From positions 248,001 to 312,000 of IMG/VR virus record IMGVR_UViG_3300042391_000634: a DNA stretch of 64,000 nucleotides. The stretch is one strand, 5' to 3'. Shown here one piece after another: positions 1-64,000 of the stretch. Under the pieces are notes generated by a model, which made no database searches, was not told the DNA's origin, and worked only from the letters and a program-made list of their open reading frames with translations. The translations under genes were made by a program, and so were the position numbers. How positions within the stretch are numbered: position 1 is the first letter of the stretch; every line of letters begins with the position of its first letter.

Positions 1-1
1 T

Positions 2-574
2 ATTTACGATATTGCAGGTAGTAATTACACGGGTTCTTTAATCAATAGTCCAACATATTCAACAGGAAGTTTAACATTGAATGGTTCATCACAATATATT
101 AATATGAACGCTTCAGCTGTAGTACCTGGCGGTGCAAGTTCATATAGTGTATCTACTTGGGTATATAGAACAAGAAATGATGTTGGATACGAAGAAGTAT
201 TAGCTCAATGGACATATGCAAATTCAGGTAATTCATTCTATTTTGGTTTTAATAATAGTAATGTTAGATTTAGTGATACTTGGTATAATGTAACAGTTTC
301 AGGTGCTGGAACTATAAATACTTGGATGAATATTGTTGGAGTTAATTTCGGCGGGTCAAATGCTCATATTTACATAAATGGAAATTTGATGGCGGTCAAG
401 GGTTCTGCATTAACATATACAGGAACTGCAAATATGATTATAGGTAGGCAGGGTGAGTTAGATGGAGAATATTTTTCAGGTAAAATTGGTCAAATATTAA
501 TATACAATAAGGCTTTAAATAAAGCTGAAATTTTAAATAATTACTATTCAACTAAATCTAGATTTGGATTATAA
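2..574 (+). CDS. LamG/concanavalin A-like domain protein (5'-truncated by window edge), probable virion protein
   Basis: Frame open from nt 2; LamG motifs 'WMNIVGV..IYING','IIGR..YFSGKIGQILIYNKAL..EI..NY'; ends KSRFGL like paralog at 1188. Confidence 0.8.
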   Translation: MYDIAGSNYTGSLINSPTYSTGSLTLNGSSQYINMNASAVVPGGASSYSVSTWVYRTRNDVGYEEVLAQWTYANSGNSFYFGFNNSNVRFSDTWYNVTVSGAGTINTWMNIVGVNFGGSNAHIYINGNLMAVKGSALTYTGTANMIIGRQGELDGEYFSGKIGQILIYNKALNKAEILNNYYSTKSRFGL

Positions 575-586
575 AATAAAATAACT

Positions 587-1183
587 ATGGGATTTAATAT
601 AGGAGGTTCTACTTTATCGTCATCAATGTTAACACCGGATGGTGTTATATTACCAAAAAACTTTAAAAGAGTTACAAGTGATATGATTGATAGTGTAGTT
701 AACACAAACTGTACACTTTTATCACAAGGAAATGATAGTACCGGTGGATATGCAATTTCATATCAATTTAATTTAGGTGGATGTGGTGGTACTGAATCTG
801 GTTTATATGTTAAAATAAAAAACACAATTACTTGGTCAAGAATATTTTGTAAATTTACAAATGAAGGTAGTGCCGCATGTTGGACATTTAATCAAAATGG
901 TTATGGTGGACTATCACCTAACTTAGCATCTTATAATACTGGATTAGGTGACATTATATTTCGTTGGGATGCATCAAATGCATTTGAAAATACACAATTT
1001 AATGTACAAACTGGCGCATGTGATAATGAGGCTACAAATTTTATGAGATTCAGTGGTGTCAAATCTTTTTATATGTTTATGAGAAGAAATGATAGTAATA
1101 TTGCCGGAATCGGTCACGGTAGATCTTGTAATTCTACCGGCGGAGGATCTTATTGTACAATATCAGAAATTTATATAATATAA
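587..1183 (+). CDS. Hypothetical Gly/Ser/Cys-rich protein, likely virion-associated
   Basis: 198 aa ORF between two LamG genes; no family recognised. Confidence 0.5.
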   Translation: MGFNIGGSTLSSSMLTPDGVILPKNFKRVTSDMIDSVVNTNCTLLSQGNDSTGGYAISYQFNLGGCGGTESGLYVKIKNTITWSRIFCKFTNEGSAACWTFNQNGYGGLSPNLASYNTGLGDIIFRWDASNAFENTQFNVQTGACDNEATNFMRFSGVKSFYMFMRRNDSNIAGIGHGRSCNSTGGGSYCTISEIYII

Positions 1184-1187
1184 CATT

Positions 1188-1964
1188 ATGCCATTAGATT
1201 TAACAGGAAATAAATTAAATAGTACTTCAATAGGCCCCAAAGGTGAAGTTTTAAAACAAATCTCATCTGATGGTCTGATATTTCATGTTGATGCTGCAAA
1301 TAAAAATTCTTATTTAGGTTCGGGGTCAACATGGGTTGATTTAAGTGGTAACAATAATAATGGTACATTATATAACTCACCAACCTTTGCTTCAAATGAT
1401 GCAATTGGTAATTTAGCATTTAATGGATCAAATCAATACATGCAAGCAAATATCTCATCAACACTATTAAATGGTGATCCAAATTTTACAATTGAAATGT
1501 TTGTAAAAAGAACAGCAACATTAGTCGGTACGGCAGGTGCTTATTGGGGATTGGGACAAGGAGGAACACAAGGATTTGCAGTACAAGGATGGACACCTAC
1601 AGATAATAGAATACATATGGATTTATGGGATTCATCAAGAGTTGATACTCAACAAGATTATCCATTAAACACTTGGGTTCATATTGTTTGGTCTAAAATA
1701 GGTACGGGTATTAGTCCTAGTACGGTTAATTGTTTTATAAATGGTGTTGCGGCAAGTTGTATATCAGGTAGAGAACAAACATCAGGACCAAACTATCCAA
1801 CATCGACCGCAGGTAATGGTATTGCAATTGGAAGAATTGCCGGTAATTACGATGGATACTATGGACAAATGAAAATGGGTGTTTTTAGAGTGTACACAAG
1901 AGGTATATCATTAAAAGAAGCGGCACAAAATTTTAATAGTCAAAAATCAAGGTTTGGTTTATAG
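1188..1964 (+). CDS. LamG/concanavalin A-like domain protein
   Basis: 'GLIFHVDAANKNSY.GSGSTWVDLSGNNNNGTL..P' N-terminus typical of phage LamG proteins; 'RVYTRGIS..E..QNFN'. Confidence 0.8.
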   Translation: MPLDLTGNKLNSTSIGPKGEVLKQISSDGLIFHVDAANKNSYLGSGSTWVDLSGNNNNGTLYNSPTFASNDAIGNLAFNGSNQYMQANISSTLLNGDPNFTIEMFVKRTATLVGTAGAYWGLGQGGTQGFAVQGWTPTDNRIHMDLWDSSRVDTQQDYPLNTWVHIVWSKIGTGISPSTVNCFINGVAASCISGREQTSGPNYPTSTAGNGIAIGRIAGNYDGYYGQMKMGVFRVYTRGISLKEAAQNFNSQKSRFGL

Positions 1965-1984
1965 AAATATTTTTCTTATATTAT
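1953..1984 (+). promoter_or_regulatory. Putative Bacteroidota-type promoter (TTTG-N20-TATATTAT)
   Basis: TTTG 1953-1956, TATATTAT 1977-1984, ATG at 1989; same layout recurs at four other operon starts. Confidence 0.5.
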
Positions 1985-1988
1985 CTTA

Positions 1989-2720
1989 ATGATTACCAAT
2001 CAAGATTTCATAACAGGAAATATCACAACAAATGCTGGTGACTCAGTCCCTTATAGATGGACACACGGTGCAACGACAGAACATATGGGTGATGGTCTTA
2101 TTGTCTATTCACTGATACAACATATGAGAGCAAAAACGTGTGTCTGTATCGGGTCGGGAGGTGGGTTTATACCCCGTATTATGACACAAGCAAGATTGGA
2201 TTTACACAAACAAGGAATATTTGAAGGTAATCCAGATATTAATTGGGGAGACATTGGTGTAACATATATCGTTGACGCATGTAACGGTATTGGAGGTCCA
2301 AATGATTTAGAGGATGAAAACTCATACTATCACAAACAATTCCAACCACGATTAATTAAATCAACATCAGAAGATGCCTACTATAATTTCTTTGTTCTAC
2401 AAGATATAAAGATAGATGTTTTATTTATTGATGGTGATCACTCATATGATGGAGTTAAGTTGGATTTTGATTTGTATTCAAATATTTTATCAGATAAAGG
2501 AATTATTATTATACACGATACCGATCCAAATTACGAGGAAAATCTATTAATATCGGAAGATTCAAAAAAAGACCATCACAGATTCGACGGACCATCAAAA
2601 TTAGTTAAAGAATTAGAAAAAAACCCATCATATAATTTGATTAATTTATATAATTTTCATATATTACCTAATAAACCATCATCAAGTGGTATAACGGTAA
2701 TTAATAAGAAAAATGGTTAA
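1989..2720 (+). CDS. Class I SAM-dependent methyltransferase (Methyltransf_24-like)
   Basis: 'CIGSGGG' motif I; 'IDVLFIDGDHSYDGVKLDF..Y...L...GIIIIHD'. Confidence 0.8.
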   Translation: MITNQDFITGNITTNAGDSVPYRWTHGATTEHMGDGLIVYSLIQHMRAKTCVCIGSGGGFIPRIMTQARLDLHKQGIFEGNPDINWGDIGVTYIVDACNGIGGPNDLEDENSYYHKQFQPRLIKSTSEDAYYNFFVLQDIKIDVLFIDGDHSYDGVKLDFDLYSNILSDKGIIIIHDTDPNYEENLLISEDSKKDHHRFDGPSKLVKELEKNPSYNLINLYNFHILPNKPSSSGITVINKKNG

Positions 2721-3570
2721 ATTATTAACAGTCATAGGTCACGGAACAAATTTACTTTCACATTTCATTGAACATTATCAAAAACATGTTGATGAAATTA
2801 ATATTGCTGTTTATGAAACAGAATTACATCCAAATTTAACAGAAGAAATTAATGAAGTAATTAAAAACTACGAAAAAGTTAATGTTGTTATAACCGTTCA
2901 AGAAAGAGTATTTGATTGGGAAAAAGTAACACAACTTTATAATTTTGTTAAATCAAAACGAAAAGATAGTTGGTATGTTATTGCCGATATTGATGAATTT
3001 CATTTATATCCTAATGACGATTTACATAAATTAATATACGACTGCCAAGAAAATAATTGGGACATTGTAAGAGGTGGTTTTATTGATAGAATTGGTAGAG
3101 GAGGTGAATTTAGTGAATTAGTTAACGATGTATCTATATGGGAACAATTCCCAAATGCGGGGTTCTTTAGATATCCAATGAGTAAAGCATGTCCAAATAA
3201 GATTTGTATTATGAAAGGATATGTTGATGTGACGGCAGGACAACATTATGCTAAAATTAATGACCACACAACATGGAGATGGCAAGGGTGGAGCCATCCA
3301 TTGATTGCACCAATCAAAACACACTCAGTACAAGTTCATCACTTCAAATGGGATTCAACATCAATAGATAGAGTATCAGATGTTGCAAACCTAAATGAAG
3401 ATTATGCGTTTTCAAGTGAATATTTTCAAATGTATAAAGAATTAAAGAAGACAAATTTTAAAATAGATTTATTAAATCCTGATTTTATGTTTGAATTAGG
3501 ATTAAATAAACCCGAATATAACCGTTATAAAAATTGGAATAAATTAATTAAAAAAATCATATCAATATGA
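2713..3570 (+). CDS. GT-A fold glycosyltransferase (GT2-like)
   Basis: 'FIEHY', 'WYVIADIDEF' DxD motif, 'HHFKW'. Confidence 0.7.
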   Translation: MVKLLTVIGHGTNLLSHFIEHYQKHVDEINIAVYETELHPNLTEEINEVIKNYEKVNVVITVQERVFDWEKVTQLYNFVKSKRKDSWYVIADIDEFHLYPNDDLHKLIYDCQENNWDIVRGGFIDRIGRGGEFSELVNDVSIWEQFPNAGFFRYPMSKACPNKICIMKGYVDVTAGQHYAKINDHTTWRWQGWSHPLIAPIKTHSVQVHHFKWDSTSIDRVSDVANLNEDYAFSSEYFQMYKELKKTNFKIDLLNPDFMFELGLNKPEYNRYKNWNKLIKKIISI

Positions 3571-3821
3571 CAAAGGAAGAAAAAGATAAAATTGAACTTG
3601 AACTTGAAACACGTAAAATCAAGGCATTAGAAAAAATTGCAAATTCATTAGATGCACTAACTGTGTGGTTTGAGGAAATAGATAAAGATGAATGGGGAAA
3701 TAGGGTCCAATATTATTTAGCTGAATTTCATAATAAAATAGTGAAAGAAATTCCATTTAAAGAAGAAGAGGAAGAAGAAATTAAAACTGACGATAAGAAA
3801 GTAAAGAAAAATGCGAAATAA
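3567..3821 (+). CDS. Hypothetical charged protein
   Basis: 84 aa ORF overlapping both neighbours. Confidence 0.5.
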   Translation: MTKEEKDKIELELETRKIKALEKIANSLDALTVWFEEIDKDEWGNRVQYYLAEFHNKIVKEIPFKEEEEEEIKTDDKKVKKNAK

Positions 3822-5226
3822 AAAAATCGGAGTAGTTGTTCCATTTAGAAATAGATACGACCAACTTGACATTTTTAAAGAGAGAATTACAAAATATCTT
3901 AGTGAAAAGAACATTTCATATGAAATTATCATAGTTGAACAAGATGATGCTAAATTGTTCAATAGAGGAATGTTATTGAATATAGGATTTACTTATGCTG
4001 AGAAACTTAAATGTAAGTATGTTGTTTTTCATGATATAGATATGTTACCGATTGATGTAGATTATGGTTATAGTACCACCCCATTACATTTGGCCACTAA
4101 TTTCTTAAACAATGAAAGGGAATTATTCGATACCTATTTTGGTGGAGTTACAATGTTTAATGTTAAAGATTTTAAAAAAATAAATGGGTATTCAAACAAA
4201 TATTGGGGTTGGGGATATGAAGATGATGATTTACTTTTAAGATGTGTCGTTAATGATTTAGATTTAGATACATTAATTTTAAAAAACGTAGGAACAAATG
4301 GAACGGCATTAAAATTTAACGGTAACGATGCGTATGTTAAAGGAATTAATAATTTTAATTTAAATAATAATATTACATTTTTTATTTCATTTTATCCTGA
4401 TAATATTAAATGTAATTATATTGACGATTCGGATCAATATAATATATTCACAATACCTGGTTATGACTTCGCCATATCATATAATTCATTTTCAAGATAT
4501 AATTTCTGTACGTTTGATGAAAATAATAACGTATTATATGTTAATTCTAAAATAAAGAAAAATTATAAAACAAACATTTCAATAACAATTAACAATACCG
4601 AAAAAATAATTAAAGTTTATCAAGATGGGGAATTAATTGGTAAAATTGAATCATTTGAGAAACTTCATCAATATAAAAAGCAACCATTTTTTTATATTGG
4701 AACAAGTGACCCAAATAATGAGTTAAATCCTAAATATTTTAAGGGATATTTTGATTCTTTGGCGGTGTATGATACTGTTTTAGAGGATGATGAAATATTA
4801 GAAATTTCACAAAATAAGTATAGAGGATTATTACAAAATTTTGGAAATTATAACTCTGCTGACCTTATTAAATTATATTATGACACTAAGATAATAAAAG
4901 GTTATAAATTAAAAGATTTATCAGGAAATAATAATGATGGTGAAATCATTAATTGTGAAATTACAGACTTAATAGTAGATAGTATATACGAATTATATGT
5001 TCCACATAGGAGAAAATCTCTATTTGAAAGTTTACCTCACGAAGAAAATGGATTTTTAGATAACAAATGGAAAGATCAATCTACTAGATGGAATCAACTA
5101 CGATTTATAAATGAAGTATCTACAAATCACGAATTATTATATAACGATGGATTATCAGATTTAAATTTTGCAGAACACGGAATAACAAACGAAAATAACA
5201 TAACATTTGTAACAGTTGGAATATGA
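3811..5226 (+). CDS. GT7 (beta-1,4-galactosyltransferase-like) with inserted LamG domain
   Basis: 'VPFRNR','FNRGMLLNIG','FHDIDMLP','YFGGV','NGYSNKYWGWGYEDDD'; LamG segment about 4291-4960; GT7 tail 'H..N..RF..DGLSDL'. Confidence 0.85.
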   Translation: MRNKKIGVVVPFRNRYDQLDIFKERITKYLSEKNISYEIIIVEQDDAKLFNRGMLLNIGFTYAEKLKCKYVVFHDIDMLPIDVDYGYSTTPLHLATNFLNNERELFDTYFGGVTMFNVKDFKKINGYSNKYWGWGYEDDDLLLRCVVNDLDLDTLILKNVGTNGTALKFNGNDAYVKGINNFNLNNNITFFISFYPDNIKCNYIDDSDQYNIFTIPGYDFAISYNSFSRYNFCTFDENNNVLYVNSKIKKNYKTNISITINNTEKIIKVYQDGELIGKIESFEKLHQYKKQPFFYIGTSDPNNELNPKYFKGYFDSLAVYDTVLEDDEILEISQNKYRGLLQNFGNYNSADLIKLYYDTKIIKGYKLKDLSGNNNDGEIINCEITDLIVDSIYELYVPHRRKSLFESLPHEENGFLDNKWKDQSTRWNQLRFINEVSTNHELLYNDGLSDLNFAEHGITNENNITFVTVGI

Positions 5227-6656
5227 GTCATAAATTAGGTATTTGTATACCGTACAGAAATAGAAAGGAACACATTGAGAATTTGATACCACATTTATCA
5301 AAATATTTAAATGAAAAAGGAATAGAACATAAATTTTATGTTGGACATCAAGTTGATGATAAATTATTTAATAGAGGTGCAACAAAAAACATTGCAGCAC
5401 ATTATGCGTTTGAAGATGGTTGTGATTATGTAGCTTGGCACGACGTGGATATGTTAGCAATTGATAAAGATAATTTAATTTGTGATTACTCCTATCCTGA
5501 AAAATCACCAATTCACATTGCAACCAAATTATCAAAATATAACTACACACTAGGGTATGATCAATACTTTGGAGGTGTTGTTTTATTTACCAAAGAACAA
5601 GCGTATCAAACCAATGGTTATTCAAACGAATATTGGGATTGGGGTCAAGAAGATGATGATCTTTTTTGGAGGTGTTATTTTGAGGGTTATAAAGATGGTA
5701 AGATTTTTAAATCACATAAAGAAAAATCGGTTGTAAATTTTAATGGAGACGATTCATTAGTGGTTATACCAACAAACGAAAAGATAAGTAAATGTTTATC
5801 TGGTAATCATACTATTTCTGTATTATTTAAAGCAGAACAACAACAAGAGAAAGTGCCTATTTGGTTGGTTGGTGACAAAGAAAAGAAATTTATTGAATAC
5901 CCAATATTAAGAAAACACGAATCTTGGACATGGGGGTTATCCTTTAATAATTCAAGGACGGTTAACATGACAGTTTTTGATAAAAACGAAAATTATCATA
6001 ATAATTGGGTTAAGAAATTTGAAAATGAATGGACGTGGGTAACAGTTTCATTTGATAATAAAACAAAAGAAATGTATTTCTTTGTTAACAATGAATTGGT
6101 TACTAACGTAAACGATGTTAAAGAGAATAAACCATTCATGGTCGGAGAAAACCTTAAAAAACATGATAACACCAATCCATTTATATTAGGGTTTTGTAGT
6201 AATCAAAAAACATATTTTAAAGGTCAAATTGCTGAAGTTAAAATATATGACAAGTGTTATAAAAATATAAAAACGTCGATTAGTAAAGAAAAAAGTTTAG
6301 TTTTACATATGGATTTTGAGAATGGTTATTTAGATATAATAAATAACATAATATGTGAAAATCTTAATACTGAAATTACTAAAGAAAATATTGAAGTTAT
6401 TGATAATATAATCCCAATAAGAAGAGAAGGTAATTTTAATTGTATGTTCCATGAAGATGAAGGATTTATTAATGGTGAATGGAAAAAGGGAGAGACGACG
6501 GCAAGAAATGAAAAAAGATTTGTTACTGAAATGCAACAAAAGAAGATAGATTATAAAGAAGACGGATTAAATAAAATATTAGAAGTATTGGATATTATTA
6601 ATGTTGATGAAACAATATACCCAAATACAATGTTTATAAATGTTAAAACAAAATAG
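5223..6656 (+). CDS. GT7 paralog with inserted LamG domain
   Basis: 'IPYRNR','FNRGATKN','WHDVDML','YFGGV','NGYSNEYWDWGQEDDD'; LamG segment about 5730-6360; tail 'RNEKRF..DGLN'. Confidence 0.85.
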   Translation: MSHKLGICIPYRNRKEHIENLIPHLSKYLNEKGIEHKFYVGHQVDDKLFNRGATKNIAAHYAFEDGCDYVAWHDVDMLAIDKDNLICDYSYPEKSPIHIATKLSKYNYTLGYDQYFGGVVLFTKEQAYQTNGYSNEYWDWGQEDDDLFWRCYFEGYKDGKIFKSHKEKSVVNFNGDDSLVVIPTNEKISKCLSGNHTISVLFKAEQQQEKVPIWLVGDKEKKFIEYPILRKHESWTWGLSFNNSRTVNMTVFDKNENYHNNWVKKFENEWTWVTVSFDNKTKEMYFFVNNELVTNVNDVKENKPFMVGENLKKHDNTNPFILGFCSNQKTYFKGQIAEVKIYDKCYKNIKTSISKEKSLVLHMDFENGYLDIINNIICENLNTEITKENIEVIDNIIPIRREGNFNCMFHEDEGFINGEWKKGETTARNEKRFVTEMQQKKIDYKEDGLNKILEVLDIINVDETIYPNTMFINVKTK

Positions 6657-6657
6657 A

Positions 6658-9462
6658 ATGTTTTTAGAATACGAAAAACCATGGTTATTAGAGTTACCAA
6701 ATATTAATAGCGATAAAATAAATCCATTATTAACGGAAAGCACAACGTTAACAATAGAATTTAAAGTAGATAAATTTCACGATGATAGTGAAAAAATTGG
6801 ATTCTTTGGGATGCCAGGTAAAAACTTTGGTATTAGTTACGATTTTGAGGTCGAGACATTTGTATTTGAATTTTGGACAAAGGGAAATAAAGGAAAAGAC
6901 ACTTTTCATTGTTACAAAGATTTTCATATTAATAGAAACGACATTGAAAATGGTATAGTGTTTACTTTAATATATGATAAAGAAAATTTAAAGTTTGAGT
7001 TATATCATAATTTTTATTTATTTTTTGAAATTGAATTAGACGGTCCATTATTTGAAGATTACTTAACCCAACCGTTATATATGGGTTGCCACAATCCCGA
7101 TGCTGACAATGAAAGACATAGATGTTTTACTGAAATGGACGTACTTCATTTTAGTATTTTTAATGGAGTAAATGATATACTTGAAATTGAAAAATTCTAT
7201 AACAATAGTAAAATAAAAAACGATAATTTATCATGTTATTTTGATTTTAAGGAAAAATATTTAGTTCATAAAGAAGATATGGAATATAATATTATCCAAA
7301 ATCAAAAAGACAAACTTATCAAGATTTCATTAAGTGATTTAAATAGTAGTGTTGCTGACAGAATTAAACATAAGAAAATAAGGGTGCCGGGTTTAAAGAT
7401 AGAACACCAAAAACCTTTTATCTTAAAAACAAAAGAATTACAAAACATATTAACCAATAAAAGTTATTCACTTAACATTACTTTTAAAGTTGAAAGACAA
7501 TATACTCAAGATCAAAAAATAGGATTCTTTGGTATACCAGGTAAAAACTTCGGTATTAGTTTTGACTATGAAGTGGAAAAATTTGTTTTTGAATATTGGA
7601 CACAAAAAAATGAAACAGACACCCAATTTCATTGTCATAAAGATTATAAGATAAATCAAAATAATTTACATAATGGTTTAACGATTTCAATTATATATGA
7701 AAAAAATTCATATTTTGAATTATACCACAATTATAATTTAATTGATAGAATTGAAGTAACCGATGATTTATTATTTGATTATGATTTACAACCTTTATAT
7801 TTCGGTTGCCACAATCCAAGCTCTTTATTGGAAAGTCATAGATGTTTTACTGAAATGGAATTAAATCATTTTAGTGTTTATGAGGGGGTTATGGACATTA
7901 AAGACATTGAAAAAAATATTAAATCCGATAACCTATTAACACATTTTAATTTTAAAAGGACTGAAGACAATGAGATTTTTGATAGTATTAATAAAGAAGC
8001 CTCAATTGAAATGGTAGATCTTTTATCGTTCAAAAAAATGGTCGATTTTAATCAAATGAAAGATAAGTTAAATAAAGTCGGTTGTGGATTTTGTTTAGCT
8101 AAATGGACACAAGTAACAATGCACTTACATAATGGTACAACACATAGTTGTCACCATCCTGAACCACACAAGATAGGTTTAGATGAGATTAAAAGAAATC
8201 CAACATCGTTACATAATAGTGTAGTTAAAAAACAAGCAAGAAAAGAAATGTTAGAAGGTAAACGACCTTCAGAATGTCAATATTGTTGGAATGTTGAAGA
8301 TAATTCAGATTCTTTTTCTGATAGATTTTTTAAATCATCAGAACCGTGGTCTGAACCTTATTTTGATGAGATTGCTAATTCACATTGGAGAGATAACTAT
8401 AATCCAAAATATGCTGAAGTTAGTTTTTCTAATACGTGTAATTTTAAATGTGCGTATTGTGGTCCCGAATATTCTTCTAAGTGGATGGAAGAAATAAATG
8501 AATACGGTGGATATAGTTTAGAGACACACGAATATAATGGGACAAAAAGAATGGAGGATAGAGGAACTAAACCATATAGACAAACCGAAGAAAATCCATA
8601 CGTCGAGGCGTTTTGGCAATGGTTCCCTGAATTATACTCAACGTTAGATACTTTTAGAATAACAGGAGGAGAACCTTTACTATCTAAAGACACATGGAAA
8701 GTATTGGATTATATTATCGAATCTGAAACACCTAATAAAGAATTAAAATTATCAATCAATAGTAATTTGGGGGTTAACGATGAATTGATAGATAGATTAA
8801 TATTGAAACTTGAAAAAATAATATCAGAAGATAGAGTCAAAGAAGTTGTAATATTCACATCATGTGAGGGTTACGGTAAACAAGCCGAATACACAAGATT
8901 TGGATTAGAATTTGATAGATTATTTTCAAACATTGATAAGATATTAACAGTATTAGATAAAGTAACAATTGTTGTAATGTCAACCTTCAATGTGTTCAGT
9001 ATATTCTCTTATGAGAAATTAATTAAAAAGATATACGAATATAAAATTAAACATTTCAACACTAAGAGGTATTGGAACTCAGCAATAATTTTAGACACAT
9101 CATATCTTCGTCACCCATCTTTTATGACATTTAGAATATTAAAAGATTATATAGATGTTGAATATTTTAATAGGTGGATTAAATACATGAAGTTTAACTC
9201 AACATACAGAAGTCTAAATTTCTATGAACAACAAACAATTGAAGACGTAGGATTCTCAACACAAGAAATAGAAAAGATTGTAAGATTAAGAGATATATTT
9301 GTAACAGACTACGAAACTGAAATGAGTTTATTTGATGATAATAAAAAAGATTTCTTGAAATTCATAAAAGAATATGAAGTAAGAAGAGGTATGAACTGCC
9401 AAGAATACTATCCTGAATTAACTAACTTTATTAAAAAAATAGAAAATGACAATAAATTATAG
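6658..9462 (+). CDS. Radical SAM protein (N-terminal twitch type) fused to two LamG-like repeats
   Basis: Two repeats 'KIGFFG.PGKNFGIS.D.EVE.FVFE.WT'; 'CGFCLAKW..HSCHH','CQYCW'; CNFKCAYC; 'ITGGEP'. Start moved to ATG 6658 after upstream stop. Confidence 0.85.
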   Translation: MFLEYEKPWLLELPNINSDKINPLLTESTTLTIEFKVDKFHDDSEKIGFFGMPGKNFGISYDFEVETFVFEFWTKGNKGKDTFHCYKDFHINRNDIENGIVFTLIYDKENLKFELYHNFYLFFEIELDGPLFEDYLTQPLYMGCHNPDADNERHRCFTEMDVLHFSIFNGVNDILEIEKFYNNSKIKNDNLSCYFDFKEKYLVHKEDMEYNIIQNQKDKLIKISLSDLNSSVADRIKHKKIRVPGLKIEHQKPFILKTKELQNILTNKSYSLNITFKVERQYTQDQKIGFFGIPGKNFGISFDYEVEKFVFEYWTQKNETDTQFHCHKDYKINQNNLHNGLTISIIYEKNSYFELYHNYNLIDRIEVTDDLLFDYDLQPLYFGCHNPSSLLESHRCFTEMELNHFSVYEGVMDIKDIEKNIKSDNLLTHFNFKRTEDNEIFDSINKEASIEMVDLLSFKKMVDFNQMKDKLNKVGCGFCLAKWTQVTMHLHNGTTHSCHHPEPHKIGLDEIKRNPTSLHNSVVKKQARKEMLEGKRPSECQYCWNVEDNSDSFSDRFFKSSEPWSEPYFDEIANSHWRDNYNPKYAEVSFSNTCNFKCAYCGPEYSSKWMEEINEYGGYSLETHEYNGTKRMEDRGTKPYRQTEENPYVEAFWQWFPELYSTLDTFRITGGEPLLSKDTWKVLDYIIESETPNKELKLSINSNLGVNDELIDRLILKLEKIISEDRVKEVVIFTSCEGYGKQAEYTRFGLEFDRLFSNIDKILTVLDKVTIVVMSTFNVFSIFSYEKLIKKIYEYKIKHFNTKRYWNSAIILDTSYLRHPSFMTFRILKDYIDVEYFNRWIKYMKFNSTYRSLNFYEQQTIEDVGFSTQEIEKIVRLRDIFVTDYETEMSLFDDNKKDFLKFIKEYEVRRGMNCQEYYPELTNFIKKIENDNKL

Positions 9463-10183
9463 AGAACCGTATTGGTTAAAGTTTCAATGGGACTTATCTA
9501 CACATCATGAAAATCAATATGTAACTGAATTCAATAAATCTGAAAATCTATCATTAACTGATTTTTTTTACAACGAAAATTTTATTATTACATGTAATTT
9601 TAAAATAGAAGATAACTATGAGGGTGAGGATGTTCGTATGATATTTGGTAAATCAGGTAAAAATATGGGATTAAGGTATAATAAACCACAAAGGGAGTTG
9701 TGTTTTGAATTTTGGACGACTACTGAATCTGAAGATTGTTATAATAATGTTTTATTTCCATCGGTAACTAAAGAAGATATTGAAAAAGGAATAACTGTTA
9801 GTGTTATTAGAGATGAAAACAGAATAACCGTTTATAAAAATTTTGTTGAGGATAATCATATTGATTTTGACAATGAGTTTGTTAATGATTATAAAAGACC
9901 TGGTTTATTTATCGGTTGTTGCAGTCCAAGTCCACATCCAAACACATTCGGAGGTTTTACTAAAATAGAAATGAATCATTTTTCATTAATAAGTAAAACT
10001 TCAAACATTAAAGATTCTAAAAGTATATATGAAAAGGAAACCGATGTGATTTTAAAAAATAGATTTTATGATGATATCGTCTGTTTATATGACTTTAAAA
10101 CAGTTAATAATTTAGGTATAGTATACGATGAATCTAAAAATAGTAATTTCTTAGAAAAGGTACCAAAAGAATTTATTATATAA
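9446..10183 (+). CDS. Stand-alone copy of the LamG-like repeat domain
   Basis: 'IFGKSGKNMGL.Y','FEFWT','LFIGCCSP','EMNHFS','CLYDFK' match the repeats of the 6658 ORF. Confidence 0.65.
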   Translation: MTINYREPYWLKFQWDLSTHHENQYVTEFNKSENLSLTDFFYNENFIITCNFKIEDNYEGEDVRMIFGKSGKNMGLRYNKPQRELCFEFWTTTESEDCYNNVLFPSVTKEDIEKGITVSVIRDENRITVYKNFVEDNHIDFDNEFVNDYKRPGLFIGCCSPSPHPNTFGGFTKIEMNHFSLISKTSNIKDSKSIYEKETDVILKNRFYDDIVCLYDFKTVNNLGIVYDESKNSNFLEKVPKEFII

Positions 10184-10228
10184 TTTCATATGTCAATAAT
10201 AAAGTTTATATTATAAAAAAACACCAAT

Positions 10229-11683
10229 ATGTCAGAACACTTAAGTGATTGGAGAGATGAACATTTAAATAAAGTAAGTTGTAGTTTTTGTGCGGCTAAA
10301 TGGTTAAACGTAAGTTTACATTTAGGTCATGGATTTACAAATTCATGTCACCTACCATTACCACATCCAATAGATGTTGAAGCAATTAAAACCAACCCTG
10401 CGGCATTACATAATACCGATTTCAAAAAAGAAATTCGTAAAATGATGTTAGAGGGTATTAAACCGGCAGAATGTTCTTACTGTTGGAAGATTGAGGATAT
10501 CGGTAGAAATAATATTTCTGATAGGGTATATAAGAGTCAAATATATAGTCCTGAAGATATTGCGGCGTTAAAGGAATTACCTTGGGATGCAGATATTATA
10601 CCTCAAACTATGGAGGTTAGTTTTGATAGAACATGTAATTTTGCATGTTCATATTGTAATTCAGGATACTCAACAACATGGGGTAAAGATATTAGAGATA
10701 ACGGACCATATCAAAATTTTAAAACCACAAGTGCAGGTGCCTATTACGCAGATGGTTCTTGGTCGGAGATTTATGGTAAATACAATGAAAACAATCCGTA
10801 TGTGGATGCTTTCTTAAAATGGTGGCCTGAATTGTCACAAAAATTAATGGAAATACGTATAACTGGTGGGGAACCATCACAGTCACGTAATTTTTGGCAG
10901 TTTATGGATGTAATGAAACAATACCCATCCCCTAATTTACGACTTGCAGTCAATTCTAACCTAGGTCTTAACGAAACGACTATGAATAGGTTAATTAGTA
11001 TATCTCACGAATTAGATATCAAAGAATTCGATTTATATACAAGTTGTGAAGCTTATGGTGAGCAAGCGGAATATATTAGAGATGGATTAAATTATGAACT
11101 ATGGAGAAGTAATTTAGTTAAAGTAATTGAGAGCGCTAAAATTAGACAAGTTGTTATCATGATGACAATTAATAGTTTGTGTTTATTTAGTATTACCGAA
11201 TTTTTAGATGATATGTTGAAATTAAAAGAAAAATACGGAACACATAAACCAGTTGTAGATTTTAACATATTAAGATGGCCAGCATTTATGTCACCGCTTA
11301 CATTACCGGATGATGTAAAACATGATTTACATGGTAAGTTATCAATGTGGTGGAGAAAACATAAAAAGAATCCATTAATTAATATGAATGAAGGTGCACA
11401 AATCCAAAGATTAATTGATTATATCGAAGTTGTTAATAGAGGTCATAACACAAGTGAAATGGATATGTCGATGCAATATCACGATTTTAAAAGTTTCTAT
11501 GTTCAATATGATATTCGTAGAAATAAGAATTTTGTAAAAACATTCCCTGAATTGGAAGATTGGTATAATTCATTAGTAATTGATAATACAATTCCATATG
11601 TGGCAATGACTGATGGTAGAATAACTCATTTTGAGCCAGGTGTATATGTTTCAGATAAAGAAAATTATAACAAACCAATTTAA
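10229..11683 (+). CDS. Radical SAM protein (N-terminal twitch type)
   Basis: 'CSFCAAKW..NSCH','CSYCW', CNFACSYC, 'ITGGEP'; paralog of the 6658 C-terminal half. Confidence 0.85.
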   Translation: MSEHLSDWRDEHLNKVSCSFCAAKWLNVSLHLGHGFTNSCHLPLPHPIDVEAIKTNPAALHNTDFKKEIRKMMLEGIKPAECSYCWKIEDIGRNNISDRVYKSQIYSPEDIAALKELPWDADIIPQTMEVSFDRTCNFACSYCNSGYSTTWGKDIRDNGPYQNFKTTSAGAYYADGSWSEIYGKYNENNPYVDAFLKWWPELSQKLMEIRITGGEPSQSRNFWQFMDVMKQYPSPNLRLAVNSNLGLNETTMNRLISISHELDIKEFDLYTSCEAYGEQAEYIRDGLNYELWRSNLVKVIESAKIRQVVIMMTINSLCLFSITEFLDDMLKLKEKYGTHKPVVDFNILRWPAFMSPLTLPDDVKHDLHGKLSMWWRKHKKNPLINMNEGAQIQRLIDYIEVVNRGHNTSEMDMSMQYHDFKSFYVQYDIRRNKNFVKTFPELEDWYNSLVIDNTIPYVAMTDGRITHFEPGVYVSDKENYNKPI

Positions 11684-11685
11684 TA

Positions 11686-12984
11686 ATGGATTTTTTATTT
11701 GAGGACACAGAAAAGTTAGCGAATTTCACATCATGTAATGATATTAATCCATCTGGCATTGGTAGGTTTGGTATTTCGGCATTATTAACTGCAACACAGA
11801 TATATGTTCAAGCGCATGACAAACATAGTGAATTACAATATTATCCTGCGAGCGATGAAAAAAACGGATACATTATACCAGTTTCGGTAAATCATAGTCC
11901 CGATGATTGGACAGGTCATAACCCAAGAGTTAAAAGTTTCTTTTTTCATCTTAATGAAAAATACTTAAAAGATTTAAGAGATAAAAAAGCATTCTTAATG
12001 TTAGATCAAAGTTTAGAAGGTTATCAAACGTCATGGTTGTGGGATTATTTCCATAAACAATGTCAAGAATGGGATGTATCACCAAAACGTATTATATATG
12101 TGACAGGAAATATGATTGCAGATGTGGTTTATGATAAATGGTGTGAAGATAATAATATAATTGAAAAATTAAAGGTTATACCATATCCACATTTTGAATT
12201 AGATATGGGTATGACTTGTTATGGCCGATCTAAAGGTGAGAAAGCACATCCGTTACCGACATTTCAAGATCATATTAATTATAAACTTACACATCCTGAA
12301 AAATTAAAATCGTTTGCGTGTTTAAATAAAAGAATTAGACCACAGAGAGTTTGGTTTTACAATTATCTTTATCATTCTGGTTTATTAAAAGACGGATTAG
12401 TTAGTATGAATGATTTTCCAAAACATTGGTATCAATGGGAAGGGAAACACATGGAAGAAGAATTATTGAATGAAATTACTAAAGGACTACCTTTATTAGT
12501 TTATGAAAAACCTAATAATGAATTAGATGATAGTTTCTACATTAATCGTTTTAATGATGATATTTGTTTGGATACATTTGTTACAGTCATTAGTGAAGCA
12601 CATTGTGGTGATAGTGACCAAACAATGTTCTTAAGTGAAAAAACATTTAAAGTATTAGCTTGTAGACATCCATATATGATAATGGGTAATAAAGATAGTC
12701 TTAATATGATGAGAAAAATTGGTTATAAGACTTTTGATGGTTTTATAGATGAAGGGTATGATACATTACCAACACATGAGAGACTTCAATATCTAATCGA
12801 ATCAATTAGAAAGGTGGTTAACATAAAAGACAAAATTGAATGGTTTAAATCAATGGAAGACACAATTGAATATAACTATAGTGCGTTGATTGAGAAATTA
12901 TTTAGATTTCCAGATGCATATTTGGAAATGAAAAGATATTGTAAAGAAGAAACAAATAAACTAAAACATAAATCATTAATATAA
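11686..12984 (+). CDS. Putative GT-B glycosyltransferase, GT10-like paralog 1
   Basis: 'CLNKRIRPQR','VISE..FLSEKTFK...HPYMIMG','FIDEGYD'. Confidence 0.5.
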   Translation: MDFLFEDTEKLANFTSCNDINPSGIGRFGISALLTATQIYVQAHDKHSELQYYPASDEKNGYIIPVSVNHSPDDWTGHNPRVKSFFFHLNEKYLKDLRDKKAFLMLDQSLEGYQTSWLWDYFHKQCQEWDVSPKRIIYVTGNMIADVVYDKWCEDNNIIEKLKVIPYPHFELDMGMTCYGRSKGEKAHPLPTFQDHINYKLTHPEKLKSFACLNKRIRPQRVWFYNYLYHSGLLKDGLVSMNDFPKHWYQWEGKHMEEELLNEITKGLPLLVYEKPNNELDDSFYINRFNDDICLDTFVTVISEAHCGDSDQTMFLSEKTFKVLACRHPYMIMGNKDSLNMMRKIGYKTFDGFIDEGYDTLPTHERLQYLIESIRKVVNIKDKIEWFKSMEDTIEYNYSALIEKLFRFPDAYLEMKRYCKEETNKLKHKSLI

Positions 12985-13415
12985 TGAAACAAAGAAGATT
13001 TTTACCGACATTATCGGAATTACTTGATAGATTATCAATAGTACAATTAAAAGAGGTTTTTATAACCGACCATAAAGAAGAGTATGCTCAAGAAATTGCA
13101 GACATTACACATGATATACAACTTATTTTAAGTGAAAAAGATGTTGTAATTACTGGTGAAATGTTGAGAGCGGTTATTGTGTGTGCACAAATGAACTTAC
13201 ACATTTGGCATAATGAATCTAATGTAAGAAGTGGAAAAGAAGGACCAAGTATGTTAGCCCTAACACACGGTTTAAATGGTATTAGAAATACCGCTAAAAA
13301 TAAAATACAAGAAGTTGTTGGTGGCAGAAAAGATTACAAAATTGATTGTATCGCCGCAGATTTTAAAGATTGGGAAATTAGTTGGCCGAAGAAAGATGAA
13401 GAAATGGAAGGATAA
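12984..13415 (+). CDS. Hypothetical helical protein (DUF6165-like)
   Basis: 'TLSELLDRLSIVQLK','N..IW..E..VR','N..R...K..I' resemble DUF6165 (from memory). Confidence 0.45.
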   Translation: MKQRRFLPTLSELLDRLSIVQLKEVFITDHKEEYAQEIADITHDIQLILSEKDVVITGEMLRAVIVCAQMNLHIWHNESNVRSGKEGPSMLALTHGLNGIRNTAKNKIQEVVGGRKDYKIDCIAADFKDWEISWPKKDEEMEG

Positions 13416-13417
13416 AT

Positions 13418-13444
13418 AAAAAGGGACATTAAGTCCCTTTTTTT
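13418..13444. terminator. Bidirectional intrinsic terminator
   Basis: AAAAAGGGAC-attaa-GTCCCTTTTT between convergent genes. Confidence 0.85.
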
Positions 13445-13991
13445 ATGATTCGTAATATAACTCAGGATATTCAACTATAACATGAATACCACCTTCAGTA
13501 TAAGCGTTTTTATAAATTGATTCAATCTCTGAATAATTTTTTAAATCCCAAAATTTAGTATTGGGACATATAGATTTAAATTCTTCAAAATAATTACCTC
13601 TATGTTGGTGACCCGGATCTAATGGTTTATCAGAACCTTTACCTAAACGAACAATCATATTAGGTTTCCATTTACCTTGACTCATTAACCCAATTTTATC
13701 AACATGATTTACCAATTGATTTGTTGCACATATTACAAAATCCCAACGAGGGTAGAATGTAATAACAAATTTACCGGCCATTGCCATTCCTAATGACATA
13801 CCCATTTGAGATTCTTCCATAACGGGAAGTTCAATTAATTTATCTTTAGGAACTTCACCTATTGTGGTACTCATAGGATTACCGTGCCAAAGGACTTGTT
13901 GACCTATAAAAACGGTATCTTCCTGTTGACCAAGGTAAGTCATTGAATTAGTTAGTGCGTCCTTGTACGGGGTGTATTGTGGTGAACTCAT
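13443..13991 (-). CDS. TPP enzyme beta subunit (pyrimidine-binding domain only; PDH E1-beta/transketolase-like)
   Basis: 'VFIGQ','ELPVMEESQMGMSLGMAMAG','NQLVN','GHQH','VIVEY'; ATG 13991 overlaps upstream TGA. Confidence 0.8.
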   Translation of the reverse strand: MSSPQYTPYKDALTNSMTYLGQQEDTVFIGQQVLWHGNPMSTTIGEVPKDKLIELPVMEESQMGMSLGMAMAGKFVITFYPRWDFVICATNQLVNHVDKIGLMSQGKWKPNMIVRLGKGSDKPLDPGHQHRGNYFEEFKSICPNTKFWDLKNYSEIESIYKNAYTEGGIHVIVEYPELYYES

Positions 13992-14821
13992 ATTAAATCT
14001 TTTTCTATTCTTTTTATTATGTTTTGTGCAAATATTTGATGACATTCTTTTGACGGGTGGTGATCCAACGGAGGTGTATTTGTGAAGTTATTAAAGTCAC
14101 TTTTAATTTCCATATTACCATGTCTCCTCTGTAAATTTTCTATTGTCTCAAACGGTTCCCCATTATATTCAATGTTAATAAATTTACTATAAAGATATTC
14201 ATCTTTTTTAATTCTACTAAGTAATTCGTCCGTCCAAGCAAATATAATTGGTTTTATACCTTTTTCTTCATAAAACATTAATTTTTCCTTCAATCTTTCA
14301 ACTTGTAAATCTTTATGTAATTCAAACCATTCATCAACAGACATATTATTTTGTTCCATCCATATAAATAAATTTTCAATGTTGTATCCAAAATTTATCT
14401 TGTTATCACCACCAACCCAAGCACCACAGAATTGTTTTTTACCATTCAAAGTAAACCAAAATTTATTTCTCGAAACTTGACTTAATTGAATTATAATATA
14501 ATCAATATCTTCATATGAATATTTTTCATATGATAAATGTTCTTGACCTTTTGTGTTACGGTCAAAAATAGTGTTAAAAAAATCAAACGTTTCATCTTCA
14601 GAACCACCATTAAGATTTTTTACAACTTCAAATGTATTAAAATGATTCGCAATCAATCTTGGATGACGAATTGTATCTTTAAATTTTAAATGTGCGTCAG
14701 TTAAATGATGTCTTTCATATGTTGTTTCATTTGGGGGATAAACTAAACCAGGTAAATCCGAATAGAAATATAACCCCTGACCCCATGTAAATGAACAACC
14801 CCCAAATAGTAATCCTTTCAT
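13988..14821 (-). CDS. SGNH-like hydrolase/acyltransferase family protein
   Basis: 'GGCSFTWGQG','GGS','DHHPSKECH'. Confidence 0.6.
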   Translation of the reverse strand: MKGLLFGGCSFTWGQGLYFYSDLPGLVYPPNETTYERHHLTDAHLKFKDTIRHPRLIANHFNTFEVVKNLNGGSEDETFDFFNTIFDRNTKGQEHLSYEKYSYEDIDYIIIQLSQVSRNKFWFTLNGKKQFCGAWVGGDNKINFGYNIENLFIWMEQNNMSVDEWFELHKDLQVERLKEKLMFYEEKGIKPIIFAWTDELLSRIKKDEYLYSKFINIEYNGEPFETIENLQRRHGNMEIKSDFNNFTNTPPLDHHPSKECHQIFAQNIIKRIEKDLI

Positions 14822-14822
14822 T

Positions 14823-17435
14823 TTATTTATTAAATTCTTCTTTATGTTCATTATACCAATCGTAACCTTTCTTCAAACCTACTGACAAAGATGTTTTTGA
14901 TTCCCAACCTAATTTCTCTTTAATTTTATTAGAATCAATTTTACGTGTAGGTATCATAGAAGGTTTTCCACTAATAAATTCTATTGGAGCATCATGTTCT
15001 GCAATTGTTTTCATTATATCTAATACTTCCAGTACTGAATAAACTTTATTAGAACCAACATTATATACTTCAAACATTTCAGTTTCATTTTCCATAATAA
15101 CTTGTAATGCCTCCACAAAATCTTCAATGTATAATAAATCCCTCAATTCACTACCATCACCCCATACAGGAATTGGGTTCATTCTGTCGGCAACTTTACG
15201 AATTGTTGCTGGTGTCACATGACACTTATTGAAATCATACTTATCATGAGGACCAAACAAATTTGCTGGTCTAACGACAGTACATTTCATTTTAACAGGT
15301 AAATACTTACCATATAATTCACATTGAATCTCAGCATATCTTTTCATCCAACCCACAGGGAAGTAAACAGGATATGGTTCGTCAAATAAGAAATCAGTCT
15401 CAACAACGGGTTCATCTCCTTTAGGTGGATAAACTGTGTTAGATGATAAGAAGATGTAATGTTGAACCTTATTTCTCCAACTGGAGTCAATTAAGAAGTT
15501 ATTCATTGCAACATTCGGTGTAACATGAGCTAATGGATCAACTACCGTGTCCACTGCGTTAGATGTTGAAGCAGCAGCATGAAATACCACATCCACTTCT
15601 TTTGTTGCCATTAAACAACCTTCATAAGTTTGTAAATCATGATATGTGTAATCAACACCATCTTGAATTGTTCTAACACCTCTTTTGTGTAAATTAACTC
15701 TTAAATTGGTGTATCCTTCTCTAAGTAATCTTTCGGTTAAATTTTGTCCTACTAATCCCGAACCACCAGTGATTAATATTTTGGAATTTTTATTCATCAT
15801 ATTTTGTTCTTTTTTTTGCCATGTTTTAAATTCACTTTCATTATAGATAAAATCAATGTAAGTAAATCGTCTAAAATTATTTTTAACTACCTCAACTGCA
15901 TGATTAATATTGTTTTCACTAAAATCTAATATACTAAAATTATATTTTACCGGTAACACTTCTTCTTTAGTATCACCATCATCAATAATTAATTTACCAC
16001 CACCATCAATATAGTCTTTTTCATCTGAAAGGTAAATCAAAACCACACAATATCTTGCGACATTATAACCATCCTGATGAGGAGTAATGAAATCACCATT
16101 CTCGTATAATGTAAAATTATCTTGATGTAGTATATTATCTTTTAAATCGGGATAAATGTTTGGTATGTATGAATCAATTAAGGTTCTAAAATACATTTTA
16201 GCATCCATCATATCTTTAGATATGTTATGAGTTTCCCACCACTTTTGAATCACAAATGCGTCGTTATTTTTAATAAATTCATCTCTGGCCGGAACTTCAT
16301 CTAAGGTAATACTACGTTTATAGTTATCATCACCACTAGCAACACCATATTCGTATCTATACAAATAATTACTTTTATCATTAGATGAAGAAATTACTAA
16401 ATCAACATTACGATTAAAATCATTAACATCTTTAAATAATTTACCACTATTACCAACATAGTAACCTTTTGATAAAAAATCTCTTACATTGAAATCTAAA
16501 TTTGGATTTGGGAATTGTGAAATGTAATAATAGTATGTTTTTTTAAGAGCATCTACAAATGGTTTAGAAGGTAATAAATCATATGATTTTTGTTTAGTCA
16601 CATCCATTTGTCTTCTAAGATCACCATTAGGTTTAGTTGAATCCCACGTGATGGTAATATCTTTACCACTAATTTTAACTAAATCATCAATCATCGATTT
16701 AATAGTAATTTCTTCTCCTGAACCAAAATTTACAATATCATTAATTTTATTTTCATACATTTTATATATTGCATCTGCAACGTCATCACCAAATACAAAG
16801 TCTCTAGTTGGACTACCATCCCCCCAACATTCCATTGTCCCTTCAGATTCCCATATTTTCTTAATTGTAGTTGATATTACGGTACCATTACCACTAAAGT
16901 CATCATATTCACCAAATATATTTGCAGGTCTTATAATTGACCATTTATCATACCCATATTGAACTTTATATGCTTCTAATAACAATTCACCTGTCCTTTT
17001 AGACCAAGATGGAAACCAATCATGTTCAGATGGTAATGTTTTCCATACATCATCCTCCACAAATTTTTCAGCGGGAGCATACACACCAACAGAACTCATA
17101 AAAACTAACCATATATCTCTTTTATAACATTGGTGAATCAATTCCGTATTAATTTTAAAAGACGGATATAAGAAATCAACAGGTTTAGTTTTAGCTCTAA
17201 TAGGAGAACCCTTTATTCCAAATGCATTAATAACAACATCAGGAGAATACTTATCCAATATATTACTAATATTATTTTCTTTAGTAAGGTCCATTTTTTC
17301 AAATGAAAATCTTTTGGTTGAAATGTTGGGTTCATTTATGTCAACGCCAATCACATGGTATCGTTCCCTTAAAAATTTTTTTATTAGATAGGTCCCAACC
17401 AAACCAGAACAACCCGTTATTAATACTTTTTTCAT
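14823..17435 (-). CDS. Fusion: NDP-sugar epimerase/reductase (Fcl-like) + 2OG-Fe(II) oxygenase + second Fcl-like epimerase/reductase
   Basis: Two 'ILITG.SGLVG' Rossmann motifs with 'RPAN.FG..D.F' and 'WGDGS..RD'; middle 'YENGDFITPHQD..H.V..V...R'. Confidence 0.8.
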   Translation of the reverse strand: MKKVLITGCSGLVGTYLIKKFLRERYHVIGVDINEPNISTKRFSFEKMDLTKENNISNILDKYSPDVVINAFGIKGSPIRAKTKPVDFLYPSFKINTELIHQCYKRDIWLVFMSSVGVYAPAEKFVEDDVWKTLPSEHDWFPSWSKRTGELLLEAYKVQYGYDKWSIIRPANIFGEYDDFSGNGTVISTTIKKIWESEGTMECWGDGSPTRDFVFGDDVADAIYKMYENKINDIVNFGSGEEITIKSMIDDLVKISGKDITITWDSTKPNGDLRRQMDVTKQKSYDLLPSKPFVDALKKTYYYYISQFPNPNLDFNVRDFLSKGYYVGNSGKLFKDVNDFNRNVDLVISSSNDKSNYLYRYEYGVASGDDNYKRSITLDEVPARDEFIKNNDAFVIQKWWETHNISKDMMDAKMYFRTLIDSYIPNIYPDLKDNILHQDNFTLYENGDFITPHQDGYNVARYCVVLIYLSDEKDYIDGGGKLIIDDGDTKEEVLPVKYNFSILDFSENNINHAVEVVKNNFRRFTYIDFIYNESEFKTWQKKEQNMMNKNSKILITGGSGLVGQNLTERLLREGYTNLRVNLHKRGVRTIQDGVDYTYHDLQTYEGCLMATKEVDVVFHAAASTSNAVDTVVDPLAHVTPNVAMNNFLIDSSWRNKVQHYIFLSSNTVYPPKGDEPVVETDFLFDEPYPVYFPVGWMKRYAEIQCELYGKYLPVKMKCTVVRPANLFGPHDKYDFNKCHVTPATIRKVADRMNPIPVWGDGSELRDLLYIEDFVEALQVIMENETEMFEVYNVGSNKVYSVLEVLDIMKTIAEHDAPIEFISGKPSMIPTRKIDSNKIKEKLGWESKTSLSVGLKKGYDWYNEHKEEFNK

Positions 17436-17441
17436 AATATA

Positions 17442-18680
17442 TTATTTGTTTATGTTATTAAAATATTCTAAGTCTTTATTTAATTTAGAAATATTAATAA
17501 CAATTTGTTTATTTTTCTCAAATCTTGATTCGTTATTTTTATAAAATTCAATAAGTTTGTCTTTATTTTTACTAAGTCTTTTTATTTCATCATATACCAT
17601 AAATAATCTCTTTTTATTATCAGGCTCATTATCATAAGAATGATCAAGTATGTCATCAAACATATCAAAACCATACATTTCTTTAATGTATTTAATGTGG
17701 TTCATTGACGATAAGAAAATAGGAAATTGATAGAAATAAAATGGTTTTAGTGTCTTTTCGGTAATGTGAATTTCATTAAACAAAAAATTTGATTCTGTAA
17801 CAATATTAACATATGAACTTTCATATGTTTTTAATTCATATATTTGGTTCCATTCAAAGGAAGGTGAAATCTCTTCAGAAGTAAACCATTCTCTGTCTAC
17901 CTCAAATTTACTTCGTTTAACGTCAATATTATCTAAGTAAGCAATTTGTTCTTGGTAAACGAAATGCATCTCATATTTTGTTAATAAATTTTCATAGAAT
18001 CCACCATATCTATTCGTTTTACGATACCAACCCATAACCATAGACCAATCAATGTCCTCAATTAAACCACTTTTTAGTAATAAACAAATAAAAACATAAC
18101 GATGCACCTTTGGACTACGATTATGACACATAAAAAATTCAGAGTTTTTCTCCGGTATAAATTTAGAGTCATATTTACATAAATGTTTAGATATAAATTT
18201 TAATAAAAATCCTGTTGAATAAACATTAATTTCGGTATTTAAAGATTGCTTATGTTGACTTAACCTAGAGTTATTATTTAATATATAAAATCTTTTTCTA
18301 TCGTAACCCTTATCTAAACAATCGTCATCAATAAATTTTAAATACTCTTCAGTTTCAGGCTCATGTTCATTTAAAATCACTATGTTGAAATTTTCACATT
18401 TCATAAAACACTCAACAACGTTTTCAGGTAAAGGTATTTTTTTAAATTGGTGAAACAAGTATAAGGAATTACCAACTGGATTAATAAAATAAAAATATTT
18501 CTCATTTGGGTTATTATATACGTCCTCAATCTTACAATTTCTTACTTGATTAATAACTTCATAGAAATTAAATAACCCTTTTACTGTTCTAAATGAATTA
18601 CTATTAGTGGTACTACATAAATTGGGTAACATGTCCTCACCATCCCAAGAATCGTATACCGTGTTTAAAATTTTATCCAT
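17442..18680 (-). CDS. Putative GT-B glycosyltransferase, GT10-like paralog 2
   Basis: 'MCHNRSPKVHR','NIVTES..HITEKTLKPF','DHSYD'. Confidence 0.5.
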   Translation of the reverse strand: MDKILNTVYDSWDGEDMLPNLCSTTNSNSFRTVKGLFNFYEVINQVRNCKIEDVYNNPNEKYFYFINPVGNSLYLFHQFKKIPLPENVVECFMKCENFNIVILNEHEPETEEYLKFIDDDCLDKGYDRKRFYILNNNSRLSQHKQSLNTEINVYSTGFLLKFISKHLCKYDSKFIPEKNSEFFMCHNRSPKVHRYVFICLLLKSGLIEDIDWSMVMGWYRKTNRYGGFYENLLTKYEMHFVYQEQIAYLDNIDVKRSKFEVDREWFTSEEISPSFEWNQIYELKTYESSYVNIVTESNFLFNEIHITEKTLKPFYFYQFPIFLSSMNHIKYIKEMYGFDMFDDILDHSYDNEPDNKKRLFMVYDEIKRLSKNKDKLIEFYKNNESRFEKNKQIVINISKLNKDLEYFNNINK

Positions 18681-19860
18681 TATTATTTCTTAATTTTTTA
18701 AAGTATTCAATATCATAAGTATCATTAGATATTTCTGATATTATTTTTTTATTTTGTATTAATCTATCAACATTTGTATCATAAAATTTTTTTACATCCA
18801 AACCATTTAATTTTTCAATTTCATGCACAATAAGACTAAACCTTTTTTTATCGTCAATTTCATTATCATATGAGTGGTCAATAAAATCATCAAACATATC
18901 AAATTTATATATTTCCTTTAATTTTTTAACATGTCCATATGTTGTTAAAAAAATAGGTAATTGATAAAAATTAAATGGTTTAAAAGATTTTTCAGTAATA
19001 TGAATACGGTTACCCTCAAAATAGGTTTCAGTTACGATATTAATATAGGCACTTTCAAATGTTTTAGTGTAAATAAAATCATTTTCTAAATTATCATTTA
19101 ATTGATTATATTCATATTTACTTTTTTTGATACCTAATTTATTAAAATATTCTACGTGTGGCAGTAAAGAATTAATTTCATCGTCACTATATAATTTTCT
19201 AAAAAACTGATAGTAATCTCTATTTGGGTCATCATTTAAAAGAAATGACCAATCAGTATTATTAAGAATATTTAATTTTTTCATTTCCAAAAGAATTCCA
19301 AATCTATGAGGTTTAATTCTTTTATTGTGGCACATAAATAAAAATTCTTTATCTGTTACAATATTAATATTATTTTTAAAAATGTGTTTTGAATAATAGG
19401 AAGGTAGAAATCTTAAAGAATAAACATTAACACCATTATTTTTTAATTTATAATAGTCTAAATTAGAATTATTATTAATAAAATAAAATTGATTAGGATT
19501 TAATTCTTGTTTTATTACCGATTCACTAAGTAAAATATAATTTTCTTCTGATTCAGATTCATGTTCATTTAAAAAAACAACATTTAAATTTTTATTGTTT
19601 TTCATTAATTCAATAAATTCAGGTTTTAGAAATGTCGGTAGTCCTAAAAATCTTAAATCAGATAATTGATAAATAAAATAATAGTAATTCTCATTACTAT
19701 TTTCAATAGAATTACATTCAATGATATTATTAATACCAATAGATTCCAAAACATTTTTTATTTTACTAAATTTACGTTCTTTAGGTTCTCTAATTTGATA
19801 ATAATATCTCTCATCAATATCTTCGTAATCACCCACTAATATATTTAAAAAATCACCCAT
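18673..19860 (-). CDS. Putative GT-B glycosyltransferase, GT10-like paralog 3
   Basis: 'MCHNKRIKPHR','NIVTET..HITEKSFKPF','DHSYD'; likely ATG at 19860. Confidence 0.5.
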   Translation of the reverse strand: MGDFLNILVGDYEDIDERYYYQIREPKERKFSKIKNVLESIGINNIIECNSIENSNENYYYFIYQLSDLRFLGLPTFLKPEFIELMKNNKNLNVVFLNEHESESEENYILLSESVIKQELNPNQFYFINNNSNLDYYKLKNNGVNVYSLRFLPSYYSKHIFKNNINIVTDKEFLFMCHNKRIKPHRFGILLEMKKLNILNNTDWSFLLNDDPNRDYYQFFRKLYSDDEINSLLPHVEYFNKLGIKKSKYEYNQLNDNLENDFIYTKTFESAYINIVTETYFEGNRIHITEKSFKPFNFYQLPIFLTTYGHVKKLKEIYKFDMFDDFIDHSYDNEIDDKKRFSLIVHEIEKLNGLDVKKFYDTNVDRLIQNKKIISEISNDTYDIEYFKKLRNNNG

Positions 19861-20477
19861 TTCCCTGTTCCGTAGTGCGGCCACTCTTTTTTATATTCAT
19901 ACCAAATAACATCATTAGGTATTTCTCTTTTAATACCATTCCAAGTTTCCTCAGTTGGTGTATTTGTAGATACCCCATTATCCTCAATAATAAAACGAAT
20001 AGGTAAGTCGTAACGTTGTGCATATTTATGCATTTCATAAAAACCACCAGTTTCAAATGCCATATCACCAATAAAACACCAAACTTTATCATCTTTATTA
20101 TCTCTTTTATTGGCCATAGCAACACCGGTTGCAATTGGAATAATAGCCCCAACAATTGCCGAAGCATAAAATTTATACTCTTCACTAACAATTGTAATAG
20201 ATCTTCCCTCTATAATTTCTTGTTCTAACCATTCTGATGGTATTCCCTTAATTAATGCGTGATAATGTGATCTCCACGTACTAAAGACCCAATCGGTTGG
20301 TTTTATTCTTTTACCAATTTCAAGTAATTGTTCTTCATTACCACCACTTAAATGTACTGGTCCTTTTATTCTTCCAGCTTCCCAATGGTCGGCAATTGTT
20401 TTCTCAAAACCAATTAAACCATGTTTATCCCAAAGAACTTCATTTACTATGGGATATTGTTCTAAATTTTTTATCAT
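19845..20477 (-). CDS. TPP enzyme alpha subunit (PDH E1-alpha-like, short)
   Basis: 'GPVHLSGGNE','STWRSHYHAL','AIVG', TPP motif 'GDMA..G..(x)..EDN'. Confidence 0.85.
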   Translation of the reverse strand: MIKNLEQYPIVNEVLWDKHGLIGFEKTIADHWEAGRIKGPVHLSGGNEEQLLEIGKRIKPTDWVFSTWRSHYHALIKGIPSEWLEQEIIEGRSITIVSEEYKFYASAIVGAIIPIATGVAMANKRDNKDDKVWCFIGDMAFETGGFYEMHKYAQRYDLPIRFIIEDNGVSTNTPTEETWNGIKREIPNDVIWYEYKKEWPHYGTGKWVIF

Positions 20478-21019
20478 CTGTCTCTTTTTTGTAATATTGG
20501 ATTATTTGTTGGCCATTCCATTTGATATTCGGGATCATTCCATTTAACAACTCCTTGTTCGTCAGCATCAACATAACCATCTTTGTAAAATAAGTTATAA
20601 TGAAACATACAATCGGTTAGTGCGTAATGTCCATTCGCAAAACCTGGTGGAACTAGTACTTGATTTCTATCTTTTTCAGTTATCATAAAAGATTCCCACT
20701 CACCGAAGGTGTCTGATTTTGGTCTCATATCTAATACTATTAAATATATATCACCAACCGCAGCTTGAACTAATTTCCAAGTCTTATTATCATAATGTAA
20801 TCCTCTCAACACACCTTTGTATGATTTTGAAAATCTACCGTGGATACTAATTTCAGATTTCTCATAATGAATGTGTCTCATTACAGGATGTTCTTCACTA
20901 TGAAATGTTGTAAATATTTCACCCCTATACTCTCTATAAATTGAAGGTGTGAACGTAGGTACTTGGTGACCAAATTTTTTTGATGGAGTCTCTATAAACT
21001 CATCCCATTTGTTACTCAT
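20474..21019 (-). CDS. rmlC: RmlC-like NDP-4-keto-sugar 3,5-epimerase
   Basis: 'GVLRGLHY','KLV','D.R..S.TFG.W','VPPGFANGH','WNDP..WP'. Confidence 0.85.
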   Translation of the reverse strand: MSNKWDEFIETPSKKFGHQVPTFTPSIYREYRGEIFTTFHSEEHPVMRHIHYEKSEISIHGRFSKSYKGVLRGLHYDNKTWKLVQAAVGDIYLIVLDMRPKSDTFGEWESFMITEKDRNQVLVPPGFANGHYALTDCMFHYNLFYKDGYVDADEQGVVKWNDPEYQMEWPTNNPILQKRDR

Positions 21020-21831
21020 ATTATTTTTTTATTTTGTTTTTTTTGTAAAAATTTAGCAAGTTCTTTTGCATATTCTAAATGGCCAAAATAACCTGGATGA
21101 AAATCTTTATAGTTTTCACCAACTTCATCTTTAATTAATAAGTTATTATTTTTACACCAACCAGCAATATCATCACCTTTATTATGTTTTGTAAATGAAA
21201 TAATGTCATTATCATCAAAACAATCTTTAAAATAAAAATCATTTGAAGACATGACAAATACTTTAATATTATTCATTTTACAAAAAGAATAAAGACCAAT
21301 AAATTGTTGTTCATTTTTTTTAATATTCTCTTCTAAATTAAAAAAATCAAAAAACAATTGTTTAAATTTATCTTGATATTTTTTATCTATTTCATATACT
21401 CCACTATCAAAATACGATCTGGTCGCATATCCAAATTCAAGTTTACGTTCCTCACCAATAAAATTAGAATTTGAAATGAAATAATCACCAATTTCGTTAA
21501 AATAAAATTCAGATCTTGTAGAATCTGGTTTTTCCAAAATTAAAAAAAATTCATCTCTTTCAAGCCAATGACTATCGATAAAATCATATGTCTTTCTTAC
21601 CAATCTTTCCATTCCACCACCACACTTAGCTTCATTAATACAAGGAATATTGATTATATCCGATAATCGTTTACCAAAATTAACCTCAGATCTATTTAAC
21701 CAACTAACACCAAATTGTTTTTGATATTCAGGAATAACACTATCACTCCTAATATCTGGTTCTTCTAAACCACCACCCTCACAATATGAGGACCCATTAA
21801 CGTAAAAATATTTATATTTTGATAAGTCCAT
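21016..21831 (-). CDS. SGNH-like protein
   Basis: 'NGSSYCEGGG','DFHPGYFGH'. Confidence 0.6.
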   Translation of the reverse strand: MDLSKYKYFYVNGSSYCEGGGLEEPDIRSDSVIPEYQKQFGVSWLNRSEVNFGKRLSDIINIPCINEAKCGGGMERLVRKTYDFIDSHWLERDEFFLILEKPDSTRSEFYFNEIGDYFISNSNFIGEERKLEFGYATRSYFDSGVYEIDKKYQDKFKQLFFDFFNLEENIKKNEQQFIGLYSFCKMNNIKVFVMSSNDFYFKDCFDDNDIISFTKHNKGDDIAGWCKNNNLLIKDEVGENYKDFHPGYFGHLEYAKELAKFLQKKQNKKII

Positions 21832-21832
21832 A

Positions 21833-22804
21833 TTATGTTTGATTTGCATATCCTAAAGGAAAACCGTTTCTAAATTCTGCACCCATTTTAGGAACAACCA
21901 TTTGATAAGCCATTATTAATTCTTCAATACCACGATCTAAATCCCATTCTGGTTTCCATCCAGTTGATTCAACTTTAGAATTTGATACGATATAATTTCT
22001 CTTATCGGGGTCCTCGTAAAAATCGTTATACGATACTGCAAAGTTTTTAACGTGAGATTGAATTTTTTCTAATAATTCTTGTTTACTTAAATTAGCGTCA
22101 CTTAAACCAACATTAAAAACATCACCCTTGTATTTGTCGTAGTTATTTAACATAAATAAGAATACGTTAGCCACATCTTGAATATGTATAAAATTACGTT
22201 TAAATGATTTCTCAAATACTACAATATATTTGTCAGTAATTGCTTTATATGTAAAATCATTAACTAATAAATCGGTTCTCATACGAGGGGATACACCGAA
22301 TACTGTTGCCAATCTAAAAATAATGGCATCGGTTGAAGTCCTTAAAAAATTCTCAGCCTCACATTTTGTTTGACCATAAACTGAAATTGGTGTAAGTGGA
22401 GATTCTTCGGTACATTCTAATTGACCAGTACTTAAACCGTAACCACTATTAGTATTTGGATATAATATTTTCTTACCTTTACCATTACAATATTTTACAA
22501 TATTAACGATTTGTTTAAAATTAATTTCTTTAGCTAATTCGGGTTCCGATGCACATGCTGGAAACCCCACTATTGCCGCCAATGGAATTATAACATCACA
22601 CTCATTACAAAGTCTTTCCAATAAAATTTCGTTACGAACATCACCATGTATAAATTTAAATTTAGGATTTGAGGTGTATGATAGAAGAGAAACCTGATTA
22701 AAGATTAACTTGTCAAGAACAACAACTTCGTGTCCTTCAGACAACATTTTTCCCGTAATTACTGATCCAAGGTATCCGGCCCCTCCGGTTATTAATATTT
22801 TCAT
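21833..22804 (-). CDS. NAD-dependent sugar epimerase/dehydratase (extended SDR)
   Basis: 'ILITGGAGYLGS','LAAIVG.PAC','YGQTK','RLATVFGVSPRMR.DL'. Confidence 0.9.
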   Translation of the reverse strand: MKILITGGAGYLGSVITGKMLSEGHEVVVLDKLIFNQVSLLSYTSNPKFKFIHGDVRNEILLERLCNECDVIIPLAAIVGFPACASEPELAKEINFKQIVNIVKYCNGKGKKILYPNTNSGYGLSTGQLECTEESPLTPISVYGQTKCEAENFLRTSTDAIIFRLATVFGVSPRMRTDLLVNDFTYKAITDKYIVVFEKSFKRNFIHIQDVANVFLFMLNNYDKYKGDVFNVGLSDANLSKQELLEKIQSHVKNFAVSYNDFYEDPDKRNYIVSNSKVESTGWKPEWDLDRGIEELIMAYQMVVPKMGAEFRNGFPLGYANQT

Positions 22805-22808
22805 ATAT

Positions 22809-22839
22809 AAAATATACAAAAAAAATAATGAATTACAAA
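22809..22839 (-). promoter_or_regulatory. Putative promoter TTTG-N19-TATATTTT in divergent intergenic region
   Basis: Reverse complement of CAAA (22836-39) and AAAATATA (22809-16); a TATATTTC at 22863 faces the + operon. Confidence 0.5.
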
Positions 22840-22880
22840 TTGTTATTATGGTTTTTTTTATTTATATTTCATAATAATTT

Positions 22881-24155
22881 ATGAGTAAAATCATTTGCAG
22901 TTTAGAAGAGTGGGATAGTATAATCAATTACTATAGACCTAACGGTTCATCAAAGACGTGGTATCTTAATGAATTAAAGGAATTGCACAGACCTTTAATG
23001 TGGGGTATGTGGAACATATTCAGTGAAGATGGTGATCTTTTTGATAACGGAAGATTCAAGGGAATCATAACCCCTAATTACTCTAAAGATATTGAATACA
23101 CACCAATAGAAAACATTGATAATCAACCACATATATACATTATTAACGTTTGGAACCTACATTTTTTTGTGGAAAACTTTGACATAGGATTTAAGTGTAT
23201 GTCAAAACAATACATTGATGATGTAAGAAATGGAAAATCTAAAATAGTATTGGTTTATTTATTTGAAGGGTATTCAGGGTCATATGGTAATCATGATTTA
23301 GAAATATTAGAAAAGTGGAGAAAAGATATGGATTTTCCTGTTAATTCAGTTTATTTAATCTGTGGTAATCTTATATCTAATCAACTTGTTAAAGAAAGAG
23401 GGTTAGGTTTTCAAGCAAGACCAACACATTCATTTGAGCCGTGGAATAGATATGATGAAATGACACCAATTGATTTTAAACCAATTGATAATAGATATTT
23501 ATTTTTATCATATAATAGAAACCCAAGACCACAGAGGTTAGTGTTCTTAACACATTTATTAGAATACGGTGTTTTTGATAAGGGGTTGGTGAGTTTAAAT
23601 AAATTAAGAGAACCCATACCTGATTATTTAAATCAAGAACATTTAAGTTATCTAAAAGATAATGCACCATTTATTATTGACCATAGATATGATTTGAATT
23701 ATAATTTGGCAGTTAATATAACTAAAGAGGATTATGAGAGAACATTCCTTTCAATGGTTACAGAATCTTTGGTTGATGACGGAACATTATTCTTCTCGGA
23801 GAAAATTTGGAAACCATTAATGGTCGGACATCCATTCTTGTTATATGGTAATCAATACTCATTGAAATATCTTAAAGAAAAAGGATATAGAACATTTGAT
23901 AAATGGTTTGATGAGGGTTACGATAATGAACCAAATAGAGACCAACGATCTATAATGATATCAAAAGAATTAAAAAGATTGAGTGAATTATCAATGGAAC
24001 AACTTCATCAGATGAGAAATGAAATGAAAGATGTGTGTCAACATAATCAATTAAAATACAGAGAACTATACGATTTAAAATATAGTGAAATGGAAATAAA
24101 CAAAGACATATCTGATGTATTAGATGAGATATGGTCTGACTTAAATAAAATATAA
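22881..24155 (+). CDS. Putative GT-B glycosyltransferase, GT10-like paralog 4
   Basis: 'LSYNRNPRPQR','MVTES..FFSEKIWKPL..HPFLLYG','FDEGYD'. Confidence 0.5.
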   Translation: MSKIICSLEEWDSIINYYRPNGSSKTWYLNELKELHRPLMWGMWNIFSEDGDLFDNGRFKGIITPNYSKDIEYTPIENIDNQPHIYIINVWNLHFFVENFDIGFKCMSKQYIDDVRNGKSKIVLVYLFEGYSGSYGNHDLEILEKWRKDMDFPVNSVYLICGNLISNQLVKERGLGFQARPTHSFEPWNRYDEMTPIDFKPIDNRYLFLSYNRNPRPQRLVFLTHLLEYGVFDKGLVSLNKLREPIPDYLNQEHLSYLKDNAPFIIDHRYDLNYNLAVNITKEDYERTFLSMVTESLVDDGTLFFSEKIWKPLMVGHPFLLYGNQYSLKYLKEKGYRTFDKWFDEGYDNEPNRDQRSIMISKELKRLSELSMEQLHQMRNEMKDVCQHNQLKYRELYDLKYSEMEINKDISDVLDEIWSDLNKI

Positions 24156-24156
24156 T

Positions 24157-25332
24157 ATGAAAGTAGGATTTATTGGAATTGGTAAATTAGGTAAAGAGGC
24201 CGCAGAGGTAATGCACGATGCGGGACATGATGTAACGGGTTATGATATTCAATCAGTAACCGATACTAAATTTAAAATGGTGACATCATTAAAAGATGTT
24301 TGTCAAGATAAAGAATTAATTTTTATAGCGGTGCCAACACCACACGACCCCGCGTATGATGGTAGTCAACCAATGGCTCAATTACCACCAAAAGATTTTG
24401 ACTATACAATTGTACAGGGAATTTTAAATGAACTAAATGATTATACAAATAAATCACAATTAGTTGTATTAATATCGACTGTTTTACCTGGCACAACAAG
24501 AAGAGAGTTTTATCCGTTGGTTAGAAATTATCGATTTATTTATAACCCATATCTTATAGCAATGGGAACAGTTAAAGAAGATATGATAAAACCTGAAATG
24601 ATTATAATTGGTACTGAAGATGGAACAACTACGGGAGACGCAAACAAACTAACTGAGTTTTACGAAACCTTTGTGTATCCAAAAACAAGATGTGAAATTG
24701 GAACTTGGGATGACGCCGAAGGAATTAAAATATTTTATAATACATTTATTTCTGCAAAATTAACATTGGTTAATATGATACAGGATATTGCAGAGAAAAA
24801 TGGAAATATGAATACAGATATTGTTACCGGTGCATTAGAAAGAAGTACACAAAGAATCACAGGACCGGCATATATGAAAGCGGGAATGGGTGACGGAGGT
24901 TCATGTCACCCAAGAGATAATATTGCATTAAGATATCTTTCAGAAAGATTTGGTTTAGGTTATGATTTATTTGACTCAATTATGAAAACAAGAGAGGTTC
25001 AAGCAAAGAATTTAGCCGATAAATTAGTTAGACAAGCAAGACAACATAATTTACCAATTATTATTATGGGTAAAAGTTATAAACCGGGTGTTGAATTTAC
25101 AGAAGGTTCATATTCAGTATTAGTTGGTTATTACGTTAATTTTACATATAAAGAAAATGTTGATTTTGATAAAATAGAAACACCAGCAGTTTATTTATTA
25201 GGACATAGAGGAATTTTTAACGAGACAATATTCCCTGAAGGTAGTATTGTTGTGGATCCATGGAGAGAAAGAAAATTAAACGACACAATTTATTATGGAG
25301 GAAAAAAACAAGATACTAAATCTTTGTTATGA
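24157..25332 (+). CDS. UDP-glucose/GDP-mannose dehydrogenase family
   Basis: 'GFIGIGKLG','AVPTP','STVLPGT','YNP','K..YNTF','GGSCHPRD'. Confidence 0.9.
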   Translation: MKVGFIGIGKLGKEAAEVMHDAGHDVTGYDIQSVTDTKFKMVTSLKDVCQDKELIFIAVPTPHDPAYDGSQPMAQLPPKDFDYTIVQGILNELNDYTNKSQLVVLISTVLPGTTRREFYPLVRNYRFIYNPYLIAMGTVKEDMIKPEMIIIGTEDGTTTGDANKLTEFYETFVYPKTRCEIGTWDDAEGIKIFYNTFISAKLTLVNMIQDIAEKNGNMNTDIVTGALERSTQRITGPAYMKAGMGDGGSCHPRDNIALRYLSERFGLGYDLFDSIMKTREVQAKNLADKLVRQARQHNLPIIIMGKSYKPGVEFTEGSYSVLVGYYVNFTYKENVDFDKIETPAVYLLGHRGIFNETIFPEGSIVVDPWRERKLNDTIYYGGKKQDTKSLL

Positions 25333-26593
25333 TAGATGGGATAGTGAAACCAATACCTTCAAATATAATGGAGGAGACAAATTCACATTTAATTTCCAAC
25401 ATCTATTATTACATTTTCAAATAGAAACAAAGGAACAAAATAAATTTGAAATTAAATCACACAATTTAAGTGAAGTTTATTTTAGGCCCGATTTAAATTT
25501 TTATTACCCAATCGCACACGGTAATATTGATATAATAAATTTATTTGTTGAAAATGAAGAAAAGGAAACAGAAAAATTTGAAAAGTCACCTTTAAGTGAT
25601 GAAGTTATTGAATGTTTAAAAAAATGTAAAAATCTTAAAGTGATTATAGTGACTGAACATGAACCAGATTATGAAACTGGATTTGTTAGGTTATTAGAAT
25701 ATCTCGAATTAAAAAAATTAGACCCAAAACAATTTTATGTTATTAATAATAATGAAAGATTAAATGATTTAAAGAAAAAATATAACAGTGAAATAAATGT
25801 ACATACGTTACATTTTATTGCACATTCATCTAATTTTTCATTAACAAATGCTGGAGGATGTAATTGGATTGATGATAAGGAAGGTAAAATGTTTATGTGT
25901 TTTAATAAAACACCAAAACATCATAGATATGCTTTATTGTGTTTTTTAAAAAAACAAGGATTATTAGAAAAAATTAATTGGTCGTTGGTACCACCATACG
26001 ATTGTTTTCCGATTGGACATTACTATGATAAAATCTTTACTAAAGAACAAAAGGAATATTTTAAGGATGAAATAATTTATTTTAATGAACTTAAGTTCAA
26101 AAGAAGTGACATGGAAGAAGATAAAAATTGGTTTAATTTATTTAATGAACCTAATACCGAAGGTTTCCCGTCGTGGATGAGAATACCTGAGTTCGGTATG
26201 AATTATGAAAATTCATATATTAATATTGTTACTGAATCTAAATTTTTTGATGATTTATTTGTTACCCATATTAGTGAGAAATCATATAGACCATTTTTCT
26301 ATTATCAATTACCAATGATATTGGCAACTCAATATCATATTAAAACAATGAAAGAGAAATATAATTTTGATTTCTTTGATGACATCATAAATCACTCTTA
26401 TGATAATGAACCAAATCAAATGAGAAGATTAGAGATGTTTGTTGAAGAAATTAAAAGATTAGATGGAATACAAGACCAAGTTAAAGAGTTCTATAAGAAC
26501 AATAAACAAAGATTTGAAGACAATAAACAAAAGGTATGGAACATGTTGAATATTGTTGAAAAAGATTATCAATTTTTTGAAAGTTTAATATAA
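25295..26593 (+). CDS. Putative GT-B glycosyltransferase, GT10-like paralog 5
   Basis: 'MCFNKTPKHHR','NIVTES..HISEKSYRPF','NHSYD'. Confidence 0.5.
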   Translation: MEEKNKILNLCYDRWDSETNTFKYNGGDKFTFNFQHLLLHFQIETKEQNKFEIKSHNLSEVYFRPDLNFYYPIAHGNIDIINLFVENEEKETEKFEKSPLSDEVIECLKKCKNLKVIIVTEHEPDYETGFVRLLEYLELKKLDPKQFYVINNNERLNDLKKKYNSEINVHTLHFIAHSSNFSLTNAGGCNWIDDKEGKMFMCFNKTPKHHRYALLCFLKKQGLLEKINWSLVPPYDCFPIGHYYDKIFTKEQKEYFKDEIIYFNELKFKRSDMEEDKNWFNLFNEPNTEGFPSWMRIPEFGMNYENSYINIVTESKFFDDLFVTHISEKSYRPFFYYQLPMILATQYHIKTMKEKYNFDFFDDIINHSYDNEPNQMRRLEMFVEEIKRLDGIQDQVKEFYKNNKQRFEDNKQKVWNMLNIVEKDYQFFESLI

Positions 26594-27333
26594 TGAGAAC
26601 ACTTTGGACGTTTGGATGTAGTTTTACTGCGGAGTATGACCCAATCGATGGAATATTTTTTCCATTTGAAAATGATTTTGATAAATATAAAAAATGGAGA
26701 GGAGGTAACTTACCACCAGTTTGGCCGACCATACTCGGAGAAAGATTAAACTGTAAGGTAATGAATTGTGCCGTTGGGGGTTCATCTAATTACAACATTT
26801 TCAATCAGTTCATTAATGTATGTGAGTTAATAAAACAAGATGATATTGTGGTGTTTGGATGGACAAACCTTACAAGATTTATATCTGTAAATTTAGATGA
26901 AAATATCTTTACACAAATATTAGTTTCAGAAAATAACTTCGGAGGAACTGGTTTTTCAAAAAGAACAATAGAAGAAATAATGTATAATAGATCTCATCCT
27001 TTATGGGCATTAGAAGTAAACCAATGGATGAGATTTATAAATGTATATTTAAATAACGTTGGTGCTCATAATTTTTATTGGACGGCTGACGAGACAATAT
27101 TCAATCAACATAATATTCAAGAAGATGATACAAAGTGTATCGTTGTAAGAGATGGGGAAAGTAATAAAACAAACTTGTTGGGTTATTTGAACTTACCAAT
27201 GTTCTTTGATGGAGTTCTTAAAGCAAGAATTGTTGAAGAAACTAATGGTATTGTAATTGATGACCATATGGGAGAATTTGGGCACAAAAATCAAGCGGAC
27301 TATTTCTATAACCATATCATAAAAAATATATAA
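26593..27333 (+). CDS. SGNH-like protein
   Basis: 'WTFGCSFT','GGSSN','GWT...R','DDHMGEFGH'. Confidence 0.6.
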   Translation: MRTLWTFGCSFTAEYDPIDGIFFPFENDFDKYKKWRGGNLPPVWPTILGERLNCKVMNCAVGGSSNYNIFNQFINVCELIKQDDIVVFGWTNLTRFISVNLDENIFTQILVSENNFGGTGFSKRTIEEIMYNRSHPLWALEVNQWMRFINVYLNNVGAHNFYWTADETIFNQHNIQEDDTKCIVVRDGESNKTNLLGYLNLPMFFDGVLKARIVEETNGIVIDDHMGEFGHKNQADYFYNHIIKNI

Positions 27334-27956
27334 TGAGATTAATTACGTTTGGTGATAGTTGGACGGCAGGACATGGAATTGAGACAGATGTAAAATACAA
27401 AGAGGAACCGTTCCCTCACATGTTCATCCAAAAATTAAGAGACATGAACTCATGGCCAAGATGGGTCTCAGATAAATTAAAATGTGAATATATTAATTTA
27501 GGTGTTTGTGGTTATGGTAATGAATATATTTTAAAAGATATTAAAGAAACAGTTGAAAACGGGTTCATTAATAAAGATGATATTGTTATAGTAATGTTAT
27601 CATATCCTTACCGTTATAAATCAAAAGACATTCACAATGTGGTTGAAATATATCTATTAATGGAAGAATTATTGGGGGGATATAAACATTTTTATTTTAA
27701 TTCTTTCTATCCGTCATTTAGAGAAGAGGATGTGGACACAAAAAAATTACCTGAATATTTTATAAATCCAGATGGGTGCGTATCTGATGTATTAAGAAAG
27801 TATGAAATAAAAAACGATATAGGTGTTTGGGAGTATGAGAGTAGGTCAGTTTGGAATGATGAGAAAAATTTCTACGAAGGAGATTACCACCCAAATTTAA
27901 AGGGGTATAAAATAATTGCAAAACACATATATGACGAAATCAAACGAAGAATCTAA
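27333..27956 (+). CDS. SGNH-like protein
   Basis: 'TFGDSWTAG','NLGVCGYGN','DYHPNLKGY'. Confidence 0.7.
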   Translation: MRLITFGDSWTAGHGIETDVKYKEEPFPHMFIQKLRDMNSWPRWVSDKLKCEYINLGVCGYGNEYILKDIKETVENGFINKDDIVIVMLSYPYRYKSKDIHNVVEIYLLMEELLGGYKHFYFNSFYPSFREEDVDTKKLPEYFINPDGCVSDVLRKYEIKNDIGVWEYESRSVWNDEKNFYEGDYHPNLKGYKIIAKHIYDEIKRRI

Positions 27957-28665
27957 AAAAATATGGGAACAATACCTAACTGAAGAATATGTTAAACATG
28001 TTGGATATACCCCATATATTCCGAAAGAAACTGATTATTACGCGGTTATAATTGAACCAAGGGTTCATCCTGATTTGTTAACGGTAATAAAATCTACAAT
28101 GTTTCATTTAAATGAAACAAATTCATCTATCAAATGGGGGTTACAAATATTTCACGGTAATCAAAATAAAGAATTGGTTGAAAACATTAAGTTAAGTTTA
28201 GGTAATGTGACTTTAACAAATATTGGAATTGATAACTTTACTCATACTGAACATAGTAGATATATGGAAAGTGTTGAGTTTTGGAGACAAGTAAAAGGAA
28301 CTAAGGCTTTAATCTTCCAAACGGATTCCTTATTATTAAGGAGCGGAATAGATGATTTTTTAGAATATGATTATGTGGGTGCACCGTGGAGAAAACCCAA
28401 AGAAAATCAATGGGTCGGAAACGGAGGATTATCATTAAGAACAGTTAGTAAAATGATTGAGATTTGTGAAAATAATCCAGTTACTGAAGATATTTTAGAG
28501 GATATTTATTTTATGAAGTATATGGAGGGAAACGGAGTTGCAGATATCGAAACCGCAATGAAGTTTAGTATGGAGGATGTATTTTCACCAAACCCCTTAG
28601 GAGTTCATAACCCAATAAGGCACATAGGACCTGAACAATTAAAAAAGGTTTTATATAAAAAGTAA
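27931..28665 (+). CDS. DUF5672-like putative glycosyltransferase
   Basis: 'LIFQTDS','FLEYDYVGAPW','VGNGGLSLR','EDIYF','A.KFS.E'. Confidence 0.75.
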   Translation: MTKSNEESKKIWEQYLTEEYVKHVGYTPYIPKETDYYAVIIEPRVHPDLLTVIKSTMFHLNETNSSIKWGLQIFHGNQNKELVENIKLSLGNVTLTNIGIDNFTHTEHSRYMESVEFWRQVKGTKALIFQTDSLLLRSGIDDFLEYDYVGAPWRKPKENQWVGNGGLSLRTVSKMIEICENNPVTEDILEDIYFMKYMEGNGVADIETAMKFSMEDVFSPNPLGVHNPIRHIGPEQLKKVLYKK

Positions 28666-28668
28666 GTA

Positions 28669-30336
28669 ATGTATATAATAGGAATTTCAGCATTTTATCA
28701 CGATTCATCTGTTTGTTTATTCAGAGATAACCAATTAATATTTGCATGTGAAGAAGAGAAGTTCACAGGTATTAAACATGATGATTCGTTTCCAAAAAAA
28801 GCGTTGGAATATATCTACAAACAATATAAGATAACACCAAAGAATTTACAGGCGGTTTGTTATTATGAAGACCCACAATTGAAATATCAAAGAGTAATGG
28901 AAAACATTAAACCTCAATGGTTTAAGAATCCATTATATTCATTAAAATCTTATTTGAAAATACGTAATAATGTAAAAGAGATTGATAAGAAATTAAAGGA
29001 GATTTGTTCCACCGTATTTTATTCAACACATCACGAGGCTCATCAATATTATGCACATTATACATCACATTTTGAGGAGTCAACTTGTTTATCGGTTGAT
29101 GGTGTAGGTGAGATTGATACCGTATCATTAGGTGTTGCCGATTATAATGGAATCAAATACAGTTCACTTGCAAAGTATCCACATTCAATGGGTCTTTATT
29201 ACTCCGCATTAACCTCATATTTAGGGTTCAGACCAAACGAAGGAGAGTATAAGGTAATGGGATTAGCGTCCTATGGTGACCCCCAAAAGTATATTAAAGA
29301 GGTAAGAAACCTTATATCATTTAAATCAGGTAAGTTAGTATGTAATATGGATGTATTTTGTTGGAATAAGACAGATAAATCCATGTTCAATGAAAAACTT
29401 GCGGAACTATTAAGTGTTCCACAAAGATTACCCGAAGAAACTTTAGAACAAACACACAAAGATTTAGCGGCCGCTGTTCAATTAAGATATGAGGAAGTAT
29501 TGTTTGAAATTATTAAATCAATTAGACATGTAAGTAAAAGTCTAAACTTAACGTTGAGTGGTGGTTGTGCTTATAACGGAACCGCAAATGGTAAGATTAT
29601 TGATAAGACACACTTTACACATCTTTGGATACCACCCGCACCATCAGATGCAGGATCAGCAATCGGTGCTGTTGTTCATTATTTAGTTAAAGAACGTAAA
29701 GTAAGGAGTAAAATTACAAGAAGTCCATTTTTGGGTCCTGAATATTATTACGATTATATTAGACGTGCAATTGGTATGAACAACTTTAAAAAATATGAAT
29801 CTGAAAATAAATTAAGAACCCATATTGCTCAAAAAATATTTGAAGGTAAAGTAGTTGGGTGGTTTCAAGGACACATTGAATTTGGATCTCGAGCGTTAGG
29901 TAATAGATCTATTTTAGCTAATCCAACGTTTCCCGATATGAAAGATAGAATCAATAAGGTAATTAAAAAGAGAGAAGGTTTTAGACCATTCGCACCAATG
30001 GTTACTCAAGATAAACAACATCAATTCTTTGAAATGACGGATGATGTTCCATATATGAATCAAGTTGTTAAAGTTAAGGATGAATATAGAGACAAATTAC
30101 CGGCGGTAACACATGTAGACGGTAGTGCTAGAGTTCAAACAGTTTATAAACACACAATGATACATGATTTATTAATCGAATTTGAAAAATTAAGTGGTTA
30201 TCCAATTTTATTGAATACCTCATTCAATGTTAAAGATAAAACAATGGTATTAACACCAAAAGATGCCGTTGATACTTTCTTTGATACTGATATGGATATA
30301 TTAGTAATGGGTAATTATGTTATGTATAAAAATTAA
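28669..30336 (+). CDS. O-carbamoyltransferase (NodU/CmcH family)
   Basis: 'GISAFYHDS','EEE.F..IKH','HH.AH','DGVGE','EYKVMGLA.YG','EFGSRALGNRSILA','FRPFAP','HVDGSARVQTV','LNTSFN'. Confidence 0.95.
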   Translation: MYIIGISAFYHDSSVCLFRDNQLIFACEEEKFTGIKHDDSFPKKALEYIYKQYKITPKNLQAVCYYEDPQLKYQRVMENIKPQWFKNPLYSLKSYLKIRNNVKEIDKKLKEICSTVFYSTHHEAHQYYAHYTSHFEESTCLSVDGVGEIDTVSLGVADYNGIKYSSLAKYPHSMGLYYSALTSYLGFRPNEGEYKVMGLASYGDPQKYIKEVRNLISFKSGKLVCNMDVFCWNKTDKSMFNEKLAELLSVPQRLPEETLEQTHKDLAAAVQLRYEEVLFEIIKSIRHVSKSLNLTLSGGCAYNGTANGKIIDKTHFTHLWIPPAPSDAGSAIGAVVHYLVKERKVRSKITRSPFLGPEYYYDYIRRAIGMNNFKKYESENKLRTHIAQKIFEGKVVGWFQGHIEFGSRALGNRSILANPTFPDMKDRINKVIKKREGFRPFAPMVTQDKQHQFFEMTDDVPYMNQVVKVKDEYRDKLPAVTHVDGSARVQTVYKHTMIHDLLIEFEKLSGYPILLNTSFNVKDKTMVLTPKDAVDTFFDTDMDILVMGNYVMYKN

Positions 30337-30339
30337 AAT

Positions 30340-30456
30340 ATGAAAAAACTAATCAATTGGGTGAAGAAATACTTTGCCGACAAGAAAAGAAAGAAAGAAT
30401 TTAAAAAGAAATTAGAAGAATTACGTAAAAGAGATCCATTTATCTATAACCACTAA
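30340..30456 (+). CDS. Small basic protein (38 aa) ending DPFIYNH; not in ORF track
   Basis: MKKLINWVKKYFADKKRKKEFKKKLEELRKRDPFIYNH; fills the gap between neighbours exactly. Confidence 0.7.
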   Translation: MKKLINWVKKYFADKKRKKEFKKKLEELRKRDPFIYNH

Positions 30457-30459
30457 TCT

Positions 30460-31194
30460 ATGTTAATATATACAAATGGTTGTTCACATAGTGACGATCA
30501 CCCAACACTCAAAGAGAGTTATGTTTGGCCTAATCAACTTATGAGTGGATTTACCAAATCATTTAACTATTATCATAATCAATCTATTTTACCTTTGACT
30601 TTAAGTGAAATAAAGGCATTAGATAATGACTTTTTAGTTAATGATGCGAGATCTGGTGTTGGTAATGATAAGATATTTCATCAATCAATGGAATCCATAT
30701 GTAAATTAATGAGTACAGGTAAAAAACCTGATTTTGTTATAATACAATGGTCGGGACCAAATAGACGAGAACATTGTTTAATGGATGAAAAACCAGTATA
30801 TGTAACTTTATATGATAACACAGAATACCATTTAAAGTATGAACCGATGGGTAGTATGCATACAATTCATTATGTATATTGTTTACAACAATTTTTAATG
30901 AATCACGATATTCCTTATTATTTTTTCAATTATATGCAATTTGACTATAGTATTACGGAATTAGAAATATATAAAAAAATCGATATAGGTAGATTCGTTG
31001 ATTTTGGGTTACATAGTAGAACATTATTTACGGGTTTAATCGACCTCTTTAAAGAAAAAAGGTTCAATAGAGATGAACAGGGTCATGCAAATGAGGAAGG
31101 AAATAAATTTATTGCGGATAAAATAATGGGGACAATAAAAAATGACCCATTAAATGAAAAATTTATTGAGAATTATTTCTCAAAATCAACTTAA
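30460..31194 (+). CDS. SGNH-like protein
   Basis: 'YTNGCSHS','SGVGN..I','IQWSGPNR','GHANEEGN'. Confidence 0.6.
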   Translation: MLIYTNGCSHSDDHPTLKESYVWPNQLMSGFTKSFNYYHNQSILPLTLSEIKALDNDFLVNDARSGVGNDKIFHQSMESICKLMSTGKKPDFVIIQWSGPNRREHCLMDEKPVYVTLYDNTEYHLKYEPMGSMHTIHYVYCLQQFLMNHDIPYYFFNYMQFDYSITELEIYKKIDIGRFVDFGLHSRTLFTGLIDLFKEKRFNRDEQGHANEEGNKFIADKIMGTIKNDPLNEKFIENYFSKST

Positions 31195-31214
31195 TTGATT
31201 ATATTAATAATATT

Positions 31215-31649
31215 ATGATATATTGGTTAACAGGACAACCCGGATCAGGTAAAACAACATTAGCATCATGGATACAGGCGAGTTTCCCAATTAAATCTAT
31301 GATAGTAGATGGGGACGATATCCGTGAGATATTTGTAAATAAAGATTATAGTGAGGAAGGTAGACGTAAAAATATAGAAAAGGCTCAGATTTTGGCTAAA
31401 TTCTTACACCATAAAGGGTATACTGTTATTGTATCGTTAGTTTCACCTTATAGAGATCAAAGAGAACAATTTAAGATTGAAATGGGGGATGATTTGATTG
31501 AAATTTATGTTCATACCACAAATATTAGAGGTAGAGAACAATTTCATGTTAATTATGAGGAACCCCAAACCTTTTTTATTGATTGTGATACAACGGATAG
31601 TTCCGAATATAACACATTTATGGAATTAAGAAGAAAATTAAAAATATAG
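31215..31649 (+). CDS. cysC: Adenylylsulfate (APS) kinase
   Basis: 'WLTGQPGSGKTT','DGDDIR','YSEEGR..NI','VSPY...R','YEEP'. Confidence 0.85.
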   Translation: MIYWLTGQPGSGKTTLASWIQASFPIKSMIVDGDDIREIFVNKDYSEEGRRKNIEKAQILAKFLHHKGYTVIVSLVSPYRDQREQFKIEMGDDLIEIYVHTTNIRGREQFHVNYEEPQTFFIDCDTTDSSEYNTFMELRRKLKI

Positions 31650-31652
31650 AAT

Positions 31653-32036
31653 ATGAGTAAAAAATATGCGATGTATGTGGGGCGTTGGCAAAATTGGCAT
31701 AAGGGTCATGAATGGCTCCTTAACCAACAATTAGAGAAGGGAAAAGATGTGTGGGTGGCAATTAGAAATGTGGAGATAGATGAGAATAATCCAAAAACTG
31801 CTCAACAGGTGATGATGGATTTATCAGATACTCAGTTCTTTAAAGAAAATTCACAAAGAATTAATATATCAATTATTCCAGACATTGAGAGTATCAATTA
31901 CGGTAGAGGAGTTGGATATGACGTTATTTACCACGAACCACCTGAAGAAGTAGCTAAAATTAGTGGTACAAGTATCAGAAACGGGTATATTGACTCAAAT
32001 GGAGATATTATTGAATATCCTAATATGAATAATTAA
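31653..32036 (+). CDS. HIGH-family (cytidylyltransferase-like) nucleotidyltransferase
   Basis: 'GRWQNWHKGH' and 'ISGTSIR'. Confidence 0.75.
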   Translation: MSKKYAMYVGRWQNWHKGHEWLLNQQLEKGKDVWVAIRNVEIDENNPKTAQQVMMDLSDTQFFKENSQRINISIIPDIESINYGRGVGYDVIYHEPPEEVAKISGTSIRNGYIDSNGDIIEYPNMNN

Positions 32037-32252
32037 ATGATAGTAGAACGTAAACGACATATAGCCAAAACCATTTCATATCGTATTGTGAGCACCCTAA
32101 TTGGATTTTTACTAATGTGGTTGATAAGTGGGTCGATTAAGGTCGGAGCGGCGTTTGGGTTAGCTGAATTAATTTATAAACCAATTCAATATTATGTTCA
32201 TGAAAGAATTTGGTATAAATTGATAAAATTTGGATTAAAAGATAAAAAATAA
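32037..32252 (+). CDS. DUF2061-like small membrane protein
   Basis: 'RHIAKTISYR..ST','YYVHERIW'. Confidence 0.8.
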   Translation: MIVERKRHIAKTISYRIVSTLIGFLLMWLISGSIKVGAAFGLAELIYKPIQYYVHERIWYKLIKFGLKDKK

Positions 32253-32261
32253 GTATTTATA
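32251..32261 (+). promoter_or_regulatory. Putative phage late-promoter motif AAGTATTTATA
   Basis: Identical 11-mer upstream of tail fibre (46140) and GAGTATTTATA upstream of 48279. Confidence 0.5.
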
Positions 32262-32279
32262 TACAAATAACAAAAAGAT

Positions 32280-33770
32280 ATGAGAACAGTATTGATAGGT
32301 TCGGACTTTATGTACGACAAAGATGGTAATTTAAAACCAATTGAAATAAATACATCAGTAGGTTGGGATGGTGCCGAAAAAGTAGAAGATGATGTAGATT
32401 GTTTAGATTTAACAAATTTATATCAATTTGTTGAGAATAACAATTTTCAAAATGTACATTATATTGGAAACATTGGTTTTTTTCACAAAACATTAGAAAC
32501 ACACTATAGTGGAAGTTCAGTTACATATGAATTTCATAGTGTTAGTGCAACTGCCATTACTATACCATATATCGAAGATACAACCGATGTATTAATTATT
32601 AGAAGTGCATATGATACGACCGCATTAGTAGATGATACATATTGTAGAGATAAAATTGAATTTCTTAAATTAATTAAAGATTCTTCATTTAGTTCTCAAT
32701 TTGTGTATAAAGATGAAACCAATACATTGGTTTCAAATATTACATCTATAAATGATAACGGTGAACATCCTAATTTTATACTTAAATCAATATTACCAAA
32801 TTACGATATATCATTATACCCAAAATATTTTAAAGTAACGAATCAATCGGAATTAGATACTATTATTGCAAATAATGTTACTACCAATTATTTCTTAATG
32901 GAATATTTGTATAATCCAACTAAAATTTGGGGGGGACATCTGACAGTAATAAGAAGTTTAAATTTATTAGTTCCACCAAATTTAGAATCAATTCAACTTG
33001 GACAATATACAAAATTAAATCAAAATATGTTATTGACAGGTGTAACATATAATCTAACCACATTAGAAGTTGATGCAGATTTTAGATCTAGTTATAGTAC
33101 ACTTCCAATAATAGACAATGTTCCTAAATTGTTAGATGCAGACATGGTAGAAATGGCGGATGGTTCATTTAAAACTGCGTTGGATTTACAAGTTGGTGAT
33201 AGTATTAAAACAATTGAAATTCCAAATCCGGCTGGAACTAGTATAGATAGTTATATATCATCCGAATTTGGTCTTACATATGAAACCTTATTAACTGATA
33301 CAATATACACAACCAATGTCATTACCAATAAACAAAAAGTAAACACTTTAACTTTTATACGTGAATTAGTATTTGACGATAATAGTACGTGGGAAGATAC
33401 ATCCGCTTCACGTTATTTGATAGATAGAGCGGGTGTGGTTATGTTTAAATCTTTATTTGGAATATTTGCAGGAGATGTAGTTTTATTGTTAGATACTACC
33501 GATGAGAATATAAATTTTGTAAGAAAAACTGTTGTATCAAATACTGAATTTAAAAGAGTTTTTTCTGGATGGTTTATTTCAGTTGAGAATGCAAAATTAT
33601 TCTTAACTAAAACTCCGGGTTCAACTAATAACGAATCATTTGTTTCAATTGAACATAATAGAGCTCCTTGTCCTACCTATGCATGTAATAGTGGATGTGG
33701 ATATTATTGTCCGTCTTGTCCAAAAAATCAATCATGTGCACCGGACAATGAGTGTTCACCAATTTGTTAA
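32280..33770 (+). CDS. Circularly permuted ATP-grasp domain + Hint-like domain + C-terminal Cys-rich peptide
   Basis: 'GSDFM..DG.LKPIEINT','HPNFILK','YFLMEYL'; Hint 'V.MADGSFK...LQVGD.I' and terminal HN (aa 459-460); 36-aa tail with 8 Cys. Confidence 0.7.
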   Translation: MRTVLIGSDFMYDKDGNLKPIEINTSVGWDGAEKVEDDVDCLDLTNLYQFVENNNFQNVHYIGNIGFFHKTLETHYSGSSVTYEFHSVSATAITIPYIEDTTDVLIIRSAYDTTALVDDTYCRDKIEFLKLIKDSSFSSQFVYKDETNTLVSNITSINDNGEHPNFILKSILPNYDISLYPKYFKVTNQSELDTIIANNVTTNYFLMEYLYNPTKIWGGHLTVIRSLNLLVPPNLESIQLGQYTKLNQNMLLTGVTYNLTTLEVDADFRSSYSTLPIIDNVPKLLDADMVEMADGSFKTALDLQVGDSIKTIEIPNPAGTSIDSYISSEFGLTYETLLTDTIYTTNVITNKQKVNTLTFIRELVFDDNSTWEDTSASRYLIDRAGVVMFKSLFGIFAGDVVLLLDTTDENINFVRKTVVSNTEFKRVFSGWFISVENAKLFLTKTPGSTNNESFVSIEHNRAPCPTYACNSGCGYYCPSCPKNQSCAPDNECSPIC

Positions 33771-33798
33771 TAATAATTCTTAAATAAAATAAAATAAA

Positions 33799-33888
33799 AT
33801 GGCAATCATAATATCAAATACCGATATCAATACTTTAAATACCACAATGACAACAATTGGTAGTTTAATAGTAACCGCAAACTCATAA
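33799..33888 (+). CDS. 29-aa Thr/Ser/Asn-rich peptide; not in ORF track
   Basis: MAIIISNTDINTLNTTMTTIGSLIVTANS; A-rich leader (AAAAT repeats) before ATG; fills gap in operon. Confidence 0.6.
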   Translation: MAIIISNTDINTLNTTMTTIGSLIVTANS

Positions 33889-33920
33889 TGATTTATTAAT
33901 CATTTAATAATTAGTTATAT

Positions 33921-34451
33921 ATGATACACCTTATAAAAGGTATATTAACAAAAGAAGAATGTAACATTCTTAAAAACCAGTTTGATATTGATAAACAAAT
34001 CAATCCATCACTAGATAAATCAAAGGTTACAGGTAACACCTATGGGTATGAACCTTCTTATATTTTCAATGAATATTTAGATAAACTTAAATCATCTGTT
34101 TTAAAACTTAATTATAAAATAGATGATTTAAGAAATGTCAATTCATATATCAGAGAATACAAAAATAATGATTTTTTAAAAAAACATAGAGATAGAGACG
34201 ATATTAGTGTTACTATGTCGATATGTGTAGAATCAACAATAAATAAAGTTTGGCCATTAAATGCTGAAATTGATGATATAGAATATTCTTTTAACACAAA
34301 TGTAGGCGATGCTATTGTGTTATTTGATGCGGATAAAATATATCATTGGAGAGATATTTTAATTTGTAATCAAAATGAAAGAGTAATACAATTCTTTTTA
34401 CATTGGACACCCATTATACAGATTACCAAAAAAATAAAAACAATAATATAA
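33921..34451 (+). CDS. 2OG-Fe(II) oxygenase
   Basis: 'LTKEEC','R.Y....L.KHRD','ISVT','GDA','HWR','Q.FLHW'. Confidence 0.8.
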   Translation: MIHLIKGILTKEECNILKNQFDIDKQINPSLDKSKVTGNTYGYEPSYIFNEYLDKLKSSVLKLNYKIDDLRNVNSYIREYKNNDFLKKHRDRDDISVTMSICVESTINKVWPLNAEIDDIEYSFNTNVGDAIVLFDADKIYHWRDILICNQNERVIQFFLHWTPIIQITKKIKTII

Positions 34452-34996
34452 TGAATTATAATTTTAAATATTATGGCCAAGTAGATGTATCTAATATCGA
34501 TAATTTAATTGTAAATACCCAATTAAATTGGGATGAATACACATATAGACAAACCGATAGATATGGTCAATCCGATACTAAAACAATACCATTATTATGG
34601 TCTGAAGATTTTGTTGAAAATATAACTTGGAAATCTTATGAAATTTTTAAAGATAGTTTAATTGAAATAGAAAATAATTTAATCAATTTATTGGGAGAAG
34701 GTAAAATTGAAGTTGCACTATTAATTAATTTACCAAAAAATAAAAAAATATTACCACACATAGATTCTGGATATGAACATTTTTTTAAAACTAAAAGAAT
34801 ACATATACCAATTACAACAAATGATAAATGTAACTTTATGGTTGGTGAAGAAATTGTACAAATGAAACTAGGTGAAATATGGGAAATTGATAATGCAAAT
34901 AAAGTACATGGTGTTAATAATGATGGGAATACTGATAGAATTCATTTATTAATAGACTATCAAATTTCTGACAAAAAAATAAAAACATTATTATAA
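34451..34996 (+). CDS. Aspartyl/asparaginyl beta-hydroxylase-like oxygenase
   Basis: 'ILPHID','RIHIPITTN','GEIWEIDN..VHGVNN.G.TDRIHLLID'; ATG 34451 overlaps upstream TAA. Confidence 0.85.
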   Translation: MNYNFKYYGQVDVSNIDNLIVNTQLNWDEYTYRQTDRYGQSDTKTIPLLWSEDFVENITWKSYEIFKDSLIEIENNLINLLGEGKIEVALLINLPKNKKILPHIDSGYEHFFKTKRIHIPITTNDKCNFMVGEEIVQMKLGEIWEIDNANKVHGVNNDGNTDRIHLLIDYQISDKKIKTLL

Positions 34997-35009
34997 ACAA
35001 AAATAAATT

Positions 35010-35591
35010 ATGGCATTTACATATACAATAGTTCCTGAATTTTTAACAAAAGAAGAATGTAATATAATATTAAATTTTTCATTAAAAGAATTAAAATTAG
35101 AACCATCTCAAATTGTTACTCATTATATGGGTGGTAATGTTGATACCGATATAAGGAAGTCAAATCAAGTATTTTTTCCATATTATAAAGAATTTCCATT
35201 TTTATTAGAAAAAATGAGTAAATTGTTAAATAAACATATTGACGTTAAAGGATTTGATTTGGATTATGAACATAGTCAATTTCAATTTACAGAGTATAAT
35301 TCAGGTGACCATTTTGGTTGGCATAGAGATGTAATTGGTGAAAAAATTACAAATTATGATAGATATTGTTCGTTAGTGATACAATTAAATGATGAATATG
35401 AAGAAGGTGATTTACAAATAAAAGATATAGAAGATAAAACATTAACAGTTGAAAAAGGTGTTGGCAATTTAATATTATTTTTATCTAATATTGAACATAG
35501 AGTAGTGCCAGTAAAAAGTGGAGTTAGATACACATTAGTTAATTGGGTAAAATTAATGGAAAAAAAAGATTATAAAAAAACATTATTATGA
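35010..35591 (+). CDS. 2OG-Fe(II) oxygenase (PKHD/prolyl-hydroxylase-like)
   Basis: 'QFTEY..GDHFGWHRD','QLNDEYEEGDL','F.S..EHRV.PV.SG.RYTLV.W'. Confidence 0.9.
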   Translation: MAFTYTIVPEFLTKEECNIILNFSLKELKLEPSQIVTHYMGGNVDTDIRKSNQVFFPYYKEFPFLLEKMSKLLNKHIDVKGFDLDYEHSQFQFTEYNSGDHFGWHRDVIGEKITNYDRYCSLVIQLNDEYEEGDLQIKDIEDKTLTVEKGVGNLILFLSNIEHRVVPVKSGVRYTLVNWVKLMEKKDYKKTLL

Positions 35592-35592
35592 T

Positions 35593-35904
35593 ATGAAATT
35601 AGATTTTAAAGAAATATTCACAGCTTGGTATAATGTTGTAAATCATACTCCTGAACAAAGGGAGTTGGCAGATAAAAGATTTGCAATATGTTTAGAATGT
35701 CCATCTAAAAAAGAAATATTAGAAGGTAAAGAATGGTCTTTAAAATGTGGAGAATGTGGTTGCCCATTAAAGGCGAAAGTTTATACAAAAAAAACATATA
35801 ACAATAAAGATGGTTCATGTCCACTTAATAAATGGAAAGAAATTGAAATAGAATATATAAGTAATGTCAAAACCAATTATAAAACCAAAAAAACAATTAT
35901 ATAA
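35593..35904 (+). CDS. Small Cys-rich metal-binding protein (DUF6171-like)
   Basis: 'R.AICLECP','CGECGC.L.AK','CPL.KW'. Confidence 0.6.
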   Translation: MKLDFKEIFTAWYNVVNHTPEQRELADKRFAICLECPSKKEILEGKEWSLKCGECGCPLKAKVYTKKTYNNKDGSCPLNKWKEIEIEYISNVKTNYKTKKTII

Positions 35905-35906
35905 CA

Positions 35907-36596
35907 ATGTCGTACTTAATAAACGATAATCTTATATGGATAATTACACCCAAATGTGCTAGCAATTCAATAGAAACAGCCCTATTAAATTCAAATTTAA
36001 AGTTAAAAACGTATAACGATACGTTAGATCCAAAATCACATATACATATACCTTTAAATGATTCATTAAATTATTTTGGTAATAAAGAAACTGTATGCAT
36101 TACCAGAGATTGGTTTGGAAAATGGTTAAGTGCATTGAATTTTATTTGGGACATAATTGAATTTTATTGGGGGTTTACACCTATTTGTAAATGGGAAGAT
36201 ATTGATAATGATTTCATATATAATACATTCGATACGGAATTTTTGAATCATTTACATTGGATAAATGATGAGGGATATGAAAAATGTATAATTAAATTAT
36301 TAAAAATTAATCAGGACGAAATTAATAACATACCAAAAAATTTACCACCAGTAGTTATGGTTTTAATTTCTGAAAAATACTATAAAAGTAATCAAAAATG
36401 TACGTATGAATTTGATATTAAAGAGTTAGATAAATTTGTTAAATTTATTGAAGATAGGTTTGGTGAAAAAATACAATTAGATAATTTAAACACATCGACG
36501 AAAAGACCAAATAAAATAATAATAAACGATGAGTTAAAATCTTTTGTTTGGGAAAAATTTGAAAAACCATTTGAAAAACGAAATCAATTAATTTAA
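35907..36596 (+). CDS. Sulfotransferase family 2-like protein
   Basis: 5'-PSB-like 'ITPKCASNSI' and 3'-PB-like 'TRDW...WLS'. Confidence 0.65.
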   Translation: MSYLINDNLIWIITPKCASNSIETALLNSNLKLKTYNDTLDPKSHIHIPLNDSLNYFGNKETVCITRDWFGKWLSALNFIWDIIEFYWGFTPICKWEDIDNDFIYNTFDTEFLNHLHWINDEGYEKCIIKLLKINQDEINNIPKNLPPVVMVLISEKYYKSNQKCTYEFDIKELDKFVKFIEDRFGEKIQLDNLNTSTKRPNKIIINDELKSFVWEKFEKPFEKRNQLI

Positions 36597-36597
36597 T

Positions 36598-37266
36598 ATG
36601 GCAACTCTTTGGACATTTGGAGATTCGTTTACTGCAGGTGATGGTTGTGTGCAAAATATAGCAATTAGGGATGGTGATTTTAAATATTATAATGAATATA
36701 AACAATCGGATAGTGATATATGGTCAAATATATTAAGTAAAACTATTGGATTTGAAGTAAAAAATATGGGAAAAAGTGGAGCAAGTAATGATTATATTTT
36801 AGATTCTATTATTGACAATTTTGATATGATAGAACCAAATGATGTGGTTATAATTGAAAAAACATTTTACCAAAGATTTGATATTCCTAAATCTGGTGGT
36901 GATATATTCCAAACAATTTATGCTGAGGGCATCTACCAACTTTCTATTGATTTAAAAATGAACAGATACTTTTGTGAAGATAAATTAGAAAGTGAAACAA
37001 TATTAAATTATGGTGTTTTATTTGCTGGTCATAAATTATTTAAACAAAGACACGATAAACGATTTAAATTTATAAAAACCCAATTGAATAACAAAGGAAA
37101 CAAAATATTAATGTGGGACGTATTGGATGTTTTAAATGGTAAATTTGAAACAATATCGGAACATACAAAAGGTAAAATAAAAGATTATCATTTTAGTTTT
37201 AATGGTCACAAAACATTTAGTGAACTTTTATTTAAAAAATTATACACCAAACCCGAATTAATTTAA
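36598..37266 (+). CDS. SGNH-like protein
   Basis: 'WTFGDSFTAG','GKSGASN','DYHFSFNGH'. Confidence 0.65.
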   Translation: MATLWTFGDSFTAGDGCVQNIAIRDGDFKYYNEYKQSDSDIWSNILSKTIGFEVKNMGKSGASNDYILDSIIDNFDMIEPNDVVIIEKTFYQRFDIPKSGGDIFQTIYAEGIYQLSIDLKMNRYFCEDKLESETILNYGVLFAGHKLFKQRHDKRFKFIKTQLNNKGNKILMWDVLDVLNGKFETISEHTKGKIKDYHFSFNGHKTFSELLFKKLYTKPELI

Positions 37267-38319
37267 ATGAACAATCAAGTTGAGTTAAAGAATTATTTTT
37301 GTAGTGTACCATTTACATCATTAGAAATACATAATAATGTTTGTTTTGTTTGTTGTCCATCTTGGTTACCAAACAAAGTGGAACTTAGTGAAATTCCTTT
37401 AAAAGATGTTTACAATAGTGAACCAATTATAGATATTAGAAATTCTATTTTAGACGGTTCGTTTAAATATTGTAGTAAAGAGCTTTGTCCTTATTTAAGT
37501 AAATTAGTAAACTTTGGAGTAACATCAGGACCCGTTACATTAAAATCACATTCAAATATTAATAGCCCTATTATAGAAAATAATACACCGAATGATTTAA
37601 TAATGAATTTTGACAGGACTTGTAATTACAAATGTCCATCATGTAGAGTAGATTTAATTGTTGAAAATAGTGAAGGAATACAAAGAGTTGAAAAAACAAT
37701 TGAAGATATTGACACATATTATTCAAAATATGTAAAAACTTTGTATATAACAGGATCAGGCGACCCATTTGTTTCAGTTGGATTTAGAAATTATCTAAGA
37801 AATTTTAATCCTAAAAAATACCCAAATTTATCATCAATACATTTTCACACCAACGCATCTATGTGGAATAAAGAAATGTGGGATAGTATGCCAAATGTAC
37901 ATAAATATGTTCATACGTGTGAAATTAGTATAGATGCCGGCACCAAAGATACTTACGAAAATAAAACGAGATTAGGTGGTAATTGGGAAAACTTATTAAA
38001 TAATTTAAAATTTATTAGCACTTTACCACATATGAATGTAAAAACGTCATTTGTTGTTCAAGATACAAATTATACTGAAATGGAAACCTTTTATAATTTA
38101 ATGTATTCTATATTTGGCAAAAGAGTAAATGTATTTTTTGGTAAGATAACTAATTGGGGAACATTTTCTGACGGTGAATTTAAATTAAAACAGGTATGGG
38201 ATACCGAACATCCAGAACACATGTTATTTAAAAAAGAATTTAATAAAATATGGAAAAATCAAAACCTTTTTCATAACTTATATGAATTCATAGACAATAC
38301 ACATACATCGTTGATATGA
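37267..38319 (+). CDS. Radical SAM protein with N-terminal SPASM/twitch-like Cys cluster
   Basis: 'CSVPF','VCCPSW','C...CP'; CNYKCPSC; 'GSGDPF','TNA','ISIDA'. Confidence 0.85.
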   Translation: MNNQVELKNYFCSVPFTSLEIHNNVCFVCCPSWLPNKVELSEIPLKDVYNSEPIIDIRNSILDGSFKYCSKELCPYLSKLVNFGVTSGPVTLKSHSNINSPIIENNTPNDLIMNFDRTCNYKCPSCRVDLIVENSEGIQRVEKTIEDIDTYYSKYVKTLYITGSGDPFVSVGFRNYLRNFNPKKYPNLSSIHFHTNASMWNKEMWDSMPNVHKYVHTCEISIDAGTKDTYENKTRLGGNWENLLNNLKFISTLPHMNVKTSFVVQDTNYTEMETFYNLMYSIFGKRVNVFFGKITNWGTFSDGEFKLKQVWDTEHPEHMLFKKEFNKIWKNQNLFHNLYEFIDNTHTSLI

Positions 38320-38336
38320 TAGTGAAATAAAAAATA

Positions 38337-39467
38337 ATGGAAGATAATATTTTAAATAAAAAAATAAATATAAATTTTATAGACGGACCTTTTGTTAAAA
38401 TAATAGAAGATACTACATTACATTATAAAATTGAATTTATTGATAGAGATGACAATAAAATTATTTTTGAAATAGATTTAATAAGTAATAAATGGGCCAA
38501 ATGTTCAAAAAAATACTTTGTAAATTGGTTAATTAAAATAAAAGGTATTGATAATGATTTTTATTATGAACATACTTTTGATTTAAACAAAAAAAGAGTT
38601 TTTGTTTTTTTAGAATCACACTTACTTGGAGATACCTTAGCTTGGATTGATCAAGTCGATAGATTTAGAATAAAAAATAAATGTGAGGTGATATGTGCAA
38701 CATCCCATAATAATATCTTCAAAGAACAATACCCCAATATTCAATTTACATCACCTACTTTACCTAAATCAAATGAGTCTGATTTTTATGCACTATATCG
38801 ATTAGGGGTTTGGCGTATTAATGATGTAATCGATATGGATAGACATAAAATTGATCCAAGAAAATTACCATTAATACAAGTTGGTTCTGATATTTTAGGA
38901 ATTAATTATAAAGAAACAAAACCAAAATTAGCAAACTTAGGTAAAACAAAACAAAAACTAGTTACAATAGGATTTCACGGTGGAGGACAATTTAAATATT
39001 GGAATAACCCGACAGGATGGCAAGAAGTTGTGAATTTTTTAAATTTAGAAGGATATGAGGTTAGATTATTATCAAATGAAGAAGATGGTTATATGGGTAA
39101 TCGGCCACCAAATGGTATAACTAAACAACCAAATGGACCATTAAGTGAAATAATTAAAGTTTTACAAGAATCTGTTTTATTTATCGGTATTAGTAGTGGT
39201 TTAAGTTGGTTATCTTGGGCGGCTGGAACACCAACAATAATAATATCGGGATTTACAGATATTCATTTAGAACCAATAAATGGAATAACAAGAATCATTA
39301 ATAAAGATGTATGTAATAGTTGTTGGTCTAAATATGAATTTAAACCTCATAATTGGTATTGGTGTCCTGTTTATGCCGGTACTGAAAATAGATTTGAGTG
39401 TTCTAAATCAATAACTGGTGAAGTGGTAATTAAAAAAGTAAAAAATTTAATTAATAATTTATCATGA
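38337..39467 (+). CDS. TibC/Aah-like protein O-glycosyl(heptosyl)transferase
   Basis: 'LGDTLAW','KYWNNPTGW.EVV','FIG.SSGLSWL.WA','ISGFT', iron-finger-like 'CNSCW..WCP..FEC'. Confidence 0.75.
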   Translation: MEDNILNKKININFIDGPFVKIIEDTTLHYKIEFIDRDDNKIIFEIDLISNKWAKCSKKYFVNWLIKIKGIDNDFYYEHTFDLNKKRVFVFLESHLLGDTLAWIDQVDRFRIKNKCEVICATSHNNIFKEQYPNIQFTSPTLPKSNESDFYALYRLGVWRINDVIDMDRHKIDPRKLPLIQVGSDILGINYKETKPKLANLGKTKQKLVTIGFHGGGQFKYWNNPTGWQEVVNFLNLEGYEVRLLSNEEDGYMGNRPPNGITKQPNGPLSEIIKVLQESVLFIGISSGLSWLSWAAGTPTIIISGFTDIHLEPINGITRIINKDVCNSCWSKYEFKPHNWYWCPVYAGTENRFECSKSITGEVVIKKVKNLINNLS

Positions 39468-39757
39468 TTTTAAAAGAAAAAATATTATTTAGTAAAGAGG
39501 AGTGTCAATCCATTATTTTTTATGGGGGCAATAATATTACAAATTGGGATATTAAAGATAGAAAATATCATTCACAGCCAATTACATATTCGTTGGGAAA
39601 CAAATGGTTATTTGATAAACTTAAAAAATTTTTTGAAGAACAACTAAACGCTCAAATAAAAAAAAATAAAGAAGTTATTCATTTTCATAAATTTGTAAAA
39701 GGTGATTGGTTTTTAGAAAACGAACATATAAAAATAGAAACAAATAAATTAATATGA
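39464..39757 (+). pseudogene. Internally deleted 2OG-Fe(II) oxygenase
   Basis: N-terminal 'LFSKEEC' and 'FHKFVKGDWF' then jumps to C-tail; HxD and distal His absent. Confidence 0.6.
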
Positions 39758-40557
39758 AACCATTAAAATATTGGAAAAATGACACATTTGAAATATCATC
39801 ATATCAATATAAATTGGAAGATAGGGTAAATAAAAAATATCCCACATCTGGTTCGGATAATAGTGGTAAATGTCTTTATACTTACAATGAACTTGGTTTT
39901 AGAGGTGATAGTATTAAGAAACAAGGGTTTAAAGTAATGTCATTAGGTTGTTCAGTTACCGAAGGTGTTGGTGTAAATGACAATCAAACGTGGTCATCAC
40001 AATTTGTAAATTTATTAACTAATGGGGTTGATATGAATTTTGGTACAGGAGGTAGAAGTAATGACTTTATTTCGAGATGCTTATTATCATATTATGATAT
40101 CATAAAACCAGATTTAGTTTTAGTTATGTATACTTCACCAACTAGAAGAGAATATTATACCGAAAATAATGGAGTTGAACCATTTGTGGTTGGTAGTAAA
40201 TGGGGTTGGTATGAACACCAAGAAGATGGTAGAAAGGCACATAAAATGTTATTTGAATTACAAAATGATAATGAAGATTTTATCAATTGGTATAAAAATC
40301 ATTTATTAATTAAATATTTTTTAGAGTCTAAAGGTTGTAATTGGTTATGGAATGGTTGGTTTGACATACCAAAAGAATATGAAGAATTTAATAGATTTGA
40401 TGGTGGTTATGAAAGATTTTTAGATTTAGGTGTAGATAATGGGCATCCAGGTCCAAACCACAATAAAACCTATGCACACAAACTACATGATTTTATAACA
40501 AAAAATTTCCCAAACTACATAAATAATTTACCGAAAAATAAGCAAAATTTGATTTGA
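39754..40557 (+). CDS. SGNH-like protein
   Basis: 'YNELGFRG','LGCSVTEGVG','G.GGRSND.I','D.GHPGP'. Confidence 0.6.
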   Translation: MKPLKYWKNDTFEISSYQYKLEDRVNKKYPTSGSDNSGKCLYTYNELGFRGDSIKKQGFKVMSLGCSVTEGVGVNDNQTWSSQFVNLLTNGVDMNFGTGGRSNDFISRCLLSYYDIIKPDLVLVMYTSPTRREYYTENNGVEPFVVGSKWGWYEHQEDGRKAHKMLFELQNDNEDFINWYKNHLLIKYFLESKGCNWLWNGWFDIPKEYEEFNRFDGGYERFLDLGVDNGHPGPNHNKTYAHKLHDFITKNFPNYINNLPKNKQNLI

Positions 40558-40583
40558 TTTTCAATTTATTTTCATTATATTAT
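40553..40583 (+). promoter_or_regulatory. Putative promoter TTTG-N19-TATATTAT
   Basis: TTTG 40553-56, TATATTAT 40576-83, ATG 40588. Confidence 0.5.
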
Positions 40584-40587
40584 ACCA

Positions 40588-43323
40588 ATGAAAATACTTG
40601 CACACACATGTTTTATTGGAGTCACAGGATATGCTAATCACGCAAAGTCCTTTTTTTGTGCTCTGAACAAACACCACACCGTAAAAGTTAGAAATTCAAC
40701 CATAGGTGGTGGTTGGAAGGGAATGAATAACACCCCGCATGATAATGAACCTTACATCACAGATGAGATGAAGGATATGTTAATTCTTCAAACTCTTAAT
40801 AATTCGGACGGTAGTAGGTCGGATTACCCAATCTACGGATATAGCGGTGATTATAATACAGACGTTAATATTGTTTTGGTAGATACAAACAACCATTATT
40901 TCTATGACAATTATGTGGGGTATAATATTGCATATAACGTTTGGGAATCAACACGTTATCCCGATAATTTCTTTAAAAGATTACATTACTTTGACGAGGT
41001 ATGGGTACCAACACAATGGCAATTTGATTGTTTGGTTGAACAGGGTTATCCATCACATAAAATATCGATAGTCCCTGAGGGAGTTGATGTGGATACATTT
41101 AAACCGTTAACTAAGACACCAAAGAAGGACAAATTTAGGTTTTTACACTTTGGTAGATGGGATTATAGAAAAGGAACAACAGAGGTTTTAAGAGCGTTTA
41201 GTGAGACATTTAAAGATAGGGACGATGTGGAGTTAATTGCATCAGTTGAAAACCCTTATCCATTTGACGGACTTAAAACAACTGAAGATAGGGTTAAACA
41301 TCACAATATAGACACAACGAACATTAAATTTATAAAATTCACACCACAGGAAGAATATGTAAAATATTTGCAAGAGGGTGATGTGTTTGTTTCATGTGCT
41401 AGAAGTGAAGGTTGGAACTTACCTTTAATTGAGGCAATGGCATGTGGAACACCTTCAATTTATTCCGATTGGGGGGGACAATTACAATTTGCAGAAGGTA
41501 AAGGTGTACCAGTTGGAATTAAAGGATTGAGACCTGCAAATATTGAGCATAAAGAATGGCCAGGTGAATATTGTGAACCAGATTGGGATGATTTGAAGTG
41601 GAAGATGAGACAGGCGTACGATTATAACACGGCAATGTGGGTAAAGGCCGTTAGTGACGCAAAAGATATTCATGAAAAATTTAATTGGGATACGGTTGCA
41701 AAGGGAGCATGTGATATATTGGAAAGAAATAAAAAACCATTTGCGTTTGTAACTACCGGTAACTTAGGATACATGCCGGTGATTGAAAAGTTAGTTCAAT
41801 CATTATTAGAATTTTCTAAACGTAAGATTATAGTATATGGTATTGATTGTGAGGTTCCATTTGATTATCCAAATATTATTAAAAGAACGATAACAACACA
41901 AAAGATATCTGAACATGATAAATGGTATTGGAAACAAATGGCATGTATTGAATCCGTTAATGAAGGGTTTGATAACTATGTTTGGATGGATGGTGATGTT
42001 GTCGTTAATTACAACGTAGATAATATCAAATCTTATTTCAAAGAGATTGAAAACTATCCAATATCCGATATACATGTTCAAGAAGAATTCTTTGGTTGGT
42101 ATGATGATGGAACTAAATCACAATTATTTAATGAACGAGTTGCTGAAGATTGGGGAGTTCAAAAACAACAACCATATATGCATGTATGTATGTATGTTTA
42201 TAATAAAGAATGTAAATGGTGGTTTGAAGAGATCCTTAATCATTATGTGGAAGTAATGAAAGATGGTGGTAAAGACTACAAACGTTTATACCTATGGAAT
42301 GATGAAGGTATTGATAATGCAATGAGATGGAAATACAACTTTAAAAAACATTTACCACTATCTAATTTTGACACATCATCTTATGATGGTGATGACGGAA
42401 TGACAAATGAGACACAACATCATTTCTTAAAGTTTTGGAATGAAGAAGGACCACAAAATTTCAATAGAATATTTGGATATCAAGCAATACCAAAAGATAA
42501 GAATCAAATTCTTTATTTCCACGGTAATAAGAATGCACAGATGTCCGATTTTATGATGGACTTTATTAAGATGAAACGTGATAATAGTTTTTACAAATCA
42601 GAACAATTTTATACATCGTTAGATGTTAACACATATAAGTTAGAGAACTTAGGTGACATCAAAGATGTACCGGGAGGTACTATGGAAATTGCAGATAAGT
42701 ATGGATGGGCAAGAGCAATCTACCATGAAATTTTTAATTTACATGATTACTATAAAGGTGGTAATGAAAGAAGAATAAATGAAGGTGATATTGTGGTGGA
42801 CTTAGGTGGTAACATGGGTATCTTCAATAGGTGGGCATATCATCAAGGTGCGAGTAAAGTAATCTCATTTGAACCAGATAGACGATATTTTAAATTACTG
42901 TCACTTAACGCTGACCCACGTTCAGTATTATTCAACGCAGCCGCGGCACATGAAATTGGAGAATTGAATTTATATGAGAGTAGTCACTTAGGTGGGTCAA
43001 ATGTTTTTGGTGTTGAAGGTCAAGAAGGATATAGTGTTAAAACATATACTTTAAACTATCTTTTTGAAAGTGGTTTAATTGACCATATCGATTTTCTTAA
43101 GGTTGATATTGAAGGAGCAGAACATGCTGCATTTGCTGGTATCAGTGATGAGAACTTACAAAAAGTTAAAACCATCGCAATGGAATATCATCATAGTCAT
43201 TTTGAATACGATGAAGAATTAAGAACAAATTTTATAAATAAAATGAATGGATTAGGGTTCAATTCATATCTATTATTTATGGGTAATAATAACAGTTTAC
43301 AAATGATATATTTTTGGAAATGA
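40588..43323 (+). CDS. Fusion: GT4 glycosyltransferase + GT-A-like domain + FkbM methyltransferase
   Basis: 'GRWDYRKG','SEGWNLPLIEAMACG'; 'WMDGD','NDE','FHG.K'; 'VVDLGGNMG','FEP','LKVDIEGAE'. Confidence 0.85.
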   Translation: MKILAHTCFIGVTGYANHAKSFFCALNKHHTVKVRNSTIGGGWKGMNNTPHDNEPYITDEMKDMLILQTLNNSDGSRSDYPIYGYSGDYNTDVNIVLVDTNNHYFYDNYVGYNIAYNVWESTRYPDNFFKRLHYFDEVWVPTQWQFDCLVEQGYPSHKISIVPEGVDVDTFKPLTKTPKKDKFRFLHFGRWDYRKGTTEVLRAFSETFKDRDDVELIASVENPYPFDGLKTTEDRVKHHNIDTTNIKFIKFTPQEEYVKYLQEGDVFVSCARSEGWNLPLIEAMACGTPSIYSDWGGQLQFAEGKGVPVGIKGLRPANIEHKEWPGEYCEPDWDDLKWKMRQAYDYNTAMWVKAVSDAKDIHEKFNWDTVAKGACDILERNKKPFAFVTTGNLGYMPVIEKLVQSLLEFSKRKIIVYGIDCEVPFDYPNIIKRTITTQKISEHDKWYWKQMACIESVNEGFDNYVWMDGDVVVNYNVDNIKSYFKEIENYPISDIHVQEEFFGWYDDGTKSQLFNERVAEDWGVQKQQPYMHVCMYVYNKECKWWFEEILNHYVEVMKDGGKDYKRLYLWNDEGIDNAMRWKYNFKKHLPLSNFDTSSYDGDDGMTNETQHHFLKFWNEEGPQNFNRIFGYQAIPKDKNQILYFHGNKNAQMSDFMMDFIKMKRDNSFYKSEQFYTSLDVNTYKLENLGDIKDVPGGTMEIADKYGWARAIYHEIFNLHDYYKGGNERRINEGDIVVDLGGNMGIFNRWAYHQGASKVISFEPDRRYFKLLSLNADPRSVLFNAAAAHEIGELNLYESSHLGGSNVFGVEGQEGYSVKTYTLNYLFESGLIDHIDFLKVDIEGAEHAAFAGISDENLQKVKTIAMEYHHSHFEYDEELRTNFINKMNGLGFNSYLLFMGNNNSLQMIYFWK

Positions 43324-43982
43324 GTACATTAGATAATTTGGCAAAAGTGTATGGAACTGATAAGTCTTCCGACAATCACAATTATTGTGTTAAATATGAA
43401 AAGTATTTACCATTTAACAGATATGATAAATTAAACATATTGGAGATTGGTGTCTTAGATGGTAAGTCACTATTAACTTGGAAGGATTATTATTATCGTT
43501 CTAATATTTTAGGTATTGATATTAATGCTGATTGTAAAAAATACGAAGAGGAAAGAATTTCAGTTGAGATTGGATCACAAGCTGATAATGTTTTCTTGCT
43601 TGATATAATGAGAGAGTATGGACCATTTGATATAATATTAGATGATGGGTCACATATGAATGAACATGTTATTTATTCTTTTGAACATCTGTTTGAATCT
43701 ATTAAACCTGGTGGGGTTTATATAGTTGAAGATGTTGCAACATCCTATTTCCCTTGGTACGGTGGGGGTTTAAATGACCCTAAGAGTATGATGGAATACT
43801 TCAAGAAATTAACGGATGATATTAACTTTAGAGGTGTTGAGAACTTAGATGACCAAGCCGCAGTATGGGATCGACGAGAAGATAAACTAATACCGTATTC
43901 AAATAAAGTACAACCTGATTGTAGAACTGACATAGAGTCAATAACCTTCCTTAATGGAATAATTTTAATAAGAAAAAGATAA
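43320..43982 (+). CDS. Sugar O-methyltransferase-like (MycE-type) SAM methyltransferase
   Basis: 'YGTDK..H.Y..YE','LEIGV','FDIILDDGSH','GGVYIVED'. Confidence 0.8.
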   Translation: MSTLDNLAKVYGTDKSSDNHNYCVKYEKYLPFNRYDKLNILEIGVLDGKSLLTWKDYYYRSNILGIDINADCKKYEEERISVEIGSQADNVFLLDIMREYGPFDIILDDGSHMNEHVIYSFEHLFESIKPGGVYIVEDVATSYFPWYGGGLNDPKSMMEYFKKLTDDINFRGVENLDDQAAVWDRREDKLIPYSNKVQPDCRTDIESITFLNGIILIRKR

Positions 43983-46105
43983 TGGGATACACACAATTTA
44001 ATGATGATGTTTTTGTAGTTGACTGCTGGCCGGATAATAAAGATAAAGAAAATGTTTTAAAAAAATTACTTACAAGTTTAAAGGTATATAATTGTCCCAT
44101 TATATTATGTGGACATTACCCTGTTTCACCTGAGATACAAGTATTGGCTGATTATTATCTATATGATGGTAATAATGATATATTATTAGAAAAGGATTTT
44201 GCTGAGTATGGTATTAATAGTGATAGATGGACAGATATGGGAACATATAAGTTAACCAATAAAATTGATTTTCATCATGACTATGCAATTTGGTTAACAA
44301 TGAAAAACGCTTTCAATCTTGTTAAACAATTAGGTAAACAATATATTCATTTTTTAGAGTATGATAATTTACCGGACGAAACACAATATCGACAAGCATT
44401 TATGGAATATATTAGAAGTAACGATGCGGTGGTTTATGAGTATTCAGAAGGTTCAACAAAAGAAAGTAATCCATATAGTTCGGCTTATATCTTTTCAATT
44501 AAGACAGATGTTGCGTTAAAGATGATTGGTCTTATTAATAGTAAAAAAGAATACTTTAAGGGTAAACCTGATAGATGGCAATTAGAAAAACAATTATATC
44601 AATCAATTAAAAAGGTTACCAATAGCATATTCGTTAGTAAGTATATTCCGAACGATAATGAACTTAACATTTTTGCGGTATGGAATAGAAATGGTATATT
44701 AAAAAACGGCGTTCGTTTACAAACATATTTGGGTGTAGACGACTCTGGTCAATTGTTTATTCATTTTATATCGGGGTTTTCAGAACAACCAGCAAATAAA
44801 GATTATTTAATTGAAGTTAACTATGGAACATATAAAAAATTCCATACGGTTAAAAAGGGAGAATACAAATTAGAAAGACTTGGTGAATATAAACAAAATG
44901 AGGTAGTTGAAGTACGTCATCAAGGATTGGAAATATTCACACAGGAACTTAAACACGAAATGAATGAGTTTAGAAGAAATAATAAATTATCAAGAAATAA
45001 CGTTAACACAAATAGAAAAACAAACATTTATTTTGTAGATGGTCCATTTGTTGAAATTGTTGAAGATGGTGATTATCTATATAATGTTCAATTTATAAAT
45101 AATAAAAATAATAAAATTGAATATGAATTAAACCTAAAGAGTAATAATTGGGCTAGATCGGCTAAAAAATACTACGTAGATTGGTTAATTAAAATTAAAG
45201 GTGTTGATAATGACTATTATCATGAACATCATATGAATTTAGAAAATAATAGGGTTATGATTTGTTTTGAATCAAAATCTTTAGGTGATAGTTTAGCTTG
45301 GATACCATATGTTGAGAAATTCAGGGTTAAAAATAAATGTAAAGTAATATGTTCTACATTTAATAATGATTTATTTAAGAATCAATACCCCGAAATTGAA
45401 TTTGTTTTACCCGGTAGTAATGTTAATAATATTAATGCACTTTATCGTTTAGGTTTATTTTATGATGATAAAAGACAAATAGATTATACCAAACATCAAA
45501 CAGATCCAAAGAAAGAACCTTTATTAAAAGTGGGGTCCGATATCTTGGGGTTAGATTATGAGGAAATTAAACCTAAATTGGCTAAATTAGGGAAGAAGAA
45601 AAAGAAAATGGTATCAATTGCGATTCATTCAACCGCTCAATGTAAATATTGGAATAACCCAACGGGTTGGCAGGATGTCGTAGATTACCTTAAAGCTAAG
45701 AATTATGAAGTCAGACTCCTATCAAGAGAAGAAGATGGATATATGGGTAACAAAAATCCAAAGGGTGTAACGATACAACCCACTAGTAAATTAACAGATA
45801 TCATAAAAGTGTTACAAGAATCTGAATTATTTATAGGTATAAGTAGTGGATTAAGTTGGTTATCATGGGCTTCAGATACACCTACAGTTATAATTTCAGG
45901 ATTTACTGATGTTGATTTAGAACCTACCGATGGTGTAACAAGAATAATCAATAAAAATGTATGTAATAGTTGTTGGTCTGACCATGAATTTAATCCAGGT
46001 AATTGGAATTGGTGTCCTGTTCATGAGAATACAGAAAGACAATTTGAATGTTCAAAAACTATTACAAGTGATGATGTTATATTAAGAATTGAAAAACTTT
46101 TATAA
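43982..46105 (+). CDS. GT-A-like N-terminal domain + TibC/Aah-like protein glycosyltransferase
   Basis: N-half 'HFLEYD'; C-half paralogous to 38337 ('LGDSLAW','KYWNNPTGW','SSGLSW','CNSCW..WCP..FEC'). Confidence 0.75.
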   Translation: MGYTQFNDDVFVVDCWPDNKDKENVLKKLLTSLKVYNCPIILCGHYPVSPEIQVLADYYLYDGNNDILLEKDFAEYGINSDRWTDMGTYKLTNKIDFHHDYAIWLTMKNAFNLVKQLGKQYIHFLEYDNLPDETQYRQAFMEYIRSNDAVVYEYSEGSTKESNPYSSAYIFSIKTDVALKMIGLINSKKEYFKGKPDRWQLEKQLYQSIKKVTNSIFVSKYIPNDNELNIFAVWNRNGILKNGVRLQTYLGVDDSGQLFIHFISGFSEQPANKDYLIEVNYGTYKKFHTVKKGEYKLERLGEYKQNEVVEVRHQGLEIFTQELKHEMNEFRRNNKLSRNNVNTNRKTNIYFVDGPFVEIVEDGDYLYNVQFINNKNNKIEYELNLKSNNWARSAKKYYVDWLIKIKGVDNDYYHEHHMNLENNRVMICFESKSLGDSLAWIPYVEKFRVKNKCKVICSTFNNDLFKNQYPEIEFVLPGSNVNNINALYRLGLFYDDKRQIDYTKHQTDPKKEPLLKVGSDILGLDYEEIKPKLAKLGKKKKKMVSIAIHSTAQCKYWNNPTGWQDVVDYLKAKNYEVRLLSREEDGYMGNKNPKGVTIQPTSKLTDIIKVLQESELFIGISSGLSWLSWASDTPTVIISGFTDVDLEPTDGVTRIINKNVCNSCWSDHEFNPGNWNWCPVHENTERQFECSKTITSDDVILRIEKLL

Positions 46106-46139
46106 TTTGGTGATTTTTTTCATTTAATTTAAAATTATC

Positions 46140-46150
46140 AAGTATTTATA
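46140..46150 (+). promoter_or_regulatory. Putative late-promoter motif AAGTATTTATA
   Basis: 19 nt upstream of tail fibre ATG. Confidence 0.5.
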
Positions 46151-46169
46151 TGGGTAACAATTAAACCAT

Positions 46170-48197
46170 ATGAAAATATTTGACGCAAACATCTCTGGAT
46201 CACTAAACGTATCGGGCTCAGCCCATTTCTTTAATGATCTTACAGTAGACGGAACACTAAACGCCACCATCAGTGGAACATCCACAAACGCACTATCCTT
46301 AAACACAACGGGTTCCGCTCGTTTTGCTACAACAGGTAGTAACGTATTTAAAGCCGACCAAACAATTAGCGGTTCACTTTATGTGACTACCGATATAATA
46401 TTAAATGGACAATCATATACTGGACAAACTTCTGGTACATCAGGAACTAGTGGATCTAACGGTTCTTCAGGAACCTCAGGATCTAGTGGATCTAACGGTT
46501 CTTCAGGAACCTCAGGATCTAGTGGTTCAGATGGTTCTTCAGGAACTTCAGGAACATCAGGTTCTTCAGGATCTAACGGATCTAGTGGAACATCAGGTTC
46601 TTCAGGATCTAACGGATCTAGTGGAACATCAGGATCTAGTGGTTCTAACGGTTCTTCAGGAACATCAGGTTCTTCAGGATCTAACGGATCTAGTGGAACA
46701 TCAGGATCTAGTGGTTCTTCAGGAACATCAGGAACTAGTGGTTCTTCAGGAACTGCGGGTACATCAGGTTCTTCAGGTACCGTTACCTTATCAGGAACAC
46801 AAGACAATGGTTTATTAACACTTAATGGATCTTCTCCAAATGTGTCTGTAGAATCTAATTTAACATATGACGGATCTTTATTTAAGGTTAATTCAAACAC
46901 AACAATTACAGGTTCATTGACCATTACCGCAAACTTAAACGTTTTAGGTTCTTCATCAATCACATATACTACTGCATCTCAATTAAGAGTAAATGATAAT
47001 GTTATAACGGTTAATACCGCATCGCCAGGTGTAAGATTTGGTGGTTTATCTGTAATGGATAGTGGATCAAATAGTAGTACGGGATCTATATTTTGGGATT
47101 CATTAAATAACAGATGGGTATATCAACAAGAATCAGGATCATCTTACACAGGTGGTATCATAATGTCTGGTCCAAGAAACAATGGGGCTTTAGGAAGTGA
47201 AACTACTTTAACAAACAATAAAGTTGCAAAATCTACGGGTGGAGATCATCTTGGTGATAGTAATATCAGTGACGACGGAACGACGGTTACAATTAGTACA
47301 AATACAGAAATTACAGGTTCATTAAAGGTAACAAATGGTATCACAGGTACTTTAACAGGTAATATCACAGGTAATGCGGCAACGGTAACAACAAATGCTA
47401 ACTTAACAGGTAATGTAACCTCAGTTGGTAATTCAACGACAATAGCTGCGGGAGTTGTAACCGATTCAATGTTAGCTGGTTCTATATCAAACGCTAAATT
47501 AACTAACTCATCTGTAACGGTTTCGGCAGGAACAGGTATGAGTGGTGGTGGTGCGGTATCATTAGGTGGTACAGTGACATTAACAAACGCGGGTGTAACC
47601 TCAATCACAACAAATACAGGATTAAGTTCAAACGTAGGTGCAACAGGTGCGGTTACGATTACAAATACAATAACCAATAACAACCAATTAACAAATGGTG
47701 CGGGATATCTTTCAACCGCCGTAACCTCAGCAGTGGCTGGTACGGGTGTTGGGGTAAGTGCAGCAACAGGAGCCGTAACATTCTCAATCGGTCAAGCGGT
47801 AGCAACATCATCAAACGTTCAATTTAACTCATTGGGTGTAGGAACTGCGGGACCAGTAACAGCAGGTTTAATCAGAGCAACAAATGATGTTATTGCGTTC
47901 TACGGTTCTGATGAAAGACTAAAAGAAAACATCACACCAATTGAAAATTCCTTAGATATCTTAAAACAAATAAATGGTTATTACTTCGATTGGAAGGAAA
48001 TGCCAGGTATTCATGAGAACGAAGGTCATGATATAGGGGTTGTAGCACAAGAAATTGGTGCTGTTTTACCTGAAATCGTAACAACAAGAGAGAATGGTTA
48101 TATGGCCGTTAAATACGAAAAATTAGTTGCATTGTTAATTCAAACAAACAAAGAATTATTAAATCGTGTTGAGGCTTTAGAAGCTAAAATAAAATAA
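46170..48197 (+). CDS. Tail fibre protein with Gly-X-Y Ser/Thr repeat and C-terminal intramolecular chaperone (Peptidase S74)
   Basis: 'SDERLKENI','GVVAQE...PE.V','V.YEKLVALLI...KEL' coiled coil; Thr/Gly/Ser-rich shaft. Confidence 0.85.
   Translation: MKIFDANISGSLNVSGSAHFFNDLTVDGTLNATISGTSTNALSLNTTGSARFATTGSNVFKADQTISGSLYVTTDIILNGQSYTGQTSGTSGTSGSNGSSGTSGSSGSNGSSGTSGSSGSDGSSGTSGTSGSSGSNGSSGTSGSSGSNGSSGTSGSSGSNGSSGTSGSSGSNGSSGTSGSSGSSGTSGTSGSSGTAGTSGSSGTVTLSGTQDNGLLTLNGSSPNVSVESNLTYDGSLFKVNSNTTITGSLTITANLNVLGSSSITYTTASQLRVNDNVITVNTASPGVRFGGLSVMDSGSNSSTGSIFWDSLNNRWVYQQESGSSYTGGIIMSGPRNNGALGSETTLTNNKVAKSTGGDHLGDSNISDDGTTVTISTNTEITGSLKVTNGITGTLTGNITGNAATVTTNANLTGNVTSVGNSTTIAAGVVTDSMLAGSISNAKLTNSSVTVSAGTGMSGGGAVSLGGTVTLTNAGVTSITTNTGLSSNVGATGAVTITNTITNNNQLTNGAGYLSTAVTSAVAGTGVGVSAATGAVTFSIGQAVATSSNVQFNSLGVGTAGPVTAGLIRATNDVIAFYGSDERLKENITPIENSLDILKQINGYYFDWKEMPGIHENEGHDIGVVAQEIGAVLPEIVTTRENGYMAVKYEKLVALLIQTNKELLNRVEALEAKIK
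46434..46784 (+). repeat. Coding tandem repeat: 39 Gly-X-Y triplets (GSS/GTS/GSN) with a 36-nt higher-order unit
   Basis: Repeated GGTTCTTCA/GGAACATCA/GGATCTAGT/GGATCTAAC; unit GSNGSSGTSGSS. Confidence 0.95.
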
Positions 48198-48209
48198 TTA
48201 TATTAAATG

Positions 48210-48249
48210 ATACTCACCACGTCCTAAAAAAATGTGGTGAGTATTTATA
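48210..48249 (+). terminator. Hairpin after tail fibre, overlapping a TATTTATA motif
   Basis: ATACTCACCAC (48210-20) pairs with GTGGTGAGTAT (48234-44); TATTTATA at 48242-49. Confidence 0.6.
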
Positions 48250-48278
48250 ACAAAGAACTTAGTTAAAAGAAATATATC

Positions 48279-48497
48279 ATGGGTACAGTACCAGCAACGG
48301 GAACCGAAGTAAGTATGGGAAGAATTAGTGTAGTTTTAGGACTGGCAGCAACACCAGGTCAAGTACAAGTAGGTTTGAACTCAACTTTAGGTGTTGGTCG
48401 TAATAGGTCATATTCAGGAATTGCTAGTATCCCAAGTGGATCTGAAAGTGCTGAAGGAGCATCTTTCGGTGGTTTATCAGGTTCAGGTACATATTAA
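48279..48497 (+). CDS. Small Gly/Ser-rich protein, probable tail-fibre-associated
   Basis: 'P.TG.EVSM..I' N-terminus typical of small genes following S74 fibres; late motif upstream. Confidence 0.55.
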   Translation: MGTVPATGTEVSMGRISVVLGLAATPGQVQVGLNSTLGVGRNRSYSGIASIPSGSESAEGASFGGLSGSGTY

Positions 48498-48534
48498 TTT
48501 TACATTTTCACCTTTTTTTATTATATTATAATGT

Positions 48535-48978
48535 ATGGATTTACGTTATAAGTGTCACCCCTCAAAATACGAATTACAATACGTTAAATGGAACGGAATT
48601 AACTTTGATAGAGAAAGACTCATCAAGTTTGTTAAACGTCTCAAATTGACGTATTTTTTGTGTTTTATACCCTATTACAGAAGGGAACATCAAATACTTA
48701 AGGAGATATTAAACACTTACGATATAGTTCGTATTCAAGGACTATTAGATGGGGATGAGAACATATTAAGAATGTGTTTTATTGAGAAATGGGCAAGGAT
48801 TGGTGCTGTAGATATCTTACTAACAAATACATATTCAAGATTAACATATACGACGATTAGTAATCTTCCAATTAAAGACTTTCAACTTATATCTAAAAGG
48901 GTTGAAGAAATGGTTGAAGCGGGTAGAAACATAACATATCAAAATAATACCATAACAGACAACATACCAGGATTATGA
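48535..48978 (+). CDS. Hypothetical protein
   Basis: 147 aa ORF coupled to downstream GT. Confidence 0.5.
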   Translation: MDLRYKCHPSKYELQYVKWNGINFDRERLIKFVKRLKLTYFLCFIPYYRREHQILKEILNTYDIVRIQGLLDGDENILRMCFIEKWARIGAVDILLTNTYSRLTYTTISNLPIKDFQLISKRVEEMVEAGRNITYQNNTITDNIPGL

Positions 48979-49610
48979 GTAAATCAATCAACAATAGTTC
49001 AATGTGGGAGGTAAAACCACTTAAGTTATCAATATTAGTTCCAACGAGGGATACTGTTCATAGTCAGTTCTCTTATTGTATAACTCAATTATTTAATACA
49101 ACAAGAGAGGCGGGTATAGATGCTTATTTATTCTACGATTCAAGTACAATATTATTAAATCAAAGAAACAATCTTATTAAGAAAGCAAAGGAAGTAAATT
49201 CAGATTATGTCCTTTGGTTAGATAGTGATATGATGTTCCCACCAACCACAGCGTTACGTCTTTTAGAACACAATAAGGACATTGTGGCATGTAATTATAT
49301 GAGACGTTCAAAACCTCTTAAAACGGTTGCATACACCGATTTAAATGATTGGAATAGTTGGTTACCAATGGAAATACAGGAAGACCTCGTTAAAGTGGAG
49401 GGAGTAGGTATGGGATGTATGTTAATGAAATTAGATACATTCGATAAATTAGAAAAACCATATTTTGAATTTAGATATAAAGAAAACACCGAAGATTACT
49501 TCGGTGAAGACTTTATTCTATTAGGTAAGTTAAGAGAATTAGGATATGAAGTGTTTATTGATACATACTTAAGTATGATGGTTAAACATGTTGGTAATTA
49601 CGCCTTTTGA
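48975..49610 (+). CDS. GT-A glycosyltransferase (GT2-like)
   Basis: 'RN.L','WLDSDM.FP','G.GCML','GEDF','H.G'. Confidence 0.75.
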   Translation: MSKSINNSSMWEVKPLKLSILVPTRDTVHSQFSYCITQLFNTTREAGIDAYLFYDSSTILLNQRNNLIKKAKEVNSDYVLWLDSDMMFPPTTALRLLEHNKDIVACNYMRRSKPLKTVAYTDLNDWNSWLPMEIQEDLVKVEGVGMGCMLMKLDTFDKLEKPYFEFRYKENTEDYFGEDFILLGKLRELGYEVFIDTYLSMMVKHVGNYAF

Positions 49611-50710
49611 TTTTTGTCGACAATTAACAAACTTAAATTACCATATTCATATAAACCTGGACTATAATCATCTATTGAAACTCTTATAGTGTTAATAACA
49701 TTAAAATCATCCTGAGTTAAGTCATCACCAACAAAAACTTTTATATCTACGTTATCGACATCCTCAAATTTAGATTTTAAATCATATCTTGTAAATTTCT
49801 TCTCGTTATCAATATAATTTTGAGGAATTTCATCTATTTCAATCTTATCAAAAAATGGTTCCAACAATTCAATATGTTTGGAACTACTTAATTTAACACC
49901 AACAACTTTCTTAACGTATGTAAAGTTATCTGTTGTTTGATAATCCATGGCATTAAACATAGGAATACTAATACCCCATTTTCTAATGAAATTTCTAATT
50001 GAATGAGCTTCAATGTCTTGACGTATGTTTTTCATTTCATCACTAAATCTTGATGTCTGTGAAACAAAATGATAAGTAATTGCACTATCACATGTTTTTA
50101 ATTCATATCCTTTTAATTTCGCACGAATTAAAAAGTCATCATCTTCACAAAAACATGGAACAAAACTAAATCCATCAAATCCACCTAAATCAATAAATGT
50201 TTTCTTATATGATGACATAAAGAAAACTGCACCATTATGTAGAGTATCACTATTTTTCCATTGTTTAACATAATCATTAAAATTTGAATCATCAAAATTA
50301 TTAAATCCCCTACCTAAATCTATTAACACCTTACCTGGTCTTTCGTGACCTTTAAAAATGGGTGGTTCGATTGTTGTATATGACAATATCATATTCTCAG
50401 TTAACAATCTTTCAATTGCCTCCAAGAAACCTTCACCGATAACCATATCGTTATGTATAAGAACAATCTTTTCAGTATCAACAAGATCAATACCGGCATT
50501 ATATGTTTCAGAAAAAGTTAAACGATCATCATCATGAAAGAAAGATAAATTTTCATCCATTAAAGATTGTAACCATTCTTTTGTACCATCACTTGAACCA
50601 CCACTACTAATAACTAATGGTGCATCGGGGTAAATTTCACGAAGTCTTTTATAACATTCTGTTGTTAAATCTAATTTATTGTAAACGGCTAAGACAAAGC
50701 TTATATTCAT
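49598..50710 (-). CDS. GT2 glycosyltransferase
   Basis: 'VLAVYN','S.DGT','IHND','GGFD','EDDDF..R','YHF'. Confidence 0.85.
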   Translation of the reverse strand: MNISFVLAVYNKLDLTTECYKRLREIYPDAPLVISSGGSSDGTKEWLQSLMDENLSFFHDDDRLTFSETYNAGIDLVDTEKIVLIHNDMVIGEGFLEAIERLLTENMILSYTTIEPPIFKGHERPGKVLIDLGRGFNNFDDSNFNDYVKQWKNSDTLHNGAVFFMSSYKKTFIDLGGFDGFSFVPCFCEDDDFLIRAKLKGYELKTCDSAITYHFVSQTSRFSDEMKNIRQDIEAHSIRNFIRKWGISIPMFNAMDYQTTDNFTYVKKVVGVKLSSSKHIELLEPFFDKIEIDEIPQNYIDNEKKFTRYDLKSKFEDVDNVDIKVFVGDDLTQDDFNVINTIRVSIDDYSPGLYEYGNLSLLIVDKNQKA

Positions 50711-50728
50711 TTTATTATTTTTTAAGTT

Positions 50729-51352
50729 CTACACTTTTTTATTGTTAAATTTATTAAATTTCTTACAAATCGTTAATCCATGTCTATATGGAAACGATTC
50801 ATTATGGTCTTTTGGTTTTGTACCTAAGTCAATAACTTGATATCCAATATCAAAAAAATGATTAGACAAATCTCTTTCATCTGGTTGATGAATCCATCCA
50901 ACACCATTATAAAATGAATGACTGGTTGTTTTTTGATAATGTAAATTAGTATCGTGTAAAACCAAGACCGTATCATCGTCTATTATACCACATTCCACCA
51001 TGTTATTAAAAAAAGATAAGGAATAATTATAGTTATGACAATCAAAAAATACCATATCAACTCTATCTTTAATATCGTCTTTAACCACTCGTTCTACAGA
51101 TTTAATAATTGTTATATGATTAGGTGAAATTGGGGTTAGGTTAGTAATATCAATAGTATAAACAGTACCATCTGTGCCGACTGATTCTAAAAAGTTTTTT
51201 GCGGAATAACCATGAAGTCCCCCCACCTCAATTATTCTTTTAAAAACGCATGTTTTTATTATTGAAAATAAAACCAATGCTTCGTCGTCTTGAATTGGCC
51301 CTAAAACCATTTGACTAGGTTCTTGTGTAAGATGTTCTAAATTATATTTCAT
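50729..51352 (-). CDS. Class I SAM methyltransferase (Methyltransf_24-like)
   Basis: 'IEVGG..GYSA','VYTID','FFDC','LHDT'. Confidence 0.7.
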   Translation of the reverse strand: MKYNLEHLTQEPSQMVLGPIQDDEALVLFSIIKTCVFKRIIEVGGLHGYSAKNFLESVGTDGTVYTIDITNLTPISPNHITIIKSVERVVKDDIKDRVDMVFFDCHNYNYSLSFFNNMVECGIIDDDTVLVLHDTNLHYQKTTSHSFYNGVGWIHQPDERDLSNHFFDIGYQVIDLGTKPKDHNESFPYRHGLTICKKFNKFNNKKV

Positions 51353-51380
51353 TTCATTTCATTTCATTTTATTTTATTTT
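51346..51380. repeat. Microsatellite (ATTTC)4(ATTTT)3 spanning a stop/start junction
   Basis: Direct reading; on the minus strand gives tandem ATGAA units. Confidence 0.8.
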
Positions 51381-51965
51381 ATTATTAAAAACGTAAAACA
51401 TCATCCTCTCAAATTCCCAAGGAGATTGTTCTCTTTCTTCAGTTATTTTTTTACACTTCTCATAAAAAGAAATGTCTCTCATTCTTATTTGTTCTTTAGT
51501 CACACAAAATAAACAACCGGCAACAAACGGATATTCACCAATTGGAGGTGATGTAAATAATGATGACCATAATGTGTTGATGTTTAATACTGGTACGTGG
51601 TGAGGTAGACCGTTTGATTGACTTACCAATTTTTCTTTAAACACACCATTACTAAAAAAATGACAATCATCGATATTCAATTTACTATAACCTAATGAAT
51701 TAGGAAAAACATCTAATATCCAATCATAATTCTTAACGTGGTCAAATGGTTCAGCTTGAGTAAAGAAAACCCAATCAGATAAATTATTGTAATTAGTCAC
51801 GATGTGATGAAAATATGTGTGCATCTCCCTACCAACATTATCTAATTTAATAGTGTTTAAAATTTCAACATTTGATTTATTGTAAATGATAATTTTATAA
51901 TCCTTTACTTTATTTAACCAATTTAAATTTTCTTTATAGTATGATACAACTAATTCTTTTGTCAT
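51369..51965 (-). CDS. DUF3431-like protein
   Basis: 'VVS.Y.E.L.W','N.GRE.HTY.HI..NY..L','F.Q..PFDH','F.V..E.I','FER'. Confidence 0.75.
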   Translation of the reverse strand: MTKELVVSYYKENLNWLNKVKDYKIIIYNKSNVEILNTIKLDNVGREMHTYFHHIVTNYNNLSDWVFFTQAEPFDHVKNYDWILDVFPNSLGYSKLNIDDCHFFSNGVFKEKLVSQSNGLPHHVPVLNINTLWSSLFTSPPIGEYPFVAGCLFCVTKEQIRMRDISFYEKCKKITEEREQSPWEFERMMFYVFNNKIK

Positions 51966-52961
51966 TTATTTTGTTTTCCAAAATGAATAAATTCCTTTAT
52001 CTAATTCGTAGAACGGCCACACAAATCTCTCTCTAACTGGTTGACTTTTAACCCACTCCCACATTTTAGTTAGACCTTCTTTTAAATCTGTTTTATGTTC
52101 AAAATCTAACAGGTCAATTGACTTTTGCCAAGTTGGTATAGAGTGTTTAACCTCGTGTCTACCTTCAAAATATTTCACTTCACCTCCACCAACTACTTCA
52201 CGTAAAATTTCGTTAGCTTCATTGATTGAATATTCTTTTACACCACCTAGATTAATTATCTCTTTCGATGCTCTAATATCTTGAGAAGCTTTCCATAATG
52301 GTTCAAGACTGTCATCAATATAACTAAACGCTCTTGTTTGTGTACCGTCACCAAATATTGTCATTGGTTCATTGATTGTGTGTTGATACATCCAAATACC
52401 TAATACGTTTCTATATTTGTCCCATACGTTTTGTTTAACACCGTAAACATTGTGAGGTCTAATGATACACCAATCAAGTCCGTGTTGTTCACCGGCAATC
52501 TGTATATCCATTTCACAACCATATTTAGCGACACCGTAAGGGTCAATAGGTTTAGGAACTTGAATCTCATCAAACATGTTACCATCTTGATGACCATACA
52601 CCGCTAATGTCGATGTGAATACTAATCTTTTAATATTGTGTTTAATACATTGTGTAATAATACGTGATGTTGCAACTAAATTGTTTTGATAGTTATATGT
52701 TCTAATAAATGGTGATAATCCTTCAGCAGCATAAGCCGCAAAGTGATAAACGTAATCAAATTGGTGTCTTTCAAAACATTCTTCAACATTACCATTAACT
52801 AAATTCATCTCCCATAACTCCACTTTAGAATTAACATTTTCTTTATAACCACCACTCATATCGTCTATACCAACAATATGAACATCGGGATGATTTTCAA
52901 TAATGTAATCTGATAATCTTGACCCAAGTAAACCCGCAACTCCTGTAATTAAAATTTTCAT
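51966..52961 (-). CDS. NAD-dependent sugar epimerase/dehydratase
   Basis: 'ILITGVAGLLGS','HFAAYAAEGLS','YGVAK','RPHNVYG','GDG.Q.R.FSY'. Confidence 0.9.
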   Translation of the reverse strand: MKILITGVAGLLGSRLSDYIIENHPDVHIVGIDDMSGGYKENVNSKVELWEMNLVNGNVEECFERHQFDYVYHFAAYAAEGLSPFIRTYNYQNNLVATSRIITQCIKHNIKRLVFTSTLAVYGHQDGNMFDEIQVPKPIDPYGVAKYGCEMDIQIAGEQHGLDWCIIRPHNVYGVKQNVWDKYRNVLGIWMYQHTINEPMTIFGDGTQTRAFSYIDDSLEPLWKASQDIRASKEIINLGGVKEYSINEANEILREVVGGGEVKYFEGRHEVKHSIPTWQKSIDLLDFEHKTDLKEGLTKMWEWVKSQPVRERFVWPFYELDKGIYSFWKTK

Positions 52962-53572
52962 ACTTTATAATAATTTTCTTTTAAATCATTTTCGTTTACA
53001 TAATTTATTTTTTTCATAATGACTTGATAACCATTGTTAACTATTTCTAAATATTTGTGATATCCATGATAAAACGCGTCAGCACCAGTTTTAACTTGCA
53101 TATATTGTTCTTGTTCAAGTCCTCCACCGTAATCGTCAAATATAATATAACCATTATTTTTCAAACAGTAAAATGCATTAACAGCATCTTCTAAAACATA
53201 TTTACACATATGATTACCATCAATGTAAACAAAGTCTAAAAACTCTTTAGTGTCACCGTTATGGTTAAATGTTTTAAAACTATCGGCCGACTCACCTAAA
53301 ATATATGTTACCTTATCTTCATATGGTTTAATATTGTTCTCAATAAATTCATTTGTATTAATATCCATTATATAATGATGTGAACCTTCCTTTTTACAGA
53401 ATTCATCTAAAATATAAACTGAAGAACCACCATACAATGCACCTATTTCTAAACATACTCTTGGTTCATCACCATAGTTAGGTAAAAAATGGTCCCATGC
53501 ATCCACATGATTTAAAAAGAAATAACGTTCTCCTTCTGGATATTTAAAATGTTCGGGGTATTGATATGACAT
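52958..53572 (-). CDS. Class I SAM methyltransferase (Methyltransf_24-like)
   Basis: 'LEIGALYG.S','DFVYIDGNH','GYIIFDDY'. Confidence 0.85.
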   Translation of the reverse strand: MSYQYPEHFKYPEGERYFFLNHVDAWDHFLPNYGDEPRVCLEIGALYGGSSVYILDEFCKKEGSHHYIMDINTNEFIENNIKPYEDKVTYILGESADSFKTFNHNGDTKEFLDFVYIDGNHMCKYVLEDAVNAFYCLKNNGYIIFDDYGGGLEQEQYMQVKTGADAFYHGYHKYLEIVNNGYQVIMKKINYVNENDLKENYYKV

Positions 53573-53574
53573 AA

Positions 53575-54306
53575 TTAATTTTTTTTATACATAAAGTTAT
53601 AAACACCACAATCTTCCACATCACATGAAACGTGTATGTTGTTTAACCATATTTTAGGGGTTTTTGTTGGTGTGTAATCGGATTGACCCCTATTACAAAG
53701 AATTAACCAATCTTCATATGTTTTATAATAGTAATGATTTAATTGAATAATATCTGTAGGGCCGTTGGGATTGAATGGGCCTCTAAAAAAATTCCTATTA
53801 GTGTCCATTAATTTATTTGATGGGTTGTGAGGTAAAGACATTGTTGATTCACTTTTTAAATTCAATAAAGTTTTTATATGATGATTAACATCTTTATCTC
53901 TAAATGTAAATTGTTTTATCAATGAATTTTTATTTTCATTATCTCTAACTAATTTATTATTAGAACCAAACATATACCAGTTCATCGATATTCCAAATTC
54001 ATTATGGTATTCTAATATAAATTCTTTAATATTAGAATGTTTTTTTAGATGTATAAATTCATCACAATCAATGAAGGCAACCCAGTCATAATCATTTTTA
54101 TATTTAGAAATAAAATCATTATACGATTTTACTTGCTTGTGCTTACCTGGAAAATCAACAAGTATAATATTAGGATGGTTAATTTTACATTTCCAATCGT
54201 TTTGATAAATTATAATATCGTCAAAACCTAATTTTAAATGATAATTACACCACTCCTCGATATAATGGTCCTCATCCTTTGCAATACACATAACCGATAT
54301 TCTCAT
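53575..54306 (-). CDS. GT2/GT92-like glycosyltransferase
   Basis: 'IAKDE..YI.EW..YH..LGFD','FIDCDEF','W..FG','LNHY'. Confidence 0.8.
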   Translation of the reverse strand: MRISVMCIAKDEDHYIEEWCNYHLKLGFDDIIIYQNDWKCKINHPNIILVDFPGKHKQVKSYNDFISKYKNDYDWVAFIDCDEFIHLKKHSNIKEFILEYHNEFGISMNWYMFGSNNKLVRDNENKNSLIKQFTFRDKDVNHHIKTLLNLKSESTMSLPHNPSNKLMDTNRNFFRGPFNPNGPTDIIQLNHYYYKTYEDWLILCNRGQSDYTPTKTPKIWLNNIHVSCDVEDCGVYNFMYKKN

Positions 54307-54923
54307 AATGAACTATAGTAGTTGTTTTGTTTTTCTTGACGATCAATCGTCTTATGGTGTTGTATACAATATTCTTCATCTAATGGTAATGATGAAAATT
54401 TCTGACCACCTATTATTCGTTCGTGAACCTTACCATACCAAGTCATTCCTTTACGGTATATTCGTCCTTGAGCATCAGGAAAGTTTACCCATCCTTTTTT
54501 ATTAACATTCCAACCCCATTTATTAATATGTTCTTGTGTTATACCATTAACAGTATTAATACGAGGAACAAATATTAAATCAACCTTTGGATTTAATTCT
54601 AATATCTGATGGAGATTTTTAATTACATATTCACTAACCATTTCATCGGCATCTATTTGATAGATATAATCTCCCTGACAGTAATCATTCAATTTGTTTT
54701 TCCAATCCGCAAAGTTACCACCAAAATCAAACCCTCTCCACGTTTGAACGTGAGGGAATTTATTATATGGTAATAAGAAATCTAATATTTCGGGATTGCC
54801 GTTCTTCTCATCATAGAGAATAACAATCTCATCTTCCTTTCTTTTATGTTCAAATAAAAATGGAACTAATCTTTTTATTTCCTCTAATTCATTACAAACT
54901 GTAATTGCAAAACTTATTTTCAT
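54303..54923 (-). CDS. GT2 glycosyltransferase
   Basis: 'ITVCNE','IDADE','PD.Q.R','VHE','HHK'. Confidence 0.8.
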   Translation of the reverse strand: MKISFAITVCNELEEIKRLVPFLFEHKRKEDEIVILYDEKNGNPEILDFLLPYNKFPHVQTWRGFDFGGNFADWKNKLNDYCQGDYIYQIDADEMVSEYVIKNLHQILELNPKVDLIFVPRINTVNGITQEHINKWGWNVNKKGWVNFPDAQGRIYRKGMTWYGKVHERIIGGQKFSSLPLDEEYCIQHHKTIDRQEKQNNYYSSL

Positions 54924-54924
54924 A

Positions 54925-55167
54925 TTATGCTCTTTGTCCTCTGTTTATTCTTCCCGTTAATATATTTATTACTTCGTTGTCAATTTCTTCCACAATTTGT
55001 TCCGACATTAATCTTGTTAATTCAGCCTCAGCATCAATTCCATGATAATAATTTAAATCATCAACCAATTCAGGTCTCCATTGTGCTCGTAATGTTCTAA
55101 CGATATTCTGAATACCTTCCGATTGAATTGTTATCCCATGAAAAAATCTAAACTGTCTAACTCCCAT
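54925..55167 (-). CDS. Small protein carrying a T4 gp23-like major capsid protein segment
   Basis: 'RTLRAQWRPELVDDLNYYHGIDAEAELTRLMSEQIVEEIDNEVI'; likely ATG at 55167. Confidence 0.65.
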   Translation of the reverse strand: MGVRQFRFFHGITIQSEGIQNIVRTLRAQWRPELVDDLNYYHGIDAEAELTRLMSEQIVEEIDNEVINILTGRINRGQRA

Positions 55168-55168
55168 A

Positions 55169-55399
55169 TTATTGTCTTTCTCTTGTGAATAATTTAAATA
55201 CTCTACCATTATCATTAAATGTCATTTCAGTATTACTCGTTGGACTTAAACGAATACTACAATCATTCGGACCATGAGCAAAAATAACTGGTTCATCATC
55301 ACCAAATTGAAAACAAAATTCAACATTTGATGGTTCAAATGAGACCGGTGTAAAACATAATGTAGGTGTTTCATCACCTTTAAAAAATTTGAAGTTCAT
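55169..55399 (-). CDS. Hypothetical protein
   Basis: 76 aa ORF coupled within the operon. Confidence 0.5.
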   Translation of the reverse strand: MNFKFFKGDETPTLCFTPVSFEPSNVEFCFQFGDDEPVIFAHGPNDCSIRLSPTSNTEMTFNDNGRVFKLFTRERQ

Positions 55400-56661
55400 T
55401 ATTTAACTTTATTTAATTTAGGTAATATTAATTTAGTTTGTTGTGGAGGAGGTTGAAACGCAATTGAATAAGGTTTTAATATCTCACCAAACTTAACTTT
55501 CATTTTTTCTAAAGAAAAATTTTCTTTATTTTCTTCTTTAAGTTTTAATGACTTCAATAAAAAATTACTATAATCATTTTTAACTATTTTCATAATTTCA
55601 GCAGCTTCACCGTAGTTCGCCGTAAACCATTTAGATCCTTTAATGATGAACTGATCAATTGCACTATCGTCAACATCTGTTAATTTACCACCAACCATAA
55701 CGGATTTATCCATAGGTAAAAAATCTTTATGTCCCGACCAATTAGAGGCAATAACGGGTTTTCCTGACATTGTGAATTCTAATAGTGGTCTACCGAATCC
55801 CTCACCTTTAGTAATCGATACCATAGATTTTATTTTTGGATGATTATACAAATCATTCATTTCTTTATTAGTAAGGTCACCAAATAACAAATATATTGAA
55901 GGTGGATTTTGTATATCGGTAACAACATCTTTAATTTTCTTTATAAACAAATCTCTTTCTTTAATTGAGAAATTAGATGATGATGTTTTTAATACTAATG
56001 CCGGCATATCCCTACCATCTTTAAATGATTCAACAAAACATTTAATTAACATACCAATGTCTTTTCTATCTTGACCTATATTACCTTTTAACCAATGACC
56101 AACAAATAAAAATGCAAAGTTTTCTTTTATATCCAATTTAAAATCTTTATTAATTACATCATTAAATATTGATGTATCAACACCCTCAAATAGAACCTCA
56201 ATAGGTTTTTCTATTCTATGTTGTTTAATTATTTCATTTGTATTTTTATTTCTTTCGTCATAAACCGTTGATAATAAAACTTCTTTAGAAAAATTAGATG
56301 TTGCAATAATTAAATCCATTTGATTACAACCATCAACCCAATCTTTAGGGGCTACAGTTGTTTCAATACCTGCGGTGATACCAATGTTAAATTTACCAAA
56401 TCTACGAAACTCATTAGGTACAGTAACTTGAATGTAGATGTCTGGTAATCCTTCAAATCTTGTTGTAATATTAGATTCAATCCATTTATGAAATGTATTG
56501 TCAGGTTCTAATGCAGTCATAGGTGTGTTACCCCATACACAACTATCAATCTTTATATTAAAAAGATTCATTTGATATAATGATTCTAATAAATCTCTTG
56601 AATGTGATCCATAACCACTTCTTGTTTTAACCGGTCCTCTAAATAATATTGTTGGTTTCAT
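55399..56661 (-). CDS. GT4-like glycosyltransferase
   Basis: 'SGYG..SR','FLFVGHW','RK','GEGFGRPLLE','SGH.DF'. Confidence 0.85.
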   Translation of the reverse strand: MKPTILFRGPVKTRSGYGSHSRDLLESLYQMNLFNIKIDSCVWGNTPMTALEPDNTFHKWIESNITTRFEGLPDIYIQVTVPNEFRRFGKFNIGITAGIETTVAPKDWVDGCNQMDLIIATSNFSKEVLLSTVYDERNKNTNEIIKQHRIEKPIEVLFEGVDTSIFNDVINKDFKLDIKENFAFLFVGHWLKGNIGQDRKDIGMLIKCFVESFKDGRDMPALVLKTSSSNFSIKERDLFIKKIKDVVTDIQNPPSIYLLFGDLTNKEMNDLYNHPKIKSMVSITKGEGFGRPLLEFTMSGKPVIASNWSGHKDFLPMDKSVMVGGKLTDVDDSAIDQFIIKGSKWFTANYGEAAEIMKIVKNDYSNFLLKSLKLKEENKENFSLEKMKVKFGEILKPYSIAFQPPPQQTKLILPKLNKVK

Positions 56662-58022
56662 TAAATTACTTTATATAAATTAAATCTCTCTCTTGGAGTG
56701 AAATTTTTTATTGTTTTGTTAATCCCATCACACATTTTATCACACATAATTTTCGATGATAGGTTTTTAATTGCCCATTCTCTTCCCTTTAAACCTCTTT
56801 CTTTTCTTTCTTCTTTAGACCAATTATACATTTCCATTATCGTATCGGCAACATCATTGTTATTAACTCTATCATCGTACAAGTAAGGTGTTAATGGTGA
56901 ACCATTTAAATTAATTGCTGATGACCATATAGGTATAACCCATTCACCATATGGGATAGTTTCATAATCCTTTTTACTGTGTAATGTTTCTATATTTATA
57001 TAATCATTTTCTGTAAACGGAAATCCACATTGGTCTTGTAATCCACCTGTTACATTAACAATAATAGGGGTTCCAGCCATTATACTTTCGGCGGTACCTA
57101 AACCAAATCCTTCATTATTTGCAATGTTAATCGTACAATCAGCAAGATTATATAATTTATTTAAAACATCAGACTCAATTTTAGACTGAGAAAATATTAC
57201 GTCATAATTTGGACATATCTTATCTCTAACAGCGTATAAATCAGTACCATTGTTATCTATAGGAGTTGTGTGCATTAATAAAACACATCTCTTTGATTTT
57301 TCTTTAGGAAGTTTATCACAAAACAACTTAAAAGAATTAATAACATCTGAAGGTTGTTTTCTACGAATATTTCTACTGTTAAAAAACAAAACAAAATCAT
57401 ATTCTTTATCACCAAACAAATCTTTTTTTACATCAATCAATTCTTTATCCTCCAATGGTTTAAATGTATCTTGATTGATACCGTGAGGAACGTAACTAAT
57501 TTGCCAATCTTGTAATGGTTTACAAAAACCGTCATCTAATTTACCAACACGGTGGACAATTCCATATGTTAATTTAGAAATACAACCTAACCAATCACAA
57601 CTTTCGTAGTAGTTTTTATTATATAATGGGTCCGGTGTGTTATCCCAAATATGGTAATAAAGAATTGGAACTTGTTGTCTAATTTCATGTTCATTGTCAT
57701 ATAACCATTGCCAATAGTGAGGATCGGTAAAGTGTAATATTGCATCGATTTTAAATTCACTTAATAATTTTCTTAAAATGTTTATATCACCGTAACTATT
57801 GTATGGTATAATTTTTAATTCAGCATCGGCAATTCCAGTTTTTTCTCTAATGTCGGTATCCACATCAACCATTTTTCCATTTTCAGGATGATTAATACCA
57901 GCACCTAATTGAACCCAATTAAATCTATCTACAGTACCCATTACAATTTCTCTTGACATAGTGGAAATTCCCGATGTCATTCGTAAATCGTCTGATAATA
58001 ATAAAATTCTTTTTTTACCCAT
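56661..58022 (-). CDS. GT4 glycosyltransferase
   Basis: 'LLSDD..TSG','VPHG','RN.RRK','NEGFGL..AE....G.P','TGG'; likely ATG at 58022. Confidence 0.85.
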   Translation of the reverse strand: MGKKRILLLSDDLRMTSGISTMSREIVMGTVDRFNWVQLGAGINHPENGKMVDVDTDIREKTGIADAELKIIPYNSYGDINILRKLLSEFKIDAILHFTDPHYWQWLYDNEHEIRQQVPILYYHIWDNTPDPLYNKNYYESCDWLGCISKLTYGIVHRVGKLDDGFCKPLQDWQISYVPHGINQDTFKPLEDKELIDVKKDLFGDKEYDFVLFFNSRNIRRKQPSDVINSFKLFCDKLPKEKSKRCVLLMHTTPIDNNGTDLYAVRDKICPNYDVIFSQSKIESDVLNKLYNLADCTINIANNEGFGLGTAESIMAGTPIIVNVTGGLQDQCGFPFTENDYINIETLHSKKDYETIPYGEWVIPIWSSAINLNGSPLTPYLYDDRVNNNDVADTIMEMYNWSKEERKERGLKGREWAIKNLSSKIMCDKMCDGINKTIKNFTPRERFNLYKVI

Positions 58023-58023
58023 A

Positions 58024-58221
58024 TTAATATTTTGACCCACTCACAGATAAATCTGTGTAATTGTTTATTTTATTTCTAAATGCATCATCTTTAACATAAA
58101 GATCTAATGTACGATTAACTAATTTTTGTAGGTTAATATTACCATCAATTGCATTTATTTTAAATTTTCTGTAAACGTCTTCCAATACATGGACACTCGT
58201 TAATTTTTTTTCTACTTTCAT
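58024..58221 (-). CDS. Small ribbon-helix-helix-like protein
   Basis: 'LTSVHV....Y..FK......LQKLVNR.L.LY' pattern; first gene of the GT operon. Confidence 0.45.
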   Translation of the reverse strand: MKVEKKLTSVHVLEDVYRKFKINAIDGNINLQKLVNRTLDLYVKDDAFRNKINNYTDLSVSGSKY

Positions 58222-58256
58222 ATTCAATTATATATTTAGATATATATTACTAATTC

Positions 58257-58287
58257 AAAAAATATCGCCAATTAAGACGATATTTTT
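58257..58287 (-). terminator. Intrinsic terminator-like hairpin
   Basis: AAAAATATCG..CGATATTTTT downstream of the 58478 ORF. Confidence 0.6.
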
Positions 58288-58310
58288 AATTATCATTAAT
58301 ATTAACGATA

Positions 58311-58478
58311 CTAAGTGTTAAGTTGATTTAACTTAGCAATTATTGCATCAACAGTTTTTTGTTGTTCTTCTGTTAGTGTTGGAGATTGTGTAGGTTGAGA
58401 TTGGTCAACAGTCACATTAACTTCCGCAGGTTGATTTACAACCTCTGTGTTTTTATTTTTTTTACAGCCGCATCCCAT
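58311..58478 (-). CDS. 55-aa protein starting MGCGCKK; not in ORF track
   Basis: MGCGCKKNKNTEVVNQPAEVNVTVDQSQPTQSPTLTEEQQKTVDAIIAKLNQLNT; TATTTATA upstream (58493-58500, minus) and hairpin downstream. Confidence 0.7.
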   Translation of the reverse strand: MGCGCKKNKNTEVVNQPAEVNVTVDQSQPTQSPTLTEEQQKTVDAIIAKLNQLNT

Positions 58479-58501
58479 AGTATTTCTTTTTTTATAAATA
58501 T

Positions 58502-58532
58502 TTTGGTTTATTGTTTTTATTTCTTATATTTT
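58502..58532 (+). promoter_or_regulatory. Putative promoter TTTG-N19-TATATTTT
   Basis: Upstream of the 58571 operon. Confidence 0.45.
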
Positions 58533-58570
58533 AATAATACAAAAAATAAATTTTAAAATCAATAAAAAAC

Positions 58571-59254
58571 ATGAAAATAGGTGTTCAAGGTTGTTCCCAT
58601 TCTTCCGACAGTTACGGACACCCGTGGCATTACTATTTAGGTCAAGAATATAGTGCGGACATTAAATTTGGGGCATCCTCAGGTTCAGGTAATGAAATCA
58701 ACATTGAGAAGGTTAAAATGTTAATAAATCGTTATCCTGATATGAAAACCTTTATTTTACAACTTACCGACCCCTCAAGATTAGATTTTGGTATAGATAA
58801 TATTGATTATGATTGGTTATATAGAGATAAAGAATTAATAAATTTAAGACACTATACGGTTAGATTAAATAATAATGACGGCGAACTTAAACATCATTTT
58901 AGAAATAAATATGAGATACATGATTTTTTTAAGAATCATGTTTTAACATCAGATTTAAATATCAAATATAAAATTTTTCATACATTAATGTCAATTCAAT
59001 ACATATGTAATTTTTATGATATTAAAGTAATTTTTATAAGTTGGTTTGTTGATTTACAATCACTTGCAAAAGAAATTGGTTATAGTGATATATTGGATAA
59101 AATGAACGTATTAAAAGGAACGGTTATGGATTTTATTGATAAAAATAAAGTAATGGAAATCCCTGGTAACGGACACTACGGATCAAAAGAACATAAAAGA
59201 ATATTTGAAGAATATATAAACCCACAATTAATAAAATATAATATAAATGGATAA
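58571..59254 (+). CDS. SGNH-like protein
   Basis: 'QGCSHS','SGSGN','QLT.PSR','GHYG...H'. Confidence 0.55.
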   Translation: MKIGVQGCSHSSDSYGHPWHYYLGQEYSADIKFGASSGSGNEINIEKVKMLINRYPDMKTFILQLTDPSRLDFGIDNIDYDWLYRDKELINLRHYTVRLNNNDGELKHHFRNKYEIHDFFKNHVLTSDLNIKYKIFHTLMSIQYICNFYDIKVIFISWFVDLQSLAKEIGYSDILDKMNVLKGTVMDFIDKNKVMEIPGNGHYGSKEHKRIFEEYINPQLIKYNING

Positions 59255-59939
59255 GGATTTCAAAATGGTTAAAAGTGTCTACACCTCAAACTTTGACGCA
59301 ATTACGAACATAATGCACCTTTATAACATAGAAAGGTTTGATTTAGATTGTACATACTCTAAAGGTAGTTTTTGGAAAGACTTACCTGGACCCGTTTATA
59401 AGACAGATTTAATACCTGCAAATGATACGGTAGTTGAGGCTAATTCTGAGAATCTACCGTTTGAGGATGGGTCAATGAGAACTATTATGTATGATCCTCC
59501 ATTTGTTGTGGCTGGAGCATCCTATAAGAACAATAAAGAAGGTAGCTCAATCATAGCAAAAAGATTTGAGGGGTATACTAATTATAAAGAATTAACTGAC
59601 AATTATTACAATACATTAAAAGAATTATATAGGGTATGTCAGAAAGGTGGGTATGTTGTAATGAAATGTCAGGACACAGTATCAGGAGGTAAGAATCACT
59701 TTACACATTGTCTTATTATGAACATGGCTATGGAGATTGGGTTCTATCCAAGAGATATGTTTATTCTTCATAACAAGGTGAGAATAAATAGTTTTGGAAC
59801 AAAATGGACTAAACAAGAACATGCAAGAAAATATCATAGTTACTATTGGGTATTTGAGAAAGTGAAACCAAGAGTAAAATATGATTTTATAACCCCAATT
59901 AAATTAGAAATAGATATCGATGAGTCACCAAATAATTAA
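59247..59939 (+). CDS. Putative amino (N6-A/N4-C) DNA methyltransferase
   Basis: 'DCTYSKG.FW','LPFEDGS','YDPPF','ELYRV...G..V.KCQD'. Confidence 0.65.
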   Translation: MDKDFKMVKSVYTSNFDAITNIMHLYNIERFDLDCTYSKGSFWKDLPGPVYKTDLIPANDTVVEANSENLPFEDGSMRTIMYDPPFVVAGASYKNNKEGSSIIAKRFEGYTNYKELTDNYYNTLKELYRVCQKGGYVVMKCQDTVSGGKNHFTHCLIMNMAMEIGFYPRDMFILHNKVRINSFGTKWTKQEHARKYHSYYWVFEKVKPRVKYDFITPIKLEIDIDESPNN

Positions 59940-60588
59940 TAAAGATTTTAGAACTTGTGAAATTCCAAGTGGATTAACAATAACTGACCCACCATATAAT
60001 CAAGATTATTCATATAATGAATATGACGATAAATTGACCGATGAACAGTATATTGAATTATTATCACACATCCCAACCCCTTGTGTTATAATACACTACC
60101 CTGAGGAAACGATTAATATATTACCAAAAGCAATTAAAGCAAAATGTGAACAAGTTGTTTGTTGGGTATATAATTCTAACACAGGAAAACAAAGTAGATT
60201 AATTTCTTGGTGGGGATGTAAACCTGATTTTAGAAAGGTTAGACAACCTTATAAAAATTTGAAAGATAAGAGAATACAAAAAAGAATATCGGAGGGGAAA
60301 ACAGGTGCAAAATTATATGATTGGTGGGAAATTAATCAGGTAAAGAATGTTAGTAAAGAAAAGACCGACCACCCTTGTCAAATCCCTGAAGAGTTAATAA
60401 AACGAATCATAATAACAACCGCTAAGGAAAATCAGACTATAATTGATGTCTTTGGAGGTAGTGGAACAACGTCAAAGGTTGCGAATGATTTGGGTTATGA
60501 TACCATATCATATGAAATAGACCCATTGTATTGTCAAATTGCGGAAAATAGAATTAAACAGGATTTTGAGGAGACCCCAAATACATAG
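59920..60588 (+). CDS. Beta-class N4-C/N6-A DNA methyltransferase
   Basis: 'ITDPPYN','HPCQIP','IDVFGGSGTT','YEID..Y'. Confidence 0.9.
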   Translation: MSHQIINKDFRTCEIPSGLTITDPPYNQDYSYNEYDDKLTDEQYIELLSHIPTPCVIIHYPEETINILPKAIKAKCEQVVCWVYNSNTGKQSRLISWWGCKPDFRKVRQPYKNLKDKRIQKRISEGKTGAKLYDWWEINQVKNVSKEKTDHPCQIPEELIKRIIITTAKENQTIIDVFGGSGTTSKVANDLGYDTISYEIDPLYCQIAENRIKQDFEETPNT

Positions 60589-60916
60589 CCACTTTATCAC
60601 CAATTTTCCAACCATCGGTAGAACCCGAGGGAAATTCAATAACATGGTCACCAATACCCGTGTAACGGGGTAAGGTCATTCGATGTGGGTCTTCAACAGG
60701 ACAATTACGATGAATGTGACTGATACGTTTATTGAGGATAAAAACGATATCTAATGGGATTAAACAATTCTTCATCCAAAATGAATGATGACCTCTACCC
60801 ATTTTGAATACCATACAACCGTTTAGTTCTTCTCTACCCATCATACCTCTTTCAATATCCTCAGGTGTAGACAAGTATTCGGCGGCAAATGTTTTATTAT
60901 TAATGTGAACTGACAT
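60554..60916 (-). CDS. DUF192 family protein
   Basis: 'RGMMGR','M.F','FWMKN.LIPLDIVF','VIE..G','GD.V'. Confidence 0.85.
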   Translation of the reverse strand: MSVHINNKTFAAEYLSTPEDIERGMMGREELNGCMVFKMGRGHHSFWMKNCLIPLDIVFILNKRISHIHRNCPVEDPHRMTLPRYTGIGDHVIEFPSGSTDGWKIGDKVAMYLGSPQNPV

Positions 60917-60927
60917 ATCTATAATTA

Positions 60928-60959
60928 TTTGGAATTATCAAAATATATCATTATATTTA
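60928..60959 (+). promoter_or_regulatory. Putative promoter TTTG-N20-TATATTTA
   Basis: Immediately upstream of the 60964 ORF. Confidence 0.5.
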
Positions 60960-60963
60960 AACT

Positions 60964-61215
60964 ATGGAAAGTATATTCGGAGGTTTAATAGAATTTGATA
61001 CGGAAAATGACTTTGATGAATTTGTTAAAGACATCAATGAAAAAAATGCACTTTCAATAATTGAAAAGGCTTTTGAATATGGTCATCATAATAATTTATA
61101 TACGGTGCAAGAGACGTATTTTATTTATAAATGTTTAAAAAAATTAAAAGACAATGCAAATAAGAATCAAGGAAATCATTTACATAATGATGATACTAAC
61201 GGGGATATTAATTGA
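60964..61215 (+). CDS. Hypothetical protein
   Basis: 83 aa ORF after promoter motif. Confidence 0.5.
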   Translation: MESIFGGLIEFDTENDFDEFVKDINEKNALSIIEKAFEYGHHNNLYTVQETYFIYKCLKKLKDNANKNQGNHLHNDDTNGDIN

Positions 61216-61333
61216 GAAATACGGACTTAAGGGTGCCGACCCTGAGTTGGTAAAATATTTTGGATGGGGGGTGATTAGTCTCGGTTCATTCAATTTAGTA
61301 TTAGATTACATTAGAAAACCTAAAAAGAAATAA
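61154..61333 (+). CDS. 59-aa putative membrane protein; not in ORF track
   Basis: MQIRIKEIIYIMMILTGILIEKYGLKGADPELVKYFGWGVISLGSFNLVLDYIRKPKKK; two hydrophobic stretches, basic tail; stop just before next ATG. Confidence 0.55.
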   Translation: MQIRIKEIIYIMMILTGILIEKYGLKGADPELVKYFGWGVISLGSFNLVLDYIRKPKKK

Positions 61334-61334
61334 T

Positions 61335-61907
61335 ATGATAAAGTATACAAAAAAATGGGACAAAGAGTTTACCAAAAAATATTCCAATTGTTTGAAAGAA
61401 TTGGAATCTCTTGAAAAAGAATTTAAAACTATGGTTGACGATAATCCCGACCAATACATTTCAGTTTATCCTGACACTTCCAACATTGAATTAGGTCAAG
61501 AAAATGGTTTTATGGTTTATGACTTTGGTAAGGACGAGACTCCACGTGTTGATGTTCAGTTATCAACACCTAATGGATCTTTTAATTTTACATTTACCGA
61601 TTTAAAAAAACTAATTGAGTTCAGAGATGAATTAATGAAATCAATTGACACATTCAAAAGACCATTAGAAAAAGAAAAAAACATAATTGATTCAGATTGT
61701 GATGAGGATTTACCTGAAGACGCTGAAGAAACAGAATGGGAAATTAAAGCCGAACAACCATTAGTTCAATCTTGGACTTACACGGTTATGGCGAGAAGTG
61801 CATGTGAAGCAATTAAGAAAATAGAAGAGGGTGAAGAAGATGGGGTCACTAATAACGATGATTTCAATTACTATGATTACGGTGATATTGAATACGAAGC
61901 AATTTAA
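61335..61907 (+). CDS. Hypothetical acidic protein
   Basis: 190 aa ORF. Confidence 0.5.
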   Translation: MIKYTKKWDKEFTKKYSNCLKELESLEKEFKTMVDDNPDQYISVYPDTSNIELGQENGFMVYDFGKDETPRVDVQLSTPNGSFNFTFTDLKKLIEFRDELMKSIDTFKRPLEKEKNIIDSDCDEDLPEDAEETEWEIKAEQPLVQSWTYTVMARSACEAIKKIEEGEEDGVTNNDDFNYYDYGDIEYEAI

Positions 61908-61912
61908 ATAAT

Positions 61913-62107
61913 ATGTTAAATAATTATGACAAAGATTTCTTTATTTATAAAAAGAAACATCATTGGTTTATTATACCGACAGTTGTTTTCTTTTACAATA
62001 AAGATACGTTTCTCGAAACCGGCGTAACATCACCATCTTGGGGATTAACAATTAGATGGTTAACATATATGGTGGGAATACAAATACAAAAGACTTATGA
62101 AAATTGA
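61913..62107 (+). CDS. Hypothetical protein
   Basis: 64 aa ORF in operon. Confidence 0.45.
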   Translation: MLNNYDKDFFIYKKKHHWFIIPTVVFFYNKDTFLETGVTSPSWGLTIRWLTYMVGIQIQKTYEN

Positions 62108-62279
62108 GATTACAAAAGAACAGATAGAAAAAACATTGGGTTATGAAATTGAACATTTTAGCTTACATCCACATTATAAAGATGGGTTATGTAGCGGGTT
62201 AGAAATATGTGTAACCCCAACAGTTACAGAAATTGAAATACCAATGGAGGTTTTTATATCCACAAAAAGACCATCATAA
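62097..62279 (+). CDS. Hypothetical protein
   Basis: 60 aa ORF in operon. Confidence 0.45.
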   Translation: MKIEITKEQIEKTLGYEIEHFSLHPHYKDGLCSGLEICVTPTVTEIEIPMEVFISTKRPS

Positions 62280-62282
62280 TAG

Positions 62283-62915
62283 ATGAATACATTATGGACA
62301 TTTGGAGATAGTTTAACCGATGGATTTAGATCTAATGATACGTGGGCAAAAACGTATGTTGATTGGAAAGGTTATATTCCATTAACATATGGTGAAATTA
62401 TATCTAAAGAATTAAATTACGAATTAATTAATTTAGGTAAGGGTGGTTCAGACAACAACCTAATATTTGAATCATTTATTAAAAACATAGATAATATTAA
62501 AGATGGAGATATTGTAATAATAGGTTGGTCTGATATTGGTAGATTTAGATTAGCCACCAAATTAAATACATGGATATCATTTGTTCCTAATTTTAACAAT
62601 AACCTGACAAATATGGAAAACATTAGTAACCAAACAATAATGGAAGTATTTGTTAATAGGTTATCTGATGTCTATACCGATGAGGTCAATATATGGATTA
62701 ATTTTATTAAAAAAACCATAAAAAATTTTAAAATTATTAATTGGTCAACATTTAATCAAGGTAAAATAAATGGTATTTATGTTAATGAAATTGAGAGAAT
62801 TATAGATGAAACCAATGGACTTATAAAAGACGCACATTTTAGTGAAAGGGGTCAAAAACAGTTATCTGAAATTTTATTAAATAAAATAAATGGTAATTAT
62901 AACAAAATAATATAA
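62283..62915 (+). CDS. SGNH-like protein
   Basis: 'WTFGDSLT.G','NLGKGGSDN','GWS..R','DAHFSERG'. Confidence 0.65.
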   Translation: MNTLWTFGDSLTDGFRSNDTWAKTYVDWKGYIPLTYGEIISKELNYELINLGKGGSDNNLIFESFIKNIDNIKDGDIVIIGWSDIGRFRLATKLNTWISFVPNFNNNLTNMENISNQTIMEVFVNRLSDVYTDEVNIWINFIKKTIKNFKIINWSTFNQGKINGIYVNEIERIIDETNGLIKDAHFSERGQKQLSEILLNKINGNYNKII

Positions 62916-62916
62916 A

Positions 62917-62950
62917 AAAACCCTGATAATCAATAAATTAACAGGGTTTT
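62917..62950. terminator. Bidirectional terminator-like hairpin
   Basis: AAAACCCTG..CAGGGTTTT between convergent genes. Confidence 0.7.
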
Positions 62951-62964
62951 AGTAAGGAATTGTA

Positions 62965-63090
62965 TTATCTTCCTTGTCCACGATAGTTCTTTTCAGTTCT
63001 ATCATGTTTGTTGCGAGTTTTGGTAGATTTACCACATTTTCTTTTACCGAAAGTGACTTTATTACTACTTACACCTTTTGATTTAGCCAT
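62965..63090 (-). CDS. 41-aa basic protein ending YRGQGR; not in ORF track
   Basis: MAKSKGVSSNKVTFGKRKCGKSTKTRNKHDRTEKNYRGQGR; TACTTATA variant upstream, hairpin downstream. Confidence 0.7.
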   Translation of the reverse strand: MAKSKGVSSNKVTFGKRKCGKSTKTRNKHDRTEKNYRGQGR

Positions 63091-63154
63091 AAATTTATTT
63101 TATTATAAGTATATCTGAAAATACTTTTGTATATTTGAACCCTAAACTTACTTT

Positions 63155-64000
63155 ATGGAAGAAATATTACTTTATCAACGATACTCTTACGCAAGGATAA
63201 CCCCGTTTAAGAACTATTCTAAGTTCCCAAGAGTAGACATACCTCATAGTGGTATACATAAACAAGTGTCATATGAAGATATCAAGTATGGTGGTAGTAT
63301 GGCCACTGAATATTATGACGGGAATAGTGGAGTCCCAATATCACCACTAACAGATGAAATTAAGAAGAAAAAAACAAGATTTTTTTATTGGGATGATGAG
63401 TATAAAAATCCTCCGATTATTAGGTACGCATCCACTCATAAACTAAATGGAATAATAGGGGAGTTTTATACCACAAAAGATAGACACATCAAGAAATACT
63501 ATAACGAACCTCTTAGTGAAATATCGGTTCATATTATAGAGAGGTCAGTAATAAAAAGAGGTGATAAGGTTACCATTAAAATAAATAAATTTACAAAATG
63601 TAGAGGATTTAACTGTAAGTATTTTAAATCAAACAAATGGGCATCATCGGTTACTTTTGATATGGTTAAAGGAGATTTTTTATTGGTTAATAGTAGTAAA
63701 CACGGTAAAACCAAAACCACACCTCGATTTAGAAAGAATGGATTTCAACAACTTGACAATTTTATAGACAGTAGTGATGGACCATTTAAGTTTTTGAGAA
63801 ATCATTTAAGTAAAAATAATCCATTGTATAATGAATTAAAAAATAATTTTAAAGATAAAGAATTTAACGAGGTGTTGAGTAAAGTGTTTAATATTAATTT
63901 TCCAACAGACGGGTTATTATTTAAAACTATGTTTTATGACGAAGTAATGAGGTGGTTTATTAATACCAAAAAAATAAAGATACCAAATGACTATAAAAAA
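63155..64000 (+). CDS. Hypothetical protein, 3'-truncated by window edge
   Basis: Frame from ATG 63155 (MEEILLYQRY...) appears open to the end; TATATTTG at 63130. Confidence 0.6.
   Translation, partial: MEEILLYQRYSYARITPFKNYSKFPRVDIPHSGIHKQVSYEDIKYGGSMATEYYDGNSGVPISPLTDEIKKKKTRFFYWDDEYKNPPIIRYASTHKLNGIIGEFYTTKDRHIKKYYNEPLSEISVHIIERSVIKRGDKVTIKINKFTKCRGFNCKYFKSNKWASSVTFDMVKGDFLLVNSSKHGKTKTTPRFRKNGFQQLDNFIDSSDGPFKFLRNHLSKNNPLYNELKNNFKDKEFNEVLSKVFNINFPTDGLLFKTMFYDEVMRWFINTKKIKIPNDYKK

Follow-up and report, generated by a model that had tools for sequence, protein, structure and literature searches.

In a group of uncultured giant freshwater phages, about twenty unrelated enzyme families encoded next to one unusual, predicted ligase/self-cleaving gene end in the same four-residue tail (Lys/Asn, Thr/Ser, Leu, Ile), which is tentatively interpreted as a handle that would bring these enzymes to a common partner. 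The starting point was a 64,000-nucleotide stretch (here, the window; positions 248,001 to 312,000 of IMG/VR record IMGVR_UViG_3300042391_000634), in which 18 of 70 ORFs end in [LI][LI] against 2.5% expected, including 9 of 10 consecutive genes at 33921-40557. The observation made in the preliminary description, namely that 9 of 10 consecutive ORFs and 18 of about 70 overall share this type of ending, is real and proved stronger than originally stated. In about 150 related viral loci the gene families are bimodal, with 20 families of unrelated folds carrying the ending in at least 80% of their members and 38 carrying it in at most 10%, and the family-weighted consensus is [K/N]-[T/S/K/N]-L-I-COOH. 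No description of such a tail was found in the literature searched.

All nine endings in the 33921-40557 array were confirmed, the one exception being the GT9 gene at 38337-39467, which ends NNLS. The statistics were computed on a greedy ORF call that gave 17 of 69 ORFs ending in [LI][LI], leaving out the ORF at 24157-25332 (ending DTKSLL), with which the count of 18 of about 70 is correct. By taking into account the internal [LI][LI] dipeptide frequency in the same ORFs (2.47%), probabilities of 8e-13 for 17 of 69 and of 3e-14 for 9 of 10 were obtained, while exact LI ends 8 ORFs against an internal frequency of 0.64% (P = 2e-8). The controls for AT bias and gene overlap, which had been proposed in the preliminary description, did not account for the enrichment. 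Among ORFs whose last two codons contain only A or T, 14 of 29 end in [LI][LI], against 13.4% of internal all-AT dicodons, and across 161 loci the ending occurs in every junction class (56% with ATGA overlaps, 24% with gaps over 30 nt, 18% with no downstream gene on the same strand). Furthermore, only 1 of 35 ORFs in the 27 kb of the same contig outside the window has the ending, and 0 of 31 in a 31%-GC, 735-kb phage.

Selection is found to act on the protein. Leu codon usage in the tail is close to that of the gene body (at position −2, TTA 0.705 against 0.660), all three stop codons follow the tail and the downstream sequence is variable. In the family-weighted logo, positions −2 and −1 carry 2.4 and 2.2 bits, respectively, with Leu in 73% at −2 and Ile 66%, Leu 22% and Val 7% at −1. 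Thr and Ser total 48% at −3 (Lys 19%, Asn 14%), and Lys is enriched at −4, −6 and −7. Phe, Val and Met are rare at the terminal pair, which suggests a shaped pocket.

The array and its surroundings, all on the plus strand, may be described in order. Upstream lie an APS kinase gene (31215..31649; Pfam APS_kinase, E 4e-19), part of the conserved upstream context of the module, and a DUF2061 small membrane protein (32037..32252; Pfam, E 9e-17), directly upstream of the gene here named the hub. Both lack the tail, as do all 27 and all 33 members of their respective families. The hub gene (32280..33770, 496 aa, 'family 4') encodes an ATP-grasp-like domain (residues 1 to about 280), a Hint domain (about 283-460) and a Cys-rich end (461-496), as judged from an AlphaFold2 model (pLDDT 83.8), and none of its 63 family members carries the tail. 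The Hint fold was supported by Foldseek matches to BIL2, DnaB inteins and hedgehog (E 6e-7 to 1e-5; TM on the target 0.67-0.77), and clade D relatives score 2e-33 for Pfam Intein_splicing and 9e-20 for Hint. The N-terminal domain matches yeast, plant and nematode glutathione synthetases (E 8e-5 to 6e-4), but the match is weak, with TM of only 0.25-0.28 and no ATP-grasp above the Pfam threshold (RimK, E 0.085). Eukaryotic glutathione synthetase is a circularly permuted ATP-grasp enzyme. Residues E22, N24, K169 and R225, which may contribute to Mg/ATP binding, are invariant.

The putative Hint C-terminal cleavage dyad, His459-Asn460 (33654..33659), is invariant in 37 sequences down to 21% identity. 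At Hint position 1, however, Lys283 or Leu284 is found rather than Cys, Ser or Thr, and no TxxH block was seen on reading the alignment, so that the domain is not a splicing intein and only C-terminal cleavage is plausible. The 36 residues that follow (33660..33767), the predicted released product, are hypervariable and Cys-rich (6-8 Cys, of which only C464, C480 and C486 are conserved or nearly so), with a pLDDT below 50. In the gap after the hub gene, the 29-aa ORF mentioned in the preliminary description (33799..33888) is a real, conserved gene. It has an internal G-[S/N]-L-I and ends N-S, and an ORF of 24-49 aa with a conserved C-terminal half is present at the same place in all 70+ distinct loci.

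The first tailed gene (33921..34451, 176 aa, no Pfam match) ends KKIKTII, and 22 of 22 members of its family have the tail. It is followed by an Asp/Asn beta-hydroxylase-type 2OG oxygenase (34451..34996; PF05118, E 4e-12) ending KKIKTLL, in which the domain stops at residue 170 of 181 (4 of 4 family members tailed), and by a 2OG-Fe(II) oxygenase (35010..35591; PF13640, domain end at residue 180 of 193) ending YKKTLL. Orthologues of the latter use CTT, CTC, CTA, TTG and TTA codons in the tail, whereas its cyanophage homologues lack it. The fourth (35593..35904, 'family 6') is a small Cys-rich protein ending TKKTII and the commonest +1 partner of the hub. The linker between its invariant Trp and the C-terminus varies from 15 to 27 residues while the motif stays at the extreme C-terminus, the tail has a pLDDT of about 45-53, and 117 of its best 120 database relatives end in a hydrophobic pair. 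The fifth (35907..36596, 229 aa, no Pfam match) ends KRNQLI, as part of a family with 65 of 66 members tailed. Its description as 'sulfotransferase-like' rests on a PK-x-A/G-S motif read by eye, and was not supported by Pfam. A GDSL/SGNH hydrolase (36598..37266; PF00657) ends TKPELI, with 20 of 21 family members ending in a hydrophobic pair, and a radical SAM enzyme (37267..38319; PF04055) ends THTSLI, with 79 of 83 family members tailed, while distant relatives stop at the end of the fold (...HNFHHLL). After the untailed GT9 glycosyltransferase, whose family is mixed, the ORF at 39464..39757 ends ETNKLI. The preliminary description had taken it for a deleted oxygenase retaining the tail, and this is confirmed, since it is an oxygenase-like gene of 97 aa with an in-frame loss of about 69 residues from a 165-167-aa gene, and keeps the last 14 residues. 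The last tailed gene (39754..40557, 267 aa, with weak similarity to the SGNH paralogues) ends NKQNLI. Its family is mixed (44 of 73), some orthologues ending about 10 residues earlier without the tail. A GT4 + FkbM methyltransferase fusion (40588..43323; Pfam), without the tail in this gene and in all 17 members of its family, marks the downstream end of the tailed array.

Nine further endings had been listed outside the array. Among those that could be judged, the ending is conserved in orthologues for 25295..26593 (family 11, 432 aa, unknown function, ending FESLI; 6 of 9), for the SGNH paralogue at 62283..62915 (ending YNKII, with a Pfam GDSL match below threshold; 13 of 17 ending in a hydrophobic pair) and for 21016 (3 of 4), but not for 13988 (0 of 2).

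New here is the association of the tailed genes with the phage-specific hub gene. In 72 hub-centred loci, 67-75% of the genes at offsets +1 to +4 carry the tail and none do beyond offset 15 on either side, and this holds for 77 distinct hub genes ranging from 22% to 100% identity. In one locus (L075) 8 of 9 ORFs carry the tail and the only exception is the hub. In one genome a second, dispersed hub copy (L120), the minimal module, is followed by two tailed ORFs in an otherwise tail-free region, family 6 being the only recognisable tailed family there. Gene content of the arrays varies widely between relatives while the tail is constant.

The ending is a short linear motif on a flexible tail, which marks the members of one phage-specific biosynthetic module. 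It is proposed, tentatively, that it is a docking peptide, whose free carboxylate and two aliphatic side chains would fit a pocket on a partner encoded in the same module, most likely the ATP-grasp/Hint protein, possibly acting with the 29-aa micro-protein. The resemblance of the hub N-terminal domain to glutathione synthetase, an enzyme that binds a peptide's C-terminal carboxylate, is in line with this view. Docking would bring a variable, plug-in set of tailoring enzymes (2OG oxygenases, radical SAM, SGNH hydrolases, putative sulfotransferases and a small Cys-rich protein) to one scaffold or substrate, and the scaffold would then cut itself at His459-Asn460 and release the hypervariable Cys-rich peptide. 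This would invert the usual logic of RiPPs (ribosomally made, post-translationally modified peptides), because the handle would sit on the enzymes and the receptor on the precursor. The motif, the selection on the protein, its anchoring at the C-terminus, its restriction to the module and the predicted folds of the hub rest on the data, whereas binding, the identity of the receptor, self-cleavage and the role of the peptide as substrate are inferred. It should also be considered that the motif is the same in all hub clades and does not co-vary with them, which a conserved host reader would explain equally well, that some tailed genes (25295, 62283, 21016) lie 10-30 kb from the hub while some genes inside the arrays lack the tail, and that only 91 of the 335 kb of the genome were inspected, so that another reader could be encoded elsewhere. 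The interpretation given in the preliminary description was partly supported, in that the ending is a genuine protein-level tag added beyond the catalytic fold of unrelated enzymes, conserved in orthologues, absent from outside homologues and tied to the neighbouring gene at 32280, while sorting, docking, turnover and ligation, among which it did not choose, are inferred functions.

Among the alternatives, a degron is possible but unlikely. In this view, the basic stretch followed by two aliphatic residues at a free, disordered C-terminus would be read by a host or phage AAA+ protease (ClpXP, FtsH or Lon), making the tailoring enzymes short-lived or degraded at a set time in infection. In outline the tail resembles the six-residue tag RRKKAI of phage Mu transposase, which E. 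coli ClpXP recognizes, three to six terminal residues being enough for such tags (PMC5143411), and its identity across hub clades would be expected if the reader is a conserved host machine. However, a degron does not explain why tailed genes are confined to the neighbourhood of one gene, nor why a dispersed hub copy brings tailed neighbours with it, and Ala, typical of ClpX tags, is not among the residues seen at the last two positions.

Somewhat less likely is that the tail is a ligation substrate, the ATP-grasp domain of the hub activating the terminal Ile carboxylate of each tailed protein as an acyl phosphate and joining it to an amine (the N-terminus of the Hint-released peptide, a Lys side chain or a small amine), so that the enzymes would be tagged or tethered covalently. 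The glutathione-synthetase-like fold predicted for the N-terminal domain, its invariant putative Mg/ATP residues (E22-x-N24, K169 and R225), the anchoring of the motif at the extreme C-terminus, which fits recognition of a free carboxylate, and the proximity of hub and tailed genes favour this possibility, and ATP-grasp ligases acting on protein C-termini exist, such as LysX acting on LysW (PMC12998189). On the other hand, dozens of different substrates for one ligase would be unusual, no product can be predicted, and the tail is basic and aliphatic, unlike the acidic ends of LysW, S6 and tubulin.

A peripheral membrane anchor, by which the lysines and the aliphatic pair would hold the enzymes at the inner face of the cytoplasmic membrane, where lipid-linked glycans are built, is doubtful. 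Tailed families are tailoring enzymes, while enzymes of soluble nucleotide-sugar metabolism lack the tail, and Lys is enriched before the pair, but two aliphatic residues next to a charged carboxylate make a weak anchor, the near-exclusion of Phe, Trp, Val and Met and the preference for the order Leu-Ile argue for a specific pocket, and the tails are not amphipathic helices. Equally doubtful is a cargo-loading signal that would bind the inside of the procapsid or another virion part, as encapsulin cargo peptides and scaffolding-protein C-termini do. The tail is indeed a short C-terminal peptide shared by unrelated proteins in a tailed phage with a T4-type lineage signal, but no capsid gene is linked to the arrays, the motif is unlike the Gly-Ser-Leu-type encapsulin peptides and there is no clear reason to package Fe-S and 2OG enzymes. 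Finally, a by-product of nucleotide-level constraints (AT-rich composition, stop/start overlaps or a conserved inter-cistronic DNA or RNA signal) might be suggested by the 26-31% GC content, the tight packing of genes and the skew of Ile at −1 towards ATA (0.65 against 0.46), but is contradicted by the codon, junction and composition controls described above.

Comparison with known systems is instructive. ClpX C-terminal recognition tags are likewise three- to six-residue signals at a free, unstructured C-terminus, and the Mu transposase type, a loosely defined class of which RRKKAI is the one example cited, has basic residues followed by non-polar ones on a phage protein (PMC5143411); here Lys is enriched at −4, −6 and −7, followed by Leu-Ile, a resemblance in outline. 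The present tail does not end in Leu-Ala-Ala or Ala-Ala as ssrA-like tags do, and it is shared by about 20 enzyme families that cluster beside one gene. With class I PDZ ligands ([S/T]-x-hydrophobic-COOH) it shares the free carboxylate and the hydrophobic last residue. Thr or Ser lies two residues before the last in only about half of the families, often replaced by Lys or Asn, the penultimate residue, normally free to vary, is the most conserved position, and no PDZ hit appeared among the roughly 80 proteins, from the 91 kb read, that were scanned with Pfam. As with encapsulin cargo-loading peptides and hub-binding tails (SSB C-terminus, clamp-binding motifs), one short terminal peptide would let many unrelated proteins use the same partner, but the sequence differs, there is no shell, clamp or SSB context and the proteins are tailoring enzymes of a biosynthetic island. 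In particular, the tail does not fit the bacterial clamp-binding motif (QL[SD]LF type), since Gln reaches only 4-6% at −4 in per-clade counts and about 6% at −3 in one clade, is absent from the family-weighted top residues, and the hydrophobic residues are adjacent. In the LysW/LysX amino-group carrier system an ATP-grasp ligase is encoded next to a small Cys-rich protein whose flexible C-terminal end is the functional part (PMC12998189), but LysW is an acidic zinc-ribbon protein ending in the Glu used for attachment, the family 6 model finds no PDB match better than E = 2.4 with Foldseek, and here the enzymes carry the tail as well. RiPP clusters and the HINT-released C-terminal modules of polymorphic toxins offer a further parallel, since a variable C-terminal peptide lies next to radical SAM, oxygenase and other tailoring genes, a Hint domain before a variable end suggests self-release, and both the Cys-rich end and the micro-ORF are candidate precursors. 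No protease or exporter was found, nor, without a dedicated search, a RiPP recognition element (RRE). With respect to these systems, the 'leader' would be a 460-residue enzyme and the recognition element would sit on the enzymes rather than on the precursor.

The window covers positions 248,001-312,000 of a 335,630-bp viral contig from a JGI metagenome (3300042391, Ga0453978_0000001), has a GC content of 26-34%, and contains tightly packed genes, often with ATGA or TAATG junctions, and no tRNA genes. That the contig derives from a tailed jumbo phage is indicated by a collagen-repeat protein with an S74 chaperone domain, which matches many tail-fibre PHROGs, by a 95-aa ORF at 54925-55215 (-) that matches only positions 135-194 of the T4 major capsid protein Gp23 profile (E 2e-13) and sits inside a glycosyltransferase operon, and by the nearest homologues of its oxygenase and carbamoyltransferase, which are found in cyano- and pelagi-myophages. 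No isolated phage is close: a megablast search with 15 kb of sequence and tblastn searches with the radical SAM protein and with the hub protein (encoded by gene 32280-33770) gave no match; only distant cyanophage and pelagiphage homologues of the oxygenase and of the carbamoyltransferase were recovered, and these lack the tail. The window is an island of sugar-nucleotide, glycosyltransferase, methyltransferase, radical SAM, oxygenase and PAPS-synthesis genes. It includes two further large radical SAM proteins (6640-9462 and 10229-11683, both on the + strand) of 940 and 484 aa, 35% identical over 466 residues and without the tail, so that the island holds both tailed and untailed radical SAM enzymes. 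NifU-like and IscA-like Fe-S assembly genes and a ferredoxin lie downstream of the window (6798-7530 and 16170-16490 of the retrieved locus L086, contig 315.8-325.5 kb), which fits the large number of radical SAM enzymes in the island. A run of AATGA pentanucleotide repeats is found at a gene junction at about 51340-51368 (-), after the stop of 51369-51965.

The observation made in the preliminary description, namely that nine of ten consecutive ORFs at 33921-40557 share a C-terminal hydrophobic pair, is correct, all nine endings reading as listed there, with the GT9 gene at 38337-39467 as the exception. Our ORF call found 17 of 69 ORFs of the window ending in [LI][LI] but had dropped ORF 24157-25332, which ends DTKSLL, so that the earlier figure of 18 of about 70 stands. 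The same dipeptide occupies 2.47% of internal positions, which gives P = 8e-13 for 17 of 69 and P = 3e-14 for 9 of 10. The controls that had been requested beforehand all fail to explain the enrichment. Among ORFs whose last two codons are pure A/T, 48% end in [LI][LI], against 13.4% of internal all-AT dicodons. The ending is found in every junction class, including 24% of genes followed by a gap of over 30 nt and 18% of those with no downstream gene on the same strand, which rules out an artefact of stop/start overlaps. In the part of the same contig that was read outside the window (91 of 335 kb being read in total) it ends 1 of 35 ORFs, and in a 31%-GC 735-kb phage 0 of 31, so that AT bias was also rejected. 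One of the tailed genes, at 39464-39757 (+), carries an in-frame internal deletion of about 69 residues, between two 'WF' sites, with respect to a 165-167-aa oxygenase-like gene; the deletion removes the catalytic core and keeps both ends. Another shared C-terminal ending, K-[S/Q]-R-F-G-L, is found on paralogous Laminin_G_3 (concanavalin-like) proteins (window 104-574 and 1188-1964, and 6842-9041 of the related locus L087) and is explained by paralogy; two are fused to GT7 galactosyltransferase domains at 3811-6656.

The radical SAM gene retrieved 80 related viral loci at 51-100% identity, and the hub gene about 70 more. By clustering 1,522 ORFs from the 80 radical-SAM-anchored loci plus the window, the ending was found to be bimodal across families: of 65 families with at least four members, 20 have a hydrophobic pair at the end in at least 80% of members, 38 in at most 10%, and 7 are mixed. 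The family-weighted profile is K 43% or N 23% at position -4; T 28%, S 20%, K 19% or N 14% at -3; L 73% at -2; and I 66% at -1, with Lys also enriched at -6 and -7, and F, V and M rare. Tailed families have unrelated folds, including several 2OG-oxygenase subfamilies, radical SAM, GDSL/SGNH, a small Cys-rich protein and several unknowns, for three of which weak sub-threshold Pfam hints suggest sulfotransferase, SET and SDR; several of the family assignments rest on such weak, or absent, Pfam hits. Common descent of the tailed genes was rejected because BLAST finds no similarity between most of them and their Pfam folds differ.

Selection acts on the protein rather than on the nucleotide sequence. 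Orthologous tails use TTA, TTG, CTT, CTC and CTA for Leu and ATA, ATT and ATC for Ile, precede TAA, TAG or TGA, and are followed by unrelated sequence. Leu codon usage at -2 matches that of the gene body (TTA 0.705 against 0.660; TTG 0.135 against 0.133), and only the last Ile shows a mild ATA excess. On these grounds a conserved DNA or RNA signal was rejected. In the small Cys-rich family the distance from the last invariant Trp to the C-terminus ranges from 15 to 27 residues while the terminal K-x-hydrophobic-hydrophobic is kept, and in the AF2 model the tail is the low-confidence part. In the oxygenases the tail lies beyond the Pfam domain ends, and their cyanophage homologues lack it. Among radical SAM cluster representatives about 14 of the top 20 (38-58% identity) have the tail, whereas more distant relatives do not, and some stop exactly where the fold ends. 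The tail is therefore an add-on of about 6-10 residues, recognised as a terminus and kept by selection on the amino acids.

The hub gene at 32280-33770 ('family 4') never has the tail (0 of 63 members) but always has tailed neighbours. In 72 loci centred on it, the fraction of [LI][LI] genes is 67-75% at offsets +1 to +4, 32-57% at +5 to +11 and 6-34% upstream, and is zero beyond offset 15 on either side. The pattern holds for 77 distinct versions of the gene from 22% to 100% identity, and in L075, one of the related loci, 8 of 9 ORFs carry the tail, with the hub as the only exception. One genome (IMGVR_UViG_3300042892_005961, loci L120 and L142) has two copies of the hub gene about 38 kb apart: the main copy has ten tailed neighbours ending in a hydrophobic pair, whereas the second, dispersed copy (L120) is followed by two ORFs ending KTLF in a region that otherwise lacks tails, which hints that paralogues may prefer different last residues. 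No terminator was found after the hub gene, and no co-variation between hub clade and tail sequence was seen. The 14-mer ATTTGGTAATRTCA, absent from the window, occurs once or twice per locus and always on the coding strand in L004, L073, L075, L161 and 16 other related loci. In those inspected (L073, L075 and L161) it directly follows the stop codon of the last tailed gene, and in L073 and L161 it lies about 60 nt before a conserved 213-215-aa gene, so that it may be a promoter or operator.

Pfam sees nothing in the window's copy of the hub, and a profile search against PDB sequences gave only weak intein hits (E about 0.04). The AF2 model (pLDDT 83.8) matches bacterial intein-like and intein domains over residues about 285-460 (E 6e-7) and, over the N-terminal part, eukaryotic glutathione synthetases (E 8e-5 to 6e-4), although with low TM. 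Eukaryotic glutathione synthetase is a circularly permuted ATP-grasp enzyme that activates the C-terminal carboxylate of a dipeptide; the invariant E22-x-N24 at the very N-terminus of the hub and a RimK hit there, which is below threshold, fit such a permutation. The Hint part has no nucleophile at its first position but has an invariant His459-Asn460, followed by a hypervariable stretch of about 36 residues with 6-8 Cys (33660-33767, +, the last 36 codons of the gene), which looks like a self-released variable peptide; C-terminal cleavage releasing it is the plausible, inferred, chemistry. Longer relatives have three canonical Pfam Hint/intein domains, and some relatives carry three such domains in tandem and no Cys-rich end. 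The hub is phage-specific, the only cellular homologue found in the species-representative genome collection being on one 2-kb MAG contig.

Two further partners are constant. A micro-ORF of 24-49 codons lies in the 90-270-nt gap after the hub in every locus (33799-33888, +, 29 codons in the window); its C-terminal half is conserved, contains G-[S/N]-L-I and ends N-S in most clades, and it may be a precursor peptide, a regulator or part of the receptor. The small Cys-rich protein (35593-35904 in the window) is the commonest +1 protein gene and the only recognisable tailed family in the one minimal module (L120), where a second tailed ORF of 206 aa has no Pfam match. It has 678 database relatives, of which 117 of the best 120 end in a hydrophobic pair, and it has no structural match in the PDB.

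The data show a module-specific, C-terminus-anchored peptide whose last two positions are tightly specified, which points to a binding pocket reading a free carboxylate and two aliphatic side chains; the interaction itself, as well as any cleavage, ligation or turnover, is inferred. The proposal of the preliminary description, that the tag recruits enzymes to a common scaffold or compartment, times their turnover or is the carboxylate ligated by the adjacent ATP-grasp, is partly supported. The reading that best explains the synteny, to be held tentatively, is docking of interchangeable tailoring enzymes onto a partner encoded in the module, the predicted ATP-grasp/Hint protein being the most likely one. 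The main independent rival is a degron, which remains possible though doubtful: the lack of co-variation with hub clade fits a conserved host reader, but a degron does not explain the confinement of the tail to the hub's neighbourhood. Ligation of the tail's carboxylate by the putative ATP-grasp domain is a related possibility, and a somewhat less likely one. A membrane anchor, a packaging signal and nucleotide-level explanations rank lower.

A bolder hypothesis, unlikely on present evidence, is that of a phage-specific 'inverted RiPP' assembly line, in which a 460-residue ATP-grasp/Hint protein would serve at once as scaffold, ligase and self-cleaving leader for the hypervariable Cys-rich peptide. 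Any enzyme acquiring the four-residue tail K-T-L-I-COOH would be plugged into the line, by docking or by ATP-dependent ligation of its carboxylate, which would explain the rapid turnover of tailoring genes between related phages. The tag gives a simple sequence rule for listing the members of one functional module across hundreds of uncultured huge-phage contigs, and links them to a hub of unusual architecture and to a hypervariable peptide that may be the product. It also makes accessible to experiment the question of what the many 2OG oxygenases and radical SAM genes in phage hypervariable regions do, and with what partner. If the tail is sufficient for recruitment, it could also be useful as a four-residue tag for building enzyme assemblies.

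Literature searches, covering open-access papers and preprints only, found no description of the tag or of the ATP-grasp/Hint architecture in phages. With respect to individual systems, LysX/LysW is a precedent in kind for ligation (PMC12998189), but membership of that system fails, since the small Cys-rich partner has no match to a LysW-like fold. The Mu transposase tag RRKKAI, read by ClpXP, resembles the present tail in outline (PMC5143411). More generally, while none was found described for the accessory enzyme islands of phages, whose function is largely unknown, shared terminal peptides that plug unrelated proteins into one partner are known for degradation tags, clamp binders and encapsulin cargo.

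What the first reader, a model, noticed from the sequence alone, without database searches (positions are those of the whole stretch)
43982..48197. TibC/Aah-like protein glycosyltransferase directly upstream of a Pro-free Gly-Ser/Thr collagen-like tail fibre
Seen: 39 uninterrupted Gly-X-Y triplets (46434-46784) in which X/Y are almost all Ser/Thr/Asn and never Pro. The preceding gene and a paralog at 38337 have TibC-family motifs including the Cys iron finger. Known: TibC/Aah heptosylate many Ser residues of adhesins; S74 chaperones trimerise fibres; glycosylated Thr can replace hydroxyproline in stabilising collagen (Riftia cuticle collagen). Inference: a glycosylation-stabilised triple helix or polyglycine-II bundle with about 70 potential O-glycan sites per chain.
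Basis: partly seen in the sequence, partly recalled or inferred. Interest (0 to 1): 0.74.

Follow-up and report, generated by a model that had tools for sequence, protein, structure and literature searches.

The report
Phage fibre with sugar-coating enzyme partner
A giant lake-water phage encodes fibres built from hundreds of proline-free Gly-(Thr/Ser)-Ser triplets next to enzymes of the TibC family, which sugar-coats bacterial adhesins, and this enzyme-plus-repeat pairing recurs in many unrelated phages and in bacteria, pointing to a widespread, undescribed kind of glycosylated fibre.

Summary
ORF 46170-48197 (675 aa) has exactly 39 uninterrupted Gly-X-Y triplets (46434-46784), with no Pro or Lys; X is Ser/Thr and Y is mostly Ser. 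It ends in a Peptidase_S74 chaperone domain.

The upstream gene (43982-46105) is a GT-A domain fused to a full TibC-type glycosyltransferase: PDB 4rap E 3e-52, model TM 0.86, catalytic Asp and four iron-finger Cys kept. ORF 38337-39467 is a 60%-identical stand-alone copy.

New here: the pairing is general.
- The genome holds four more such fibres just upstream of the window.
- 8 of 10 viral contigs found through the enzyme carry such fibres.
- Of viral contigs sampled by the repeat alone, 16 of 26 long repeat-rich ones carry the enzyme, against 0 of 9 repeat-poor. Among complete genomes it is 6 of 6 against 0 of 5.
- The median distance between the two is 8.6 kb.
- A tree splits the family. 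One clade sits beside Gly-Ser/Thr tracts, in phage fibres and in bacterial lipoprotein tails. The classical clade sits beside AIDA-type autotransporters.

Most likely the enzyme O-glycosylates Ser in a G-(T/S)-S tract.

Not shown: the sugar (the adenine-binding Arg is lost and the phage has no heptose pathway), the glycosylation itself, and the triple helix.

The parts
38337..39467 (+). Stand-alone TibC-family glycosyltransferase (376 aa), 60% identical to the C-terminal part of the 707-aa enzyme.
   Evidence: It matches PDB 4rap at E 9.5e-51 over TibC residues 27-384 and scores 264.2 bits on TIGR04414. It is the only one of 147 family domains with Gly at the position of TibC Thr226. It lies in a slot that holds other genes in close relatives.
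40588..43323 (+). 911-aa multi-domain enzyme: an N-terminal GT4 glycosyltransferase, an unassigned middle region, and a C-terminal FkbM methyltransferase.
   Evidence: Pfam Glycos_transf_1 matches aa 178-299 and Methyltransf_21 matches aa 751-880; TIGR01444 fkbM_fam also matches. Full-length homologues at 51% identity lie beside the TibC-like gene in L007, L009, L019, L022 and L008. The AF2 model was unusable (pLDDT 35.8).
43314..43982 (+). 222-aa class-I methyltransferase (Methyltransf_24-like), the middle gene of the cassette.
   Evidence: Pfam E 1.9e-5, just under the cut-off. Homologues at 43-55% identity hold the same position in L007, L008, L009, L019 and L022 and in L183-L188.
43982..44986 (+). 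N-terminal third of the 707-aa enzyme (aa 1-335): a GT-A-fold domain (aa 1-220) plus a beta-sandwich (aa 238-322).
   Evidence: AF2 model with pLDDT 89.2. Foldseek matches GT-A enzymes: 3cgx, alpha-1,3-galactosyltransferase, GlcAT-P and the LH3 glycosyltransferase domain, with E about 1e-5 and TM 0.4-0.5. This is weak; activity is not shown.
44987..46105 (+). TibC-type module of the 707-aa enzyme (aa 336-707): beta-barrel, GT-B catalytic domain, thumb and four-Cys iron finger.
   Evidence: It matches 4rap at E 2.8e-52. Foldseek against 4rap_D gives TM 0.86 and rmsd 2.6 A over 373 columns. Asp436, Thr551, Lys555, Trp626 and Cys661/664/678/690 align with TibC D110, T226, K230, W305 and C339/342/358/370. 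Ile607 replaces R286.
46142..46150 (+). GTATTTATA motif 19 nt upstream of the fibre's ATG; a candidate late promoter.
   Evidence: There are 22 copies on the genome's + strand, and 20 lie within 60 nt upstream of an ATG ORF. These ORFs include large terminase, portal, endolysin and another collagen-like fibre. Promoter function is inferred.
46170..46433 (+). Fibre N-terminal domain (aa 1-88), conserved in orthologues; presumed attachment part.
   Evidence: It is nearly identical in L183 and similar in L186-L188, while the middle of the protein is swapped.
46434..46784 (+). 39 uninterrupted Gly-(Ser/Thr)-(Ser/Asn) triplets (aa 89-205): the proposed O-glycosylation tract and collagen-like rod.
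   Evidence: Evidence is. Orthologues have 38-51 triplets. The same unit, X = T/S and Y = S in 77-78%, holds over more than 10,000 triplets in other phages and in bacterial lipoprotein tails.
46785..47906 (+). Ser/Thr/Gly/Asn-rich shaft and distal part of the mature fibre (aa 206-579).
   Evidence: PHROGs tail-fibre families match (phrog_8215 E 3e-31, phrog_5668 E 1.5e-26). The region is mosaic between orthologues.
47907..48197 (+). Peptidase_S74 intramolecular chaperone domain (aa 580-675) plus the stop codon. Ser580 and Lys585 are spaced as in a Ser-Lys dyad.
   Evidence: Pfam E 2.2e-17. It is the only S74 domain in the genome. Self-cleavage is inferred from the family.
48212..48242 (+). 9-bp stem with a 13-nt loop just after the fibre's stop codon; it overlaps the next GTATTTATA motif (48241-48249).
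   Evidence: Read directly from the sequence. The terminator scan did not list it, because it has no T run. Function is unknown.
48279..48497 (+). 72-aa Gly/Ser/Ala-rich ORF that follows the fibre gene in all close relatives.
   Evidence: Called genes of 72-75 aa hold the same position in L183, L184 and L186-L188. It has its own GTATTTATA motif. Function is unknown.

Best explanation
The region is a fibre-glycosylation cassette of a 335.6-kb freshwater jumbo phage.

The fibre. It has an N-terminal attachment domain, a (Gly-Thr/Ser-Ser)39 tract, a Ser/Thr-rich shaft, and a C-terminal S74 chaperone. The chaperone is expected to trimerise the chains and then cut itself off at Ser580. The gene appears to be transcribed late, from a GTATTTATA-type promoter.

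The proposed mechanism. In the host cytoplasm, the TibC-type GT-B module of the 707-aa enzyme transfers a sugar from a nucleotide-sugar to Ser hydroxyls of the tract. The stand-alone paralogue may do the same. The most likely acceptor is the near-invariant Ser in the Y position, because TibC and Aah modify Ser only. The fused GT-A domain and the GT4 domain of the 911-aa protein would extend the glycan. The FkbM and Methyltransf_24 methyltransferases would O-methylate it.

The same enzymes probably also serve the four much larger fibres of this type encoded just upstream of the window (133-211 triplets each).

The product would be a densely glycosylated, stiff rod. It would be about 33 nm long if the three chains wind into a collagen-type triple helix, which is the likelier form in a trimeric fibre. 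The glycans would supply the stability that Pro/Hyp or Lys-Asp/Glu salt bridges supply in other collagens.

What is shown: the enzyme family and fold, the conserved catalytic residues, the cassette, the co-occurrence, the clustering and the clade structure.

What is inferred: that the enzyme acts on the tract, which residue it modifies, which sugar it uses, the methylation, the triple helix and the timing.
For: Enzyme identity:
- PDB TibC matches at E 1e-52 and 1e-51.
- Both proteins score above the TIGR04414 cut-off.
- The AF2 model (pLDDT 89) superposes on 4rap at TM 0.86.
- Across 147 family domains, the catalytic Asp is kept in 147, the Lys in 146, the Trp in 147 and each Cys in 143.

Conserved cassette:
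- The GT4-FkbM gene, the methyltransferase gene and the N-domain-TibC gene are kept at 45-52% identity in other viral contigs.
- The Gly-Ser/Thr fibre with S74 lies upstream there and downstream here. Linkage therefore survives rearrangement.
- In close relatives the gene order matches the window's, with 38-51 triplets.

Forward test: 8 of 10 viral contigs found through the enzyme carry Gly-Ser/Thr collagen-like ORFs. The two without are fragments. The cultured Microcystis phage Mel-JY01 has 202 triplets 1.7 kb upstream of its FkbM-TibC fusion.

Reverse test, on contigs sampled only by a (GGN WSN WSN)x8 DNA pattern:
- 23 of 72 records carry the enzyme.
- Among contigs of at least 40 kb: 16 of 26 with at least 30 such triplets, against 0 of 9 with fewer (Fisher p 0.0015).
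- Among genomes at least 90% complete: 6 of 6 against 0 of 5 (p 0.002).
- For scale, only 4 of 50,697 deposited phage records match the enzyme at all.

Clustering: the median distance from enzyme to repeat is 8.6 kb, and 4.9 kb in a 548-kb genome. The combined p is 0.002. The genes are directly adjacent in 66-kb, 69-kb, 121-kb and 548-kb phages.

Bacteria:
- In the 24 genome loci most like the phage enzyme, 17 hold Gly-Ser/Thr tracts within 10 kb.
- Where read, these are C-terminal tails of small lipoproteins. The next 56 loci hold none.
- A branch with 100% support separates 40 rows (all viral rows plus these bacteria, 29 with a tract in the held DNA) from 55 classical rows with none.
- 4 of 4 sampled classical loci have AIDA-type autotransporters next door.

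The repeat unit is the same everywhere: Y is Ser in 77-78% of triplets, and Thr is confined to X.

Background from papers: TibC modifies Ser, not Thr (PMC4358343). The tract lacks Pro and charged pairs, the usual stabilisers of collagens. (Gly-Pro-Thr)10 folds only when galactosylated (PMC11923368).

FkbM methyltransferase is fused or adjacent to the enzyme in many of these phages: 14 of 23 records with the enzyme, against 5 of 19 without.

The late-promoter-like motif is shared with the terminase, portal and endolysin genes.
Against: - There is no direct evidence that any of these fibres is glycosylated. Everything rests on homology and gene neighbourhood.
- Related phages share both genes by descent, so the counts are not fully independent.
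- Ten of 26 long, repeat-rich contigs lack the enzyme. Most are incomplete, but the enzyme may not be obligatory.
- The donor sugar is unknown. TibC's adenine-contacting Arg286 is Ile in both window enzymes, and the phage encodes no GmhA-like or nucleotidyltransferase gene.
- The paralogue has Gly in place of the phosphate-binding Thr.
- TibC's known acceptors lie in beta-helix repeats, not in Gly-X-Y. The fibre's shaft is also Ser/Thr-rich and could be the real target.
- The 60-kb island holds many other sugar enzymes that could serve another purpose.
- The triple helix is unverified. Ser and Thr are poor helix formers without modification, and the bacterial tracts sit on lipoproteins with no evident trimerisation domain.
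Confidence: 0.62

Rival explanations
1. The tract is glycosylated as proposed, but it is not a collagen triple helix. It is a periodic array of G-(T/S)-S glycosylation sites that forms an extended, mucin-like bottle-brush spacer. The three-residue period reflects what the enzyme recognises, together with slippage of 9-nt DNA units, and not helix packing.
For: - The identical unit occurs as a 20-39-triplet C-terminal tail on small bacterial lipoproteins next to the same enzyme clade. These proteins have no recognisable trimerisation domain.
- Ser is strongly preferred at Y, and Thr is excluded from Y, everywhere. Helix packing does not explain this.
- The tract has no Pro and no salt-bridge pairs.
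- The DNA is a recent nested tandem repeat, and the triplet number varies between close strains.
Against: - Gly is kept at every third residue without a slip over runs of up to 861 triplets in many lineages. That is the hallmark of a triple helix, and a mere glycosylation-site array would not require it.
- In the phage the tract lies inside a protein that a C-terminal S74 chaperone trimerises.
- In the larger paralogues the tracts are framed by conserved junction motifs, as expected for a helix held in register.
- Pfam Collagen matches strongly.
Confidence: 0.22
2. Fibre and enzymes are neighbours but not partners. The island builds or alters some other glycan, such as host surface polysaccharide, another virion protein or the Pro/Thr-rich protein. 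The Gly-Ser/Thr tract is then an unmodified collagen-like or flexible segment.
For: - The window is a 60-kb sugar island. It includes UDP-sugar dehydrogenase, epimerases, carbamoyltransferase, APS kinase, several GT2, radical SAM and GDSL genes. That is more than one fibre glycan seems to need.
- A 1106-aa Pro/Thr-rich protein is an alternative acceptor.
- Ten of 26 repeat-rich long contigs lack the enzyme.
Against: - The enzyme-tract pairing recurs in small phages without any such island, for example adjacent genes in 66- and 69-kb genomes.
- It also recurs in bacteria, beside lipoproteins.
- Repeat-poor controls never have the enzyme.
- The enzyme clade tracks the type of neighbour: tract against autotransporter.
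Confidence: 0.1
3. The TibC-like proteins act without catalysis, as ring-shaped assembly or targeting factors for the fibres. A family member in Burkholderia, BimC, is cited for a comparable non-catalytic role.
For: TibC forms a dodecameric ring that holds its substrates (PMC4358343). A paper on BimA/BimC that cites the TibC iron finger exists (PMC11499645; not read here). The paralogue has lost the phosphate-binding Thr.
Against: - The catalytic Asp, the Lys and the Trp are invariant or nearly so across the clade, including both window proteins.
- The enzymes are fused or adjacent to further glycosyltransferase and sugar-methyltransferase domains. That only makes sense if a glycan is built.
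Confidence: 0.04
4. The repeat is an assembly artefact or non-coding satellite DNA, so the ORF is not real.
For: Short-read contigs break inside the repeat, and one relative's scaffold has a 100-N gap there.
Against: - The frame is open from a conserved N-terminal domain through the repeat into an in-frame S74 domain.
- Orthologues from independent samples keep the frame with 38-51 triplets.
- Thousands of such triplets lie in long ORFs elsewhere.
Confidence: 0.02

Closest known systems
TibC/Aah bacterial autotransporter heptosyltransferases (BAHT; TIGR04414; PDB 4rap, 4rb4) acting on TibA/AIDA-I
   Same: - Same protein family and fold: beta-barrel, GT-B domain, thumb and four-Cys iron finger.
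- The catalytic Asp, the phosphate-binding Lys and the sugar-binding Trp are kept.
- Both are cytoplasmic enzymes, encoded next to their multi-site, Ser-rich repetitive substrate (PMC4358343).
   Different: - The phage genome has no autotransporter. The neighbour is a Gly-(T/S)-Ser tract protein.
- The enzymes fall in a separate, well-supported clade.
- The adenine-reading Arg286 is mostly lost in that clade, so ADP-heptose is not assured.
- The window enzyme is fused to a GT-A domain and travels with GT4 and FkbM domains.
- It is encoded by a phage.
BclA, the collagen-like exosporium glycoprotein of Bacillus anthracis
   Same: A trimeric surface filament whose Gly-X-Y region carries many O-linked oligosaccharides, including O-methylated sugars (PMC6222408 and PMC7793302).
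   Different: - By my recollection of the literature, not tested here, BclA's triplets are rich in Pro (mostly Gly-Pro-Thr) with the glycan on Thr in Y.
- The enzymes, so far as known, are not of the TibC family.
- It is bacterial, not viral.
Serine-rich repeat adhesins (Fap1, GspB, SraP) with GtfA/GtfB
   Same: It works alike: a long low-complexity Ser-rich tract is densely O-glycosylated in the cytoplasm by a dedicated GT-B enzyme encoded beside it, and further transferases then extend the glycan. This comparison rests on my own knowledge and was not tested here.
   Different: - The enzyme family differs (GT4-type against GT9/TibC).
- The repeats are dipeptides, not Gly-X-Y.
- Export depends on the accessory Sec system.
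- The proteins are from Gram-positive bacteria and are not virion proteins.
Virion glycosylation in mycobacteriophages (Freeman et al. 2023, cited in PMC12619734)
   Same: Phage-encoded glycosyltransferases decorate the phage's own structural proteins inside the host.
   Different: - The targets there are the C-termini of capsid and tail-tube subunits, not collagen-like fibres.
- Whether those enzymes are related to TibC was not checked here.
- The hosts are actinobacteria.
Glycosylated-threonine collagens (Riftia cuticle collagen; the galactosylated (Gly-Pro-Thr)10 model peptide)
   Same: It sets the precedent that O-glycans can replace hydroxyproline in holding a triple helix together (PMC11923368).
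   Different: There Thr sits in Y after a Pro in X. Here there is no Pro, Thr sits in X and Ser in Y. The animal enzymes are unrelated.
S74 intramolecular-chaperone fibres and spikes (endosialidase tailspikes, T5 L-shaped tail fibre)
   Same: The C-terminal Peptidase_S74 domain matches at E 2e-17, with a Ser and a Lys spaced as in the family's dyad.
   Different: The characterised members I know of carry no Pro-free Gly-Ser/Thr tract and are not paired with a TibC-type enzyme.

Membership tests
BAHT / TibC-Aah family (TIGR04414) | Sequence score above the curated family cut-off | tested here: met
   281.9 bits (707 aa) and 264.2 bits (376 aa) against a cut-off of 200. PDB 4rap matches at E 2.8e-52 and 9.5e-51.
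BAHT / TibC-Aah family (TIGR04414) | Fold: N-terminal beta-barrel, GT-B catalytic domain, beta-hairpin thumb and iron-finger insertion | tested here: met
   The AF2 model has pLDDT 89.2. Foldseek against 4rap_D gives target-normalised TM 0.86 and rmsd 2.6 A over 373 columns. The thumb is 3 residues shorter, with a Tyr-Met tip where TibC has Phe-Val.
BAHT / TibC-Aah family (TIGR04414) | Catalytic base Asp110, and ligand residues Lys230 and Trp305 | tested here: met
   Asp436, Lys555 and Trp626 of the 707-aa protein align with them. The three positions are kept in 147, 146 and 147 of 147 family domains.
BAHT / TibC-Aah family (TIGR04414) | Thr226, which contacts the beta-phosphate | tested here: inconclusive
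   It is Thr551 in the 707-aa enzyme but Gly in the 376-aa paralogue, the only exception among 147 domains.
BAHT / TibC-Aah family (TIGR04414) | Arg286, which reads adenine N1 (the basis of ADP-sugar use) | tested here: not met
   It is Ile in both window proteins. Arg is present in 54 of 55 classical-clade rows but only 12 of 40 rows of the Gly-Ser/Thr-linked clade.
BAHT / TibC-Aah family (TIGR04414) | Four Cys that bind one iron (Cys339, 342, 358, 370) | tested here: met
   Cys661, 664, 678 and 690 align with them. Each is kept in 143 of 147 domains. Metal binding itself was not tested.
BAHT / TibC-Aah family (TIGR04414) | Adjacent AIDA-I/TibA-type autotransporter substrate | tested here: not met
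   The phage genome has no Autotransporter domain, and the neighbour is the fibre. Four of 4 sampled classical-clade loci do have AIDA-type autotransporters next door.
BAHT / TibC-Aah family (TIGR04414) | Transfers heptose from ADP-heptose to Ser; assembles as a dodecamer | not testable with these tools
   This needs biochemistry. The phage has no SIS_2 (GmhA-type) or NTP_transferase gene, so any heptose donor would have to come from the host.
Collagen triple-helix repeat (PF01391) | Long uninterrupted (Gly-X-Y)n and a score above the Pfam cut-off | tested here: met
   39 triplets; 60.3 bits against 27.2. The four paralogues score 167-283 bits.
Collagen triple-helix repeat (PF01391) | Sequence-encoded helix stabilisers: Pro/Hyp in X/Y, or Lys-Gly-Asp/Glu salt-bridge triplets | tested here: not met
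   The 78 X/Y positions hold 0 Pro, 0 Lys, 0 Glu and 1 Asp. PMC11923368 reports KGD as 13% of viral collagen triplets.
Collagen triple-helix repeat (PF01391) | A trimerisation domain in the same chain | tested here: met
   An in-frame C-terminal Peptidase_S74 domain. The four larger paralogues have no Pfam S74 hit.
Collagen triple-helix repeat (PF01391) | Actual triple-helical conformation | not testable with these tools
Peptidase S74 intramolecular chaperone | Domain match, and a Ser and a Lys spaced as in the family's catalytic dyad | tested here: met
   PF13884 matches aa 580-637 at E 2.2e-17. Ser580 and Lys585 lie in the motif Gly-Ser-Asp-Glu-Arg-Leu-Lys. The dyad assignment is by analogy from my own knowledge; cleavage was not tested.

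The most novel reading that the evidence does not exclude
A widespread, unrecognised class of glyco-collagen. Proline-free, charge-free (Gly-Thr/Ser-Ser)n rods of 20 to more than 800 triplets depend on a dedicated clade of TibC-type O-glycosyltransferases, usually with an FkbM methyltransferase, to write a methylated glycan coat. That coat replaces hydroxyproline and salt bridges as the helix stabiliser. The same enzyme-tract module would be shared between the fibres of many aquatic phages (66 to 548 kb) and lipoproteins of Gammaproteobacteria and other bacteria. The enzyme may use a donor other than ADP-heptose.
Probability: 0.35. Interest if true: 0.9.

Novelty: new variant of a known kind. 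Interest (0 to 1): 0.78.

Why it matters
- It would be the first case of a TibC-family enzyme with a substrate that is not an autotransporter. It would also extend phage self-glycosylation from mycobacteriophage capsids and tails to the receptor-facing fibres of abundant freshwater phages.

- It bears on an open question in collagen biology: how a triple helix with neither proline nor salt bridges can fold. The system is bacterial and expressible, so glycans can be added or withheld at will.

- These repeats are very common in lakes. Summed k-mer depth over the repeat is 5,000-10,000 against 10-25 in the flanks in four metagenomes. A glycan coat on them would affect host recognition, particle stickiness and how the genes are annotated.

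- Public pipelines name these enzymes 'autotransporter strand-loop-strand O-heptosyltransferase'. For this clade that name is probably wrong.

- The bacterial lipoproteins with the same tail and the same neighbouring enzyme are an unexplored class of candidate glycolipoproteins.

Tried and rejected
- Trimer prediction of fibre aa 66-235 (complex prediction).

- AF2 of the 911-aa GT4-FkbM protein with a 7-row alignment. The model had pLDDT 35.8 and is unusable, so the middle domain stays unassigned. A GT-A/GT8-like guess from a 'DGD' motif is only a reading of the sequence.

- A phage-encoded heptose pathway. There is no SIS_2/GmhA and no NTP_transferase. The one small cytidylyltransferase-like ORF lies far away, at G000 54160-54459.

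- Asp/Asn beta-hydroxylase (window 34403-34996) as a conserved partner acting on Gly-Ser-Asn/Asp triplets. It was found in 0 of 42 other records, but the control genomes did not ring either, so this is a weak negative.

- Megablast of 24 kb of the window against deposited phages found no match.

- Literature. No paper combines TibC or heptosyltransferase with collagen-like phage proteins. Nothing was found on Mel-JY01. Papers on 'moraphages' and on a cyanomyovirus mention virion glycosylation only in passing. PMC10527164 (Freeman et al. 2023) could not be read.

- Sigma-70 promoter and terminator scans were at the level of shuffled controls and uninformative.

- Read laying used assembled contigs only, so it cannot give repeat-number variants within a population. 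The many 'joints' inside the repeat come from other organisms' repeats.

- A polyglycine-II bundle was rejected on composition: one Gly per three residues and no turns.

- An error of mine: one search searched PF05050 (FkbM) where I had meant PF05118. The result proved useful and is reported as what it is.

Full report
**Setting.** The window is bases 248001-312000 of a 335,630-bp viral record that CheckV rates as complete. GC content is 31%. Lake-water metagenomes hold it. Large terminase, portal and endolysin genes identify it as a tailed jumbo phage. The window itself is one long sugar-chemistry island. It encodes glycosyltransferases of families GT1/4, GT2 and GT9, FkbM and other methyltransferases, radical-SAM proteins, a UDP-sugar dehydrogenase, epimerases, a carbamoyltransferase, an APS kinase and GDSL esterases.

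ORF 46170-48197 (+) encodes 675 aa. Residues 89-205 (nt 46434-46784) are 39 uninterrupted Gly-X-Y triplets.
- X is Ser 24, Thr 15. Y is Ser 30, Asn 6, Asp 1, Ala 1, Val 1.
- There is no Pro, Lys, Arg or Glu, which leaves 69 Ser/Thr per chain.
- Pfam reports Collagen (60.3 bits, cut-off 27.2) and a C-terminal Peptidase_S74 domain (aa 580-637, E 2e-17).
- PHROGs reports tail-fibre families along the whole length.
- The DNA is a nested 9/18/36/72-nt tandem repeat.
- ORFs on the other strand and frame are repeat shadows.

The number 39 is 'as assembled'. Short-read contigs from four lakes end at 46476 and restart at 46742. The same gene in close relatives has 38, 43, 43 and 51 triplets, always in frame, and one scaffold has a gap there.

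**The enzymes are true TibC relatives.** The 707-aa product of 43982-46105 matches TibC (PDB 4rap) at E 2.8e-52. The 376-aa product of 38337-39467 matches at E 9.5e-51 over nearly the whole of TibC. The two are 60% identical. Both pass the curated cut-off of NCBIfam TIGR04414. An AlphaFold model of the 707-aa protein (pLDDT 89.2) superposes on TibC at TM 0.86 and rmsd 2.6 A.

I used the residue roles given in the TibC structure paper (PMC4358343).
- Kept in both proteins: the catalytic base Asp110, Lys230, Trp305, Phe368 and the four iron-binding Cys. These are near-invariant in 147 family domains.
- First departure: Arg286, which reads adenine N1 and explains the use of ADP-sugars, is Ile in both proteins.
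- Second departure: the paralogue alone has Gly at Thr226.

The first 335 residues of the 707-aa protein are an extra GT-A-fold domain plus a beta-sandwich (weak matches).

**The cassette is conserved.** Upstream lie a 911-aa GT4-...-FkbM protein (40588-43323) and a 222-aa methyltransferase (43314-43982). Viral contigs found through the enzyme keep all three genes at 45-52% identity. They also have a Gly-Ser/Thr collagen-like ORF ending in an S74 domain. There it lies upstream of the enzymes; here it lies downstream. Close relatives (63-92% identical enzymes, several on contigs of 320-340 kb) have exactly the window's gene order.

**There are more fibres outside the window.** The genome has five such proteins. 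The other four, of 893, 1631, 1200 and 1241 aa, lie at G000 226505-245424, just before the window. They hold 133, 211, 168 and 138 triplets of the same kind. Conserved junction motifs frame the tracts, and globular modules lie between them. A 1106-aa Pro/Thr-rich protein sits among the four. Only the window fibre has an S74 domain.

**Is the pairing more than neighbourhood? Forward test.** Eight of 10 viral contigs with the enzyme carry Gly-Ser/Thr collagen-like ORFs. The two exceptions are fragments of 6 kb and 37 kb. The cultured Microcystis phage Mel-JY01 has an open frame with 202 such triplets 1.7 kb upstream of its FkbM-TibC fusion protein.

**Reverse test.** I sampled viral contigs only by a degenerate DNA pattern for eight Gly-(S/T)-(S/T) triplets. 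I then searched their whole records with TIGR04414.
- 23 of 72 records are positive.
- Counting triplets in the held loci, contigs of at least 40 kb with at least 30 triplets are positive in 16 of 26 cases. Those with fewer are positive in 0 of 9 (p 0.0015).
- Genomes at least 90% complete split 6 of 6 against 0 of 5 (p 0.002).
- For scale, only 4 of 50,697 deposited phage records match the enzyme at all.

**Clustering.** The enzyme lies a median 8.6 kb from the sampled repeat. It is 4.9 kb away in a 548-kb genome and 8.6 kb away in a 249-kb one. The combined p is 0.002 for the 14 contigs of at least 60 kb. In 66-kb, 69-kb, 121-kb and 548-kb phages the genes are adjacent or a few genes apart. 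One of these fibres has 861 uninterrupted triplets.

**Bacteria show the same pairing.** The 80 genome loci most similar to the enzyme fall into two sets.
- Of the top 24, 17 have Gly-Ser/Thr runs within 10 kb. The other 56 have none.
- Where I read them, the bacterial tracts are 20-39-triplet C-terminal tails of small lipoproteins with a lipobox. They lie right beside the enzyme, in Methylococcales, Arenicellales and other Gammaproteobacteria.
- A maximum-likelihood tree of 95 domains has a branch with 100% SH-aLRT support. It separates 40 rows from 55 classical rows. The 40 are every viral row plus these bacteria, and 29 of them have a tract in the DNA held. None of the 55 has a tract.
- In the classical clade, 4 of 4 sampled neighbours are AIDA-type autotransporters.
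- Arg286 is kept in 54 of 55 classical rows but only 12 of 40 rows of the other clade.

So the type of neighbour changes with the enzyme clade. That is what one expects if the neighbour is the substrate.

**The repeat unit.** Over more than 10,000 viral and 411 bacterial triplets, Y is Ser in 77-78%. X is Thr (43-50%) or Ser (41-44%). Thr is rare in Y, at 4-9%. The sampling pattern treats X and Y alike, so this asymmetry is real. Since TibC modifies Ser and not Thr, the Y-position Ser is the likeliest acceptor (inference).

**Expression.** The motif GTATTTATA occurs 22 times on the + strand, and 20 copies lie just upstream of ATG ORFs. These include large terminase, portal, endolysin, the window fibre, the 72-aa ORF after it and one of the large fibres. 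The fibre is therefore probably a late, virion-associated gene (inference).

**Mechanism proposed.** See the best explanation. In brief, the TibC-type module O-glycosylates Ser of the G-(T/S)-S tract in the cytoplasm. The GT-A and GT4 domains extend the glycan, and the FkbM and second methyltransferases methylate it. FkbM is fused or adjacent to the enzyme in many of these phages: 14 of 23 records with the enzyme against 5 of 19 without. The S74 domain trimerises the chains and is cut off.

The tract has none of the usual collagen stabilisers. Viral collagens are normally rich in Lys-Gly-Asp salt bridges, and (Gly-Pro-Thr)10 folds only when galactosylated (PMC11923368). A glycan-dependent triple helix is therefore attractive, but it was not tested here. 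The lipoprotein tails keep the bottle-brush alternative alive.

**What remains unknown.**
- Whether glycosylation happens at all.
- Which sugar is used. Arg286 is lost, and the phage has no heptose pathway.
- Whether the shaft, which is also Ser/Thr-rich, is a target.
- Where on the virion the fibres sit.
- The role of the paralogue.
- Why 10 of 26 repeat-rich long contigs lack the enzyme.

**Comparison and novelty.** The enzyme belongs to the TibC family by sequence, fold and catalytic residues. It fails two functional hallmarks: the adenine Arg and the autotransporter partner. The system works most like the serine-rich-repeat adhesin/GtfAB and BclA systems, and it parallels virion glycosylation in mycobacteriophages. 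I found no paper linking TibC-type enzymes to collagen-like phage proteins. I rate it a new variant of a known kind, with a real chance of being a new class of glyco-collagen.

Noticed in passing
G000:C1:226505-245424 (locus L035), just upstream of the window: Four very large proline-free Gly-Ser/Thr collagen-like proteins (893, 1631, 1200 and 1241 aa; 133-211 triplets each). Conserved junction motifs frame the tracts, and repeated globular modules lie between them. None has a Pfam S74 domain.
   Followed up: partly
G000:C1:238248-241568 (L035:12248-15568): A 1106-aa protein made of Cys-containing globular modules joined by long Thr-Pro/Asp-Pro linkers. It sits among the collagen-like fibre genes and is a second candidate carrier of O-glycans. 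It has no Pfam hit.
   Followed up: no
G000:C1:245428-248574 (L040), running into window 1-574: A row of about 240-aa proteins, three of which have a LamG/ConA-like lectin fold. They lie between the fibre cluster and the sugar island and may be fibre-tip or glycan-binding proteins.
   Followed up: no
window 48279-48497: A conserved 72-75-aa Gly/Ser/Ala-rich ORF directly after the fibre gene in all close relatives. It has its own GTATTTATA motif, which overlaps a hairpin at 48212-48242.
   Followed up: partly
window 46142-46150 and 20 other places in G000: The motif GTATTTATA lies within 60 nt upstream of the ATG of the terminase, portal, endolysin and fibre genes and others. It is a candidate late promoter of this phage lineage.
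   Followed up: partly
window 34403-35591: An Asp/Asn beta-hydroxylase-like gene and a prolyl-hydroxylase-type 2OG-Fe(II) oxygenase gene lie side by side. Relatives carry one or the other in the variable slot where the window has the TibC paralogue. Hydroxylation of Asn/Asp in Gly-Ser-Asn/Asp triplets is conceivable, but the hydroxylase was not found in 42 other records (a weak negative).
   Followed up: partly
L199:11196-12089, L203:8542-8931 and 11285-11911, L210:8519-12604, L209:7505-8614, L191:11223-11588: Small bacterial lipoproteins with a lipobox, in Methylococcales, Arenicellales and other Gammaproteobacteria and in a Burkholderiaceae MAG. Their C-terminal tails are 8-39 Gly-Thr/Ser-Ser triplets, often ending in Asp runs. 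Each lies next to a TibC-type enzyme of the phage-like clade.
   Followed up: partly
window 46408-46811 in four lake metagenomes: Summed contig k-mer depth over the repeat is 5,000-10,000, against 10-25 in the flanks. More than 900 contigs per run were laid there at 90-95% likeness. DNA coding for this repeat is therefore extremely abundant in lake communities.
   Followed up: no
window 28669-30336, 31215-31649, 27333-27956, 36598-37266, 62283-62915: Carbamoyltransferase, APS kinase and several GDSL/SGNH genes in the island hint that the glycan may be carbamoylated, sulfated or acetylated.
   Followed up: no
window 59247-60588: Two adjacent N6/N4 DNA methyltransferase genes at the edge of the sugar island.
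   Followed up: no
L101/L172 (IMGVR_UViG_3300034062_003964, 113831-121467): An open frame of more than 3263 aa with 861 uninterrupted Gly-Ser/Thr triplets, which would be about 740 nm as a triple helix. It lies convergent with, and adjacent to, a 1527-aa TibC-FkbM fusion gene.
   Followed up: partly
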